A stretch of DNA of 62,738 nt, the filler included. It is 9 parts of 9 records of this genome, joined end to end, with 100 filler letters (N's around TTAATTAATTAA, not from the genome) between each part and the next. Parts side by side here need not be neighbours in the genome. Positions count along the whole stretch, not along the records: positions 1 to 10,143 come from SRR15195285_163; 8 more parts are not named here. One strand, given 5' to 3'. Each line of letters opens with the position of its first letter. Position 1 is the stretch's first letter. Shown piece after piece: positions 1 through 62,738 of the stretch. Under the pieces are notes generated by a model, which did not search any database, was not told the origin of the DNA, and saw nothing but the letters and a program-made list of their open reading frames with translations. The position numbers were made by a program, and so were the translations under genes.

Positions 1-8
1 CGACGATA

Positions 9-54
9 GATCATTTTTTGGTGAAATCGGCAAAATCGATCATTTTTTGGTGAA
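9..54. repeat. 17-bp direct repeat GATCATTTTTTGGTGAA x2 in AT-richer contig-start DNA
   Basis: Identical copies at 9-25 and 38-54. Confidence 0.85.
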
Positions 55-448
55 CACTCTCCCGATTCCGTCCAATCCAGTGGAGGTGGAGGAGACAGGA
101 GGACGTGGTGGATCTGCTTCCGACAAACTTGCCTACGGTATTTCGCAATTTAGCACCATTTCTGCATGGCTTTTTCAGGCAATTGAAAATAAGCAAAAGT
201 CCAGAGTCACACGGAATTCCACGACTCGGGTCGTGCATGCAATACCGGCAGTCAGAACCAGATGGAATTCCGCATTGAATCCGAATTATACATTAATGAT
301 GTCACACGGAGAAGGTATCATAAACTCAGCCAACAATGTGTGACGGTTAGACAGACAGACCGATCCAATTCACCAAGTTCGACGACCACAGTGAGTGCTA
401 GGAGTGCACCATTCGCTTGTCTCGAACACGCGCCGTGACAACGCACAC

Positions 449-3400
449 TCAAACCTCCTCACTGGTCTCAGCGGTCGCGTTGCTGGCGTCACCCAGCTGC
501 ACAGTTTGAGGTGCACCTCCATCTGACATGGCGTGGAGCAGCTCGACTATGTCTGCCAGCTTGTCCTCAAGATCATCTAGCCGACGTCCCGTCTCGATAG
601 ACTTCGTCTGCTCGTTTGTGTCCAGGCGAACGCGAGCCAACGTGTCCAACGACTGCGGGTCTTCATCTTGGTCTGAGCTGCGGCTGGTTGGCAGATTGCC
701 GAGCGAGGGCAACCAAGACGTGTCGGCCAGGTCAATCTTGCTGGCAATGAAGTGCTCAAGTGGCGTCAAGGGTCTGGCTGCCTTGTGTGCCTTTCGTCGC
801 AAGAACACGATTAAGAACACATACTGCATGTACGACGTAGCTTTCTGCTCTGGCACGCTCATGAAGCTGACTCCTGTGATGAAACACGTTGTCTTACGAT
901 GCTTGAGCGCATTTTCCTGCTGCGCCCGCAGCTCGCTGAAGGTGTCGACAATAATACCAGTGATGATGGCAACGACAACTGTGGTAATGAGCACCATGAA
1001 AAGCATTTCAAACAACAGGCGGGTTCCGTGACCGTCGAACAAAGCACCTGGTTCCTCCCAGAAATCCTCTGGAGTATCGCCTTCGGGAAAAACTGGTTTC
1101 TCTAGCCAGTAAATCAGGCCTGTCTGGGTAAAGCCGGCGAACGCATATGAAACGAAGCACGTCAGCAATGTACTGCACGCACCGCCGGGGTTACCTACGT
1201 TTGCATCGCTTCCAGTTCTGTGGTCTTCTCGAATCAGTGTGTAGCCGAAGATGGCCATCAAGTACACCGCCACAAGCGCCAACAAAATAGTAAGCGCCAA
1301 GCGACTGAAGTTGCGCGTAAGCGATCTCAGTACAATCTTTGCGCCATGCATCTTGAATGCGTGAAGCAAGTGGTAGGCGAACCAAAGATTGTTTCGGAAG
1401 TATCCTAGCAACGAAAAAAAGAGGTCGAGCGATACGAAATAGAACTCGTGGTTCCGCCTAAATGAGAACATTAGTTCCTTGGGTGTCGCTAGCACGAACC
1501 CACAGTCGTCATCGGCAAAACGTTTGTCAGGTTGGCTGAGGGCGCGAGTCACCACTTGCAACACACCTTGTAATTTTGACAAAGCGTTCCTGCCTCGTGC
1601 GACGGCATCCTGGACTTGCTCTCGGATACTGCGGTCTTGCTCATTGCCATCGATGTACTTGCGCGCCGCGATTTCTAGTTGTTCGCTGAACGTACCAGTA
1701 CTTCGTTTTGCCTGCTCCAACGAGATCTTCGATGCTTCAACCACCCGCCGGGGATCTTCGGTAGGACCACCCGTATTCACTTTGGACGAAGTCGTACGCA
1801 ATAAACTATGGGAAGCAATATGTGAAGCCTGCTTGATATGGTCGAACCCTAGGCCAAAGTAACTATTTCGATTCCACAAGGATGCCTTAGCTTCAACTCG
1901 AGCTTCTGAAACCCTGTCCACACTGTCTGCTTGCAAAAAGCACACCAGCGCCTCCGATGTCTTACTCGAGTTCTCCCAGATCTGAATTAGTTGAATTTCT
2001 CCGTACACATCGAGGATTTCATGTACCTGTGCTTCAGTTACCCCACGCGGCAGATCTTTGACGAGAATTGTGCAAGAAACGAAATCTGCATACGTCCCCA
2101 CTTGTTCAGTTTTCGACTGGCCCATCTTGGCAATCATTTTCTGCCTAGATTCCACTTTTGCAAGGACAGGGTTTCGCACGAACACGAAATGTACCAAATT
2201 GATGCAGCTGTACAGCACGTGAAAGAGGCACAAATGTCCGGCGAGAGCTTCTCCCTGAGGCCAGCGATCATACGTGTCAGGGCCATCGTCCGAAGCCTTC
2301 AGCGACAGGAGCAAGATACCGTTCAGTACAAAGCTTATGACGAGGAGCGTCCACTTGCCAACGAGACTGGAAATGAGTGACAGTATCCGTTTGATCACAG
2401 TCCTGTTGGCAAGATCCTTGGCACGGTCGATATGAGGTGCTATTTCAATGTTGCGATCGGTCTGCCAGATGTACTCTATCACGCCCTCTACGAACACTGA
2501 CAGCCTGCCAACGTCCCCCCCGTGCTTGTCGTAAGCTTTGTATAGCAGACCCGTGACATCGCTCCAAAACAGTTGCCCAGTTACAGTCTGTACATTAGTC
2601 ATGTCATTGGGAAGCAGCGCCAGATCGAAATACAGGCTTTCAACTTCCTGCCCCCGAATGACCAGCGCATGACCTAGCCGAGCCCGGAAGAACTCAAGCA
2701 AAGGCTTCTGTTTAAGGACTGCCATTAGCGACACCTTTGAACCTCGGGGCAGGTCGATCTCAACCAGCTTTTCTACAATTGTAATCATGGCGAATGATTG
2801 AGCATTCACCCACGCACTCTCACTCAGGGTTTCAGGGACTGTACCGAACGATGTCCTTCCTTCAATTATGCCCTTCAAGTCACGCATATGGTTTGCCCAG
2901 ACCTGAAAATCCAATGTCTGACAGATGGGAAGTACCACCTGCGGATCCGCATGTCCTTCAAGCAGAGCCAGGAGAAGCTCGGTACAGTAGCAGCTTAAAC
3001 GGCAGCGCCGGAGCTCTGGCTTACTCCACTGGTTTTCAGTGCGTGACGGACTTGGGTCATCCAGAGGTAGATGCTTAATGTGATCGAGCGACTCTATCTT
3101 TGCATATTTCATGATGCGTGTCAGCACCATAAAAATACCTGAAGAGGCCACCTGGTTGGCGTTGACCTTGTGCGGGCCCGAAACTAAGTTGATGAGCAGG
3201 CGAATGGCTGACTCAAACATGTCAATGAGTGAAACGCTTTCTTCAGCAAACCATGCAAGTGATGACTCTCCAGCGACTTCTACAGCGATCTCGCGTTCCA
3301 TCTCTACTACCATCTCATAGATATCCGGGATCAGGAGAAAAGTCTCCTCGTGTCCTGTCTGATTTGGAATGTAGTCCTGAAATCCTCGATGCAAGAACAT

Positions 3401-6400
3401 GCAGCTACTGCACAGGACATCGAGAGCGCGAGCTGCGACGGCGAACGTATTGAATCCAGGTTTTGTGTGTTTCTTCTTACGCAACAATCGAAACTCATCG
3501 CAAGCTGTGGTAAAAAGACGCCGGCAGCTGGCCCCAAGCAGTTCTCGTGTACACTTGTTTTTGCTTGACAAGTCTGTGTGCAAGCATGTCTGAACGTCGT
3601 AGTTACCACCACCTACCAGAGCCGACAACAGACGCACAGCTGAAAGGTGCAGCCCTTGCAAGTGTGCCACAGACAGGATCTTCCAGCATAGTAAGCCCCA
3701 CCCTTCTTTGACAAGAGTAATCTGCGACTCAGACGTAGCGATAGACGGATTGTCAAAAATGGAGTTGTTCTCAGTCAAGTATAATTCCAAGATCTGGGCT
3801 TCCTTTAAGCGACGTTCGTCGCCATAAACTGTGAACGGAACTGCCCGTATGACATCCAGGACAGAGCATAGGATTCCCATTTCGTGGTCAGACATGTCTT
3901 TCTCAGTCACACTCGATACTGTCTCAATGCGCGAGTCAATGGCTTTAAACAACGATCCTGAATAACGAGCATCTTCAGATAAGTCGTCTGGCACGTCCAT
4001 CACTATATCGCGTGCAACATCAAGCAGTTTGGCCGAAGCACCCGATGAGGATTTCATATCAACACCGTACTTCGCCTCAAACTGAGCTATATATGCGTTC
4101 CACGCCGTACTTGCGAGCGTGGATGCTGGCGCTGCAGGCTCTCGGTCCGGCAAGTTGGCGCCGGCGCGGCGTAATGACTCACTTAACTGATCTGGCATGC
4201 CGTCGTTCGCTAGCCACTTTTCCACTACATCTCGCAAATGCTCCAAGACCGATCTTTCATCATCACGCAACTCACAGCGCAACGCCTCGGTAGACGTCAA
4301 CAATTTTTGTGCAATTTTACTAACACGTCTCATACAGAGCTCCTTCGCATTTTCATCGAGTTTGAGCAGTTCAATATTAGCCGCGCGTTTTCGTTGCAAG
4401 TCTTGGCGCGGGCATCCAACAGCGTACAAGATGAAAAAGTCGCAAAGTTCGGTCATCACGTACGATCGAAATGCACTTGAAGAATGCGTATCAAGGGCCT
4501 CTATGTCGTCGCAGAACAGCCCCGCCAGCGGCTTACGAGCGCCAACTTGCGTTGAAAGCACGGTCCAAATACCGTTTGCCTTCTCTCGGACAACAGTCGT
4601 CACAAATTCTGAGTCAGAATCGACAAAGACGTCATTCAGGAACAGCACGAGGGCGCGCTTCACTTCAATGAGTTGATCGAGGTGGTGGAACTGTCTGAAC
4701 TCCTGCCTCGTGAATAGGTTGTTGATTCTGCCGACCACTTTATCGAATGAGAGCATACTGGCAGCCTGAAGCTCTGTATGAGGCATCAGTCCTCGTGCAC
4801 AGAGGCCCATCAATTCCAGCAAGGCGCAGTAGTACTTTAATTCTCTCTGAGATCTGTTCAATGCATCATCGGCAGCATCACCTCGAAATGCATGTATCAG
4901 AACCTCATTCTGCGTCAAGGCAGGACCCTCTTCCCACTCATCTTCGTCCAGCGCACAGTCCAAGACGCGTGCTGATTTCTCGATTAGACCTTTCGAGACT
5001 TGAGTCTGTGCGTACTCGACCGATTTGCCGTCTACTTGTACTAGGACATGCAGCACTTCCAGCAACACGTGATGCTTGCCAAACACCCGAATCGCGTCAA
5101 CAGTTTTTGCCACAAGCATATTAGCAGAGGATATCGCAAGCTGACGGTTCCCCGAAAACATTTTGGGCAGAACGCTGGCGACAAGTAACATGATATCTTT
5201 TCGCTGTGAGTATGTCAATTCGGGGTCACCTCCTGCAGGACCGCCTGCGAACAGCGGCATGATCGTAGACTCCATGTATTCAGCGAACACAAACTGCCAC
5301 TCCGCGTCATCATCAGTACAAAGCGTAGCTACAAGCTTCAACGTACTCTGCAACAGTTGAAAATAAGATCCCTGGTGCACGTCATTTGGATGAGATCGCA
5401 TCATGATGTCGAGATGTTTGTCAATTTCAAGGTTCCGCAGGAGCAGACGGGCAGTGGCGGCCGCCTCTGGCAGGCCTTGCGCACAACGATCAGCCATGGT
5501 CTCTGCCAGCGTGATGCACTGCATCACAGACGCCTTCTCTAGCAGACGCTGAACAGCCCTCTGGTACGATGTTACTAGTTGGTGCAGTGTGAGGAACAGT
5601 TCGGCGTCCGCATTCGAGGCCAGGAGAGTCACCTCGGTGAGAAACTGATGAAACATCTGATGTTCGGCCCGAAAGTTATAGAGCGCTGCGAAAGACGTGA
5701 GAACTAATTCAGTTTTGTGGCTGTACCGCAGACCATCGAGCAAAATATCCGTGAGAACTTTGTCGTCAGTTTTGCCGCTGAAAAGTTTTGTCTCCTTCTG
5801 AAATTTCTCATCAGCTTTGAGAGCATTTTTTGCTGCGCGCTGCGCTGCAACAATCACCTGCACATCGGCCGTCTTTACGATGGTATCAACACCACCATTC
5901 AAAACAGATTCCTCCTGCAGTCCATTGGCTGCAGTGGGCGAAGACGTTGGCGAAGACTCTTCCACTTCGAATGTTGATGCGACCGCCAACGGATTCTCCA
6001 TGGCATGTTCTTCTTTCTCTTCCGTAGACTCTACTTTCCCGTTTGAATGCTCAGCATCCAGACTGGACCCGTCTGTCTTCACGTGATCAGAGAGCTGTTG
6101 CAGCGCGAAGTTCAGCCTACTACTTGCCTGTATCCCGAATAGATCGTTGAGGATCTGCAAGGAGGTGGTTTTCAGTGACATAACGGTAAGATTATGGTGG
6201 TTCGGCGCAAACCTGCCACTTGACCCAGACTTTGACAGTTCCTGCAGCTGTAGCATGTCCAGATGTTCTCGCTCTCGTCTTCCTAAGTAGCCAACATCTC
6301 CTCGGCCATCTAGCAGGCTCACAAGCAACGGCACAAGGCCCTGCAACGCGGGGCCTAGAAGCAGAACGGCGTCGTCCAGAGCGTCCGGGTCATTAGCACG

Positions 6401-9400
6401 CGGATCGTAGTAGCCCTGTAAAATCATAAAATGTATCACATCAAGAACTTCGAGAATGAATTTGTTTCTGGCAAGATCTGCTGCGTTCACGTCCCCAGCA
6501 AGGTCCGCCAAGACTTTGTTAAGTACAGTTACGAGGTCAGTGAAGCCGGGCGTCGGTGCAGAGCCACCTTGGAACGCATCAGCATCATCCTCATTTGTCG
6601 ACACTCCCTGGATGTCCAACGCGGGCCAAATTCGTGCCCTCTGCTGAGTTTGCTTCTGCGTGTTTGAAGTCTGCCTATCTACGTACATGTTTCGCATGGC
6701 TTTCAAATAGACTCGCCGCACGTCCCAGCTCTGCTCAGCTCGATAGCCGCCGCAGTGAGCATTCGGATTTTCTATCTTGCTGAGAATGTGAGCGTACGAA
6801 AAGTTAAATTGAGGCACGTCCTCAAGCCACAATTGCAAGCCATCCGCCATATGACCCGCACAAGTGGCAGACGCGAGCTCAATCATTGCCAAATTGAATT
6901 GATATCTGACCGTATCGGGGGCGCGGATTGCAGCCTCATCTACAACTGTGCCTGCCTCGGAGCTGTGCGGCTCGTGAAAGAGGTCACGGGGGAGTTCCTT
7001 TCTGATGGCCTCGACAACGTCAGACTGGTTTGAGTCCACAGGGCTTCCGTTCTGGTCAAAGCAAATTTGCGCTAAAAATACTGCAAAACGGGAGCGCCTG
7101 AGAGAGACTGTCTGCTTCCAGAACTCCCCAACAAACCTAGTCAGCTCACTGCTCATTAGCAATTCAGGCGTTCCATCAAACATGTCCGAGACAACAGTCG
7201 TCACCCCAAAACCGTGCCCAACTGCTGAGAAAAGGAAGTCCTGGTATTTGAATAGCTCCACCGCACAGGTGGAGTTGTCCTTAACCATACAGTGCAGCAG
7301 ATGGAAACACGCGCGTACCATCAAAAGCACGTAGCGATCGTGACCAGGACTGTCTGGCTTATACAGGCCTTCTTCTTCTTCCGCCCTCGGACGACCGGTG
7401 GATTCGTCGAATTTATTCCTTGCGTTGGAGGCGCTGTTCATCACCCAAGGCAAAGCACAATATCGTGTCATGGTACATGGGCAACAACGTTCTACTGATG
7501 CAAGCCTTACCGAAGAGCACTAACATTTTCCTCCCCCAGGAGCTCGTAAATGGCCTGCACAGGACTCGTTGTTAGTGCAGCAAACCAAAAATCTACCAAT
7601 CAACGTGCGACGTGTCGCACCTGCAGTAAGCGCACAATAAATTTGATTGTGCCTAACCCGAGCAAGATACGTTGCTGCCGGTGGTCGGGCGCTCCCAACC
7701 ACTGGAGCGGGTCGTCTCCGATCCCAGAGACAAGGCTGTTAATGAAACACCGCAAGTCATTCAGCACAGGGCTTGCCCATTCGTTCCAGTGGTGTGGAGG
7801 AGGATGAACGTATTTAGCCCACAGCATAGCCGTGCGCTCTTCGACGTCTGATCCAGCTCGACCCGCTGCTACTGCAGCCGCACCCTGATGATGATGGTTA
7901 AGCGACAGGTGCGGCAGGCGTGTCTTGTGTGACTTGCCCTCTCCTTTTCCAGCCTTGCGCAAGGCCAGTATTGTTTCCACTTCCTGGTTGAATTGCCAGA
8001 GCCCGTCAAGACCCTCTTCTCCCGCTTGAAAAGCCTTGAGCCACTGCCGGGCAGCTGCCCCGATACCGAGCGGATGGAGCACAAATGCATCGCTCTCGTG
8101 GTCCTGCGACGGGTCTAACATCTGCAACCGAAAACACGCCGTAGGGTCATCCGCACTCTGCGAACCTCTTTGATGTTCTTTCCCTTGGTGAAGAACTTTC
8201 CCAGACTGCAGATTCATCAAGAAGAACTTGCTCTCATCGTAGCGCAGCCCAAGCTCCGTCCTCATATCATTATCAAATGGCTTCAACAACCACTGCGACA
8301 GTCTATCCCCAGGGTCTGGTGACAGTGAAACTTTTCCAGTTTCAGCATCTTCCGCCAGAAAAAGCTCTTCGCCGCTCATCATCGCAGCAGCCAAGCAGTA
8401 CCCTTCTACGCGCACGCCGGCAGCAGTTGTTACTGTCGTACCGCTCCAAGACATTCGAGGAACCATGATCTTCCACACCAACTCAGCAGAGATCGTGGAC
8501 TGCGGGTCTGCATCTAGTGAGTCCGCGATCGGTCGGAACAACCGTGGTGCTGGAAAGGAGTTCGAGTCACCAGCATCGATAGACAAGTACCCTTGCGACT
8601 GCCTATGGAAAATCTCTACGTAGTCACCGCCTCGCACGACGTAATCATTCTTAGCACCGGACTCCTGATCTTCCTGCAGCGTTGTGTATTTTGCCACAGG
8701 TACAATTCGAAATTGCGATCGCCAACGGTTTTCCACTGCAGGACACAGGCACACCGAGATTAGCGACATATCTAGCTCAGAGTTCTCTGAGCAGAGGGCT
8801 GCTTTCTACGAGGGTGGCTCTGTTGAAAACACTACAGCATGAGTCAAACACAGCTGGCAGCAAAAGCGAGGCATACAGTTGTTGAGCGGGGACAAGTTGA
8901 GCTCCACCCGACAATCTGTGTCTGGCGCAAACGTGTCTTCGTGGCCATTCATTCGTTGCTCCGAGTCCCTCAGTTCCGTCCCAAGCTCAGTCTGCCGTTC
9001 GCGGTCCTTGCCGACGTGCAGAAAAAGCTGGGATGACTTCTTCATCGCCTGAATCATGACTGTGTCGCCGAAGCGGATGGGCTCGCCCTCTTTCCGGGTG
9101 CGGAAACCAGGGATAATTCGGAACCAAGAGTGCTTGGACCGATTGTCAGGATGAGCGAGGCTAGCTTGCAGCGCCGCTGGGTCCTCGACCGCAATCTGCT
9201 TCCTTAGCTCCAGGTAGTCGCCCGCGGAGTGCTGAAACTGGTACACCCCCCCGAAGAGGGCAGGCTTGCCTCTTTGTGAGCGCCGTACAGTGCGGTTGCC
9301 GAGATCCTCTTTGGCTGCATCTCGCTTGAGCGCTTCGCCTTCGTTGTGGTCGCCTCCGCTTCGCTCTTCCCACCGGCGTTGGGCCTTCGATGCGGCATAC

Positions 9401-9905
9401 TGGTTGGGCGTGGTCAGGACGAACCGGCACAGCTGTGGGTTCGGCGGACGGCCGTTTCCCACAACATCCTGTGCAAGCGGCCCATCGGCACGTCAGTGTC
9501 AGTCTGCTGCGGTCCTCACACTCAGCCAGAACACATGGGCACGCGTGACTGCGTAGGACCTTGGGCAGCGGGCTGTCTCACCACAACATCTGCAGACGAC
9601 CTCTTCGTAGTGAAGTCGCAAAAACACGAGCGGTCGGAATTCCGCGCTCCTGCGAACCCGACGACTTCGCTGGGGCCTCTCGCTTCTTCTAGGTGCCATT
9701 TGTCAGTTGGCGTCACCACCTCGAGAGCGAAAGCGTCGCCGACCTGTGAGTTCATGGCCAAGCATTATCGGCGGCACCCAGGTGAGAGGTTGCACGTGCT
9801 GGACAAGGAGTCCCGGCACATGAGCGACCAAACGAGACCGGAACTCACTTGCAGCACAGCCATCTCGTCAATTTGTCGCGAGCCTGCTGTGCCGGCAGCC
9901 TTCAT
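449..9905 (-). CDS. ITPR: Inositol 1,4,5-trisphosphate receptor-family (ITPR/RyR superfamily) Ca2+-release channel, ~2984 aa, 6 exons
   Basis: Exons 9905-9849, 9743-9582, 9468-8877, 8735-7621, 7554-7511, 7433-449 splice via GT-AG in consistent phase (8955 nt). N-terminal LQVGDAFALEV and WFRIIPGFRTRKEGEPIRFGDTV match the ITPR suppressor/MIR region; LINLVSGPHKVN matches RIH-associated; six-TM region ends GIIVDTFSELR..KTTCF as in ITPR S6. Confidence 0.9.
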
Positions 9906-10143
9906 CTTGCCGTTCCCGTCTGCTCGGCCCTACTACACGATGCGTCACCACCCGCCACAGGGTGACTTCAGCCTGCAGTTGGACGGCGCGTAGAGTCGCC
10001 CTTAGTGCCTTGCCCACCCAGAACAGCCTACCAGGCCCGCTGCAATCCGAGAGCCCCTGGCCCTCCTCAACCCGTCAACAACCAAGCTGCATCGCCCCTC
10101 GTACTCCGCTACCGGTACCGTCCACAACCCGAGCGATCATCAT

Positions 10144-10243
10144 NNNNNNNNNNNNNNNNNNNNNNNNNNNNNNNNNNNNNNNNNNNNTTAATTAATTAAN
10201 NNNNNNNNNNNNNNNNNNNNNNNNNNNNNNNNNNNNNNNNNNN
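10144..10243. other. Artificial contig spacer (Ns around TTAATTAATTAA); same spacer at 17048-17147, 20936-21035, 30069-30168, 34625-34724, 38519-38618, 42301-42400, 58991-59090
   Basis: Eight 100-nt N blocks, each with a linker carrying stops in all six frames. Confidence 0.99.
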
Positions 10244-10453
10244 CTCACGATCCAAGTCGCCACGAGCCAGCAGCTCGTCATCCCTGGTGTCACGGATGGT
10301 CGGGGGTGCGAATTGGGCACTCTTCGTTCTCTTCCCGAGAGGATGCATGTGAATGATTCCTCGTCAATCAAGTCGTGTTGACAGTTTTTTAATTGGAAAC
10401 CCACAAACAAGCGCAAGAGCCCATGCTTACGGTGACACACTGCCGCCGTGTTG

Positions 10454-13400
10454 CTACAAGGCAGCGTTGAAGTGGGCAACGATGCCAACAGTCTGTCCAA
10501 GAACGAAATTCTCGCCGCCGATCTCCAGCAAGTCGCCGCCCACCACATCGCTAAAGGGCTCTCCATTCACCGTAACGCTGCCGATTGTACCCCAATCTGG
10601 CAGCGCGCGCAGGCGTAGCTTGATGAATTGCAGTGCGTTGTTGTCGCCGCTGTCAAATCGAGCTGCAGCGCCAACAGTAACGCTGGCCGCGAGGACGCGC
10701 GAGGCTGAGCTTGCACCAATCGAAAGGGAAACTGCGCCAAACACGGTCCCTGCAGATGACAGCGTGATATTGGCATCGTGAATCCAGTGCTGTGGAACGC
10801 CCCAAGCAATCGACAGGTTTCCGCGGAGATCCACTGATCGCTCGATCTCCTCAAACACGAGCAAGTCTCGCAGCAGCCGCAATTGCTGCGTGTCCGAGTA
10901 CAGATGTGGCAGCGTGTAGGCGTTGGATCCGTCCATCAGAGTACATTCGACCGAGCAGAACGTCGCACTCGACCCGAAGGCCATACTGGCATACAGTCCA
11001 GTGATCGCAGGGATCGGATCCCCTTGTTTTAGGCGGTGGTGCCAGTAGCCCTGCGCAGACGGCAGTACACCTAAGCATGAGGGTACCTACACAGGTGTGT
11101 ACATAGGTGTACCTACATAGGTGTATGCGTGGTCCATCCCAAGTGCTTTTCCTGGCAGCGGCGGATCAGCAGCAGGTGGTGGATGACGTGGCATGACGGC
11201 AGTTGCTGCTGATCGCCCAGGCTTGGCACCTGTCGTGGTATCTGCAGAAGCAGAGCTCAATCTACCCCAGGCTTTGGGGGTGTCAAAGCGCGCCGCAGAG
11301 GTGCCAGGAACCAGACCGTCGGCATCTGCACTCGGACACACAGCAAGGGGCAGGTATTAACATCCGAAAACCATCAAAACCACTCCACGAGTCCGTGCGC
11401 AGGCAAAACAGAACTCACCCTCGATAAACTGCCAAATCAAGTCGCCTTCGGTGGAATCGCGGTCGAAAAAGTCTGCTTCAAGCAGGTTCGAACCTGTAAG
11501 AACGTAGTAGTTGCGGGCTGTATTGTTTCCCGCCTTGACGAGTTCGGATGTAGATGGGAATATTGGTACAGTACGTAGCCCTGTGGGAGTGGTTACCACA
11601 CTTGCTCTCATCGACGCTTCTACATCCTTCCTGTACGCTGCCGCTTCCTTAAACACCAACGATGGGTCCAGCTGGCTTCGTCGGGCGGCATCAGGTGCAG
11701 CATGCAGCGCGCGGGCGATCGCCTCGAGACCAAGGACGAGGTATGTGTCGGACAGATACGAGTATGTGGGTGCAGGATGATCACAGTATGGCCGGTAGAA
11801 GATCAGCCCGTAGATCGGCGACCCTACAGTCTGGTTGGCCATTGAAGCTAGTCGCTCGGTGCGGATCCAGCTCACCATTCGTTTGATCACAGATGCCTTG
11901 GAGGCTAACCACGTCACGTCGCGGCTGGTCAACACATAGTCACTGATAGCCAACAGAAGCGCGCCATGGTCTGGCAGCCCGAAGTTAAGCGTGAACAGCC
12001 CGTCTGGCTTGGTCATTGCGAGCATAGAGTCGATATACGACACAGCGTGATCGGGGTAGCCGTAGCGTGCAAGCATGGATGAGTAGAGCGCGGCAGAATA
12101 ACCGTACACTGCCTCGTAGAAGAGAATGCCGTCCTGAGGGTACAGCAGGTCGGTGTCATTTGGACCCTGCCCTGCCCCACGCCGCACGTGTAGGAAGGAG
12201 TTGGCGATCCACGCTCTCGAAGCCGTCGCTACTCTACTCTCTACGATCTCTGGCACGGACGCGCTTGCCAACTTCGTCTTCCAGTAGCCAGCGGTCACGC
12301 TGAGATTGCTCGCAAAAACCGAGGGTGAAATCATTTGAGGTCGTCCAACGCGGTCGGCTACGTCTACAGCAGCAGCAAAGGTCAGCGTGCTGGCGCCTGC
12401 TCTCAGCGGTCGCGCTGGCCAGTGTAGTGCTGTCGCACTGCTCCGAGTCAGCGTCGCTGCCACGCTCAAGCCACTGGCCATACCATACACAGATCCTTCA
12501 ACCAAAGAGACTTCGAGCTGCATGTAGACAATCAGGGCCGAGGTCGATGACATGCCCTCGGTCGCTGCGAAGACCGTCTGCTTCAACTTGAGGGACTGTT
12601 TGATATCGTTGGTGAGGTTCTGCGCATGGTTCGTGGCCACAACGCAAACTGGCATTTCTTCGACCTCGGTAGCAGTAGAGATGCCAAGCTCTTCCCCATG
12701 CCTCAGCAAGCGACAAACGCCGCCATTGTCGATGCAGTCACATGTTGCGTGCGACAGCGTGCCAGAGCCCGTACAGTTCGAGCGACACTGGGCTGTGTTT
12801 GGACAGCCGGAACAGATATCAGGCCGCTCGCAAAACTTGGTGGTCGTCGGCGTCTGCGCGCTGCAGTACCAGCCAGCGCAATCATTTCCGTACTCCGTCC
12901 AAGTGTGCTTTGTGCATGTTGGGTGGCTCTGGCAGCCAAGTGTATGCCCCGGAATCAGGCAGCACAGGCCACTAACAGTCTTGCAGTCCTCCACTTTGGC
13001 GCCAGCTTCACTTTGACAGCAGTACCACCCAGCGTCATCGTTCCCATACCGGTGCGGGGCGTCAGCCGGACACATGCGCGCCATTTCGGCGCAAGAGTTT
13101 TGCTTGGCAGGGTCGTGGTGGAGTGCAGTGCCCCGACCGCTCACAGGAGCTGGTGGTCCAGTGGCGACCACGATCGGCGCGAATCCGACCAGTGCTCTGC
13201 TGCTGGAGTGGGAACAATTCAGACCGAAAGTGACGTTTGCGCGGCTGCCTCCACTGTACAGCTCCAAGGCGAAGAATGCAGAGCCAACGGTCGATGGTTC
13301 CGTTGTGCAGGATCCGCCGGTGGAGCTGCAAGCCGGCGGTTCAGTGGGAAACACAACGGTACAGATCGGGTCGTCCTCTTTCGCCTTCTCCAGTGCTGCG

Positions 13401-13570
13401 GCGGCTGCGTGGTCCACGACTCCGAGCCCCTCGCGAGAGTGCGCCAGAAGCGGGTAGAGTGAGGAGACCGAGGACCAGTTGGGGTCGTAACCGGTCGCCA
13501 GCGACGGCAGCAACGTGCCAAGCAGCAGCAGGGCAGCGGCGGTGGCGACTCGTGCGCGCTCCATCTGCAT
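10454..13570 (-). CDS. Secreted six-hairpin (alpha/alpha)6 glycosidase-like protein with Cys-rich insert, ~985 aa, 3 exons
   Basis: Signal peptide (AAALLLLGTLLPSLATG). Exons 13570-11419, 11325-11117, 11050-10454 join in phase to give ..GMDHAYTY|GYWHHRL..; helical segments DHGALLLAISDYVLTSRDVTWL, SDTYLVLGLEAIA and LLRDLLVFEE resemble six-hairpin glycosidases. GH family not assignable. Confidence 0.6.
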
Positions 13571-14007
13571 CGTCGCAGTATCGGGCGCACCCCGGGGGTC
13601 CGGCGCGCGGTCGCGCCGCGCCGCACGTTACAGGCATTCATTGCTATATGGTACAGCTGTACTCGGACCCCTGTTGATATCTCAGAATTCCTCCTGTCAG
13701 TCTCACGCAATTTAATGATATGTATATGTATGTAGATTACTATGAGTAATTATATAATTATGTACGAGTTTACGGGTCAGGATTCAGAGGATCCAGGTGG
13801 TGAGGCTGGTGCAGACCGGGTTCAGAGAAAGTGCCCCGGTTCTGAAGATAATGAATGTGATCGTGATCGTTTAGACAACTATGGTAGGACCTACAGACAG
13901 CTAGCGCAGCTTGGTCTTGTCCTCTCTATTATCGACGTTGCCTTGCAGGCTGCCACGTACCAGGTATGAACATACTATTGATTTTGTTACTTAGTGCCCA
14001 AATCATA

Positions 14008-14440
14008 TTATAGAAAACACATTCTGTTGACACGGACGCTCAGGATGTTGCTGGCGCGCGAGAATGTTAAATTTGTTCGTTCCCCCGGAACCAGGGCAGG
14101 TGCATGCTCGCTGTTCGTCGGTATGTGTAGTCCAGCCGCACAACGGCCCTCACCATCTGGCTGCGTACACGTAGTGAACCACGAGTCGATTCCCACATGA
14201 TTCTGTTCGCCAGCACTGGAAAAGAACACGACCGAGGCTGCTGTGTCCCCTACAGTCTCCAGCGCAAGAGACACAGTGACTGTAAAATCTTCTGTGCCTG
14301 TGGCGTGCATGACCTCCACATAGTGATCCAAGCCACTGCAAACGAAGCTATCGTCTGTTTCGTTGCGGCCGAAGCAAGAGCCCACCACGCTAAGGCGGGG
14401 CGCGCGCGTGTTGACACGAGCCCGCGCGGCGGCGGCTATG
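14008..14440 (-). pseudogene. Orphan coding-like fragment (beta-rich extracellular-type segment) without a convincing start or splice context
   Basis: ~130 stop-free codons (..GLDHYVEVMHATGTEDFTVTVSLALETVGDTAASVVFFSS..) in GC-balanced DNA between AT-rich flanks; only a non-ATG or dubious start. Confidence 0.3.
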
Positions 14441-14593
14441 GTACTCAGATTGTATGTAAAAGAAATATGGCACCACCCTGAAAACAGAAACATTCCACAG
14501 CTACACGTTCGCCGAAGTTTGGGGTGGGACAAACGAAGAGAGTGTCGCGAAGGTGTTTGACTTCTTCACCACCAAGCACTTCTTGGAGGACCT

Positions 14594-14740
14594 AGGAGTT
14601 TCAACGCAATATACACTGAAACTCCTGGAGTAGCCTCTGAATAACTGAAACTCCTGACCAGCCCCTCCCTGTAGAGAGAAAAAGAGGGCGCAGCGTGAGA
14701 CTCTTCTACGCGTGAGACTCTTCTAGAGTCTCACGCTGCG
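14594..14740. repeat. Two hairpin-plus-duplicated-arm repeats
   Basis: AGGAGTTTCA (14594-14603) pairs with TGAAACTCCT present twice (14617, 14646). CGCAGCGTGAGACTC (14689-14703) pairs perfectly with 14726-14740, with GCGTGAGACTCTTCTA duplicated at 14693 and 14710. Confidence 0.85.
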
Positions 14741-14940
14741 TGAGGCGGCGTCCGGAAGATGTCCTCGCTCTGTAACAAATTCGTTCAGACACCAAGATCA
14801 ATCAAGCTCCGGAGTTTATTAGAAAGGACCAAAAAAACACACACAGAGACACGATCTAGATATACCGTAGATCTACTTAGGTACCGGTACCCGCTCGCCC
14901 GGGCGCGCGAACGGCGGCGCGTGCGTCATCTATGCTATCG

Positions 14941-14960
14941 GCGCGCGCGCGCGCGCGCGC
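14941..14960. repeat. (GC)10 alternating tract upstream of the GH130-like gene
   Basis: Directly read; potential Z-DNA former. Confidence 0.9.
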
Positions 14961-15113
14961 TGTTCGCGCCGCGTGCGTGGCGGGTAGGCCCTGGCAGCTC
15001 AAGGTGGGAGCAACCTGGCCTGCGTGGTCAGCGAGTCTGGAGGGCTGACATCAGCAAAGCCACCGATGAGGGCAGCAGCGCAGTGTACAATGGCCGGATC
15101 CATTCCAGAACGA

Positions 15114-16695
15114 ATGACGACTGTGGTTTTACACCTGTTCGCGCTGCTCGTTGCCGCTGCCAGTACCGCTACTAAGGAGCCCTCAGCACATTTTTTCGCG
15201 ACGCCACGTGACGGCGTGCCACGCAGGTACACTGTCACCGTGGCGTCGCGAGAGACCACGCCGGTCCTATCCCACACCAATTCAAAGAGTGACGGCGCCT
15301 CGCCCTGTGCTGACACCTTCAACCCGTCGTATATCCCCGCCAGTGCTGGCTTGACGACGCCTGGGCTACTGCTCCGTTTGGCCGGCTGCAACTGCAGCAC
15401 TATGCCCGAAGGAGAGCATATAGGGTTTGCGCCGTGCGACCTCAAGTCTGGCAAGTGTGGTGACGTGGTGGAAGACTTCAACTTTGGGGACGGTGACCAG
15501 GACCCGAGGGCATTTTTCTGTGAAAACCACACACCCGGATGCACTGCCGGCTATTACTACAATTTCTACTACGGTCAAGCTGGGTCCGGAGGTCCGCCGT
15601 GCGCTGGGCATCTGTGCACAGTATCGCTGAAGCGCACCAGGACTCCCTTGAATGCCTCCTCGTGGGAGTTCGTTGCCACCTTGCCGTGGCACCGAAATGG
15701 TTGTTGTATCCGGCGCAAGACGCCGCCACACTACTGCATATTTGGGGAGGGTAGCTCCCGCAAGTTCCAGCAGCAGTTTAGTTCTGCTGGTCCGTGGCCT
15801 ATGGCGGGTTTGGGAATGGCTACTACGATGGACTTTGATAGCGGTGTGTTCAACTACACCAATTGGACAGGAGTGTGGCACGGGCTGGGCAGCGAGTACG
15901 GGGAGAGTGGTGCATGGCTCGACGCAATGGGGCCAGGGAATTTCGAGGCGAAGCTCGAAGCAGGAACGCGCCCGGTCGAGCTTTCGTCAGGTGATTACAT
16001 ACATTTCTATGCGGCTGTGGCTTGCAACTCGTATGTCAAAAGAGGCAACTACACTGTCGGTGCGTCGATTTTTTTACTGCTATGCTGTCTTGAGCTGCCA
16101 CAACGAGCATTTGCTTGAGTTGTGGCCGCATTTCGGCCGCAGGTTGGATGGTGCTAGACAGAACCGACCCGTCCCATGTGATCCAGCGCTCTACTGGTGG
16201 GAAAGCCACGTGGCCTGTTTGCTACAAATTGCTCTGGGTGCCCACTGCTTGCGTGCTGCCACAGCGATCCCTCCGTTTGCTTTCCACATGGCAACACTGC
16301 CGTCGACACCACGACTAATGCGCCGATGGTACACTGTACTACCTTGCAGCGCACTTGATGGAGCCATCTTCTCAGTTTGAGTCGCTATGCGACGCGAAAG
16401 GTGCCACTCCTCCGCAGGACTGCAAGTACTCGGTGAGTTAACACGACATTTCGAAATGATCTATGGTTTTCGAATCGTGGTGGGCTGACGCCAATTTGGA
16501 ACACCTGATTTCTATGAATAGGGAGAACGGGCGCACGTGATTTTCATTTCTTCAGCCGACAAGCTGCCCAGTTCAGCAGTTAGCGAAAATGGCGTAAAGG
16601 TGGGTGCTGATATGATCCGGGTATTCTGGGGCGGCGGTGATGGCTCTGTTGGGACTGGCATCATCTCGGTGAATATGGAGTCATCAAGTGGATGA
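15114..16695 (+). CDS. Secreted five-bladed beta-propeller glycosidase, GH130/DUF377-like, ~418 aa, 4 exons
   Basis: Signal peptide MTTVVLHLFALLVAAASTA. Exons 15114-16059, 16143-16196, 16350-16432, 16522-16695 in phase. Motifs FNPS, DQDPR, LEAGTRP, YTVGWMVLDRTDPSHVIQRS, VIF, FWGGGD. Confidence 0.7.
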
Positions 16696-17147
16696 GCAAT
16701 CTTTGTGCGTGACGTTCGAGGTTATCATTAAATCTCGTTTACTTGCGTCCAGGCGTACACCCACGAGCAGTGCCCCAAATGCTGCCGCGTGTCTGACGAG
16801 CAGTGTCGGCATGTCGCATCGAGCGGATGTGATGCCGCGGAGGATCCGGTGGGGGCACCCAACTTGTGACAGTCATTGCAAAAAATGTACCGGTACCGAC
16901 GGTAGGATCCTACTCGTGTAAGTTGAAAGCCCCTTGGGCTCTCAAGCAATGCGCCTACGCACGCTAGCGCGCGCGTAGACTAATAGAGGCAGAGCTGCAG
17001 GAGCAGCTCAACCTTCTCGATGGCGACGTTGGTCGCCGCGGATCCAANNNNNNNNNNNNNNNNNNNNNNNNNNNNNNNNNNNNNNNNNNNNTTAATTAAT
17101 TAANNNNNNNNNNNNNNNNNNNNNNNNNNNNNNNNNNNNNNNNNNNN

Positions 17148-17174
17148 GGCATAAGGCCCTTATGCCCGGTGTCA
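17148..17174. repeat. Palindromic repeat, left contig end (GGCATAAGGCCCTTATGCCCGGTGTCA)
   Basis: Self-complementary core; near-exact reverse complement of 20909-20935. Confidence 0.85.
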
Positions 17175-17291
17175 TGCCGGTAGTGTGATGTGTACTGCAA
17201 TGACTGTCCCCAAAAGTCATCCTATGACTGCTTCCGATGAGCGACTAACAGGTACGCGTATCGTACCTGCTTCCCATCGGGGAAGCGAGCT

Positions 17292-20200
17292 CTATCTCCG
17301 ACCCCTCCCTCCCCTCCCTCCTTTACCTCCACCCCTCCCTCGTCCGCGTCCGCCGCGGCCGCCACCGCCGCCACCGCCGCCTCTCCCACTGGGATGATGC
17401 GCTTGCCGTCTCCCAGCCCCCCGATTGGCACCACGCCCGAACGCTCCTACACCATTGCCACCTGCTCGCTCCTCCCGTCCGAAAGCGTTGTTAGGTGAAT
17501 CCTCTCGACTGCCTGAGACTCGGTTGCGCTTCTCTTTCTTGGAGTCACCATGGTCTTTCATGGAGACGCCGGAAGCCACCCGTGCATCCTGAGTTACCCA
17601 GGGAGCGCTAAAGTTACGACGGGAAGCCAGTGTGGGAAGGCAGTGTGGCAAGGAAAGTTTCTGTCTAACTGCACAGCATGCAATACTCACGCTTGAGGCT
17701 TGAAACAGGTTGGTCTTGCCGTCCTTCAGCGCGTCGCTTTTCAAGGCTTTTGCCGCCGCCTTCTCAGCCTTGGTCTTCCGTACCTTGGGAGCATCGTACT
17801 CAACGTCGTACTTGTCGCGCTCCTTCCGGTGCTGGCGCCCAGATTGCTCGTACTGCTGCTTTGCCACCGCGGCCGCCACCTGGCGACCAGTTGGTCCCAG
17901 CCCCTTGCTGTTCTGTTCCCACGTGTCGACTCTCGGCCCTGACATCGCCGCAGCGCGGGCCGCCTGGGCCTCCGCTTCTGCGTGCGCGGCACGTGCGCGT
18001 TCAGCGTATACAGCCGTGGCGGCGGCGCGCGCAGCCGCCACCGCGTCTACTGAACCTGGCTCAGCAGTTGTCCGCAGCGCCCGCACCCTGACCGGTTTGG
18101 CCGCTGGCCAGTCCATCTCTGACGTGAATTGCTGCAACTTCGCGGTGTGTACGAGACGTGCCCTTTCACCATCCGTAGTACGGACGATCGGTCGGATTGC
18201 AACCACCCCACCCATGCCCAAATCGTGAGTGTAGCCACGGCGCTTTGCAGACGCACGAGCTGCCTTGCTAGCAGCTATTGAGAGAGGCTGTCGAGGTTTG
18301 CCCTCGTCTGTGTTTGCAGCTTGAGTATCGGCTCTTGGCGGCGTAGCTGTGCATATGCTATACCGCAGTGCATGACGAGCACGAGATGTTGTGGCACGCG
18401 CGCGCTTGCGTTGCTTGCGGCTGGTGACCCGCACCAAAGCACACTTGTCGCCACCGTCTCTTGCTTCTGAGCTCGAAGCCTCTCCTCCAGCCACAGCAAC
18501 AGCAACAACCTTGTCAGCTGCGCCTTCATCGTCCTCACTCAGGTCTACATCGCTGCTTTCCACATCATCGCCACCTGCTGCTGTCCCACCTGCACGAGCC
18601 GCTTTTGCTGCTGCGAGCGAGTTCTGGTTGCGCAGGTATTCAACGGCGTTGTTGCGGAGACCAACAGCTCTCTTCCGACCGAGTACGAAGTTTGTCTCCA
18701 TGACCGGGTGCCACGTAAACGTTTGGTCTGGCTCCAGGCTGTCTATCGGCTGTCGCTTGAGAACCGTTCGGCCATCATCGATACTAGAGCCAGACTCGGA
18801 GTCTGAGTCACTCGAAGATAGCGTTCGCCGACGTTTTCGTTTTGCATCCTCGGCCTCCTGCTGTGCTTTTGCTGCGGCAGCTGAGCGCTCTGCTGAAGCC
18901 TCTTGCTCGGCTCTACTGGCTGGGGCTGGTGGCGTCCAGCCTTCGCGCTTGTAAAACAACAGATAGGCCTGCTGCTGAAGTACAGTCGCCTTCTTTACTT
19001 GGCTCACGTCCTCGTCATCCATCTGAAACCACATCTGATTCGGCGCTTTAACGTACGCGATGTAATGCCCAGAGTGAACCGAATAGCCATGATGCACGAC
19101 CACGCCGCAAAGTGAAAAGACTCCTTGCTCCGCCCCTCCCATCGCTGTGCCTTCGAGCAGAGAAGACGCCGAAACGCCGCTACGCTCGTTTGCCTCGTCG
19201 CGCTTTCTCTTCTTCTTTAACGCCCTCTTCTCCTTCTTGCTGAGATTGCTTTCGTCTGGTTGGTTGTCGATAGCAGTAGACGTGAAGCGGCCGAGGTCTA
19301 GTACCGCCGGAAAGCTGATTTGTTTGTTAATCTTCTGGCCCATACCTCCCCCCGCCCAACCCATCAACCCACCACCACCTCCGAATCTCTTGAGCTGCAC
19401 CGTCAAAAGCTTTGGAAGCGTGTGCAGCGTCAGCCGCTTAGCAGCATCAACGAGCATGTCGCATTTCTCACACCGGTACTGGTTATCGCCATCCAACTGC
19501 TCGACCGCAGTGAAGTTTTGCATTGCGCGATCGATCGAGTCGGCCTTCTTTGCAATCTCCAGCGACAGATCGAGGTATGCCTCGTACTTGTTTGAGCAGT
19601 GTCCACAGCGCTTGCACTTGACCTGCGAGCGTAGGTGGCCACCGAAGAGAGAGTGCACGGCGGTCGTCTCCTGAATACGACGTGGCTGCTTCGGCGCCGC
19701 CATGCGCAGGCACGCCTTCTGCATCGAGTCTAGTAAGCAGCGGAGGAACTCGTGGGCGTCCTCCTGCCGCCCGCGCCGGAACTGCCTGCCCATCGTGCGC
19801 ACATTGAGTACCATAGCCTTCGGGCGAACGGTGTCCCGAGCTCGGCCACCCCGCAGCGTGCTCGCCAGGCGTTCCAGCTCGCAGAACGCGCAAAAACCGA
19901 CGGTGCTGCAGTTCCTGCTGTGGTGGCCCGACTGCATGTAGTTGGCAAGGATCGGGCAGCACAGCAGGCACTGCAGCGTCGAGTTCAAGAAGCAGGAGTT
20001 ACCGAGATTTTCGAGCCCCGGTGTCCCTCCACGCGTACGCTCCTTCCAGTCCGGCTCGAGCTGGGATTCCACAAAGAGTTTCTTGGGCTGCTCCACCTCC
20101 TCCAGCTGCCCAGTGTCAGGTGCTTCCTCCTCCACCTGATCTGCGGCGGCATCGCTCGAGGCGTGGACATCGACCCAGCTCTGCCCTAGGTACTGCTTCC

Positions 20201-20312
20201 TCAGGTCCTCGTATCCAGCGTCGCCTTTCCGCGCCGGGTGGTACTTGATCGTGCGCTCGAGCAGCTTCTCCACCTGCCCGCTGCTCATCGGGTGCTGCGG
20301 CTTGTGCGCCAT
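17292..20312 (-). CDS. Ubiquitin-specific protease, USP36/USP42(UBP23)-like, with RGG tail
   Basis: Cys box GLENLGNSCFLNSTLQCL, QEDAHEFL, His box HHGYSVHSGHYIAYVK, WFQMDD; C-terminal DKYDVEYD..KVRK..NLFQ typical of this subfamily; probable in-frame intron 17589-17690 (GTGAGT..CAG). Confidence 0.88.
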   Translation of the reverse strand: MAHKPQHPMSSGQVEKLLERTIKYHPARKGDAGYEDLRKQYLGQSWVDVHASSDAAADQVEEEAPDTGQLEEVEQPKKLFVESQLEPDWKERTRGGTPGLENLGNSCFLNSTLQCLLCCPILANYMQSGHHSRNCSTVGFCAFCELERLASTLRGGRARDTVRPKAMVLNVRTMGRQFRRGRQEDAHEFLRCLLDSMQKACLRMAAPKQPRRIQETTAVHSLFGGHLRSQVKCKRCGHCSNKYEAYLDLSLEIAKKADSIDRAMQNFTAVEQLDGDNQYRCEKCDMLVDAAKRLTLHTLPKLLTVQLKRFGGGGGLMGWAGGGMGQKINKQISFPAVLDLGRFTSTAIDNQPDESNLSKKEKRALKKKRKRDEANERSGVSASSLLEGTAMGGAEQGVFSLCGVVVHHGYSVHSGHYIAYVKAPNQMWFQMDDEDVSQVKKATVLQQQAYLLFYKREGWTPPAPASRAEQEASAERSAAAAKAQQEAEDAKRKRRRTLSSSDSDSESGSSIDDGRTVLKRQPIDSLEPDQTFTWHPVMETNFVLGRKRAVGLRNNAVEYLRNQNSLAAAKAARAGGTAAGGDDVESSDVDLSEDDEGAADKVVAVAVAGGEASSSEARDGGDKCALVRVTSRKQRKRARATTSRARHALRYSICTATPPRADTQAANTDEGKPRQPLSIAASKAARASAKRRGYTHDLGMGGVVAIRPIVRTTDGERARLVHTAKLQQFTSEMDWPAAKPVRVRALRTTAEPGSVDAVAAARAAATAVYAERARAAHAEAEAQAARAAAMSGPRVDTWEQNSKGLGPTGRQVAAAVAKQQYEQSGRQHRKERDKYDVEYDAPKVRKTKAEKAAAKALKSDALKDGKTNLFQASSVSIACCAVRQKLSLPHCLPTLASRRNFSAPWVTQDARVASGVSMKDHGDSKKEKRNRVSGSREDSPNNAFGREERAGGNGVGAFGRGANRGAGRRQAHHPSGRGGGGGGGGRGGRGRGRGGGKGGRGGRGRR

Positions 20313-20325
20313 GTCGATGTCCTAC

Positions 20326-20410
20326 GAGAGAGGCAGAGAGTTCGACAGAGGGGCAGAGACAGAGCGACAGAGACAGAGCGACAGACAGACAGACAGAGCG
20401 ACAGAGAGCA
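20326..20410. repeat. GA/GACA-rich microsatellite in the USP 5' leader
   Basis: Imperfect GAGACAGA/GACA units read directly. Confidence 0.8.
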
Positions 20411-20908
20411 CGCAGCCTCAGCAGCGCAGCCAGCCTGCCTGCTAGCCGCACCCTCTCAGTCTCACGGCGTCGGCGGTGGCTCGACGCTCGTCGTCGGCGC
20501 GGTCACTCGCGCGCCGCTGCCTCGACTTAGTCTTAGAGACTCCGTGCCTGCGCTGGCGCGCGACGGCCCCGCACGGACATTTTCAATTTCCGACACGCGA
20601 CAGAAATCATGCACGCGGTACTGTACTGTGTACAGTACATGTGTACACATGTACCGTATGCACAGAAATTCTTGACGCTGGCACAGCGGTTTAGGATCCG
20701 CCCGGGCTGAGGAACGGGGATTTGGATTTTCAGGTGAATCCCGGCGCTTGACCGCGACCGCGCACCTTTTCGCGCGCGGCGGTGCGCGCGCACGCGCGCG
20801 TGCACGCACATGGCGAAGTCTGCTGCGCGTCGTGCTGCGGCGAGTGGCACTGCTGGACTGGCTGTTGCCGTGCTGGCAGCGCTTGCGTCCGCCCATCTGC
20901 GATACGTT

Positions 20909-20935
20909 TGACACCGGGCATAAGGCCTTATGCCC
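20909..20935. repeat. Palindromic repeat, right contig end (TGACACCGGGCATAAGGCCTTATGCCC)
   Basis: Contains the perfect 20-nt palindrome GGGCATAAGGCCTTATGCCC. Confidence 0.85.
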
Positions 20936-21437
20936 NNNNNNNNNNNNNNNNNNNNNNNNNNNNNNNNNNNNNNNNNNNNTTAATTAATTAANNNNNNNNN
21001 NNNNNNNNNNNNNNNNNNNNNNNNNNNNNNNNNNNACCACCACCACCACCACCACCACCAGCAGCGCCACCCAAGCCACGCAGGCTGCGATTGCTGAGCG
21101 GCGCAAGCTCGAGAATGCAGCCGGTAGCAGGCTGCTCAGGATTCATCATGCAATCCACACTCTCCTGACTCAGGCTCAGCATCCCACGCCGGCCGCGATA
21201 CTGGGAAATTGGCCGATAAGAGAGTCCCGGCTGCTCACCCTGAGCAAATTCTAAAATGGACGGATTTTGACTGGAGGGGGTCTTTTCTTTAGTGAAATTC
21301 ATTGACTGGCCAATTCACTGTGACCCAGAAATCCTAATCGGCCGCCGCCGGCCCGCGTGGAGTTGTGTGATCTGCAGCAGTTGGTCGCCGCTGATTTGAC
21401 CGCCCCATACAACTGACCTGGGGCGATACCGGCTGGG

Positions 21438-23501
21438 ATGATGACGCCACGTGCGGTGCCGTGGCTCGACTGGGCGGAGTGGGAGGCGGTGCGCGAGCTG
21501 CTGATCGCTCCTGAGCCGGAGCGCCGCGCCCGCGGCGTGCAGCGGGTCGCAGCCTGGCGGAGCCGCGGCAGACTGCCAGTGTCGGTCGAGACGACGGCAT
21601 GTCTGGTCGAGATCTGGCTGTCCGAGCGGGGTGTCCAGCCTCCGTCTGAGGTCCAGCTGCGGCTGTCTTACAGCATGGCGTTGCTGCGCATGGTCAACGG
21701 CATTTGCGACCCCTCCCAGCGTGGCAAGGCTGCCAGCAGCGTACTGACGCTGGCGCGTCGACTGGGGCTGCCACCGATGCTGGTCGATTTGAGACACGCT
21801 GCCACTCATGGTAGCCTGCCTGCACTGCCAGCACTCCAGCTCGGAGCATCGCAGGCGATGGAGTGGCTGCTCGAGAAGTACTGGCGACAGCAACACGAGC
21901 AGGCCGCAGCGCTCGAAAGTGACGACCGAGAGCTGGCCATCCAGCGCGAGGTAACAAGTGCGCTTAAACGATATCGCAAGTGGCGCGAGGGCTCAATGCA
22001 GAAGCAGCTCGATCAGGGGCAAGAACTCACCAAGATCAACCAAGACGACACTGCAGCTGCTGAAACGCGGCGATGCGCTGATGCGCTTGCTGGGTCTACC
22101 GCCGCGGTGCCCGATGATGCCATTGTAGAGGTGTTTCTCGATGGCAACATGTTAGTGCCAAAGGCAGACGATGATACTGCGGCGGATGCAGCGGGCCGTG
22201 AAGAAATTGCCTCGTTGCCATGGGTCAGGTCTGAGGTTGACGGCGTGTTCTCCCGGCTCCGGTGCGTCTGGCGTCCTGTTGTCGCCGCAGTAAGACAGCG
22301 CCGGCCACGGATTCGAGCAGCCCTGCTGTACGGTGTAATCGACCGGTTGTCGGCAGAAGGTGGAGGTCTAGACCTCTCATTGGGTGAGCAAGGCGTTGAC
22401 TCAGAGCCTTCGGCACAGTCGATCAGCACCCAGCAACGACTGCGCTTGGGGCTGCTGCAGCGCTGGGCGAAGTTTCTCATGTCCGCAGACGAGCGTTTGT
22501 GGCCAGCTCTGCAGACCTCTGTGACTCAGATTCCTGCCCGGGCACCGACGTCTGTTCTTGAGCTAGATCGCAACGAGACGATTTCCCGTTGCCTGCGTGG
22601 GATGAACGAGTGGTTGACTCCGTTGCTGGGCGAATTGCGACGGCGGCAGCAGGAGGAGCAAACGCAGAAGGACCATCATGCGAGGATCGCGAAGCTAGCT
22701 GGGCTCGGTTGCAGCATTTCGCTTTTGCAGCGAGATCCGGTGGGCGCGGTGACACAGTTGCAGAGCGTACAGGCTGCACAAGACGTGTCAACGACAGGCA
22801 CCGGCCGCAAGCCATCGGCGATACCAGTTCTACCGAATTGTGAAAGCGTTGCCGCACAGCTGGAGCAGTGGCGCGCGCAGAGCGTTGAGCGCCGTCGTTT
22901 GCAGGCTGAAGCGGAATCTGGCGGAGACGCAACGCGGGGTACAGGAGAAGAAATTGGGCGCGGGAGTGGCACCAACGAGCAAAATTCCTATGGAATGTGG
23001 TGCATTCCTTCGGGATACAAACCCACGTCAATCGGTGCACCTGCGCCGCACATTGCTAATCCAGCAGATGCCAACAGCCGCGACGACGCTAGCGATATGT
23101 CGCAAGACAATATTAGTGCTGAGCATATGGCGTCGCTGGAGCTACCAGATTTCATCAACGAAGTCTCGCTCTATGCAGCAATGCCTTCGCCAATAGCCGC
23201 AGCAGCTGGGTCCGCAAGCGACGATAGTCGTGGCATGGATCAGGCGACAAATGCGTCGGCACGGGAATACTCAAGCAGCTTCCACGTTGCTGGGGAAGAC
23301 GATCCAATGGGCGTTGATGCCACTGGATGGGATAGCCACGGGTACAGTCTGCCAGCACCAACCGCGTTCGATGGCTCGGAGGCCGCTGCGACAGTAGGTT
23401 CGTCGGCACCACGATCTACGGATAGTGAGCCAGCACGACTACTTTCAACCGAAGACATCAACCTGCATTGCGCGAGTGTACAATTAGTGGAGTGCTTGTG
23501 A
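21438..23501 (+). CDS. LAS1: Las1-like pre-rRNA ITS2 endoribonuclease
   Basis: VPWLDWAEW, AWRSRGRLP, LRLSYSMALLRMVNG, HEPN motif VDLRHAATHGSLP, AMEWLLEKYW. Confidence 0.9.
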   Translation: MMTPRAVPWLDWAEWEAVRELLIAPEPERRARGVQRVAAWRSRGRLPVSVETTACLVEIWLSERGVQPPSEVQLRLSYSMALLRMVNGICDPSQRGKAASSVLTLARRLGLPPMLVDLRHAATHGSLPALPALQLGASQAMEWLLEKYWRQQHEQAAALESDDRELAIQREVTSALKRYRKWREGSMQKQLDQGQELTKINQDDTAAAETRRCADALAGSTAAVPDDAIVEVFLDGNMLVPKADDDTAADAAGREEIASLPWVRSEVDGVFSRLRCVWRPVVAAVRQRRPRIRAALLYGVIDRLSAEGGGLDLSLGEQGVDSEPSAQSISTQQRLRLGLLQRWAKFLMSADERLWPALQTSVTQIPARAPTSVLELDRNETISRCLRGMNEWLTPLLGELRRRQQEEQTQKDHHARIAKLAGLGCSISLLQRDPVGAVTQLQSVQAAQDVSTTGTGRKPSAIPVLPNCESVAAQLEQWRAQSVERRRLQAEAESGGDATRGTGEEIGRGSGTNEQNSYGMWCIPSGYKPTSIGAPAPHIANPADANSRDDASDMSQDNISAEHMASLELPDFINEVSLYAAMPSPIAAAAGSASDDSRGMDQATNASAREYSSSFHVAGEDDPMGVDATGWDSHGYSLPAPTAFDGSEAAATVGSSAPRSTDSEPARLLSTEDINLHCASVQLVECL

Positions 23502-23673
23502 ACTGGCTGAGGGCCGCGAAGGCGGCAATATAGCCACATTGATTCCATAGAGCAATAGGGCCTGCAGCGGCATGCGAATGTCGCCTGTTCCAACGCAACA
23601 TACTTCACGTTTCGTCATCGTGTCGGTCCGATGCAGTAACAGCTCCTTCCAATCGCCATGATCATTTAGGTGC

Positions 23674-26473
23674 TCATACCCATGTCTGCAGGTCCAGCAC
23701 GTCAGTGAGAAGGCACACACGTAGAAACTCGGCAGCTCTAATCAATGCACTGCGCTTCGCCTGCAGGTCGTCAAGCACCAGCTCGTACTCGGGATCAGAG
23801 TGTGACTCAGCTGCGCTCGCCGTATGCGCAGGCTCGTAGGATTGGTCTACGGACACGAACGTGTCATGAGCACTCCCCCTGGCTGCATCTGTGCAGATCT
23901 GCTGTTGGCGCAATAATGGGCAACTAGGTTGCCACATTTGCCAGGGTAGTGGCAACAAAGAACCGTCTCCCTGGGCTCGCATGTGTGACTGAACAGCCGC
24001 CGATGCCCGTTCCAGCCTTTCGCAGGCTTCTGCATGGCTGGGTGCTTGATAATTGTGCAATGCTTGTCGTACCACTTGCTCAAGCGCTCGTTGAAATCCA
24101 CCGTAAGCGAGAGATGTCTGTAAGCTCTCGGCAGACTCCGCATCCACATGTCCTGGACCAAACCCGGTATAAGCCTCATCAGTATTGTTCGAGATATCGG
24201 TCTCGTTTTGGTGCAGCAGATACCGTTGCTCTTGCTCAATCTGAGCAACACGAAGCGCCTCAGCTGCATGAAGTTCAAAACAACCAGCACCAGGAAGAAC
24301 TGCGCCGGTTGAGATCGTGCTTTGAAGTCGGCCTAGGCACTTCCAAAAGCCTGCTTCATACACAGTAGCAGCTGCATCTGTGCTCGCACACAATATCACC
24401 GTCACATGCGGCTTTACTCCACGAGCATATACAGTGCTGCTGTCCTTATTGCGATCTCTGTCGTTGCTAGTGTTCTGTCTCAGCTGAGTCGACAAGCTGC
24501 TTTTCTGTGCAACAGAAACGGCCAGCATATTTGACCTTGGCATATGGAAGGCGCCCGCCGTTCCTACTGTGTCCTCGGGACAAGGAGAACCGGTCCCGCA
24601 GTACCAACCACGTTGCTCCCAGAGCTCCAAGCGAAGAAGTTGTAGAGAAGTGTGCGTCTGCTTGATCCTCCGAAAGCTGTGAACAGCTCTGGAGCCGCAC
24701 AAAGATACAAGCTTATGGAAGCTGTGACGAGGCATGTTGTCAAGTACGATCACACCTCGGGCAGTGCACCATTGGACAACCTGGCAATCGACGTTCCCAC
24801 TGGCAGCCAGTAGACCAAGTCTGTGGCAACTGTCCAGAATTTCGTCTACCTGACGATGAGACAGTTCATCTCCCGGACTGGGAATGGCACCATCGACAGT
24901 CGCACAGCATATACCATCTACAATGTTGCGTGACGAAGTTGATTGTGCAGCAGTCGCATGCACGCTGTGGTGCACTCGCATTGCTACACGGATGCTGTGC
25001 AGCTGTCCAGGGGCGTCTGGGACAGAGACGTTCAGCACTAGACCAGCAATGACGTAATGTCTACAGCCGCTCTGACTGTTCGTTCTCGCAAAGTTGGGAT
25101 GCTCTTGCCAGTCCATCTCCGCGCCACCAAGCATTCGCATGACACTAACTTGCGACAAGCCCAGCCATGGGAGTGGAGGAGCCTCGCTGTTTGTTCTGTT
25201 GCCACTGCGGTGCGTGGGTTCGCACACTGTTTCAGAGTCGACCGCTAGCAACAACGCAGTGGCAAGCGCCAATTCCATCATATCCGGCTGCCCGTGGTGC
25301 AGGCCGGTCGCGGCGCACCGCAACGCACGCCAAAAACGAAGGTGCCAAGCCGACCCGGCACCTTTCTCCGCCCCTGCAGATGTTCGACAATCACAGCATG
25401 TGCCAGCTCTGAAGTCACACGCAGTAGGGCCGATGTAGTTCCAATTGCCACACCGGCATAATCGACCACTGTGTGTAAGCGCTTGGGGAGTGTAGCCATC
25501 ACCTGCAGTCCCTAGCGCCTCTGAGCCTCTGTTGACTTGCGCACCAACCATTGAAGCTGGTGTAGCCAACGCTGCTGAGGCTGAAGCTGTCGCGAGGGCC
25601 GACATGGTCACAGGATTTAAACTGAGGTCAGGTGGCAACACTGGGGACACGTCGGCTACGACGATCGTGCTGGTGTCATCCTCGGCGAAAAACCAACCTA
25701 CGTCGTCGTCAGCACTTTCCAGCTCGGCCGAACGTTCGGGCTGGTCGGGCTGAAACTGATGACTAGCGAAGGGCGGCACTGCTCCACTGCTTGATGAAGG
25801 TGATGCATCAGGCAGCCCACGTGGACCAGTGTTTTCTGTCGCCGCACCTGCGAGCCGTGCAGATATGTCCAGCCAGTGCCTGAGATACCGAGCTGTTTGG
25901 ATAGAACGAAACTGAGGCCGGACGCGCACCTTCATCGAGTAGCTGGTCAATGTCCACGGCTAGCTCGTTGGCTGTGGCCAGACAGCATTCCGCTGCCTCT
26001 GCGAAGCCGCGTACGATTGTAGTTGGCGGTAGGCCCGCCCGCTCCAGCGTCTCCGCCTCAACACAGAGTGCTCCGATCAGCGCCAGCATCTGCGTCGTTC
26101 CTGAGCCATGTTCCGCGTGCTGTGCAAACACCGACTCCCGCAGAAGCTGCGCCACTGGGTGCTGTACGTCGAGGATCTCCAGCACGCCCAGCGCGTCCGC
26201 GACCAGCCGCGGCTCTGCCACGTCCTCGAGTGCCTTGATGACTGAAGTAGCGCACAGTCAAGAGAACGTCAGCTCTGGCTGCAGCGACTCAGCGCCACAG
26301 AGCACTGACAAGTGGCAGCGGGACGAATCAACGCACAGACTGACTGACTGGCTGGCCGTCTCTCAGACGCAAAGCAATGTAGCTGACTCACCCTGGGTTG
26401 GTCCGAGCAGGGAGGCCGCGGAGCCGCAGACTGCACGCAGCACGCGCAGTGTGCGCCTCCGCGCCTCCGCCAT
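23674..26473 (-). CDS. BBS12: Chaperonin-like BBSome assembly protein, BBS12-like, ~855 aa, 3 exons
   Basis: Exons 26473-26392, 26241-25930, 25847-23674 in phase. SLLGP; QLLRESVFAQHAEHGSGTT (degenerate GDGTT); VTVILC..EAGFWKCLGRL..VLPGAGCFE; VLDDLQAKRSALIRAAEFLRVCLLTD recall BBS12 more than canonical CCT subunits. Confidence 0.72.
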
Positions 26474-27216
26474 CGCTGGTGCAGTGACGCACACACGCTG
26501 CCGAGCAGGCACCGACGGACGCCGCCTTTTTTCCAGCGTTGTATTGAATTCTGACTGCTGATCATCGAACTGGATTGCGAGCTCACTCACGCGAGCGACG
26601 GAGCACGGGACGACAACGAATTCCCCGGACGAATACCGGCCGTGCGGCGTGCGGCGGCGAAGTTCAAGTTGTGGTGTATTTTCAGCGGCGCAGTGTGATT
26701 GTTTGGTCTGTTGTGTTCACGATTGGCATCCACCCATGCATCCACCCAATAGAGTGCAGGACAATGACAATGATTGGATTTCCAGTGAGGGTTGGTTGCA
26801 AGCAAGAGGGTGTCATCCCAGCTCACGAGAACGAGCCACCCCTAGGTCTACACCACTCGCCAAGCGAAGCGGCCACCTCCACTCCCGCCGCAGCCCCAAG
26901 CAGGCTGCGGAGTCCAAGCTCAGGAAGCTATCAAGACAAGCAACACCATAATCGATCCACGTGGCGATGGGCGTGTGTCTAAATATGCATGACAGGGCAC
27001 AAGAATTCATGACAGGGCATTTGCGGGACCACAGGAACGAAGCAATCTTCTACATGTATAGCAACTTTACCTATGAGATGAATTGACTGACAGGCAGGCC
27101 CGATTTGTAGCTAATCGCTCACCGAGGTCGTTTAAATCCTAGAACTCGGTATGCACCGTCGTCAGTTCTGCAGTGACTGCCGAGCATGATTTCAATGCTC
27201 TTCCTGTAGGCTTCTT

Positions 27217-29724
27217 CTAGTACTTGGACCTATTGCGCATCATCTCCGCTAGATCGTGCGCTCGCATACGCCGTGGCTCTCGCTCCCCCGTGCTGGCTAG
27301 TCGTGCGTGGTCGCTTTGAAATTGACACGCGTACGCATACCTCGCCTGCGTCGTCCAATTTTGCCCGGATCTATGCAAAGTATATCGATCAAAAATCACC
27401 ACATCACCTGCACAAATGCGCTTTTTGTTATGGCAGCATCGTATGTAGCAGCTCAGCGTGTCGCATTTTGACAATCTCAAGTCCACTCTAATCGCAAGTT
27501 AGGCCGGCGGTTGTTGTACGCACCTGCGTTAAGGGAGGGCATCTGGGCCACGTTTGATGGTGTAGTCAAGGCCTCCCGATGGCCACCGTATTCTTGTGAC
27601 TGGTGGTTTGGCCACACGCCCTGCACCGAACAGGCAACCACGCGTTCACATGGCCATTGCGCGTTCCGAATTATACCAGATACCACAACATACCGAAGCT
27701 CACATATCAACCATAGTGTCGCCCCAGTGCATCCGGATCTGACTTACATTGAGATGTGATGCTGGTGCAACCCAGAGCTGACCTTTGCACTCGTCGATCT
27801 CGTCTAACGCTACAAAGCAATTCAGCGCCCCGCCCAGCACGTGCGTGTACCTAACACAAACAACCGACCATTTTGCAAATCTGGGCCTGAAAAGCTTTGA
27901 CCTGCACGATTCTGATGAGGTTTCACTTACATGTTGTCAGAGTGCCACGGCAAACCAGTACCACCATTCGGAGGCACGACTGCAAGCATGCCGTAGTACA
28001 CGCGTGCTGGAGCCCCCCCAAGCAGTTGTGATGCCGCACTGACCAGTGATGGGTCACGCAACAACGCGTGAAGTTCTGCATCGACCATTGGGTCCTCGTG
28101 GTTGAAGACAGCAGGTGTCCAACGCATGACAGGGCTGGTGGCGCCGTTGACGGCCTCATTGAATGTTTGTTCTCCGAGCAATCGCACAGAGTCAACAGTG
28201 TTGCTATTAACCAGGTTTCGACACACAATATACCCTGGACGAGCATAGATAGAACGAAAACAGCTCAGACTTAGAGCGCCGCCACACCTCAAGCAGATGC
28301 GAGACTGCATGATCACAATGCCGAGAACACGCACCGTCACGATAAAATGCAGCAATCTGCTCCTCCGACAGAACAGTGTCATTCATAGTTGCGGCGGAAG
28401 GCGAAGGCTCTGGCAAAAAGTCGCAGATGAAGTCTTCATTGTTGCTCTTGGTCATCACAGTACTAGCCAGCTCACGAGCCTGCGATTGACAATAGTCAGG
28501 TTATACCCTGGTCAGTGTCGGCTCACCGAAACGCTTGCTGACAAACAGCTAAGACTACGCCTGAACTCACCTCAACGCCACAATTTGCGGGAGCGACAGC
28601 CCACCCAGCCCATTTAAACATCCCTACGTCATTGTCGCCGTCTCCAAAGGCACAACAGTCTGCCGCGCTGACATCCAGCAAATTTGCAACAACTGCCAGC
28701 GCTGTTGCCTTGTCAGTCCCTGCCTGTCGTAGAAGCGCAGTATTCGGCCCAGCTAGGTGCTCTCGGACGAATTCAAGGTTACTGCCGTGCGCAGCGTTCT
28801 CTGCCTCCACCACAGGCTGTAGTAGAGTTGTAAGGTCCAAAGGCTCGTCGCCAGACTCGGCTTCGTACACAACACGAACCCATCCGAGAACCTCAGTCTC
28901 TCTCACAGTTGCATCGAAACTCTGAGGCGTAAGAACCCGAGGGAGGCGCGCGGCAAAATCTCCTACGGCACGCTGCCCACTTGCGACCAGGCTGCGGATG
29001 GCCTCGCCCCACGCAGGGTTGCATTCCTCGAGAAACTCTTGCACACGCCGCGAGGTCACAATTGTGCCGTACGCGCCGAGGCCGTCGAAGCCTTCGTGCA
29101 GCTGGACACCAAAGTGCAGGGCTCCGGCGGTCAACTCTGCTCGAAGTGTACTCACAAGTCGCGTGCAGCAAGCACCACTCAGGCCCTGCTCCCAGACGAG
29201 CGCCCATTCGCCACTCCGACCTGCCGTTGGCGCTAGCACGCATCCCCCGTCGCAGCAAACCAGGTAGCTCACGACGCCCGGCCGCAAATCGCGATCCAAT
29301 ACCTGTCGAAAACGGCGGTGGGCAAGATGACATGCATGCAGAAAGTCTACAGTGGATCTGGCGATTGGAATGTGCACCTGCGTCGCCGCGCTCGGAGGGC
29401 GACCAGTGGCCACGATCATCTTCCCTCCCGCAGCCACATACCTGTTTCGCAGTGAAACCCCTTTCAAGCAAGTATAGGATCGTGATTTGGGGGCGGGATG
29501 ACGGCGGTGGTTGGACGCCACAGAGAGCTAAAACATCACAGTATGGAGCGAATGGGGATCGTACGGCGCATTGCGTGGTGGCCAGGATACTGAACGTACT
29601 CTTGCAGCGCAGTCGCAGTGCGGCGGGAGATGTGGTCATGGCCGTCGGGATGGTCGCGTGATGTGCAGAGCGTGCCGTCCATGTCGAAGATGCACGCAGC
29701 AAACCGCCGCACGAAGGCCTCCAT
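27217..29724 (-). CDS. Cof-type HAD phosphatase fused to a PhyH-family Fe(II)/2-oxoglutarate dioxygenase, ~586 aa, 8 exons
   Basis: Exons 29724-29600, 29441-29378, 29302-28571, 28479-28335, 28234-27931, 27850-27748, 27620-27524, 27407-27217 (1761 nt, all GT-AG, in phase). HAD motifs FDMDGTL, VATGR, GTDK, AFGDGDNDVGMF, TKSNNED. PhyH motifs FYRDGY, PWHSDN, LWVAPASH, AGDVVIF..LHRSGQN..RYA. Confidence 0.75.
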
Positions 29725-30404
29725 ATACGATACGCGCCTCCGGAACGAACTCACTACCTAATGCCCTGGGCAGCAACGGCAGCAGCGAGGTGCCAGTCCG
29801 CGGCGCCGGGCGACGGGGCGAGGGCCGGCGTCGAGGCGCGTTGCCGCCGGTCCCGGTACCTGTCGATCCGCCGCGGCGCCGGTGCGAAAATTTGCTGGAT
29901 CTAAGAGTCACATTATGATTCAATGGTAATGTCGTACGCAAGCGCTGCTGCGTGCTGGCTAGCTGGCACCGCGGGCGGAGGTCGCCCCTTGGGCTGCCCG
30001 GGCCTGCTCACTGGGCTGGAGGCGTGCTGTGTGCAGCAGGCCTGCCAGGTGCGCACCTGCTGATGGAGNNNNNNNNNNNNNNNNNNNNNNNNNNNNNNNN
30101 NNNNNNNNNNNNTTAATTAATTAANNNNNNNNNNNNNNNNNNNNNNNNNNNNNNNNNNNNNNNNNNNNTAGATATTTATATTTTCCGTTTCCAAAGAGGT
30201 TAATAATTCGGCACTACACGGTAGATCAAATGAAGATCTACATTTCTACACCGCCCAGCAGTTCTTGAGCAGTCGGTGTGGGCCATGCCACGGACCCACC
30301 CATGCTCGCTGCTGCATCTGAATTTTGACCGTGGCAGTGGCTGGCACACACAACGTCTGTCTTCGTGTGCAGTCGTCCTGTCTGGAGCGGTGCCGCCGAC
30401 CACG

Positions 30405-31220
30405 ATGGCAGCCGCGGAGCGGCTGGCCGAGTGGCAGCTCTACTGGTCACCGAGCAGCTCGGCGGCTCTCCGCGTGGTGCTCGCGCTGCGGATCAAGGGG
30501 ATGTCGCTCGAGAACATGCACGTCTGCACGCCAAATACGAACCCGAAGGATGGCAGCCTCTACGTGGTCGAGCACGAGGGTGTTGTGGTCGAATACAACA
30601 CTATCAGCCCCGAGGGGCGCCTGCCTTCGCTGGTCGTGGGAACGATATCGGGAGCTGGTGGAGAACGGAGAAGGCTACTGACGCAGGCGGCGGCCATTCT
30701 GGAGTACATCGAAGACGCGCCAGAATTAGCCGCCGGCGCTGCGCTGATGCCGACAGACCCTTGGGGGCGCGCCCGGGTGCGGCAGATCTGCTGGCTGATC
30801 GGAGCGGACGCACACCCTCTACAAAACATGGGAATGATTGGCACCGCCATCCGCGATTTTGGCCTGCCAGATGGACCGGACGGCATTCAGACGCACCCGT
30901 TTCGTGTTCACTACCTGCGGCGGGCACTCTCTGCACTCGACGGTATCCTCACTGAGATAGCCGAGGAGGAAGGCAGCGGCAGTGATATTGAGTTCTGCGT
31001 CGGGCAGATGTTGACTCTGGCCGATATTTTTCTCGTTCCGCAGGTTCGCAACGCCATCGGTGCTGGAATCGTCGTCGAGCTGGAGTTCCCGAATGTCGCT
31101 CGCGTGTGGAACCACTGCCTCACCCTCGAGCCGATCATTTCCACGCTGGAGGAATGCGGCGGTATCACCCAACCCTCTTCCAGCGTGAAAATGGGTGGCG
31201 TGGATAACCCCAGGCTCTAA
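30405..31220 (+). CDS. Glutathione S-transferase zeta / maleylacetoacetate isomerase-like
   Basis: LY..SSSAALRVVLALRIKG, SPEGRLPSL, LTQAAAILEYIE, LMPTDPWGRARVR, ADAHPLQN, FCVG..TLADIFLVPQVRNA. Confidence 0.85.
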   Translation: MAAAERLAEWQLYWSPSSSAALRVVLALRIKGMSLENMHVCTPNTNPKDGSLYVVEHEGVVVEYNTISPEGRLPSLVVGTISGAGGERRRLLTQAAAILEYIEDAPELAAGAALMPTDPWGRARVRQICWLIGADAHPLQNMGMIGTAIRDFGLPDGPDGIQTHPFRVHYLRRALSALDGILTEIAEEEGSGSDIEFCVGQMLTLADIFLVPQVRNAIGAGIVVELEFPNVARVWNHCLTLEPIISTLEECGGITQPSSSVKMGGVDNPRL

Positions 31221-31578
31221 AGTGGCACTGGCTGCATACGCGACAGCAAGTGAAGCCTCACGCCACCTCTTAGACTGGCCTTCAGGCGGTGGCGAGTGGC
31301 CACGTGTCGAGTCTACCCACCGAGCCCTGGACCACCAAGAAGCGCGGGCGAAGCCGATCTCGAACTTTACCCCTAGTTGCGCTTTGCTGCTCGCTCACCG
31401 TGCGGCAATACTCGGCGGCCTCAATGATTTAGCACTGGGTGTGCAATAAAAATCATCTAATACATCTAGATGGGTATGGTTTGTCAGGGCGTGAGCGCAT
31501 CGGTCGGCCACGATCCATCTCCGCGCAAGCTGGTGACGGCGCAGATACACTGCAACAGCGACTTATAGATTATCTCAC

Positions 31579-32706
31579 TCACATGCCCGGTATAGGCTGC
31601 CCCCCGAGGCTTTCGAAAACATTGCGCGGCACCAAGACCGCGTGGCTGTCCTGTCCACGCAAAGTCAGCCGCTCCATCTGCTTCAGATACTGGACTGAAA
31701 CCATGTAGTCGACAGCCCTCCGCTGCGGGAAGCCCAGTTTGTCGAGGGCGCTCCGGAGTAGGCCGATGCCGTCCGCCTCCGCCTTGGCCTTCATCAGCTT
31801 GGCCTCGGCCTCGCCCTTTGCGATCTGAATCTGCCGGGTGCGCTCGCCCTCTGCGGACAGTATGACCTCCGCACACTTCCCCCGGCTGCTCACAATGGTG
31901 CTCTCGCGCAGTCCATCCGCTTGCAGGACGGCCGAGCGTCGCGTCCGCTCGGCCGTGATCTGGCTCTCCATAGCCTGCTTGATGTCTGGCGGGGGCTCGA
32001 TCTCGACGACCTCGACGCGTGTGATCTCGACGCCCCAGCGCTGCGCGTCCTTGGCCACGTGCTGCAGCAACTCGGAGTTGATCTGCTCGCGCGAGGAGAA
32101 GGCGTCGTCGAGCGTGATCTTTGCCAGGAGGTTGCGCAGGGTACTCTGCACGAGCAGCTCGATGGCGTACGGGAGGTTTTGGATCTTGTACACCGCGAGC
32201 CGCGGGTCACGGATGACGAAGTACGCCAGCGCGTTGATGCTGATCGCGACCGTGTCCTTGGTGATGACCGTCTGCTTCGCGAAGTCTAGCACGTGCTCGC
32301 GTGTGTCCACCCGGTCGCGCAGCACGGTCATCAGCTTGACCGTGGTTGACGGCATGCCGGGCGGGATGACGAGGTGACGCCAGTGGATCTGGCGCGGGGC
32401 CTCAATGCCGGGAATGATGAAGTGGATGCCGGGCTTGAGGATCTTCTGGAACTTCCCGAACCTCTCGATCAGCATGACCTCGGTCTGATTGACGCGCTTG
32501 AAGCTCATCGCCAGAAAGACGATCAAGAGCGCGTACGCCACGAACGGCGTCAGCGAGTTCGCGGTGATGCCGCCCCCCTCCCCACCCTGCAGCTGCCGAT
32601 GCGCCGCATCCGCCACTCCCCCCAGTCCCCACGCACCCGGCAGGCCGACCCCGGTCGCCCAGCCCCCAAAGGAGCCGCGCACGAACGCCGCCGCCGACTC
32701 CATCAT
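31579..32706 (-). CDS. SPFH/band-7 stomatin-like membrane protein
   Basis: TM segment then IERFGKF..LKPGIHFIIP, QTVITKDTV, QSTLRN..ITLDDAFSSREQIN, WGVEITRVE, AMESQITAER and Ala/Glu coiled coil; a further 3' exon is possible. Confidence 0.9.
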   Translation of the reverse strand: MMESAAAFVRGSFGGWATGVGLPGAWGLGGVADAAHRQLQGGEGGGITANSLTPFVAYALLIVFLAMSFKRVNQTEVMLIERFGKFQKILKPGIHFIIPGIEAPRQIHWRHLVIPPGMPSTTVKLMTVLRDRVDTREHVLDFAKQTVITKDTVAISINALAYFVIRDPRLAVYKIQNLPYAIELLVQSTLRNLLAKITLDDAFSSREQINSELLQHVAKDAQRWGVEITRVEVVEIEPPPDIKQAMESQITAERTRRSAVLQADGLRESTIVSSRGKCAEVILSAEGERTRQIQIAKGEAEAKLMKAKAEADGIGLLRSALDKLGFPQRRAVDYMVSVQYLKQMERLTLRGQDSHAVLVPRNVFESLGGQPIPGM

Positions 32707-33524
32707 ATCGGTACACGATCCTCAACCCACCCCTCGGACCACAAAGACCTTCCCCGAAAAGCCAATCGACAGTGCAACAACCCCTTCCGGCGCCCCGACG
32801 AGTATCACGCCTCGCTTGCCCGCCAATCTGCACACCAGCGCCACAACCCCGCGCCTCAGTCACGGCCCTCCCCACGGAGCCTCCCCCCTCCCTCACGCCC
32901 CCCTCAAAGCCAGCCTTCTAGTTGAAGGCGGTTCGCTCGCTCTTGTACACGCACAACGCGCCAAAAGCCACAGCTGTGGGCCTGTACCCTTCCGTAGCTT
33001 TAGTGAATTCATCAGATATCCAGGTGGTCATTTCTGACGCTTTGAGAGTGTTTCTCAAACTACAAACTATAAACTCGTATACTAAATTTTGATATGATTT
33101 ATAATGTATACTGCAGTTTATCGTTTCTGAAGTGTTTTCGTGGTCAAACGAGGAGGTGGAATTCTGATTAATGCGTCAGTCTACACATACGGTACGGTAG
33201 GCGCTCCTGCCGGATTCTGATGCGGTTGCTGCACGGGATTGAGTTCCTTGGGTCTCCGCCTCCCATCCAGAGGGATGATGACTCGGAAACCTGCTCAGAA
33301 CTTTGCTCGGCCAACAATTTGCAATAACGGATGAATTCCGCTAGTGATGTGGGAAGAGAGCCGCTGCGCGACTCGCGGTGGTCCTCGAGGAGAGCGTCCA
33401 CTCGATTTCTCAGTGAGTTCTCCGGAGTCCCCAAACCGCGGTCAATCAAGCACCGGAGAGGATTCAATTGCGGTGAATCTGCACTAATAGCGTGTGCTCA
33501 TGGAGAATTTTATCGGCTTCGAGC

Positions 33525-33565
33525 GAATGACTGGGAGAATGACTGGGAGAGTTCCCCAGTCATTC
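33525..33565. repeat. Duplicated-arm hairpin (GAATGACTGGGA x2, loop, CCCAGTCATTC)
   Basis: Tandem 12-mers at 33525 and 33537; 11-nt reverse complement at 33555-33565. Confidence 0.85.
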
Positions 33566-34212
33566 CCTCCACTCATTTCGGATCCCGAGATCTTCGTGGT
33601 CTGGTACTCCCAAATGTCCTCGCATGATTCCCCATACTGACCAATACTACAGTACATTGGCAGCTGCTCTGGGTCAGAAGAACTCACTGATAAACTGAGT
33701 GGACCCTCTACCACCTCGAGGCATGCTGTCTTTGGTGCTTCAGAAACACTGAAATTTGGTTTGCCTTGTTTGGAGGACTCTCTCAGAACTAATTTTAGCG
33801 TGTTATTGACACAATTCGCAATTTTGAGGGAATGGGATGATGGGAAACCGGTCGGATCGTTCGCCGAGGTGACCGTGAGATTCCGAACTTTTTTTGGGAG
33901 GCAATTATCGGCGTACCAATCACTATTTTAGCTCAATACTCAAGTAGACTCTCTTTTCACTCAACATTACACTGATTTTGGAAAGACGTCGGTTGGACAG
34001 AGTCCACATGAATAGGATGCAAGCGATTATATACCATTTCCTTGTGATTTCTTATGACTCAGCCGCGATGATCGCATCCATGTTTAGTATGGCGATTACT
34101 GAGCAGACTCAGCGTTGTTATGACCGGATCAGTGGTTCTTCAGCAAATCAAATCACTAGGAAATCACTGTCATATTTCGGAGCCTGTAGTGGACAACGCC
34201 CTGGACGACGCC

Positions 34213-34298
34213 ATGATGCTCGCCGCTCGCATCGCTCGCCCCGCAGCCCGGTCTGCCCCCGTGCGCAACCTCACGCAGGTCTCCTCGGAGGCGCGTCG
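34213..34298 (+). CDS. Probable first exon of a mitochondrion-targeted protein (rest beyond contig end)
   Basis: GCCATG start; MMLAARIARPAARSAPVRNLTQVSSEAR is Arg/Ala-rich and acid-poor like a presequence; followed by GT and intron-like sequence. Confidence 0.4.
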
Positions 34299-34724
34299 GT
34301 ATTCTTTCGCGCATGCGGCGGATGATATCATCGGTGAGGATCAGATGGACAGGCAGGGCTGTGGGGAAGGGAATGTCGGCGGGCGGGGCCCCGGGGTGTT
34401 CTTGCTGCCGCTGTTGGCCTGCCTGCTTGTTGCGAGCCCCCCTTCTTGCGCCTGTGCTGCTTGGTCTTGCTCGCATGATTCGGGTGCCGTGGGGGGGTCT
34501 GGTCCGTCCGGGTCTTCCCGCTGTTGCGGTTCTTCTAATCAATTCTGCTACCGATGCCGGTCCGGCAGCGGTCTGTCTCCGTCCCGGTCGCTGCTTGGGC
34601 CCTTCCTTGAGCCCCTCCCCCCCCNNNNNNNNNNNNNNNNNNNNNNNNNNNNNNNNNNNNNNNNNNNNTTAATTAATTAANNNNNNNNNNNNNNNNNNNN
34701 NNNNNNNNNNNNNNNNNNNNNNNN

Positions 34725-37700
34725 TCATAAGCAACCATGCGCACAGTGTCCGCTAAGACGAGTTCGAATTGGTCATGAAGGCCCTCAAGCTGGTCGTTAT
34801 CCTCAACTGTCGCAATCTCCTGCCACTCGCCATACCCAACACGACATTCTATCTTGTAGCTGGAGATCGGCACAGGAGCCAGCCAGAACGATATCGCACG
34901 GAGCATAAAGATTCCTGCCATTGCGACAGACCACCGCTCAAGGTATCATAGTAGCAAGAGCGCTCTTTCAACGGCGTGTACAGTGTGCTACGTCATAGAT
35001 TGTCTTCGTACCTTCAAGATCAACCTCAATCCACGGCGTCTCATCATCTTTCCTGCATACCCATCGATTGTCCCAGCCATCCTTCGAACCGTTCACTGCT
35101 TTTGCCCCGCCATACTCCTGACCGTCTTCCACGAAGGCTGAACTAACCTGAACTGGTTTGCCCAACGCTACGTTTACCGAGCCTTCCCCATCTACCGAAA
35201 GATTCACTGTTGCATCGCGCGCTTTCTGCCACTCTCGTGCGTTCGACTTGGCCATCGCCCAGCCAGGACTACCCGTGATATGCGTCGACGGGTCGAAGGC
35301 TTGATCGCAACAAGACCGCATGAATGCTTCGGTATCAAATTTGCGGAATGGTAGTCGGTAATCGTCCTTCTCGATGCCCAGATCTGCACGGATCTGCGGC
35401 ACCCCATGCAAGGCCATCGGCAACGCCGTCAGGAGAGGGGGGAAGAACAATATGGAGGCATGGATGGGCAGCTAAGTGCATTATGGCGCAGTGCAATTCA
35501 GTGTAGTGCACCCTGCCGAGCTTATTCGCGGACACACCTTTTCATACGGGATGTGATGCGGGCAATTAGCGAGCAGGTCTGGGGGGCCGCTCAACTCTGT
35601 GAGCAGCTTCTGGTACAGGGGTGCGAGCCGGGCGAGCCTGCGACATCGGAAACAGCATCATCGTGTGTGCATGCATGCGTCGGCAACGGAATGGCTGGCG
35701 TACGTTTCGCGCGGCTTAAAAATCGGATATCCATATCTTTCATGGATGAAGTGCCCATGCTCCCACTCGCACATCAGATGAAGATTAAAGCTCTGTCGTC
35801 CCCACCCCTCAAGCTTTCCCCACTTTGACGGTAGTGGATTGAGACCCTTCGCGCCCTCGGCACTCCCACCTTCGCCCAACTCCATGCCTGCTTCTGGTGT
35901 TGCGCCCGTCTCATCTGGTTGAGGCTCCAAATGTGGGTTGGGATCAGCTGGCAAGATAGCCCACATAGTTGGATACGGCAAGTGCTGGTCTCTACGCAAG
36001 CGTCGGATCCAGTCGACCTCACCTCCCATTCCAAAGGTACCGACTGTCGACCCGGCCATATTGATAGTAGGTGTCTCGGTTTGTGAACCATCGGGCATTG
36101 GTTGCGGAACAGGCACGACAGGCAGTACTGGTCCGGATTGCTTGGCGGTAGTCCAAACGCCTTCCTTCGGTGACCATCTCCAAACCTGAGTGACCAGGTT
36201 CCCCTTCTCATCCAGTGTGCGCACTGGCTTGCGCCGTCCGTCCTTCACTTCTTGCTCGTGCGACGTTGGCGGTGGAACGGCGTCCACATCAGCTGGATGG
36301 ATGTCATCCTCGTCCTCTTCTCCTTCGAAATCTAACTCCAACTGTCTGGCTTTAGCTGCGGACGACACCAGCCGCGGAACTCCTCCCATAAAGAATTTGT
36401 GTTGCAAGGCTTCGAGAGGAAGCAGGCGTTTTGGCTCTACTAGTCCCGACCGTGGCGCTCCTGAAGGTAGCCCAAGCAACCTATTAATCAGTGTGTACGA
36501 CAAACGGTCCAGCCCAGCCTCACCCCCAGGTATGAGATAGGCTGGCAGACGATACAGAGCGGGCTCTTCAGGAGTCTCTGGCCTCGGAGGCAATGAAACC
36601 ATGCCTGTCATGACGTCGTCGTTTTCATCAAGCATCAGATGCCCGGCAGCTACCTGTTGCTTTATGTATTCGGCTGCTTCCTCTGCCTTGCGAGCCTCGC
36701 GCGCTGCGGCCTGCGCTTCTACCTGCCAAGGGTGCAGCTTGGGCTTCGGTGGTCGCTGCCAGAGTTCTTCCGCATCGACATGCGTTAGCGGAACACCAAG
36801 CAGCAGCTCGCACAGCACACAACCGAACATCCAGAGGTCAACCTGTGCCGTACATAGATTAGCTGGATCACGCTCGGCACTTGCTTGGCCGTCTGGGTCG
36901 TCAATGCCAGGATCGATTGCTATTTTTCCACCTGCACTCTGCTCGGATGCGCGCGCGCCTGTCGCCTTTTGGTAGGCCAGCAGCTCCGGCGGACAGCATG
37001 TTAGGTGATGAATCGGAGGGAGCATTGCAGTCGCCGCGTCGTCACCGGTCCCGCGCGCCAGATGCAAATCAAGCAATCTCCAAGACCCATCCCACGCACG
37101 ACCAATTGTCGATGGGCAAACGAGCGTGTGTACAAGGTTGACAGCATGAATGTTGTGGAGGCTGCGCAGAACGCCCTCGGCAATATACGCTGCTTCGTTC
37201 CGTGCCAGTCTACCTGCACGGATGTCGAGGTAGTCGGCGAGGGTTTCCTCCCACCCATCGACAACGATGCAGTGCGGCAGCGGACGGGTAGGGTCTTCGA
37301 AATCGTCAATGATTCTCCCGGCGCTAGGCATTGCAGGGGGCATTCCCTGCGCAGGTGTGGGCGGGGGCATCACCGAGAGCCGAGTGTGAACCTCGTAGGC
37401 ACGCTCCCAGTCCGCGCGAGTCTCCGAGAATATCAAGGCGACGCTGTCGCCAGTTGCGGTGTCCTCGCCGAAGCGTGCCTGCACCTGACAGCCAGGAGCG
37501 TCCTGTGCGACTGACATCGAGCGCTCGCGCCGCTCGTGGCGCTGCGTGAGCCGGTAGCGACCACGGTACAGACCCGTGAGGTTCTCCTGTGCCGATAAGA
37601 TCCGCGCCGTCGCTGATCCCGCGCCACCGACTGCCGCGCAGGCGACCTGCAGCGCTGTCTGTCCCGAGCGATCCTTACGCTCCACGTCGACCCCCGCTTC

Positions 37701-38165
37701 AATGAGCAGCTGCGCGGTTTCGCTGTGGTCGTGATCCGCCGCGACATGCAGCGCTGTCCGTCCGTCCTTGGCCACGGCGTTGACGTCGATCTTTGGGATC
37801 GAGAGTAGCAGGTGTAGCACGTCCACGTGCCCGTTGCGCGCGCCGGCATGCAGCGGCGTGCTTCCGCCGTTACCTTTCGCATTGACGTCCGCATCCTTTG
37901 CCAGAAGGTGGCGCGCGCAGGCGGTGCGGCCGGCCGTGCAGGCGAGCTGCAGTGCCGTGTAGCCGTTGCCATCCGTCTGATTGACGTCGACGCGGCCGTC
38001 CGACAGCGCTTTGACGCCCGCCAGGTCGCCGAGGAACGCCGCGGACACGAGCTGATCCGCGAGCTCCTGCTCTTCCTGCAGATCTTCCTCCAGCACGATC
38101 CTACCCCCGCTCTCGTCCACAATCAGCCCGATGCTCGAGGCCGAGACCACCGGCGCGAGCGACAT
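34725..38165 (-). CDS. Ankyrin-repeat + kinase-like (pseudokinase) + F5/8 discoidin-like protein, multi-exon, 3' truncated
   Basis: About four ankyrin repeats (GYTALQLA, GSTPLHAG, GRTALHVA, GQTALQVA); kinase-fold remnants (IHAVNLVH, WRLLD, CPPEL, VDLWMFGCVLCELL); later exons give NVALGKPVQVSS..AVNG..RW..PWIEVDL and YKIE..WQEI. Confidence 0.7.
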
Positions 38166-38620
38166 GCCGAGCTGTCCTAGCGCCACCTGCTCAGTCAGCC
38201 CCAGCTCTCCCGCCAGCCGCCCTCCTGCAGCACCATCCTCTGCAGCACTGACACGCGTAACGCCTGTCCCAGCAGATCACGCAGCAAGGGCGGCGGCGCT
38301 GGCAGCGGGTGGTCGGGCTTCTGCTGCGCCACGCCTGACGCCCATGGCCAGCTATTATTCGCAGAGCTGGTGCTATTGCCGTCGATTGCGCACCGGCGGC
38401 TGCGGCGGGGCCGTCAGCCCTCACGGTCCTTCGGTCCACGGTCCAGAAATAAATACGAATAATGCGGTCCCCGGATTCCGGAGTCATGAGTTCTTTCGTC
38501 CTGTAATTAGAGTCTCTCNNNNNNNNNNNNNNNNNNNNNNNNNNNNNNNNNNNNNNNNNNNNTTAATTAATTAANNNNNNNNNNNNNNNNNNNNNNNNNN
38601 NNNNNNNNNNNNNNNNNNAG

Positions 38621-41600
38621 CAGCAGCAGCAGCAGCAGAAGAAGAAGACATCAGAGCAGGCGACTGATGTTCTGCCGCGCTGCGTCGCTCTGCATGCCTG
38701 GGACCAGCAGGCTGGTGCAGACGCGCAGACAGATTTGCGGTTCGTGGCCGGCGATACCATTCTCGTTGTGAGCGAGAAGCCAGGACAGGGCTGGCTGACA
38801 GGCCGTCTGGTGGGTGACGCTTCGGAGCGAACCGGCATCTTTCCAGCGAATTTCGTCCGCCAGGTTGCCATGGGGACCAGCGTTGCCAGCGATGCGCGCG
38901 CCCGCACTCCGGACCCAGGGGATGATCCGGGAGACACGGGTCGGCCGCGCAGTCCCGACCCGGGCGACACGACCAACACTGCTTTGGCTGAGCGCGCTAG
39001 CGCGGACACAGATCCGGAACTTGATCGACAGGCCAACTGGAGTGCCACAACACCTGAGGAGCTCGCAAAAAAGAAGGGCGCATACGTGTACGACGAAGCG
39101 ACAGGACAGTGGAAACTCAACGCTGAGCTCGATGCAAAGCAGCAGGAGCGGCAGGCAGAATACGAGTTCTACCGGTCACTCTTTCAGCAGTGTGCGAACG
39201 AGGTCGCTGCACTGCGGCGGTCGTACGACACGGGCGTCAAAGCACGATTCCGATCAATGGCAAGGCTCAGCCAGACGCTGGGGGAGGATGCTTCCCAATG
39301 GACGAAGCAAGCGGTGACGGATGCGCGCTGGGCGTCCATCGAAGCTGCAGCCGGCGCCTCCAGCTTTCGCAAGCAAATGCCTGGCGCGAGCGTTGCTCAC
39401 AAAGGCGCCGCTGACAAGGCTGAGGTGCTACGAGGGCAATTGGATGAGGCCGAAGCAGCAGTAGAGGCGCTGCAGCCGCGAGATGTGGTTGAGCTGCACG
39501 GCATTGCTAATGCGGCGAGGCAACATCTGAACGGATGTCGTGGGGAGGTCATTGAGGCGCGCGGAGAGGACGGACGGTGTCCAGTGCGCATCTCGCTGCC
39601 TGATGGATCACAGGTGCAGAAGCGTATGCGCTCGTCGCAGCTTAGACGTGTTGCACCACTCACGGTTGGAGATACTGCCGAAGTAATTGGACTACCATCG
39701 TCGAATCTACTCAACGGTGCCCACGGGACGGTAGAGGCGTACGACTCGAAGCAGCGGCTGTTCGCGGTGGCCATGGCTGGGGCAATTGACAAGAACGGCT
39801 TGGCGGAATCAGTCTTACGACGCTTCGCGCCGACCAACCTACGGCGCGTGTCATCACTCAAGGTAGGCGATGAAGTCCAGGTGCATGGACTGACGGGTAC
39901 AATGCGCGGGTTAAATGGGTGTAGTATGTACATCCACAGGTGGGACTCGGTGCAGAGCCAGTTTGTCTGCGCGAAGATTACTTCTAGTGAGTTGCAGGCT
40001 CGCCGAGAGTCTCGCAATCAGCAAATGGAGAGCCGCAGAGAAGGGCGTAAAGTTTTGATTCACCACGACCCGATCTCAGGAACTACTTCGTATGACACGA
40101 CCGGCGATGGTTTACCCGATGCCTATGATACGACTGGCGACATGAAGATTGACACATTCATGGAGGTGCCGCTGGATGCGGACACCGAAGAGCACGAGAA
40201 GCGACATTTCATGTACGCCAAGAATCTGCGCAAAAAAGCGCAGTGGGAACAGGGTGATCAGGTTGTGATTCACAACCTACAGTCGCTTGAAGGTCAGCGG
40301 CTCAACGGCATGCATGGCACGATCATCGCATATGCATCTGGTCGTTATGTAGTCGATGTCTCCAGAGCTAACGATGCGCCGAAAAAACTGTCGCCACACA
40401 ACCTACGGCGTGTGGGAGCTCTGCAAGCTGGAGACACAGCCGAGGTGCATGGACTGACTGGAGATCCAGAAAGGGTTGCACTGAACGGGCTCAAAGCCAT
40501 CGTAAAAGAGTACCTGCCAGAGCATGCGCTGTTTGTCGTAAGCGTAATGTTAATGGCGGAGGACGAGGATAAACACGACCACACTCGCAGTAGATCGCCA
40601 GAGGAGTTCCGACTACCAGCCGTCAACCTGAGGCCAACAATACGAGTAAATCTAGAACGGCGTCTCAAAATGATCTTTGACACACTTGATGTAGACAACA
40701 GCGGCTCTCTTACTCGGGACGAACTTGGACAGATGAACGAAAGCCTAGACATAGAACTTCGTGACATGTTATCGGCTGTGCTCGTAGGCGCTCGCGAGAA
40801 GCAGCTGACGGATGGGGAGCAGGGCGTTGACAAGGTTACAAGCGACAATCAGGACGAGATTCCGATCGACATTTTCAAGCATCTGGATGTCTGTAAATCC
40901 AGGTCCGACGGTACGTCTGCGTATGTTCCAAACAGTGAAGGAGATCTTGAAGAGTTGGAACTTCAAGGAGATGGGATTGTTACTTGGGAAGAATTTCGAG
41001 CGTTGCTGGGTCCGGACGAGGCAGGTGCACCGGAACCCGAGCCGGAGCCCGAACTGGAGCCGGAACCGGAACCAGAGCCTGTGCTAGTTGCTGCTGCGGT
41101 AGCTATGCTAGGGGACGACCCCGGATCGTGGGAAGGATACACTACCATTGTAGGGGCACTGGCGCGGGTGCAGATGGAACGCACAAAGTTGCTCGACGAG
41201 CTAGAGCTTGAAGCGGGGCGGAAACGGCAAAAGATTGTGCTGGAAGTGGCGAAACAAGAAAAGGTTGTGCAGCAAAAGATGCAGGCGTTCAAGATGTCTC
41301 AGGACCTTGCGCTCGAAGTTTTCGATCAGAAGCATGCGGAAAGCACTGCTAGTAGCGATAGCGGAAGCGACGCGAACAACACTGCTGAGGAGCAAAAGAA
41401 TGTAGAAACCGAGCGAAAAGCCCTCGTCGATGATCAGATACAAGCCTACTACATGATGAAGACGTCGCTGAAGCAACAGGTGTTGAAAAAGTTGAGCAAG
41501 CAACAAAAAACCTGTGAGACAAGTATCGCCAAAGCCCGCACAGCCAAAATCGAGCAGATCGAGCGTGGAGCGCACGGTGTCCTTATCAAATCGGGCGTCC

Positions 41601-42300
41601 ATCGAGAATCGTTCCGCGTTGATGCTGGCAGTCTTGCAGTGCACGGTGAAGAAGGAGCCGACACGGTGATTTGCCCCGTCGGCACAGAGCCAGCTGTACA
41701 GGTCGAAGGCACAAAACCGAAGCCTTTGCGGGCTGGCAGTCAAGTCAAGGTACTCAAAAGCCCCAAAGGCGTAATCGCTGGTCCTGATCGCGCAATAATC
41801 AAGAGCATCATTTCCCCACCAGAAGTGCCGCATCTGAAGTACAAGATTGCCTACGACGCGTCCTATCGAACCACATTCTTCGCGGATAAGGACCCTGGTC
41901 TGGTGGAGGTGGATGCCGACAGCGTGGTTCCATCGCGCGCACGTGGCTCTGACGTCTCGGCCATGGGAGGGCTCAGCGTTGCAGCAACGACAGTTGCGCC
42001 AGGAGATCGGATGACAGTTGTTAGCACCAAACCTGTTCCGCTATGGGCGCACTCTGAGAATGGCCTGTCCTCAGATGCCAGCAAGGTCAAAGACGTCGGC
42101 GTGGGAACACTGATCGAAGTCGTAGAAGTGAAGGAATGGACACAGCAAGATCAGAGAGATGATGCACAGCGAATCGCGGAGAAGAAGGAACAAGAGCGTT
42201 TGGAAGCCGAAATGGAGGCAGAATTGCTGCTTGAACAGTACGATGGCGACTTGGCCGCAGTGCGCAAAGCCATGGAAAAGCAAAATCATACATGTATGTA
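38621..42300 (+). CDS. SH3 + five GL..LNG repeats + EF-hand + coiled-coil protein (partial at both ends)
   Basis: SH3 ALHAWD..DLRFVAGDTILV..GWLTGR..GIFPANFV; five repeats (V)GDxVxVHGL..LNG..G....NLRRV; EF-hand FDTLDVDNSGSLTRDEL; (PE)n linker. Confidence 0.8.
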
Positions 42301-42400
42301 NNNNNNNNNNNNNNNNNNNNNNNNNNNNNNNNNNNNNNNNNNNNTTAATTAATTAANNNNNNNNNNNNNNNNNNNNNNNNNNNNNNNNNNNNNNNNNNNN

Positions 42401-45400
42401 TGTGTGGTCGAGAGCCGATGCACCTACACACCTGCGTACGGTAATGACCTGGCTGAGACCTGCGTTGCCACAGATCTTGCGGCGTGTGCCGCCGTAGCCG
42501 TGGACGCCGATGCAGAGACGTGCGCTTCGGCGGGCGCATGTATATACGTTGTACCCACTGCTTGCTCTGCAACAGATGCCAGCACATGTGCCGCAGGCAA
42601 CATTAGCCTACCCAGGGATATGTTTGAGCAGGACCAGACGTCATGTGAATCTCAAGGAGAATGCAGATACACGCCCCTCCACCCACTGACTCACAACTGT
42701 GACGTACATGCAACATGTAGCCATGTATCACCTAGCAGTTTCACTTGTGAATGCAACGACGGATTTGTTGGCGATGGCGCCGTTTGTGAACTAGAGTACT
42801 TTGGGTGCAACATCATTGATTCCATCAACTACAATCCGCTTGCCAATGTTGACGATGGCAGTTGTATTCCCATCGTGCGCGGTTGCACTGATGCGCGAGC
42901 AGACAATTTTGACCCTGACGCCAATACTGACGACAGCACGTGCTTTTACAACGAATGCCTGTTTGGGACGTATAACGCGACGACACAGAGAGGTCACAAC
43001 TGCGATGGAAACGCTACGTGCATCTATGACGGACTCGGCATTTTCAGCTGCGCGTGCAACACTGGTTACATAGGAAATGGTACGTATTGCGAAATTGTTG
43101 TTGAAGGATGCATGGATGCTGCCGCCTTCAACTATCTCCCACAGGCGAATGTCGACGACGGCGGTTGCATCGCCAGCGTGTGGGGTTGTATGGACCCTTT
43201 GGCGATGAACTTTGATCCATCAGTCAACCGCGACGATAGTTCTTGTGATATCAATCCGTGCCTAGTTGAGCTAGATGACTGCCATGAACAGGCGCATTGT
43301 GGTCATATAGGGCCAGGCCTGCACGTGTGCACGTGCATGGAAGGCTACGTTGGCAACGGAACGTTTTGCGTCGTGCCCATCTATACCTGCACATATCCAG
43401 TCGCTGTTAACTACAACCCAGCCTGCAAGCTAGCGGTCGGTGCATGTCTCGAGGACGGCAGCTGCAACTTCCCGATCTATGGCTGTACTGATTCGTCAGC
43501 TGACAACTGGAATATGAATGCAAACGTTGACGATGGGTCCTGCATGAGGTTTGGTTGCACGATCGAAGAAGCGGCCAACTTCGTGGAGGGCGCAACTTTG
43601 GATGATGGCAGCTGCCTAGTGTACGGCTGCATGGACCCGGGTGCCAACAATCACAACGCTGTGGCTAATCGTCCTACTAACGAGGAGTGCACCTACACAG
43701 TCGGTGGGTGTACCTACGTCGATAGTCTCAATTACAACCCAGCAGCTAATGAAGATGATGGGAGCTGCATCCGTATTCGGCGCGGCTGTACTCACGTAGA
43801 TGCCGAAAACTTCGATCCCCTGGCCAATGTTGACGACGATACCTGTACTCGAATTCCCTGTTACCGAGGGGATGACAACTGCCATCAGAATGCTACCTGC
43901 GTACATCTCGGTCCAGGCAGCTTTGAGTGTACGTGCAGGCCTGGAACGGTTGGCAACGGAACTCATTGCGATGTAGCTATCCCTGGCTGCATGGACCCTG
44001 CCGCCTTTAACTATGATCCAGTAGCGAACGTTGAAAATGACACGTGTGTTGATGTGGTGACCGGATGCACTGATGAGGTTGCATTCAATTTCGATCCGAA
44101 CGCAAACACAGACAACAGTTCATGCGTACCGAAACTAAAAGGCTGCACTGATGTGCGCGCCCTTAACTACAATGCGACTGCAAATGTTGATGACGGCTCA
44201 TGCGAGCTCAATTTCTGTACGCTCAACTTGCACAATTGCTCTAGCCACGCTGATTGCACGTACTCTCCCCGACATATGGTTCACGACAGCAACTGTTCCA
44301 CTTCAGTAGTGTCGTCAGTTTCCGCTCACATGAATTGTTCCCACACGGTTGCAGAAGAGTTTTCTTGTGCGTGTATAGCTGCGTTTCTTGGTGACGGATA
44401 TACATGTACTCCACGTATATTTGGATGTACAGATGCTACCGCTGTCAACTACAACATTGCTGCAAACACAGACGACGGAACATGCATTGCTACTGTGGAA
44501 GGTTGCACCAACCCGGTAGCTTCCAATTACTTGCATGCAGCAAATGTTGACAATGGCGGCTGCATCATTCATCCATGCAACTCGACTGAGCAACTATGTT
44601 CCGATTTCGCGGATTGTGGTGTAGTCGGGGATCATTACACTTGCAACTGTCGCACAGGGTACGCTGGCAATGGTACAACGTGTTTCCAAATCCTCGGGTG
44701 CACGTATCCGCATGCGATGAATTTCAATGCATTGGCCACACAGGACGATGCATCTTGCTTGTTTCACATTTGGGGGTGTACAGATGGCAACGCTACCAAC
44801 TACATCGCCGCGGCTGATATGGACGATGGAAGCTGTATGTATGTGGTACCTGGATGCACATATGGAACTCCTGGGTGCGAATATGGCGAGCCTGGGTGTG
44901 CGTACAACTACGATGACAATGCGACAATTGACGATGGAAGTTGCATACATGTGGCAAATGTCGGATGTATGGACCCGACGATGTTCAGCTTCAGTTCTGA
45001 TGCAAATGTTCATTCCGATGAGGCTTGTGTGCCATTTGTGTACGGGTGTACCGACAGCTCCGCGTACAATTTCTTGCCCACCGCCACCTCTGAATCTGGA
45101 AACTGCTCATACAATGCGTGCGAGACTGGAAAACACCTGTGCGATGCCAATGCAACCTGCATATACACAGGACCAATGAATTACACATGCAACTGTGTCG
45201 ATGGTTACGTCGGCGATGGCGTGCTACAGGCCGATCCAATTTCAACATACTGTGGCCCTCGTGACAGCCATGACTGCTTGGCGTTCGAGAAAAACGGAAC
45301 AAATATCACTTGCGATGCCATAGGCGCCCTGGCTGGAGACCCTGCGTTTGTGCTCCGCCATCGCTGTTTGCCAGGTTGTGAACCAATACGGTTTGGATGC

Positions 45401-48400
45401 ACGGATTCAGATGCCTTCAACTACAGTCCGTCCTCTAATATCGATGACGGCAGTTGCGTTCCAAAGATGCATGGGTGTACGGTGCCCGGAATGTTCAATT
45501 ACAACGACTCTAAAAACACCAATGATGGATCCTGCGTCCCAGTTGTAGAAGGGTGCACCAATATTACGTCAGCGAATTTCAAAGCAGCCGCAAATACCGA
45601 CGATTTCAGTTGTGTGGATCCGACCCGAGGCTGGGTTTACTTGTACGTGGCTAGTCATGCCACTGCGATGAGCTGGGGGATCACTGGGGCTGGAGGGTCT
45701 ACCGGCGGTAGCCTTGCCGAAGGCACTCTTTTGCCCTCTGATGAGTACGCCGTGCGATTTGACGGCGAGTACAGCGTGCGACATCCTGCTCGTTTAACGG
45801 TCGGCGAGAACGTTTTGACAGTCGCTGCAGCTGGTGGCAATGGGTGGCCAGGAGCGACCCTGTCGATCCGGCAGGGAGATGATAACATAGTGCTGCAGAC
45901 GTTCCTGACACTCGCGTTCGGAACAAGCCCTGGAAAACTACGATTTGCGTACCAGACAAACATTACTTTTAAGGTTAACTGTACGCACCACAGCCAATGT
46001 GGGACGTTTCAGTATTGCAGTAAGACTGGCGACTGCCGTCGGTGCGGGTCCAACCCCGTCGATATCTGCCAGGCCCGCAATGACTCCGTTGCAGCTCCAG
46101 TTCACGAGGTGCTAGAACGCAGTCGACAAGCGCTAGCCCCTCCGAATGGAAATGGATTCGTTGAAATGACAACGGCCTGCCCAGACAAGTGCGAAGTCTT
46201 TCTCGGGTGTACGAATCGAGGCGCTGCTAACTACAACGCATCCGCCAATATCGATGATGACTCATGCAATGTTACAGGGTGTACTGACACCCGTGGTGCA
46301 AATTTCGTGTCGGAAGCAAATCATGACGATGGCACGTGCATGTTCATGGGCTGCATTGATAGTACCGCTGTCAATTTCGATTCGACCGCTAACATGGACG
46401 ACGGAAGCTGTGTCCCGACGGTCCTAGGATGTACGGACACCATGGGTGCAAATTACAATATCTCCGCAACTGTGGACGATGGCAACTGCATAATCGACCC
46501 GTGTCGCTTGGACACTGGTGACTGCGATGTCCATGCGGTTTGTACTCATGTGGGTCCGGGAATGCATCTGTGTGAGTGCAGTGCGGGGTTTGTTGGGAAC
46601 GGATTTGTCTGCAGTGCTGCCGACACGTCTAGTATCGTTGGAGCAGAAGCAGCCGTGAGTCCACGTTTGGGTCCGATAGAAGGAGGTACTACCGTCTATG
46701 TTTCCCTTGACCGCTTGCACTGGCGCGGCAGTAGCATTACCCACGTCACTCCAGTCGTCGCTGGTCTCGATAGCCAAGATCGACTGCACAATGTGTGTGA
46801 GACTGACGAGCTGCGCCTAGCTCATGGTGCTATTGGCTTCGATGCATCTGTGCTGCTCGCTGAAGCTCCCGAATGCGCCAGTGTCATTCGTGCCCCACCA
46901 AACTATATCATCAGACTTACATTCTGGGAATGGACGATTGCTGGTGAAGATGCACTACACGTTTACGATGGGGTAAACATGAGTTCTCCGTTGCTTGGGA
47001 CGTTCGGTAAGTCGGACGGGCTCACGTACGGCACCCTATATTCGCTGTCAAGCAATATGTACCTCAAGTTTGCATCACACGCTGCGCATACATCTACTGT
47101 GTGGAGTGCAGATTGGACTTTTGTTAGGAAGGATTCCACGGATACTGAGCACATCAGCATTCCACCTTCTTTGGTCCTCGGCAATGCGTCAGGCAGTGTG
47201 GCCTTACACGTCTCTGAGGAGCGTGGTGTTGGGACTGCCCTTCTTTCCTGCTCTTTTGGCGAAACAGTTGTTCCCGGCATGGTGTACAATCGAACGCATA
47301 TGCGCTGTGTTTCACCGAAGGCAGATGCTGCCCACGCCGTCAACCTCACCGTTGGGTTCGGCGCTAAAAACAGCACGCGATGGATCCAGTGGATACACGC
47401 AAACGAGAGCTTCCAGTACTACATTGCTACAGTGACGCACATCGACCCTGATCATAGCGATCATAATGCCAGCAGTCTTGTCGAGCTGACCTTGGAACCG
47501 CACCTTCAAGCCGCCGTGCACTCAGACGTTGTGTCGTGCAGGCTCCAACTGTTGCATAGAGGGTCAGTAAGGGATGAGCTGTACTTTCCAGCGCAGCATG
47601 CAACCTCTGGCTTTGTGCTCTGCTTGTTGCCACCAGTTCGGAATGCCATGCATGCTGTTGTTGATGTTGCGCTCAATGGTCAACAGTACACGTCCTCTGG
47701 CGTGCGGTTTGCTTACACCCCTGCTGTGCTAAGCATCTCGCCAGAATTCGGCCCCGCATCGGGAGGGACAATGCTAGAGGTGCAGGGCAGTGGTTTCATC
47801 GACGGCGCGGAGCAGCTTTGTCGACTGTACAACCTTTCGCACCATATCGATATTGTAGTTCCAGCATTGAGCTTAAATGGGTCGACTGGACTTTGGTGCC
47901 CTCTGCCGAGCGAACAACGATTTGCGCCAGGGACGGTGTTGATAGTGTCAGTCACAGTAGATTCGTGCGCTCATTCTTATGGCGATAATATCAACACCAG
48001 TGCTTTCGCCTACAGTCAACACAATTGCTCCTTCGGAAATCACTTTAGCGGCCGAAGACTACACAAAAGAGACGAGTTTACTGTGTACGAAGACCCACAC
48101 GTCCTCACCATTGCTGGCGGAGGAAGTCATGCTGGTGGGGATGTGCTTGTACTTGAGACACACTTGGTGACTACTACTACTCGACGGATCTACTGCGGGT
48201 TCTTCAGCACTGCGCCAGGTCATAGCCACGCACAGAACGAACTGTTTCAAACCATAGGTACATACAATCAGTCGCTAGACACAGTGTCATGTACATTGCC
48301 AACGAGATCTCAGGCTCTTTCTTTGTCACAGCTCCGCGTTGAAATTTCGTTGAATGGCCAGCAGTACACAGATGACGGGAACTTGTTCACACTGTACGAT

Positions 48401-51400
48401 CCTATGGAGCCCCCTCACATATATACGGTGTCGCCGTCCAGCGGGCCCAAAGCTGGAGGCACTCTGGTGACTGTGGTGGGCTCCAATCTAGCCGGAATCG
48501 TCGGTCTAGATTGCTCTTTCAACGGTATCCGCAGCGGGAGATATGCTCTGCAAACTGGCTTGTTATCAGCCTTTCGGCCCGCTCAATTTCTTTCGGGTAA
48601 CCACGAGCTTTCTAGTGTCGTATGTTTGACCCCTCCTAACTACCGTGACCAGGAAAACACGTTTGGAAATACTGCAGCTGGAGTCGTTGATTTGCATGCC
48701 ACAAATGATAACGGTGCCCATTGGAGCAACTCGATACCGTTCACTTACCTGGCAAGCTCACCATCTTTCACCACTGCATCAATTACGGTTGCAGGTGTAG
48801 ATGTGACATCTAGTGATAGCATTACGATACTGCCGTTGGATGCCATATCTGTTGCTGTACAAGCGCGCGATGATACTGGCATCAATCAAACCCAAGGTTC
48901 AGATTTAGTATCCGTCGTCGCTACACAGGTGTGTACCTCAGACGAACCTGGTCACCGCTGCGACGCAGCTGCTGAGCGGGCTGTCGTCCAGGCTCAGGTT
49001 GTCGATCTGGATCGGCACTACAATCCTGACTGGGGTGGTGCTTCCATACCAGGCAGATACGCTGCGACACTAAGTTTGACTGTTAGTGGAAATTATGAAC
49101 TAGCAGTGATGATGGATGGAATTGCAATCATGCACAGCCCGTGGGCAATCAACGTACGACACGGCCCCGCGTCTCTCAACGCCAGCAGGGTGTATGGTTC
49201 TGGTCTGATTGATGCTCGGGCTGGTCACTCTGCTCAGTTCACTCTTCAAGCTCGCGACAGGCACGGTAACAATCATACAGACGCGCGGGGTCCTCTTGGT
49301 TTTTGCGTCCATATTTCCCCATTCCCGGAGCACAAGACATGCTCTGTATGCACGGCATGTCCATTTCCTGATGCAGACGGAACATACTGGGCGACGCGTG
49401 AGCATTTATATCCACCTTCGTGCGTCCCTCGTTCTAGCTGCAACGGGAACACTGTGATTGGTTCATGTTCTGCGGTGTCTTTTTCTGGGCATCTGGTGGA
49501 ATCGCGTTCGTGTCTACACCCAGAGGAATGCTTGGAGGTGAATACGTGGTCGCATTTGAGCTCAATCGATTCTCGGCGACCGTCTCTCACCTGCGAATAC
49601 GATGACTGTGGGTCCTTGTGTACGAATTCCGACGGCTCTCACACGATGTACTGGACTCCCACTGCGGCAGTGAGGCACGATATTTTGATCAGCTACGATG
49701 CAGCACCAGTATCTGGTACCCCTTTCGAAGTAGAGGTCAGGTCGGGTGAAGCAAACGCAACCCTCTGTGAAGTTTCTGGAGAATATGACGCAGATGGCTT
49801 GGTTGACGTATATCGCGTAGTTCTAGTCACTGTGTTGGATTCGTTTAGCAACCGCGTTGTGAGCGGAGTAGAGGTGTTTTGGACGCTCGAGTCTGAAGAC
49901 CTTGCTGTCGGCCGCCTGTATGGCAAAGCTATGGACGATGGAAATGGAGTGCATAATGCTACCTTTGCTGGTGATACAGCCGGCAACTATCACTTCTCGA
50001 TGCGCCTCATGTCAGCCGCATCTCCGCGAGGTGAGGAACTTGGAACCTGGACCTTCCGTCTTGACGAGGATTGTAGAGATCCATCGGTCTGCGTCACATT
50101 TGAATGGTTCGTGCCTGATTTCCCATCGTGTCCGCGTTCGTGTGGCATTGCTGAGTCCACCATGACTCGTGCTGTCTTATGCATGGGCAGTGATGGAAAC
50201 GAAGCTCAGAATTACGCATTGTGCAAAGGTGACAGACCTGTTGACACGCGTGTATGCCTACCAACGCCGTCGTGCGTCACATACGAGTGGTTTGCACCCG
50301 ACTTCCCCGTGTGTCCAACTGCTTGCCGTCTGCCAGTTTCGACCCAAACGCGCACGGTGACCTGCCTAGGAAGTGATGGTTCCACTGTCGATGAGCCATT
50401 GTGTACTTCGGCCCAGCCGGCAACAACCAATATTTGCACCGCGACTCCAAATTGCACTGACTTGATCATATTCGAGTGGTTCGGACCGAGATTCGCCGAG
50501 TGTCCTTCGGCGTGTGGCTTAGCGGACTCACTTCTTCAACGAGAAGTGCTTTGCGTGGGCAATGACGGTAGTATAGCGCTGGATCCTGCGGACTGTAGTG
50601 ACGCGATGCCAGCGGAAAACCGGCACTGCAACGCAACTGAACCGTGTGTCACATACGACTGGTATGCGCCGCAATTCCCGTTGTGTCCAACAGCATGCGG
50701 CTTGTTGTCATCTGTGCATTCGCGCGTAGTGCAGTGTTTGGGCAGCGACGGTACGGCTGCTGAGCCATCACTGTGCACCAAGGTGCAACCAGCAACCACA
50801 TCTGTGTGCAGCTCAACACCGCGCTGCCCGGTTGATGACGGCAGCTGGAGCTACAGCAGCGACTCGTGGACTGGTGATAGTGCTTCTGGGTCCTCCGCTG
50901 GAGATGTGCTTGGTTGCGATGACACAAGTCACTCTCTGGCCTCATTAGGCGACCAGCTATGCCATCCATTCTTTGACTGCCACAATCTTGATTATGACCA
51001 AGGTGACTGTGGCGTGTGCGGACAACCCAGTATCATCAATGTATCTAGCAGCCTAGATGCGTCTCTGTACCGACTAAATCTCTATCTGAGTATCCCAGCA
51101 GTCATCCTTGGTGCCGGAAGCAGTACTTGTAGTGATCACATTCGACAAGTGGTCCGCAGGGGACGGATAATATCGGACATACAGAGCCTGCTAGGGCGGG
51201 ACTGTACCGCAAGACTCGTGACCAGTACCCACATCCAAGTGCAGCTGGTTTTTGGTGGCTACTTGATGCCGAACGATCAGATTTTCTTCAGCGAATGCCT
51301 GCTGCATACAGAAGACATGGGCCACCGGGCGTTAGCAGTGACTACAACAGTGTCAGCTCCGGACATGCACACCCCTATGATTGCGGAGATTTTTGCTCCA

Positions 51401-54400
51401 GGAGAGGTTGGACCTTGCTCGGTCTTACGCCTGTCCGGTGCGGCACACAACAGCCGAGGCCCGAGAGCTCTAGGCGTTCTGTGGACGACAAACTACACCA
51501 GCGCCGGGGCACAAGTCCTGCATTCTCAGCTAGTCGAAGCCTCAAACCAGAGCGCGTTGACCATCAATGTTGACTTCGGTGCCGAATCTGACAGAGGTGC
51601 CTATTACTCATTCAACTTGACCGTGATTAACCTCATTACTGGGATTACGAGCAGTGCGTTTCACACAGTGTTTCGTTCGCAAATGGATATTCCATCTGTC
51701 GTCATAGCTGGACCACAGACCGTAAAGGTTCGTCGTTCGCGAGATCTCGTCATCGTTGCCAAGGCGGAAAAGCCAGGATGTGCGTCGAGTGGAGACTTAC
51801 AGTATTCGTGGGCTGTGGTACTGCCCAGCAACGTAACGCTCAGTGGTAGTCTTGAGTCGTCAACCCTGTACATCCCTGCGTTTACTTTCATTCCAGGCGA
51901 AATCGTAACACTACAGGTTGTTGTGTCGGTCGCTGCGGACGCAGCCGCGGCAGCCTCGGCTTCGGTCGCAGTTCATTGTGAAGCAGACGAGCTTGTGCCA
52001 GACATTAGAGGCGGTAGTCGGTCTGTTCGCAACAGCGCTGCATTCATTCTTGACGCATCCAATTCACTAGATCCCTCAGACCCGACGAATGCGTTGTCGT
52101 CGATGCTGTACCATTGGCATTGTGACATGATTGTGACAGCTGCAGCACACCGAAGTGACGAGGGTGGGTCGTGGATGAGCGAGCCCAGCTTGCCATGCTC
52201 TGCTTCATTTGGCGACAACAATGCTGAAACGCTCTCAGTCAACGCAACTAAGTTGCAACCCGGGGCCGACTACAGGTTCACCGTCACGGTTGCCAAAACT
52301 TATCGGCGCGAAGCAACCATCTCTGCCATCGTTTCTGTTGCCCAGAACTTGAACCCACCGATTGTTGCAATCGACGTTGCGGTACAGGCCAAATACAACG
52401 TCGGGGATAAGCTCTCCTTGCGGAGCGATCTGGATGCCGGAGCGACTGACAGCGAGGCTGCATTTGCTTGGAGCTGTACAGTCTCACCCCGAGGTGAAGC
52501 TGTTGATCTCACAGTTCCAGGCCTGTTATTGACCAGCACTGAGAACAGTAACCTTGTTGTCGCGCCCAATGTCCTGCGGCCTGGAAATTACTACACCTTT
52601 CGCGTGTCTGTGGCTGCATCTAATGGTGTCGGGTTCAGCGAGTTGACACTAGAAACCAATACACGTCCTCAAGATGGCTCGGTAACGGTGAACCCAGAGA
52701 CCGGCACTGCTCTACAAACGACTTTTGTTATATCTTCACTGAGCTGGTATGACGAAGATCTACCATTGCAGCACAAATATGGCTTTGAAATAGATGGCAC
52801 ACGAAGTGCGTTGAGTGACTTCGAAGGGTCGCAATCAATTGACACAGTGCTCCCGTCGTCACCCGATCCGTTCCCTGTGTTCGTTGAAGTTGCGGACTCA
52901 TACCTTGCAACAGCCAGCGCCGAAGCCTTAGTGGAAGTAGATGCTTACGTGCCCACAGCATCGCTGGCCGAAGATAGTTCGACTATGCTGGCAGAACTGA
53001 CCAGTAAGGGTGACATTACTGCTATACACGCCCTTGTGGATGTGCTTGCTGCTTTTTTGAACGGCCTGGCCCCGACGCGACGGCAGCTTGATGAGTCTTC
53101 TGCTGTGTCAGATACTGATGCAGCGGTGACACGAGTTTTACTGATAACTGCTCTATCCGATATTGTCCAAAGTTTGCCAATGACTCCAAGCACACTTTCT
53201 CGGTTCGCGGGAACAATTCAGGCCGCTACAGCCGGACAACTAGTAGAGCCTAGAGCGGTTGACCGTGCGCTGGTCGTGTTGGAGAAACTGACACTCGGAG
53301 TTGAGCAGCGTGTTGGTGGGGCAGTAGCTCCAGCGACAATGCGCGCAATGGTAGTCACCGCAAGCAACGTAATCCGGAGTATAATCACGGGCCACATTGA
53401 CAGTGGTTGGGCAATTACAGGGGGTGAAGCCCAGACCAGGAGCAGCTCCGTGCTTGGGATGCTTGAACGGCTTTTGACAGGCTTGCAGCGTGGACGTGTT
53501 GCTGGCGAATTTCCTTTCGCTCTCCAGACACTTGAGATGGACCTTCAATTGTACACTGACTTCACAGCAGTGCTTCAAGGACGGCAGCTAGGCTTTGTCC
53601 AAATGAGTACTGGTGTAGGTGGCTCAGATACCAGTAGTGAACAAGTTGTGATGCATGCCCTGACGACAAATTGGCGTGTTAATCCGTTGTTTTATGCGTC
53701 ACCTAGAGTTCTGTACCGCGAAGCCCAACTGGTACTAGCTACTGAGCCAGCCATGCTTAGCCTGTCAGTACAGGACGGTGAACGTCGCAGGCTTCAGCAC
53801 CACCCAGCCGCTGATACAACACTGAGTCCTTTTACAGTGACGTTATCGCGCACACCTGCACATCTGCAAAACGGTGAAAACATTAGCCATTGGCATTGCG
53901 CGCAGTGGATTGATTACAGCTGGCTGATTCGCGCACCTGCTCAGGCCGTTTCTACAGATTCCGTCATGTGCAAATTCAATGCCCCCGGTACTTACTCAGC
54001 ATTTTATGGGGTACTGCCACCTCCTCCCGCTCCGACAGGAGAAGGTGGTGATTCAGGGATTGTTGGTCTGAGTGACGATGTGTCTGACAACACTGAACAG
54101 CAGCAAATTGTTGCGCTTGCCGTAGGCGGTAGCATGTTGGGTATAGGGGTACTTGGATGGCTGTCGAGTCTTTTTGGTCATTTGATGGCCTGGCGAGGGC
54201 TCGTTGCCAACCTGCGGAAGACAAAAGCGTTCAAAGCGTATCTTGTGTCTGGCAGTGCCCTGTTTGAATTACCGCGTGCAGTGCTGAAAGAGGACGAGCG
54301 GCCATCCCACTTGTCAGTGGCTGCTCACAGAATCCGTGCGCACGGCACGGTATGCAGTCTGCTCTGCTGCTATCGTGGTGTGCTATCGCAACGGCTATCA

Positions 54401-56683
54401 CAACGCATTTTGGTGCTGGTCACAGGCGCAGGATCTGTGCTCACTGCACACAGCTTGGCTTCTTCAAGCACATCTACTATGCTCGTACTGTGTGCAGCAG
54501 TAGCCATCGTGCCGTCAATCATACTTGACGCGGCGTTACAGTGGCTGCATGCACCTACTGCCCAATGGCTCTACGCAGAGCACCTTGCGCTCCGTGAACA
54601 CGAAGCTGAACGCGCGGCAGAAAAGTCCAAGTCGATGTCGCTTTCACATCAAGGCAACTCCTCGCCAAAGTCCCCACCGCAAAAGAATTCTCGTGGAGGT
54701 CACGGGCTTTTCGTAGATGTCTCGGCTGAAATGCTGAGTGGCGGTGATTCTATGGTATCACCAACATCAACAACTTCCGTCGGTTCCCCTTCGTATATTT
54801 CGCCCACGTCTTCCGTCGGCCTGAGTCTAGCAGCAAACATGGGTTCAAAATGGCGACCAGTTCGTGGGGTGGCATCGCTGCTGATGTTCCACCTTGCAAT
54901 AATCCCATTGGCGCTCGGACCTGCCGCACTTGCAAGTATGTTTCTACTTGAGCGCGCGCACGATGAGCTAGCGCTGATCGGGTTGCGCGCTTGTGTCTCT
55001 TGGGCTATTTATCTCGCTGGTCTTGACCCATTGATAGCTCTATTCATACTGCCGGCGATTTCTTCCTCGTGTCGAGGCGCAGATTCGGCCGACAAATACG
55101 TTGTTGAAGACCACGAAGACCAAGCCAGTGCATCTGACCCCGGGTCGGACCTGAGCTCACCGACAGAGGACAGCCTTTCCGACCACTCAGATACACGAGA
55201 TCGCCATGACGATAGGTACAGGAATGATTCCCCATCCAGCAAGAACGCCGAAAGGCGTACATATTACGAAGGAGAGTTGCAGCCGAATGTGAACCTGACT
55301 GCAAAGCGTCTACCTAATGGCAAACTTCCGAAACCGAAGAGCTATAAAGTGCTGAAGGCGGACACCGCTAAAGGCGGCAGCGCCAAAGGCAGCAAGCGGA
55401 AGAAGGCCCAAGCTGAGGCCGCGGCTCGTGCCGAGAGACGCACGCAACAGAAAGCGCCACCAGGACACAGTTACCTATCTAGGAAGGAGCTTCATGCGAG
55501 AACCAAACCCAGCCACAATCCAAACTCGATGTGGGCAGATTCTCAGACGCATAGCAAGAGCGTAAGCAAGGGGAGCAAGGGAAGCAAGGGTAGCAAGGGA
55601 GCGAAAACCAAACGTGCCGGTGGGGGTACGTCAGATAAGGTAAGGAAGTTGCGCTTGGAGATGACCACACCAGATGCTGAAGAAGTTGACGCTGATGGTT
55701 TACGTGAGGCGGAGCGCCGAGCCATTGCTGCATCGAATGGGTTTGATCCTGTGGCGACGGTATTCGATGCTGTGACGTCCGGAGGGCAGTTCAAATGGAC
55801 CCGAGATGACACTGGCAAGTGGCAAGTGAGGCGGTTGGACGATCGTGATTTTGACGTTGCCTTCGCAGAGAAGGATCGCCGCCGCGCAGCAGACAAGGGA
55901 CTTCAGAAGACCTTCGTGCGGGAGTGTGACAAATATCGCGGTACTAAGGGCGGTTCACTCCCGCCGCTAGACGCTGACCGTGGCGGTGGCAGCCGCCAAG
56001 CATCCAGGGAAAGGGCGAGGGCACAGTTCAAGGCAAAGCAGGCTGCCGCTGCTAGTCAGATTGGCTCCTCGTTACTGCCAGGAGTGGTTCACAGTTCCAA
56101 CAAAGCAGTCAGTTTCTACGAGCCGAATGAGCATTTGGGGGATGTCATTGAAGGTGATCTGCATCGCATCGAGGAGATAAAGCGACAGGCAGCAGGGGAT
56201 GGGAGCGACTCGTCGGACTACGAGTACTACTCAACAGATGATGACGCGGATGGCGGCATGCAAGCGACGAGAGCGCTCGATAAGCAGCGCGAGCAGCGCC
56301 TCAAAGCCAGAGCCCTGCGCTCCAGCAGCAAGAGCATTCGAGATCGCGTGAGCTTCATGAAACAGGACGCGGCGGATAAAGGTCGCATTAGCCTCCGTGA
56401 GGACGGGCGATTGCGTGCGGTAAGCTACAAGGGCCGCGGAGCCGATGTGGCTCAGACGCGGGACATGCAGAACCAGCCGGTGAACAATCTGTCAAAGCAG
56501 GAGTTGAAGATCATTAAGCATAAGGAGGCGAAGAAGAAGAAGGAGGAGCAGGTTGCTGAGACGCTTAAGAATGGCGCAGCCCTGCTGCGTGCACCATCGG
56601 GTCGATGGCTGCTGGGGCTGAAGCCCGATCAAGAGACGCCAGACTACTCGCTACCCCCAGGAGTGGATGCGCCTGCGGACTAG
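42401..56683 (+). CDS. Giant REJ-domain (polycystin-1/PKDREJ-like) multi-pass surface receptor, >4759 aa, 5' truncated
   Basis: One uninterrupted ORF: EGF-like and GCTD..NY..A..DDGSC repeats, CUB-like, IPT/TIG (SPxxGPxxGGT), filamin-like, four TSP1-like, LNR-like, REJ (LDASNSLDP; NTRPQDGSVTVNPETGTALQTTF..W.DEDLPL), degenerate GPS, ~5 TM segments, charged tail. Confidence 0.8.
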   Translation, partial: CVVESRCTYTPAYGNDLAETCVATDLAACAAVAVDADAETCASAGACIYVVPTACSATDASTCAAGNISLPRDMFEQDQTSCESQGECRYTPLHPLTHNCDVHATCSHVSPSSFTCECNDGFVGDGAVCELEYFGCNIIDSINYNPLANVDDGSCIPIVRGCTDARADNFDPDANTDDSTCFYNECLFGTYNATTQRGHNCDGNATCIYDGLGIFSCACNTGYIGNGTYCEIVVEGCMDAAAFNYLPQANVDDGGCIASVWGCMDPLAMNFDPSVNRDDSSCDINPCLVELDDCHEQAHCGHIGPGLHVCTCMEGYVGNGTFCVVPIYTCTYPVAVNYNPACKLAVGACLEDGSCNFPIYGCTDSSADNWNMNANVDDGSCMRFGCTIEEAANFVEGATLDDGSCLVYGCMDPGANNHNAVANRPTNEECTYTVGGCTYVDSLNYNPAANEDDGSCIRIRRGCTHVDAENFDPLANVDDDTCTRIPCYRGDDNCHQNATCVHLGPGSFECTCRPGTVGNGTHCDVAIPGCMDPAAFNYDPVANVENDTCVDVVTGCTDEVAFNFDPNANTDNSSCVPKLKGCTDVRALNYNATANVDDGSCELNFCTLNLHNCSSHADCTYSPRHMVHDSNCSTSVVSSVSAHMNCSHTVAEEFSCACIAAFLGDGYTCTPRIFGCTDATAVNYNIAANTDDGTCIATVEGCTNPVASNYLHAANVDNGGCIIHPCNSTEQLCSDFADCGVVGDHYTCNCRTGYAGNGTTCFQILGCTYPHAMNFNALATQDDASCLFHIWGCTDGNATNYIAAADMDDGSCMYVVPGCTYGTPGCEYGEPGCAYNYDDNATIDDGSCIHVANVGCMDPTMFSFSSDANVHSDEACVPFVYGCTDSSAYNFLPTATSESGNCSYNACETGKHLCDANATCIYTGPMNYTCNCVDGYVGDGVLQADPISTYCGPRDSHDCLAFEKNGTNITCDAIGALAGDPAFVLRHRCLPGCEPIRFGCTDSDAFNYSPSSNIDDGSCVPKMHGCTVPGMFNYNDSKNTNDGSCVPVVEGCTNITSANFKAAANTDDFSCVDPTRGWVYLYVASHATAMSWGITGAGGSTGGSLAEGTLLPSDEYAVRFDGEYSVRHPARLTVGENVLTVAAAGGNGWPGATLSIRQGDDNIVLQTFLTLAFGTSPGKLRFAYQTNITFKVNCTHHSQCGTFQYCSKTGDCRRCGSNPVDICQARNDSVAAPVHEVLERSRQALAPPNGNGFVEMTTACPDKCEVFLGCTNRGAANYNASANIDDDSCNVTGCTDTRGANFVSEANHDDGTCMFMGCIDSTAVNFDSTANMDDGSCVPTVLGCTDTMGANYNISATVDDGNCIIDPCRLDTGDCDVHAVCTHVGPGMHLCECSAGFVGNGFVCSAADTSSIVGAEAAVSPRLGPIEGGTTVYVSLDRLHWRGSSITHVTPVVAGLDSQDRLHNVCETDELRLAHGAIGFDASVLLAEAPECASVIRAPPNYIIRLTFWEWTIAGEDALHVYDGVNMSSPLLGTFGKSDGLTYGTLYSLSSNMYLKFASHAAHTSTVWSADWTFVRKDSTDTEHISIPPSLVLGNASGSVALHVSEERGVGTALLSCSFGETVVPGMVYNRTHMRCVSPKADAAHAVNLTVGFGAKNSTRWIQWIHANESFQYYIATVTHIDPDHSDHNASSLVELTLEPHLQAAVHSDVVSCRLQLLHRGSVRDELYFPAQHATSGFVLCLLPPVRNAMHAVVDVALNGQQYTSSGVRFAYTPAVLSISPEFGPASGGTMLEVQGSGFIDGAEQLCRLYNLSHHIDIVVPALSLNGSTGLWCPLPSEQRFAPGTVLIVSVTVDSCAHSYGDNINTSAFAYSQHNCSFGNHFSGRRLHKRDEFTVYEDPHVLTIAGGGSHAGGDVLVLETHLVTTTTRRIYCGFFSTAPGHSHAQNELFQTIGTYNQSLDTVSCTLPTRSQALSLSQLRVEISLNGQQYTDDGNLFTLYDPMEPPHIYTVSPSSGPKAGGTLVTVVGSNLAGIVGLDCSFNGIRSGRYALQTGLLSAFRPAQFLSGNHELSSVVCLTPPNYRDQENTFGNTAAGVVDLHATNDNGAHWSNSIPFTYLASSPSFTTASITVAGVDVTSSDSITILPLDAISVAVQARDDTGINQTQGSDLVSVVATQVCTSDEPGHRCDAAAERAVVQAQVVDLDRHYNPDWGGASIPGRYAATLSLTVSGNYELAVMMDGIAIMHSPWAINVRHGPASLNASRVYGSGLIDARAGHSAQFTLQARDRHGNNHTDARGPLGFCVHISPFPEHKTCSVCTACPFPDADGTYWATREHLYPPSCVPRSSCNGNTVIGSCSAVSFSGHLVESRSCLHPEECLEVNTWSHLSSIDSRRPSLTCEYDDCGSLCTNSDGSHTMYWTPTAAVRHDILISYDAAPVSGTPFEVEVRSGEANATLCEVSGEYDADGLVDVYRVVLVTVLDSFSNRVVSGVEVFWTLESEDLAVGRLYGKAMDDGNGVHNATFAGDTAGNYHFSMRLMSAASPRGEELGTWTFRLDEDCRDPSVCVTFEWFVPDFPSCPRSCGIAESTMTRAVLCMGSDGNEAQNYALCKGDRPVDTRVCLPTPSCVTYEWFAPDFPVCPTACRLPVSTQTRTVTCLGSDGSTVDEPLCTSAQPATTNICTATPNCTDLIIFEWFGPRFAECPSACGLADSLLQREVLCVGNDGSIALDPADCSDAMPAENRHCNATEPCVTYDWYAPQFPLCPTACGLLSSVHSRVVQCLGSDGTAAEPSLCTKVQPATTSVCSSTPRCPVDDGSWSYSSDSWTGDSASGSSAGDVLGCDDTSHSLASLGDQLCHPFFDCHNLDYDQGDCGVCGQPSIINVSSSLDASLYRLNLYLSIPAVILGAGSSTCSDHIRQVVRRGRIISDIQSLLGRDCTARLVTSTHIQVQLVFGGYLMPNDQIFFSECLLHTEDMGHRALAVTTTVSAPDMHTPMIAEIFAPGEVGPCSVLRLSGAAHNSRGPRALGVLWTTNYTSAGAQVLHSQLVEASNQSALTINVDFGAESDRGAYYSFNLTVINLITGITSSAFHTVFRSQMDIPSVVIAGPQTVKVRRSRDLVIVAKAEKPGCASSGDLQYSWAVVLPSNVTLSGSLESSTLYIPAFTFIPGEIVTLQVVVSVAADAAAAASASVAVHCEADELVPDIRGGSRSVRNSAAFILDASNSLDPSDPTNALSSMLYHWHCDMIVTAAAHRSDEGGSWMSEPSLPCSASFGDNNAETLSVNATKLQPGADYRFTVTVAKTYRREATISAIVSVAQNLNPPIVAIDVAVQAKYNVGDKLSLRSDLDAGATDSEAAFAWSCTVSPRGEAVDLTVPGLLLTSTENSNLVVAPNVLRPGNYYTFRVSVAASNGVGFSELTLETNTRPQDGSVTVNPETGTALQTTFVISSLSWYDEDLPLQHKYGFEIDGTRSALSDFEGSQSIDTVLPSSPDPFPVFVEVADSYLATASAEALVEVDAYVPTASLAEDSSTMLAELTSKGDITAIHALVDVLAAFLNGLAPTRRQLDESSAVSDTDAAVTRVLLITALSDIVQSLPMTPSTLSRFAGTIQAATAGQLVEPRAVDRALVVLEKLTLGVEQRVGGAVAPATMRAMVVTASNVIRSIITGHIDSGWAITGGEAQTRSSSVLGMLERLLTGLQRGRVAGEFPFALQTLEMDLQLYTDFTAVLQGRQLGFVQMSTGVGGSDTSSEQVVMHALTTNWRVNPLFYASPRVLYREAQLVLATEPAMLSLSVQDGERRRLQHHPAADTTLSPFTVTLSRTPAHLQNGENISHWHCAQWIDYSWLIRAPAQAVSTDSVMCKFNAPGTYSAFYGVLPPPPAPTGEGGDSGIVGLSDDVSDNTEQQQIVALAVGGSMLGIGVLGWLSSLFGHLMAWRGLVANLRKTKAFKAYLVSGSALFELPRAVLKEDERPSHLSVAAHRIRAHGTVCSLLCCYRGVLSQRLSQRILVLVTGAGSVLTAHSLASSSTSTMLVLCAAVAIVPSIILDAALQWLHAPTAQWLYAEHLALREHEAERAAEKSKSMSLSHQGNSSPKSPPQKNSRGGHGLFVDVSAEMLSGGDSMVSPTSTTSVGSPSYISPTSSVGLSLAANMGSKWRPVRGVASLLMFHLAIIPLALGPAALASMFLLERAHDELALIGLRACVSWAIYLAGLDPLIALFILPAISSSCRGADSADKYVVEDHEDQASASDPGSDLSSPTEDSLSDHSDTRDRHDDRYRNDSPSSKNAERRTYYEGELQPNVNLTAKRLPNGKLPKPKSYKVLKADTAKGGSAKGSKRKKAQAEAAARAERRTQQKAPPGHSYLSRKELHARTKPSHNPNSMWADSQTHSKSVSKGSKGSKGSKGAKTKRAGGGTSDKVRKLRLEMTTPDAEEVDADGLREAERRAIAASNGFDPVATVFDAVTSGGQFKWTRDDTGKWQVRRLDDRDFDVAFAEKDRRRAADKGLQKTFVRECDKYRGTKGGSLPPLDADRGGGSRQASRERARAQFKAKQAAAASQIGSSLLPGVVHSSNKAVSFYEPNEHLGDVIEGDLHRIEEIKRQAAGDGSDSSDYEYYSTDDDADGGMQATRALDKQREQRLKARALRSSSKSIRDRVSFMKQDAADKGRISLREDGRLRAVSYKGRGADVAQTRDMQNQPVNNLSKQELKIIKHKEAKKKKEEQVAETLKNGAALLRAPSGRWLLGLKPDQETPDYSLPPGVDAPAD

Positions 56684-56825
56684 TCGCATCCTTAGGCTGG
56701 AGCGTTTTGATCCACGTGCAGTTGCATGGGTTTAAACCATGCTGCTCTGCAGGCCAGCGAATGATCGGCCCAATCCGCGACTCAGATTTTGGCCGCAGCC
56801 TCGTTGGAATGAATTTAGTCAGTCG

Positions 56826-58691
56826 TCACACGCTCACCTCCAAGGACTCGTTCAAGGATTCATTCCCAGCTGCTCCTGCCGTCCCTGCGGCTGCGTTCTC
56901 TTTGGCACTAATGATGAGCGCGACTATCCTGCGCTTCGGGCTGCTGCTGTCGAGTGCCTCGTCACATTCCTTTTGGGATACTCCAATCTCCCGGGCTCGT
57001 CGCAACAGCTCCGAATGTTTAAGTGCGTGTAGCTCACGCTCGTCGTCTCCTAAAGCAGGACGCTTGATGGGTGTGCGCAGGAATGTACCAGCATCAGCGT
57101 CTGCACGAGTTCGCATGCGCTGCTGCGGCGGCTGTTGAGAAGGCTGGGATTCAGCCGACCCAGCTTCACCAGGGCCATTGGCACCAGCAGCGGTGGTCGT
57201 GGTTGGTGGTGAGCCGAGATACGAATATCGTCGCCAACTGCAGCATTTCAGTATGCCATCGACACAGCTCTGCGTCAATGACGCGACCACAAGCATCGCT
57301 CCGATCAGCACGGCCAGGCGATTGACCCATGCTGGCACACGCTTGACTGATCCCACTTTGTTCAGGCGCTTCGCAACCGCATCGCAGAAGTGATTGCAGT
57401 TTTGATACAGGATCTGATACGACCTGCCACGCCACTCCTGCTTGAACTCCGCCTGAGCAACAAGTGTGAAAACACCCAAAATGCGGGAACGCGTAGTTAG
57501 CGCACGAGATCCGCGAACAGGTGTGCATACCAGCACACGCACCTGGATGACACTCAATTCGACCTCGCTGATTTCCACAACACCAAGCGGGATCTTCGCG
57601 CGCAGCCGATGTTCGGCCACGTGTCCGATCGGGACCTCGTAGACGCCAGTCCTCTCATCAAAAGTAAATCCGTAACCCCACTCGTCTAGGCCGAGCGCAA
57701 TTCCCGAGTGATAGATGCCGATGAAGTGCCCAAGCCAGCTGTTTACGGTGATGACCCACTCGTACGAAGGGTGGTCACCGTTCCAGTCGTACACCTGCAA
57801 GACCACCGGTCTCGACAAGACCGTGGTAGGGAAGAGCCGCCGCAACAGCAGTTCCCCAACAACACTGGCAGCCTTTTCCTGCTCTGGAGTCAAGCTGGCT
57901 GTGTGTGGTGGCGGCTTCTGTCGTGGAGGAAGCGATGCAGCCTGGACCACTTCGCTGACGCACACCGTTGCCATTCCACCCAGCCGGTCGATCTGATCCA
58001 TTCCCGCCGGAGTTACTGGAGTTGCAGGCAGCGGCTGGTGCTCAACTGCACTGTCGTCTATGTCGACAGATACGTCCAGCAGCGCCGACTCCTCCGCCGC
58101 CTGCGTGGGCACGCTCGCAGCAGGTCGGTCCGGGACGGCCCAGACGCGTGACTGAGCGATGCCTGTCTCGCGGCAGGCAACGAGCCGCGCAAGGTCGCCG
58201 AGAGCCACCGGTCCGACCAAGCCTGCCGCCCTACCAGGCCGCTTGTAGAACACCTGCAGCCGCTTGTCCATGAGTGCAGCCACGGTGGTCTCGCGGCGTA
58301 GCCGCGTGCGCGGCGCGCAGCGCAGGTGCCGTGTACACAGACAGCAGCTGCAACTGAGCGGCAGTGTCAGCGCCACTGTCAGCAGCACAAGGTACACAGT
58401 CCGGGCGCAGTATTCTGATCCGAGCGAGTCAGAGCCGGCCGAGAACTGGCAGTGGGCCGGACTGGCGAGCGCCGCCCCGACGGCGCCGACCAGCAGCAAC
58501 ACCAGCAGCGCGAGGGCGCCCAGCAGTCCGCCAACGATCTGCGACGCCAAGCAGCACGTCGTGCAGCTGCAGCGGTCCAGCGACACCCCGATCAGCGCGT
58601 CCGCGTCCTCGTCCTCCATCGAGGGGTCGAGGCCCTCCTCGCTGTCCGTGGGCGGCGCGGCCACGGCCCCCACCTGGAGGGGCGACGGCAT
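56826..58691 (-). CDS. PPPDE/DeSI (C97) thiol peptidase with N-terminal TM helices
   Basis: VVLQVYD, GIYHSGI..EWGYG, YQILYQNCNHF, VPAWVNRLA; probable in-frame intron 57453-57542. Confidence 0.85.
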   Translation of the reverse strand: MPSPLQVGAVAAPPTDSEEGLDPSMEDEDADALIGVSLDRCSCTTCCLASQIVGGLLGALALLVLLLVGAVGAALASPAHCQFSAGSDSLGSEYCARTVYLVLLTVALTLPLSCSCCLCTRHLRCAPRTRLRRETTVAALMDKRLQVFYKRPGRAAGLVGPVALGDLARLVACRETGIAQSRVWAVPDRPAASVPTQAAEESALLDVSVDIDDSAVEHQPLPATPVTPAGMDQIDRLGGMATVCVSEVVQAASLPPRQKPPPHTASLTPEQEKAASVVGELLLRRLFPTTVLSRPVVLQVYDWNGDHPSYEWVITVNSWLGHFIGIYHSGIALGLDEWGYGFTFDERTGVYEVPIGHVAEHRLRAKIPLGVVEISEVELSVIQVRVLVCTPVRGSRALTTRSRILGVFTLVAQAEFKQEWRGRSYQILYQNCNHFCDAVAKRLNKVGSVKRVPAWVNRLAVLIGAMLVVASLTQSCVDGILKCCSWRRYSYLGSPPTTTTAAGANGPGEAGSAESQPSQQPPQQRMRTRADADAGTFLRTPIKRPALGDDERELHALKHSELLRRAREIGVSQKECDEALDSSSPKRRIVALIISAKENAAAGTAGAAGNESLNESLEVSV

Positions 58692-59253
58692 CGTCCAACG
58701 CGCGATAGCCCGGCGGGAAGACGGAAATTCCTATACTAGTATATTCAGTAGAATTCTTGAGCCGATTGAGCGATGAGCCCACTGCGCACTGGCCGACTGG
58801 GCGACTCCGACTGGACGGCCAACGCCCTGCGCCGTGCTGGATGATTGATAATCCGATTCAGCGATTCGGCGGAAGTTCAAACGAGTACAGTGATCAGTGT
58901 AGGAATTCCTATTATCAATACGTACATGTAGATCTATCGCGCGCGCGGGTTGTGCCCAGGGGCGTGGCCCCCCTCGATTTTTTGAGACGGNNNNNNNNNN
59001 NNNNNNNNNNNNNNNNNNNNNNNNNNNNNNNNNNTTAATTAATTAANNNNNNNNNNNNNNNNNNNNNNNNNNNNNNNNNNNNNNNNNNNNCACCGGCGCT
59101 TGACTTTGCAGAAATGAGAATCGAACACCCTGGCTGCCGCTGCTGACCGCAATAGCGCCTGCGGATGGAGTGAGCCTGAGCGAGCAAGGGAGGGCGATGG
59201 CCTGAGGAGGGTGGGAGCGCTGTACTGATCGTGCGGGGTGGCGCAGGTGCAGG

Positions 59254-61630
59254 ATGCTCATCCCGGCGTTCCAGCTGCAGCTCGGCCACCCGATCGAGCA
59301 TGGGCAGGTCACCGTCGGGAAATACGACGGCAACGCGCCGTCGCTCACATGCGCAACGAACGCCGGGAAGGTGTTCCTGCACTGCCCGCACTCGCGGAGC
59401 GAGGACTACGAGAACGACATCCGGTTCCTGAACATCAATGTGAAGATCACGGCGCTATGCGCGGGGCAGCTCAACCCTGCGCTGCAGCGCGACGTGCTAA
59501 TGATCGGCACGCAGACCAATCTCATGGCGTACGACGTGGAGAAGAACAGCGACATTTTCTACATCGACGTGCCGGACGGCGTGAACGAAATGCTATTTGG
59601 GAAAATCGGCGACTCGGACTCGATGGCGATCGTGGGCGGGAACTGTTCCATCCAAGGCTTCGGGCCTGACGGGTCGGAGTTGTTCTGGACCGTCACTGGC
59701 GACAATGTCACGTCGATGGCTTTTTGCGACGTAGACGAAGACGGGCGGCACGAGCTGCTCGTCGGGAGCGAGGATTATGAGATTCGGATCTTCCAGAACG
59801 AGGAGGTACTAAGTGAAACCACAGAGACGGACAAGGTTGTGGGGCTTTGCCCGCTGCGCGGCACTGTCTTCGGGTATGCGTTAGGAAACGGCACAGTGGG
59901 CGTGTACGACAAGACAAGCCGCGTCTGGCGCGTCAAATCGAAGCACACTGTGACAGCGATCGCAGGCTTTGATTTGGACGGAGACGGGATGCCAGAGCTT
60001 ATCAGCGGCTGGTCAAACGGTAAGGTGGAGGTGCGAAACGACCACAACGGCGAGGTCGTGTACAAAGATTACTTTAACTCATCCATCTCCGGAATTGTGG
60101 AGGCGGACTACCGGATGGACGGGCGAGTCGAAATCATTGTGGCGGGCGCCGACGGCGAGGTGCGGGGCTATTTGCCGACAGACGCCTCCGAAGGGGCTAC
60201 GCCCGAGAGCCTGCAGTCACTGGATGAAGTGGCACGAGACCTAGAGGAGAAGAAGATGACTCTGCTGGCAGAGCTGCAGAACTATGAGGCTGGCATCAAG
60301 TCGTCCAAGTCGAAGAAAGGGGCGACTGACCCGCATCTGATCCCAGCTGATACAAGGGTCGAGGTCAAACTGGAGCCAAACGAAGCTGCCAAATGTGTGG
60401 ACTTGGTGCTGTCGACTTCCACGTACACTGTTATTCAGATGGTCGCCGTATTCAACGACCAGATTTTTGAGGGCGAGAGTTTGGTCACCGCCCCCGACGA
60501 GCCCACAGCAACCGTTCGGGTGCGCCTGGCACCGCAGAAGGATGTCTCAACTACTTTGCAGATCAAAGCGTTCGTGGGCAACCGTGGATCGAACGTTTTC
60601 CATGTGTTTGAGATGGAGCAGAAGCTCCCGAAGTTCGCGATGTACGTGCCGCGCCCTGAGGTCGCAAGCATGCCAGAATCGAATGTGGTGTTCCAGATCA
60701 ACGAGCGCCCCAGTCGGATCAGCTTGTGGCTCAAGTCCGCCTTCGCGATTCCCGATTCAGCCATTCAACAGGACGAAAACACGCTGATGGCTCGCTTCAT
60801 GAGCCTCCGTGATGGAATGCCGATGGTCATCCAGCTGGATGCCAACGGACGCATGGCGGTTGCGACACAGTCGATGGAGGCTGCTGGAGAAGTGGTGCAA
60901 GAGCTGTCGGCCTTCCTGCAGGTATCAGAACTGGAGTCGGTGGCTCACTTTCCGGTCGAAATGGCGGAATTTGAGAAGGTGCTGCAGGCAGTAGACGAAT
61001 TCAACCAGACACGGCTGAAGCTGACGGCCGAGATGGCTGACAGCTCGAACTTGCTTAAGTCGCTCGTCATCAAGGCGGAGGTGCGCTACAGATCTGCAGA
61101 TCTGCTGGGGACTTGCGCTTGCTCGACGTTCCACTGCAGCAATGCCGCCGTAGCCGGCCCAGAGGGACACGCTAGTGCTTTCTTGCGACTTCACAAGAGC
61201 CTGCCTGCCTGTCTGTCTGTCCGTTAAAAACCTCTCGTGCTACGACTGGCGCTCGTGTGCAGGACGCTCGAATCCTTGGCGAAATGAAGCTGATGCAGCA
61301 AATCTATGCGAACTTGTTCGACTTGAATCGCGACCTGATTCTTGAACACACGAAGCGCACAACAAACCACAACCAGCTCCTGGCTGCACTCAAAAACGTG
61401 CGTGCTCCCGCACGGACAGCTCAGCAAATAGCACGGGCCACTCGTCGCTCACAGCGCTGCGTGGTGTCGCTGCAATCGTTGTGCTGTAGGTGAACCAAAT
61501 GATCCAGAAGTCGGCTCGGTTGCGGATGGGTGGCCACAAGATGCGGCTCGTCTCAGATGCACGCGCGGCGATCAAGTCTAACGCGATCCAAAAGCTGTTT
61601 AGAATTATAGAGCGCGGTGTGGCCGACTGA
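59254..61630 (+). CDS. BBS2: BBSome subunit BBS2, ~700 aa, 3 exons
   Basis: [75 protein letters not shown]; exons 59254-61080, 61263-61397, 61490-61630 give KAE|DAR..LK.|VNQMIQK.ARLR.G. Confidence 0.95.
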
Positions 61631-61942
61631 GCAGGTCAACGTGGGCGGCAGAATGCACAGCGACTGATTGAACGGCGCAGATATCTGAGCAGTAGCTCCC
61701 TGTGCTGCCGCGGCAGTGGTGCTCTACTACTACTGAGAGATACTCTACGTTACTACTAGTATCTGGGTAGCAGTCCCCTGAGTAGTATCCCCCTGAGCTG
61801 CCGCGGTTTGAGCGCCTAGCTCTCACATAGCAGCCATATGCGAGGACAGCAGAGGGTACACGCATCGGGAAGGGAACAAGGGCCCGCCGGGCTGACGACT
61901 GACATAGCTCTCGTTTATAAGCGGAACGGCTTGCGCGAAGAT

Positions 61943-62650
61943 TCACTCGTCGTCGTCGGACAGGTCAAACTCCGCGTCAAAATCGTCGTCCGAGTCTTCC
62001 TCCTCCATTGCCAAGTGGTCGATCACCTTCGCGTGCTTGATCCGCTTTTCGAGCGTCGCCGTGCTGAAGTGTTCCGTGTAGCCGAGGCTGTCGAAACCCT
62101 CAATCTTGTCTTCCACCTTGCCGTCCCTAATCAGGCAGATCGTTGGCATCACCACGATCATAAGCTTCTCGACCAGGTACTGCGACTTCTCCGCGTCTAT
62201 CCGCATGAACTTGGTCTCCAGGTGTGCCGGCGCGAGCTTCGACAGATGCATATCCACCACGGCGCAGTGCTTGGTGGTGCTCCTGTAGAAGTGAGCGACG
62301 CATAGGCTGCTCTCCTTGACGTGCTTGAAGAACTCTTTCTGGTCAGTGACTTCCTTCAGCACCCCATGCCCGTTCCGGCGCCCTTCCTCGCGCGCCTGCT
62401 GTTGCTTGCGCATCTGCTCGATGCGCTTCTTCCGGATCGTTTCGTAGTCCTGCTCCATCTCCTCGGCCTCCTCTAGCTGCTTGTCCACCATCTGCTCCAC
62501 GGTCGAGGCGAGCACACCGGCCTGCATCTCCCGGGCGCTCTGCATCTTGCTCGTCGCCATCTCGCGCGCCTCCCGGTCGGCAGCGCGCTGCATGCCGCCC
62601 GACTGCGCCCAGTCGTTGAAGTGCTCCATATCGCCCACGCCGCCGCTCAT
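61943..62650 (-). CDS. TXNDC9: Phosducin-like protein 3 / thioredoxin-domain protein 9
   Basis: RKKRIEQM..GHG..EV..KEFF..K.S..V.HFYR..C.VVD.HL..LA..H.ETKF.RIDAEK..LVEKL.I.V.PT..GF..LG; acidic tail. Confidence 0.9.
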   Translation of the reverse strand: MSGGVGDMEHFNDWAQSGGMQRAADREAREMATSKMQSAREMQAGVLASTVEQMVDKQLEEAEEMEQDYETIRKKRIEQMRKQQQAREEGRRNGHGVLKEVTDQKEFFKHVKESSLCVAHFYRSTTKHCAVVDMHLSKLAPAHLETKFMRIDAEKSQYLVEKLMIVVMPTICLIRDGKVEDKIEGFDSLGYTEHFSTATLEKRIKHAKVIDHLAMEEEDSDDDFDAEFDLSDDDE

Positions 62651-62738
62651 CCTGACCCGCGCTCCGTGTAAGATATGTGAGCTGCCCGGTGTCTGCCCCT
62701 GTGCCCCGACCACCACCACCACCAGCAGCAGCAGCAGC

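Follow-up and report, generated by a model that had tools for sequence, protein, structure and literature searches.

Few ion channels have been studied as thoroughly as the IP3R and the RyR; in the RyR, the region between the membrane segments S2 and S3 is a gating hub. The domain found there, the VSC, is helical and bridges S1-S4 and the C-terminal domain. In canonical RRMs, the aromatic residues of the RNP1 and RNP2 motifs stack on RNA, and many RRMs are known to bind RNA without the full RNP consensus. Among the degenerate relatives of this fold, the U2AF homology motifs (UHMs) are defined by an Arg-x-Phe motif that lies after helix 2 and before beta4.

Extra domains have also been shuffled into Ca2+ channel scaffolds in protists, a trait that the family described below appears to share with the oomycete PKDRR channels, but in these the scaffold is a polycystin and the added domain a RyR repeat, and an RRM is mentioned 0 times in PMC4820453. 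The channel gene analysed here belongs to the same superfamily as the IP3R and the RyR, and points to a second, unrelated globular domain recruited to the S2-S3 site in a deep-branching, uncultured eukaryote lineage.

Gene structure

The window, a stretch of DNA of 62,738 nucleotides, contains on its minus strand a gene (approximately 449..9492) that encodes a channel of about 2,900 residues belonging to the IP3R/RyR superfamily. Its coding parts and putative intron are as follows (residue numbers in the text are those of the large frame).

449..7519, minus strand: large open frame of 2356 codons, with the stop at 449-451, giving P0001 (2356 aa)
7555..7620, minus strand: putative 66-nt intron with GT..AG borders, a CTAAC branch-like site and an in-frame stop
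7621..8739, minus strand: upstream exon(s), with 54% identity by tblastn to the N-terminal 400 residues of the relative P0002
8806..9492, minus strand: frame with an N-terminal Ins145_P3_rec domain (PF08709, 40.7 bits, cut-off 23)

The large stop-to-stop frame encodes most of the channel, and its 5' exon border lies somewhere inside 7381-7519. The putative intron coincides with a gap of 22 residues when P0002 is aligned by tblastn, and an acceptor-like site is present near 8736-8740, upstream of the large frame. The 8806..9492 frame probably supplies the gene's initial coding exon(s), with a join in the mRNA that we infer. No Rfam family (0) was matched over 1..10100, and between 1700 and 2250 the longest open stretch in any alternative frame does not exceed 139 codons.

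Contigs from RNA libraries (four runs) are collinear with parts of the gene and contain no joints, and those of three studies cover parts of the RRM region described below (X16, 1797-2003; X19, 1646-1838; X11, every bin of 1349-2696). One X11 contig (7382-7680) crosses the putative intron unspliced, so the contigs may derive from unspliced RNA or DNA carry-over and are no proof of spliced mRNA. The RNA check of the exonic nature of this segment, proposed in the first-pass annotation, thus gave collinear contigs, but of a kind that includes an unspliced one. The variant letters in these contigs comprise 7 synonymous and 17 non-synonymous changes, at low depth and with errors likely.

Channel domains and membrane segments

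Membership in the IP3R/RyR superfamily is indicated at the sequence level by a RIH domain, homology in the pore and an N-terminal beta-trefoil (Ins145_P3_rec). The RIH domain (PF01365, RYDR_ITPR) is found at aa 60-172 (36.4 bits, cut-off 22.3) and Ion_trans at aa 2043-2201 (38.3 bits), and RIH_assoc (PF08454) gives a weak match at aa 1361-1469 (19.5 bits, cut-off 28.5), which lies above the cut-off in the relatives P0004, P0005, P0014, P0015 and P0018. In the pore part, a profile of 23 family sequences matches RyR2 (E 1.2e-23) and ITPR2 (E 1e-22), and it also matches ITPR3 and ITPR1. The animal ITPR1-3 share with the window gene Ins145_P3_rec, RIH and a C-terminal six-helix pore, and probably RIH_assoc, whose match in the window protein stays below the cut-off. 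The Pfam family RR_TM4-6 had no hit at E<=1 in the window protein. The membrane region is arranged as follows.

2288..2386, minus strand: S1 hydrophobic segment (aa 1712-1744), from a Kyte-Doolittle scan and a low-confidence model helix
2174..2248, minus strand: S2 hydrophobic segment (aa 1758-1782), from a Kyte-Doolittle scan, ending in F..V..P
2075..2173, minus strand: cytosolic helical continuation of S2, then a short helix (aa 1783-1815), from predicted secondary structure
1895..2074, minus strand: predicted RRM core (aa 1816-1875), from AlphaFold model m9e637415afd1, Foldseek/VIA-align and profile matches
1805..1894, minus strand: variable alpha2-beta4 loop and probable beta4 (aa 1876-1905), of low confidence (pLDDT 40-47)
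1448..1804, minus strand: remainder of the S2-S3 loop, with a linker of low conservation and then a conserved stretch, predicted to be helical (aa 1926-2024), back to S3
923..1447, minus strand: S3-S6 with the pore loop (aa 2025-2199), from Ion_trans
452..922, minus strand: C-terminal cytosolic part (aa 2200-2356)

The F..V..P motif at the end of S2 is conserved in the family (invariant F79, V82 and P85 of alignment A1). The next hydrophobic segment, S3, starts near aa 2025, followed by S5 at 2067-2098 and S6 at 2165-2199, and identity to P0002 over aa 2200-2275 reaches 80%.

In several respects the window protein differs from the animal ITPRs. The selectivity filter GGG[VI]GD is absent, the aligned site being AGFTQTGLIYWLE, with GFTQTGL where animal ITPR2 has GGGVGD, and P0002-P0005 are similar. 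The first-pass annotation had suggested an ER Ca2+ channel; this location is putative, and so is Ca2+ permeation, given the non-conserved filter. The C2H2-type zinc finger that follows S6 in the C-terminal domain (CTD) of animal channels, with its CxxC..H..H pattern, is not present: the window protein has CFITG with a 9-residue deletion, versus CFICG...H...H in animals, and the pattern is missing in all five aligned family members. A zinc finger is also found in the RyR CTD (PMC7570887). The absence of this pattern implies a cytosolic gate assembly unlike that of the animal channels. Likewise, the basic and Tyr residues of ARM1 in the animal motifs NRERQKLMRE and DYRKNQE, which we take to be IP3-contact motifs, are not conserved, the aligned sites reading KDNSTCA in the window protein, DREQQEILQG in P0002 and QQRILLGL in the upstream exon of the window gene. 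It is thus doubtful that this is an 'IP3 receptor' in the strict sense.

An RRM-fold domain in the S2-S3 loop

The first-pass annotation had described a loop of about 240 aa between the second and third hydrophobic segments, with an RRM-like pattern at 1850-2080 lying in frame within a large exon. This reading was borne out: the S2-S3 loop measures 242 aa, the 2356-codon frame has no internal stop, and the peptide CTILVKDLPRGVTEAQVHEILDVYGEIQLIQIW..SEALVCF..ADSVDRV is encoded by the minus strand at 2074..1910 (residues 1816-1870), so that the range given covers the RRM core. One detail had to be corrected, as the dipeptide after helix 1 is YG and not FG. Given the six membrane helices and the cytosolic N-terminus, the loop should face the cytosol.

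Sequence profiles and a structure model show that the S2-S3 insert contains a genuine domain of the RRM fold, though a divergent one, which extends from aa 1816 to about aa 1905. The Pfam RRM_1 model scores 13.4 bits on the whole window protein and 19.9 bits (E 7e-4) on the isolated 87-aa piece, versus a cut-off of 20.7, and a phmmer search of the loop against the PDB returned matches only at E>0.1. A profile built from five homologous inserts matches solved RRM proteins in the PDB at E 2.4e-10 to 1e-3, including PABP (2.4e-10), hnRNP A1 (4e-8) and RRM1 of Hrp1 (27.5 bits). It retrieves 247 PDB sequences at E<=1; the best 60 are RRM proteins by name, with an unnamed RIKEN entry in addition. 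In the suggested comparison with RRM_1 the single segment scored just below the cut-off, and the insert profile matched solved RRM proteins.

Searches with longer profiles place the domain within the channel. A profile of S1-S4, run against 1.84 billion representative sequences, first retrieved channel fragments that run without a break from S2 into the RRM, and next multi-RRM proteins at profile positions of about 125-185. With the 23-sequence family profile, RyR2 and ITPR1-3 align at positions 355-556 and RRM proteins at 176-275. RRM_1 is matched at E<=0.1 in 4/5 of the first homologues (window counted), and among 27 relatives the gathering score is reached in five, with E<=0.05 in 7 more. 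In P0015 and P0018, RIH, RIH_assoc and RRM_1 occur together.

The AlphaFold model, built from 22 sequences (alignment A4) and ending at aa 1905, has a mean pLDDT of 75.7, with 54 residues at or above 90 and core blocks at 92-97. The modelled order is beta-alpha-beta-beta-alpha (beta1 1817-1824, alpha1 1829-1839, beta2 1842-1849, beta3 1854-1861, alpha2 1864-1874), with beta4 at low confidence; the beta4 region carries the motif [Y/E]HL.. in the family and SHIASHS in the window protein. Foldseek returned 87 PDB hits at E<=0.001, only RRMs among the matches listed. VIA-align gave Z 10.8 to Prp24 and Z 10.6 to PABPN1 (rmsd 2.2 Å over 83 residues), again with all matches listed being RRMs and with alignments extending to model residues 96-106. 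Structure prediction, which the first-pass annotation had named as a check of the fold, thus returned RRM structures for a confidently modelled core (pLDDT 92-97). An earlier AlphaFold model of S1-S4 from 5 sequences had a mean pLDDT of 47.6, and only its secondary-structure order was used.

With canonical RRMs (hnRNP A1, PABP, Hrp1, Prp24, PABPN1), the insert has in common the predicted fold and detectable sequence homology, including Y/F-G after helix 1 and, in beta1 as in beta3, the pattern of hydrophobic core residues. It differs from them in being embedded in a membrane-protein loop, whereas canonical RRMs are found in soluble RNA-binding proteins. A Phe just before the domain (aa 1813) is invariant or near-invariant in the family alignments. 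The stretch of about 100 residues after the RRM contains helices that are predicted in a low-confidence model, and this helical part has no significant family or PDB match; identity to P0002 is 35% in the linker and 59% in the helical part.

The RyR VSC is, as the insert probably is too, a folded cytosolic domain between S2 and S3 in the same superfamily, but the insert comprises an RRM plus helices and not helices only. Homology to the RyR loop was not found, RyR2 aligning only at profile positions 8-160 and 355-520. The insert looks like an independent insertion at the same site, an analogy and not membership.

Taxonomic range and conservation of the insert

An RRM between S2 and S3 is not unique to the window gene but the rule in its family. 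The insert is present at the same site in all 33 distinct relatives examined (30 distinct aligned sequences plus P0201-P0203), which are 50%-identity representatives or search hits from independent assemblies, so that the family comprises at least 33 members. It is absent from 6/6 other IP3R-type proteins tested. In two aligned fish ITPR2 no RRM is aligned and S3 follows after only a short stretch (helices being assigned by a reading of the alignment), and RRM profile searches of P0006 and P0008 gave no match. Possession of the insert marks out a channel family with multiple paralogues. The taxon labels on the relatives are Picozoa every time, and the best explanation for the host is a Picozoa-like marine flagellate. 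The claim of a distinct architecture holds with respect to the other IP3R-type proteins tested, but it concerns a family of Picozoa-labelled channels and not a single gene.

The RRM shows 70% identity to P0002 and 64% to P0003, close to the values for S3-S6 (74% and 62%), versus 35% and 11% for the adjacent linker; selection on the RRM insert is as strong as on the pore. The length of the loop and the parts flanking the RRM differ widely among paralogues, and some have long insertions in the beta2-beta3 loop.

No description of an RRM within such a channel was found in the literature searched, though supplementary tables of oomycete and diatom channel surveys might list it. PF00076 is not among the precomputed Pfam lists of the members, and a Pfam scan of 5 long members detected no RRM at E<=0.01. 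Because the RRM of most members escapes a Pfam scan, surveys of domain architecture would not reveal it. The ESM Atlas returned only Ion_trans clusters, scoring <0.9, and no RRM-bearing cluster. A search for longer homologous proteins with alignment A1 found none, which is weak evidence.

RNA-contact positions

Residues at the RNA-contact positions were counted over 30 distinct sequences of the family, among them that of the window protein. The canonical stacking positions of the window protein are L1819, E1856 and L1858, all three non-aromatic, a state also found in the orthologues of this copy. The RNP aromatics had been noted at first as partly lost; the loss is real but affects all three positions, and the accompanying caution about RNA binding was therefore justified. 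For RNP2 the family pattern is V-H-V-Y-G-L and the window protein has I-L-V-K-D-L; its position 2 is H/Y/F in 24/30 sequences versus L in the window. For RNP1 the pattern is x-S-W-A-[LIVM]-V-x-F, and the window protein has T-S-E-A-L-V-C-F. Here position 3 is W in 25/30 versus E in the window, position 5 is aliphatic in 30/30 and position 1 is basic in only 2/31 aligned rows. With an aliphatic residue at position 5, the surface of the sheet looks like a face that is covered or binds protein.

The basic positions conserved in the family are replaced by H, V and Q in the window protein, with H1833 in helix 1 versus R/K in 24/30 and Q1846 in beta2 versus R/K in 17/30. The RRM core carries a net charge of -6; across the family the values lie between -6 and +7. 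The family consensus thus presents a surface Trp, a His/Tyr and a set of Arg/Lys residues suited to a nucleic-acid or other anionic ligand, and so the ancestral function may be ligand binding that is merely modified in the window copy.

Like the pseudo-RRMs of the UHM type, the window copy combines degenerate RNP motifs with a helix 1 (EAQVHEILDVY) that is acidic. The R-x-F of UHMs is not found in ARVEAKASLWNRNSYFGLGFDH, which follows helix 2 of the window sequence, and the likeness would be one of functional analogy only.

Proposed role of the insert

The best explanation, which we consider somewhat probable, is that the RRM of the window protein is a non-RNA-binding 'pseudo-RRM' that serves as a cytosolic regulatory or docking module in the S2-S3 loop. 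It is favoured because the RNA-contact aromatics are lost and the net charge is -6. Such a module would sit beside the gate and make protein contacts with other parts of the channel (the C-terminal domain or the S4-S5 region) or with a separate protein partner, in a role functionally analogous to that of the RyR VSC domain. The family also lacks the animal-type filter, zinc finger and IP3-contact residues, and it offers a natural experiment in the control of a gate by the cytosolic face of a voltage-sensor-like domain, as well as a concrete case in which to test whether an RRM serves outside RNA metabolism or, possibly, whether RNA acts as an input to an ion channel.

It is less likely that the RRM is a structural relic, that is, one ancestral insertion that is now a folded spacer holding the S2 and S3 extensions and has no ligand or partner of its own. 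Residues conserved in other paralogues have been lost in the window's lineage, and the variable loop length and flanks, together with the long beta2-beta3 insertions of some paralogues, would suit such a spacer. Against this, the RRM is conserved like the pore and far above the adjacent linker, and surface Trp and Arg/Lys positions, which a mere spacer would not need, are kept across deeply diverged paralogues.

We regard as unlikely a reading in which the beta-sheet of the insert binds RNA, or an anionic ligand of another kind (a nucleotide, for example), so that mRNAs or RNPs would be tethered at the Ca2+-release site or gating would be ligand-dependent. The homology to bona fide RNA-binding RRMs, the retention in most paralogues of the Trp, the H/Y/F and the R/K of helix 1 and beta2, and a net charge of up to +7 among paralogues speak for such binding. 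The window copy itself does not fit, with L, E and L at the stacking positions, H, V and Q at the basic ones and a charge of -6, and it would have to use a non-canonical surface; in the family too, RNP1 position 1 is rarely basic and position 5 never aromatic. In the Trp-bearing paralogues, RNA binding may occur. A broader form, which seems to us rather improbable, is that the gating or placement of Picozoa-type channels is coupled to RNA or an anionic ligand on the Trp/His/Arg face of the RRM, in which case the window's E-type paralogue would have lost or changed this input; if true, RNA or RNPs at the ER surface would be directly linked to ion release.

That the resemblance is due to chance, or the segment lies outside the mature protein as an intron or assembly artefact, could draw on the single-sequence Pfam score below the gathering cut-off and on a splicing status not provable from the RNA-library contigs, but is hardly credible in view of profile E-values down to 1e-10 against solved RRMs, a confident model of the fold, a stop-free frame of 2356 codons, protein-level conservation in 33 relatives from independent assemblies and contigs from three studies collinear over parts of the segment.

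The regulatory or docking reading concerns the window copy with its Glu at RNP1 position 3, and a quick tree of the pore region (26 rows, from an unfinished search) gives no decision on whether Trp or Glu is ancestral at this position. In the same tree, the canonical IP3Rs form one clade (SH-aLRT 97) beside the subclade of the window protein, and P0028 and P0009 have very long branches.

Channel gene and position of the insert

The window DNA, which is eukaryotic, has a GC content of 50-60% and long open frames. The first-pass annotation had described an RRM-like segment in the loop between the second and third hydrophobic segments of the channel protein (P0001), and the position of the peptide, the Pfam domains and the hydropathy, with 242 residues between the segments, show that this description of the sequence is correct.

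Features of the channel gene and its product, P0001
449..7519, minus: stop-to-stop frame of P0001, 2356 aa
P0001 aa 60-172: RYDR_ITPR (Pfam, 36.4 bits)
P0001: RIH_assoc (19.5 bits, below the Pfam threshold)
P0001 aa 1712-1744 and 1758-1782: two hydrophobic segments before the loop (hydropathy scan)
2074..1910, minus: RRM-like peptide, residues 1816-1870
P0001 aa 1818-1861: weak RRM_1 (E 0.072, Pfam on the whole protein)
P0001 aa about 2025-2068: S3/S4, after the 242-residue gap
P0001 aa 2043-2201: Ion_trans (Pfam, 38.3 bits)
P0001 aa 2067-2098: S5
P0001 aa 2165-2199: S6
8806-9492: Ins145_P3_rec in an upstream frame, probably of the same gene (Pfam)

According to tblastn with the closest homologue as query, the gene extends upstream past a 66-nt GT..AG intron (7555-7620). 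The RRM segment is also treated as coding in P0207, a public gene model of 2330 aa from the 90% cluster of P0001; judged by length, this model spans Met27 to the end of P0001. An RNA contig of library X11 (window 7382-7680) is collinear with the genome through this putative intron, a sign that the library contains unspliced RNA or carried-over DNA.

RRM homology and predicted fold

The analysis establishes the anatomy of the insert and its homology to RRM domains. As an isolated 87-aa piece it matched RRM_1 with 19.9 bits (E 7e-4), below the cut-off of 20.7 bits, and RRM_8, RRM_3 and RRM_5 more weakly. At least the gathering score is reached by five of 27 channel relatives (P0013, P0015, P0018, P0026 and P0038; 22.2-27.9 bits, Pfam), with RRM_1 at E≤0.05 in seven others and absent in 15. 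P0015 and P0018 carry RIH, RIH_assoc and RRM_1 on a single chain. Full-length members (about 3,000 aa) show Ins145_P3_rec, RIH, RIH_assoc and Ion_trans, and no RRM by Pfam at E≤0.01. All four homologues P0002-P0005, which share 64-29% identity with P0001 in the channel part, have a similar segment in the same place, and together with the window protein four of the five show RRM_1 at E≤0.1.

A profile of five inserts (A2) matched 247 of all PDB sequences at E≤1, of which the 60 listed were RRM proteins by name, apart from one unnamed RIKEN entry, and included TDP-43 and DAZL (PABP, 2.4e-10; hnRNP A1, 4e-8; Hrp1 RRM1, 27.5 bits, single domain). The S1-S4 profile (A1) gave 1477 matches at E≤1e-3 among 1.84 billion cluster representatives, the best being channel fragments with S1/S2 contiguous with the RRM, and the next-ranking ones multi-RRM proteins covering only profile positions about 125-185. 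In the 23-sequence family profile (A3), positions 176-275, i.e. between S2 and S3, match RRM proteins (PABP, 4e-12; hnRNP A1, 3e-8), and positions 355-556 match RyR2 (1.2e-23) and ITPR2/3/1.

Structure prediction bore out the fold proposed in the first-pass annotation. A first AlphaFold run from five sequences was poor (pLDDT 47.6); a second, on aa 1800-1905 with a 22-sequence alignment (A4), reached a mean pLDDT of 75.7. Its block means were 92-97 for model residues 11-70, and its elements follow the order helix, β1, α1, β2, β3, α2. Searching the PDB with Foldseek gave 87 matches at E≤0.001, and among those listed all were RRMs (La, CstF-64, RBM7, UP1, Prp24, PABP, HuR, U2AF65 RRM2 and SF3b14); VIA-align on the top 995 Foldseek chains gave Z up to 10.8, and for the PABPN1 RRM 10.6, with an rmsd of 2.2 Å over 83 residues. 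β4 has no confident placement in this model, which ends right at the post-loop motif of the family. This motif, [Y/E]-H-L-[FLI]-x-[VIL], is conserved in the A4 relatives after helix 2 and a variable loop and probably forms β4; the window version is SHIASHS (aa about 1898-1905).

Family and taxonomic range

The insert is present in all 30 distinct family sequences aligned, a set omitting the near-identical P0010 and the fragment P0049, which gave no match; six members that were weak with the small profile have the full RRM pattern in the id-based alignment, and three further members (P0201-P0203) also carry it. The architecture, put forward earlier as a candidate new system, is absent from six other IP3R-type proteins (two fish ITPR2, an unnamed canonical IP3R, two Trypanosoma IP3Rs and an Amorphochlora protein; profile scores below zero or no row). 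It is family-wide rather than unique to this gene. Of 20 clusters looked up, five had EukProt labels, all Picozoa (COSAG01, COSAG02 twice, COSAG03 (= Picomonas judraskeda), COSAG06, SAG25), and no other taxon label was found among the 20. The record name of P0002 is Picozoa COSAG06, and COSAG06 has both E-type (P0002) and W-type (P0030 cluster) members, with Glu or Trp at RNP1 position 3, which are therefore paralogues within one organism. The gene occurs in DNA and RNA runs that come from marine or seawater metagenomes.

Among the papers searched, none joined the RRM and RIH domains, or the ryanodine receptor, S2-S3 and the RNA recognition motif; where two of RRM, the calcium release channel and RIH occurred together, the matches listed concerned unrelated topics (RBM20, RYR1-related myopathies, insect RyRs). 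RRMs are not mentioned in the main text of diatom and oomycete channel surveys, nor calcium, channel, RRM or receptor in that of the Picozoa genome paper.

Comparison with IP3R and RyR

The protein belongs to the IP3R/RyR superfamily but does not warrant classification as a strict IP3 receptor. Animal channels have the filter GGGVGD, whereas the window channel has GFTQTGL; this loss and that of the CxxC..H..H zinc-finger pattern after S6 are common to all five family members aligned. The animal ITPR2 ARM1 motifs NRERQKLMRE and DYRKNQE, which we take to be IP3-contact motifs, are not conserved in the window protein. In the window the filter lies at about 1000-1100 and the region following S6 at about 850-900; the ARM1 comparison concerns the upstream exon, 7621-8739. 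The aligned fish ITPR2 sequences have no counterpart of the insert, and the RyR S2-S3 domain occupies the same site as the picozoan insert, with no sequence relation there in the A3 search.

Surface and possible role of the inserted RRM

Because six membrane helices follow a large cytosolic assembly at the N-terminus, we infer that the S2-S3 loop must be cytosolic. In our favoured reading the RRM would be carried by helices that extend S2 and S3 and would form a cytosolic module next to the gate; by analogy with the RyR S2-S3 domain (VSC), the window copy would serve for regulation or docking by contacting proteins.

One rival reading is binding of RNA or an anionic ligand, for which the Trp-type paralogues would be the likelier candidates. 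Across the family, β1 has the consensus T-V-H-V-Y-G-L and β3 the consensus N-S-W-A-[LIVM]-V-x-F, with H/Y/F (24/30), W (25/30) and aliphatic residues (30/30) at the canonical stacking positions, and Arg/Lys in helix 1 (24/30), before the YG motif (15/30) and in β2 (17/30). In the window protein, L, E and L stand at the former positions and H, V and Q at the latter; the Glu is common to its orthologues P0002 and P0003, with Gln in P0019 and P0024. The RRM of the window protein has a net charge of -6, and family values run from -6 to +7. P0022, P0029, P0030 and P0034 have an acidic insertion of 15-20 residues with D/E-x-D-G-like stretches in the β2-β3 loop.

Another rival takes the insert for an inert structural relic. 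Identities to P0002 and P0003 are 70% and 64% in the RRM, 74% and 62% in the pore region, and 35% and 11% in the linker directly after the RRM. An artefact is essentially excluded.

Other genes in the window

The neighbours of the channel gene (USP, Las1, BBS2 and a giant EGF/REJ/TSP1 protein) fit a flagellate eukaryote. The gene for BBS2 (BBSome subunit 2; 59206-61227, plus) looks complete and implies a ciliated or flagellated organism. Two giant open frames lie on the plus strand, at 38621-42298 (SH3 and EF-hand matches) and 42401-56683 (4760 aa; EGF_3 x7, REJ, TSP1, Filamin, TIG), the latter product having, by its domains, a predicted polycystin-1/REJ-like extracellular architecture. They flank the N mask 42301-42400, which breaks an apparent single very long open frame, and may form one very large gene. 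A further frame (35658-38276, minus) contains ankyrin repeats and weakly matches a protein kinase. Eight N masks look identical, each with 12 readable bases between two runs of 44 N, and are mostly intergenic:

10144-10243, 17048-17147, 20936-21035, 30069-30168, 34625-34724, 38519-38618, 42301-42400, 58991-59090: N masks
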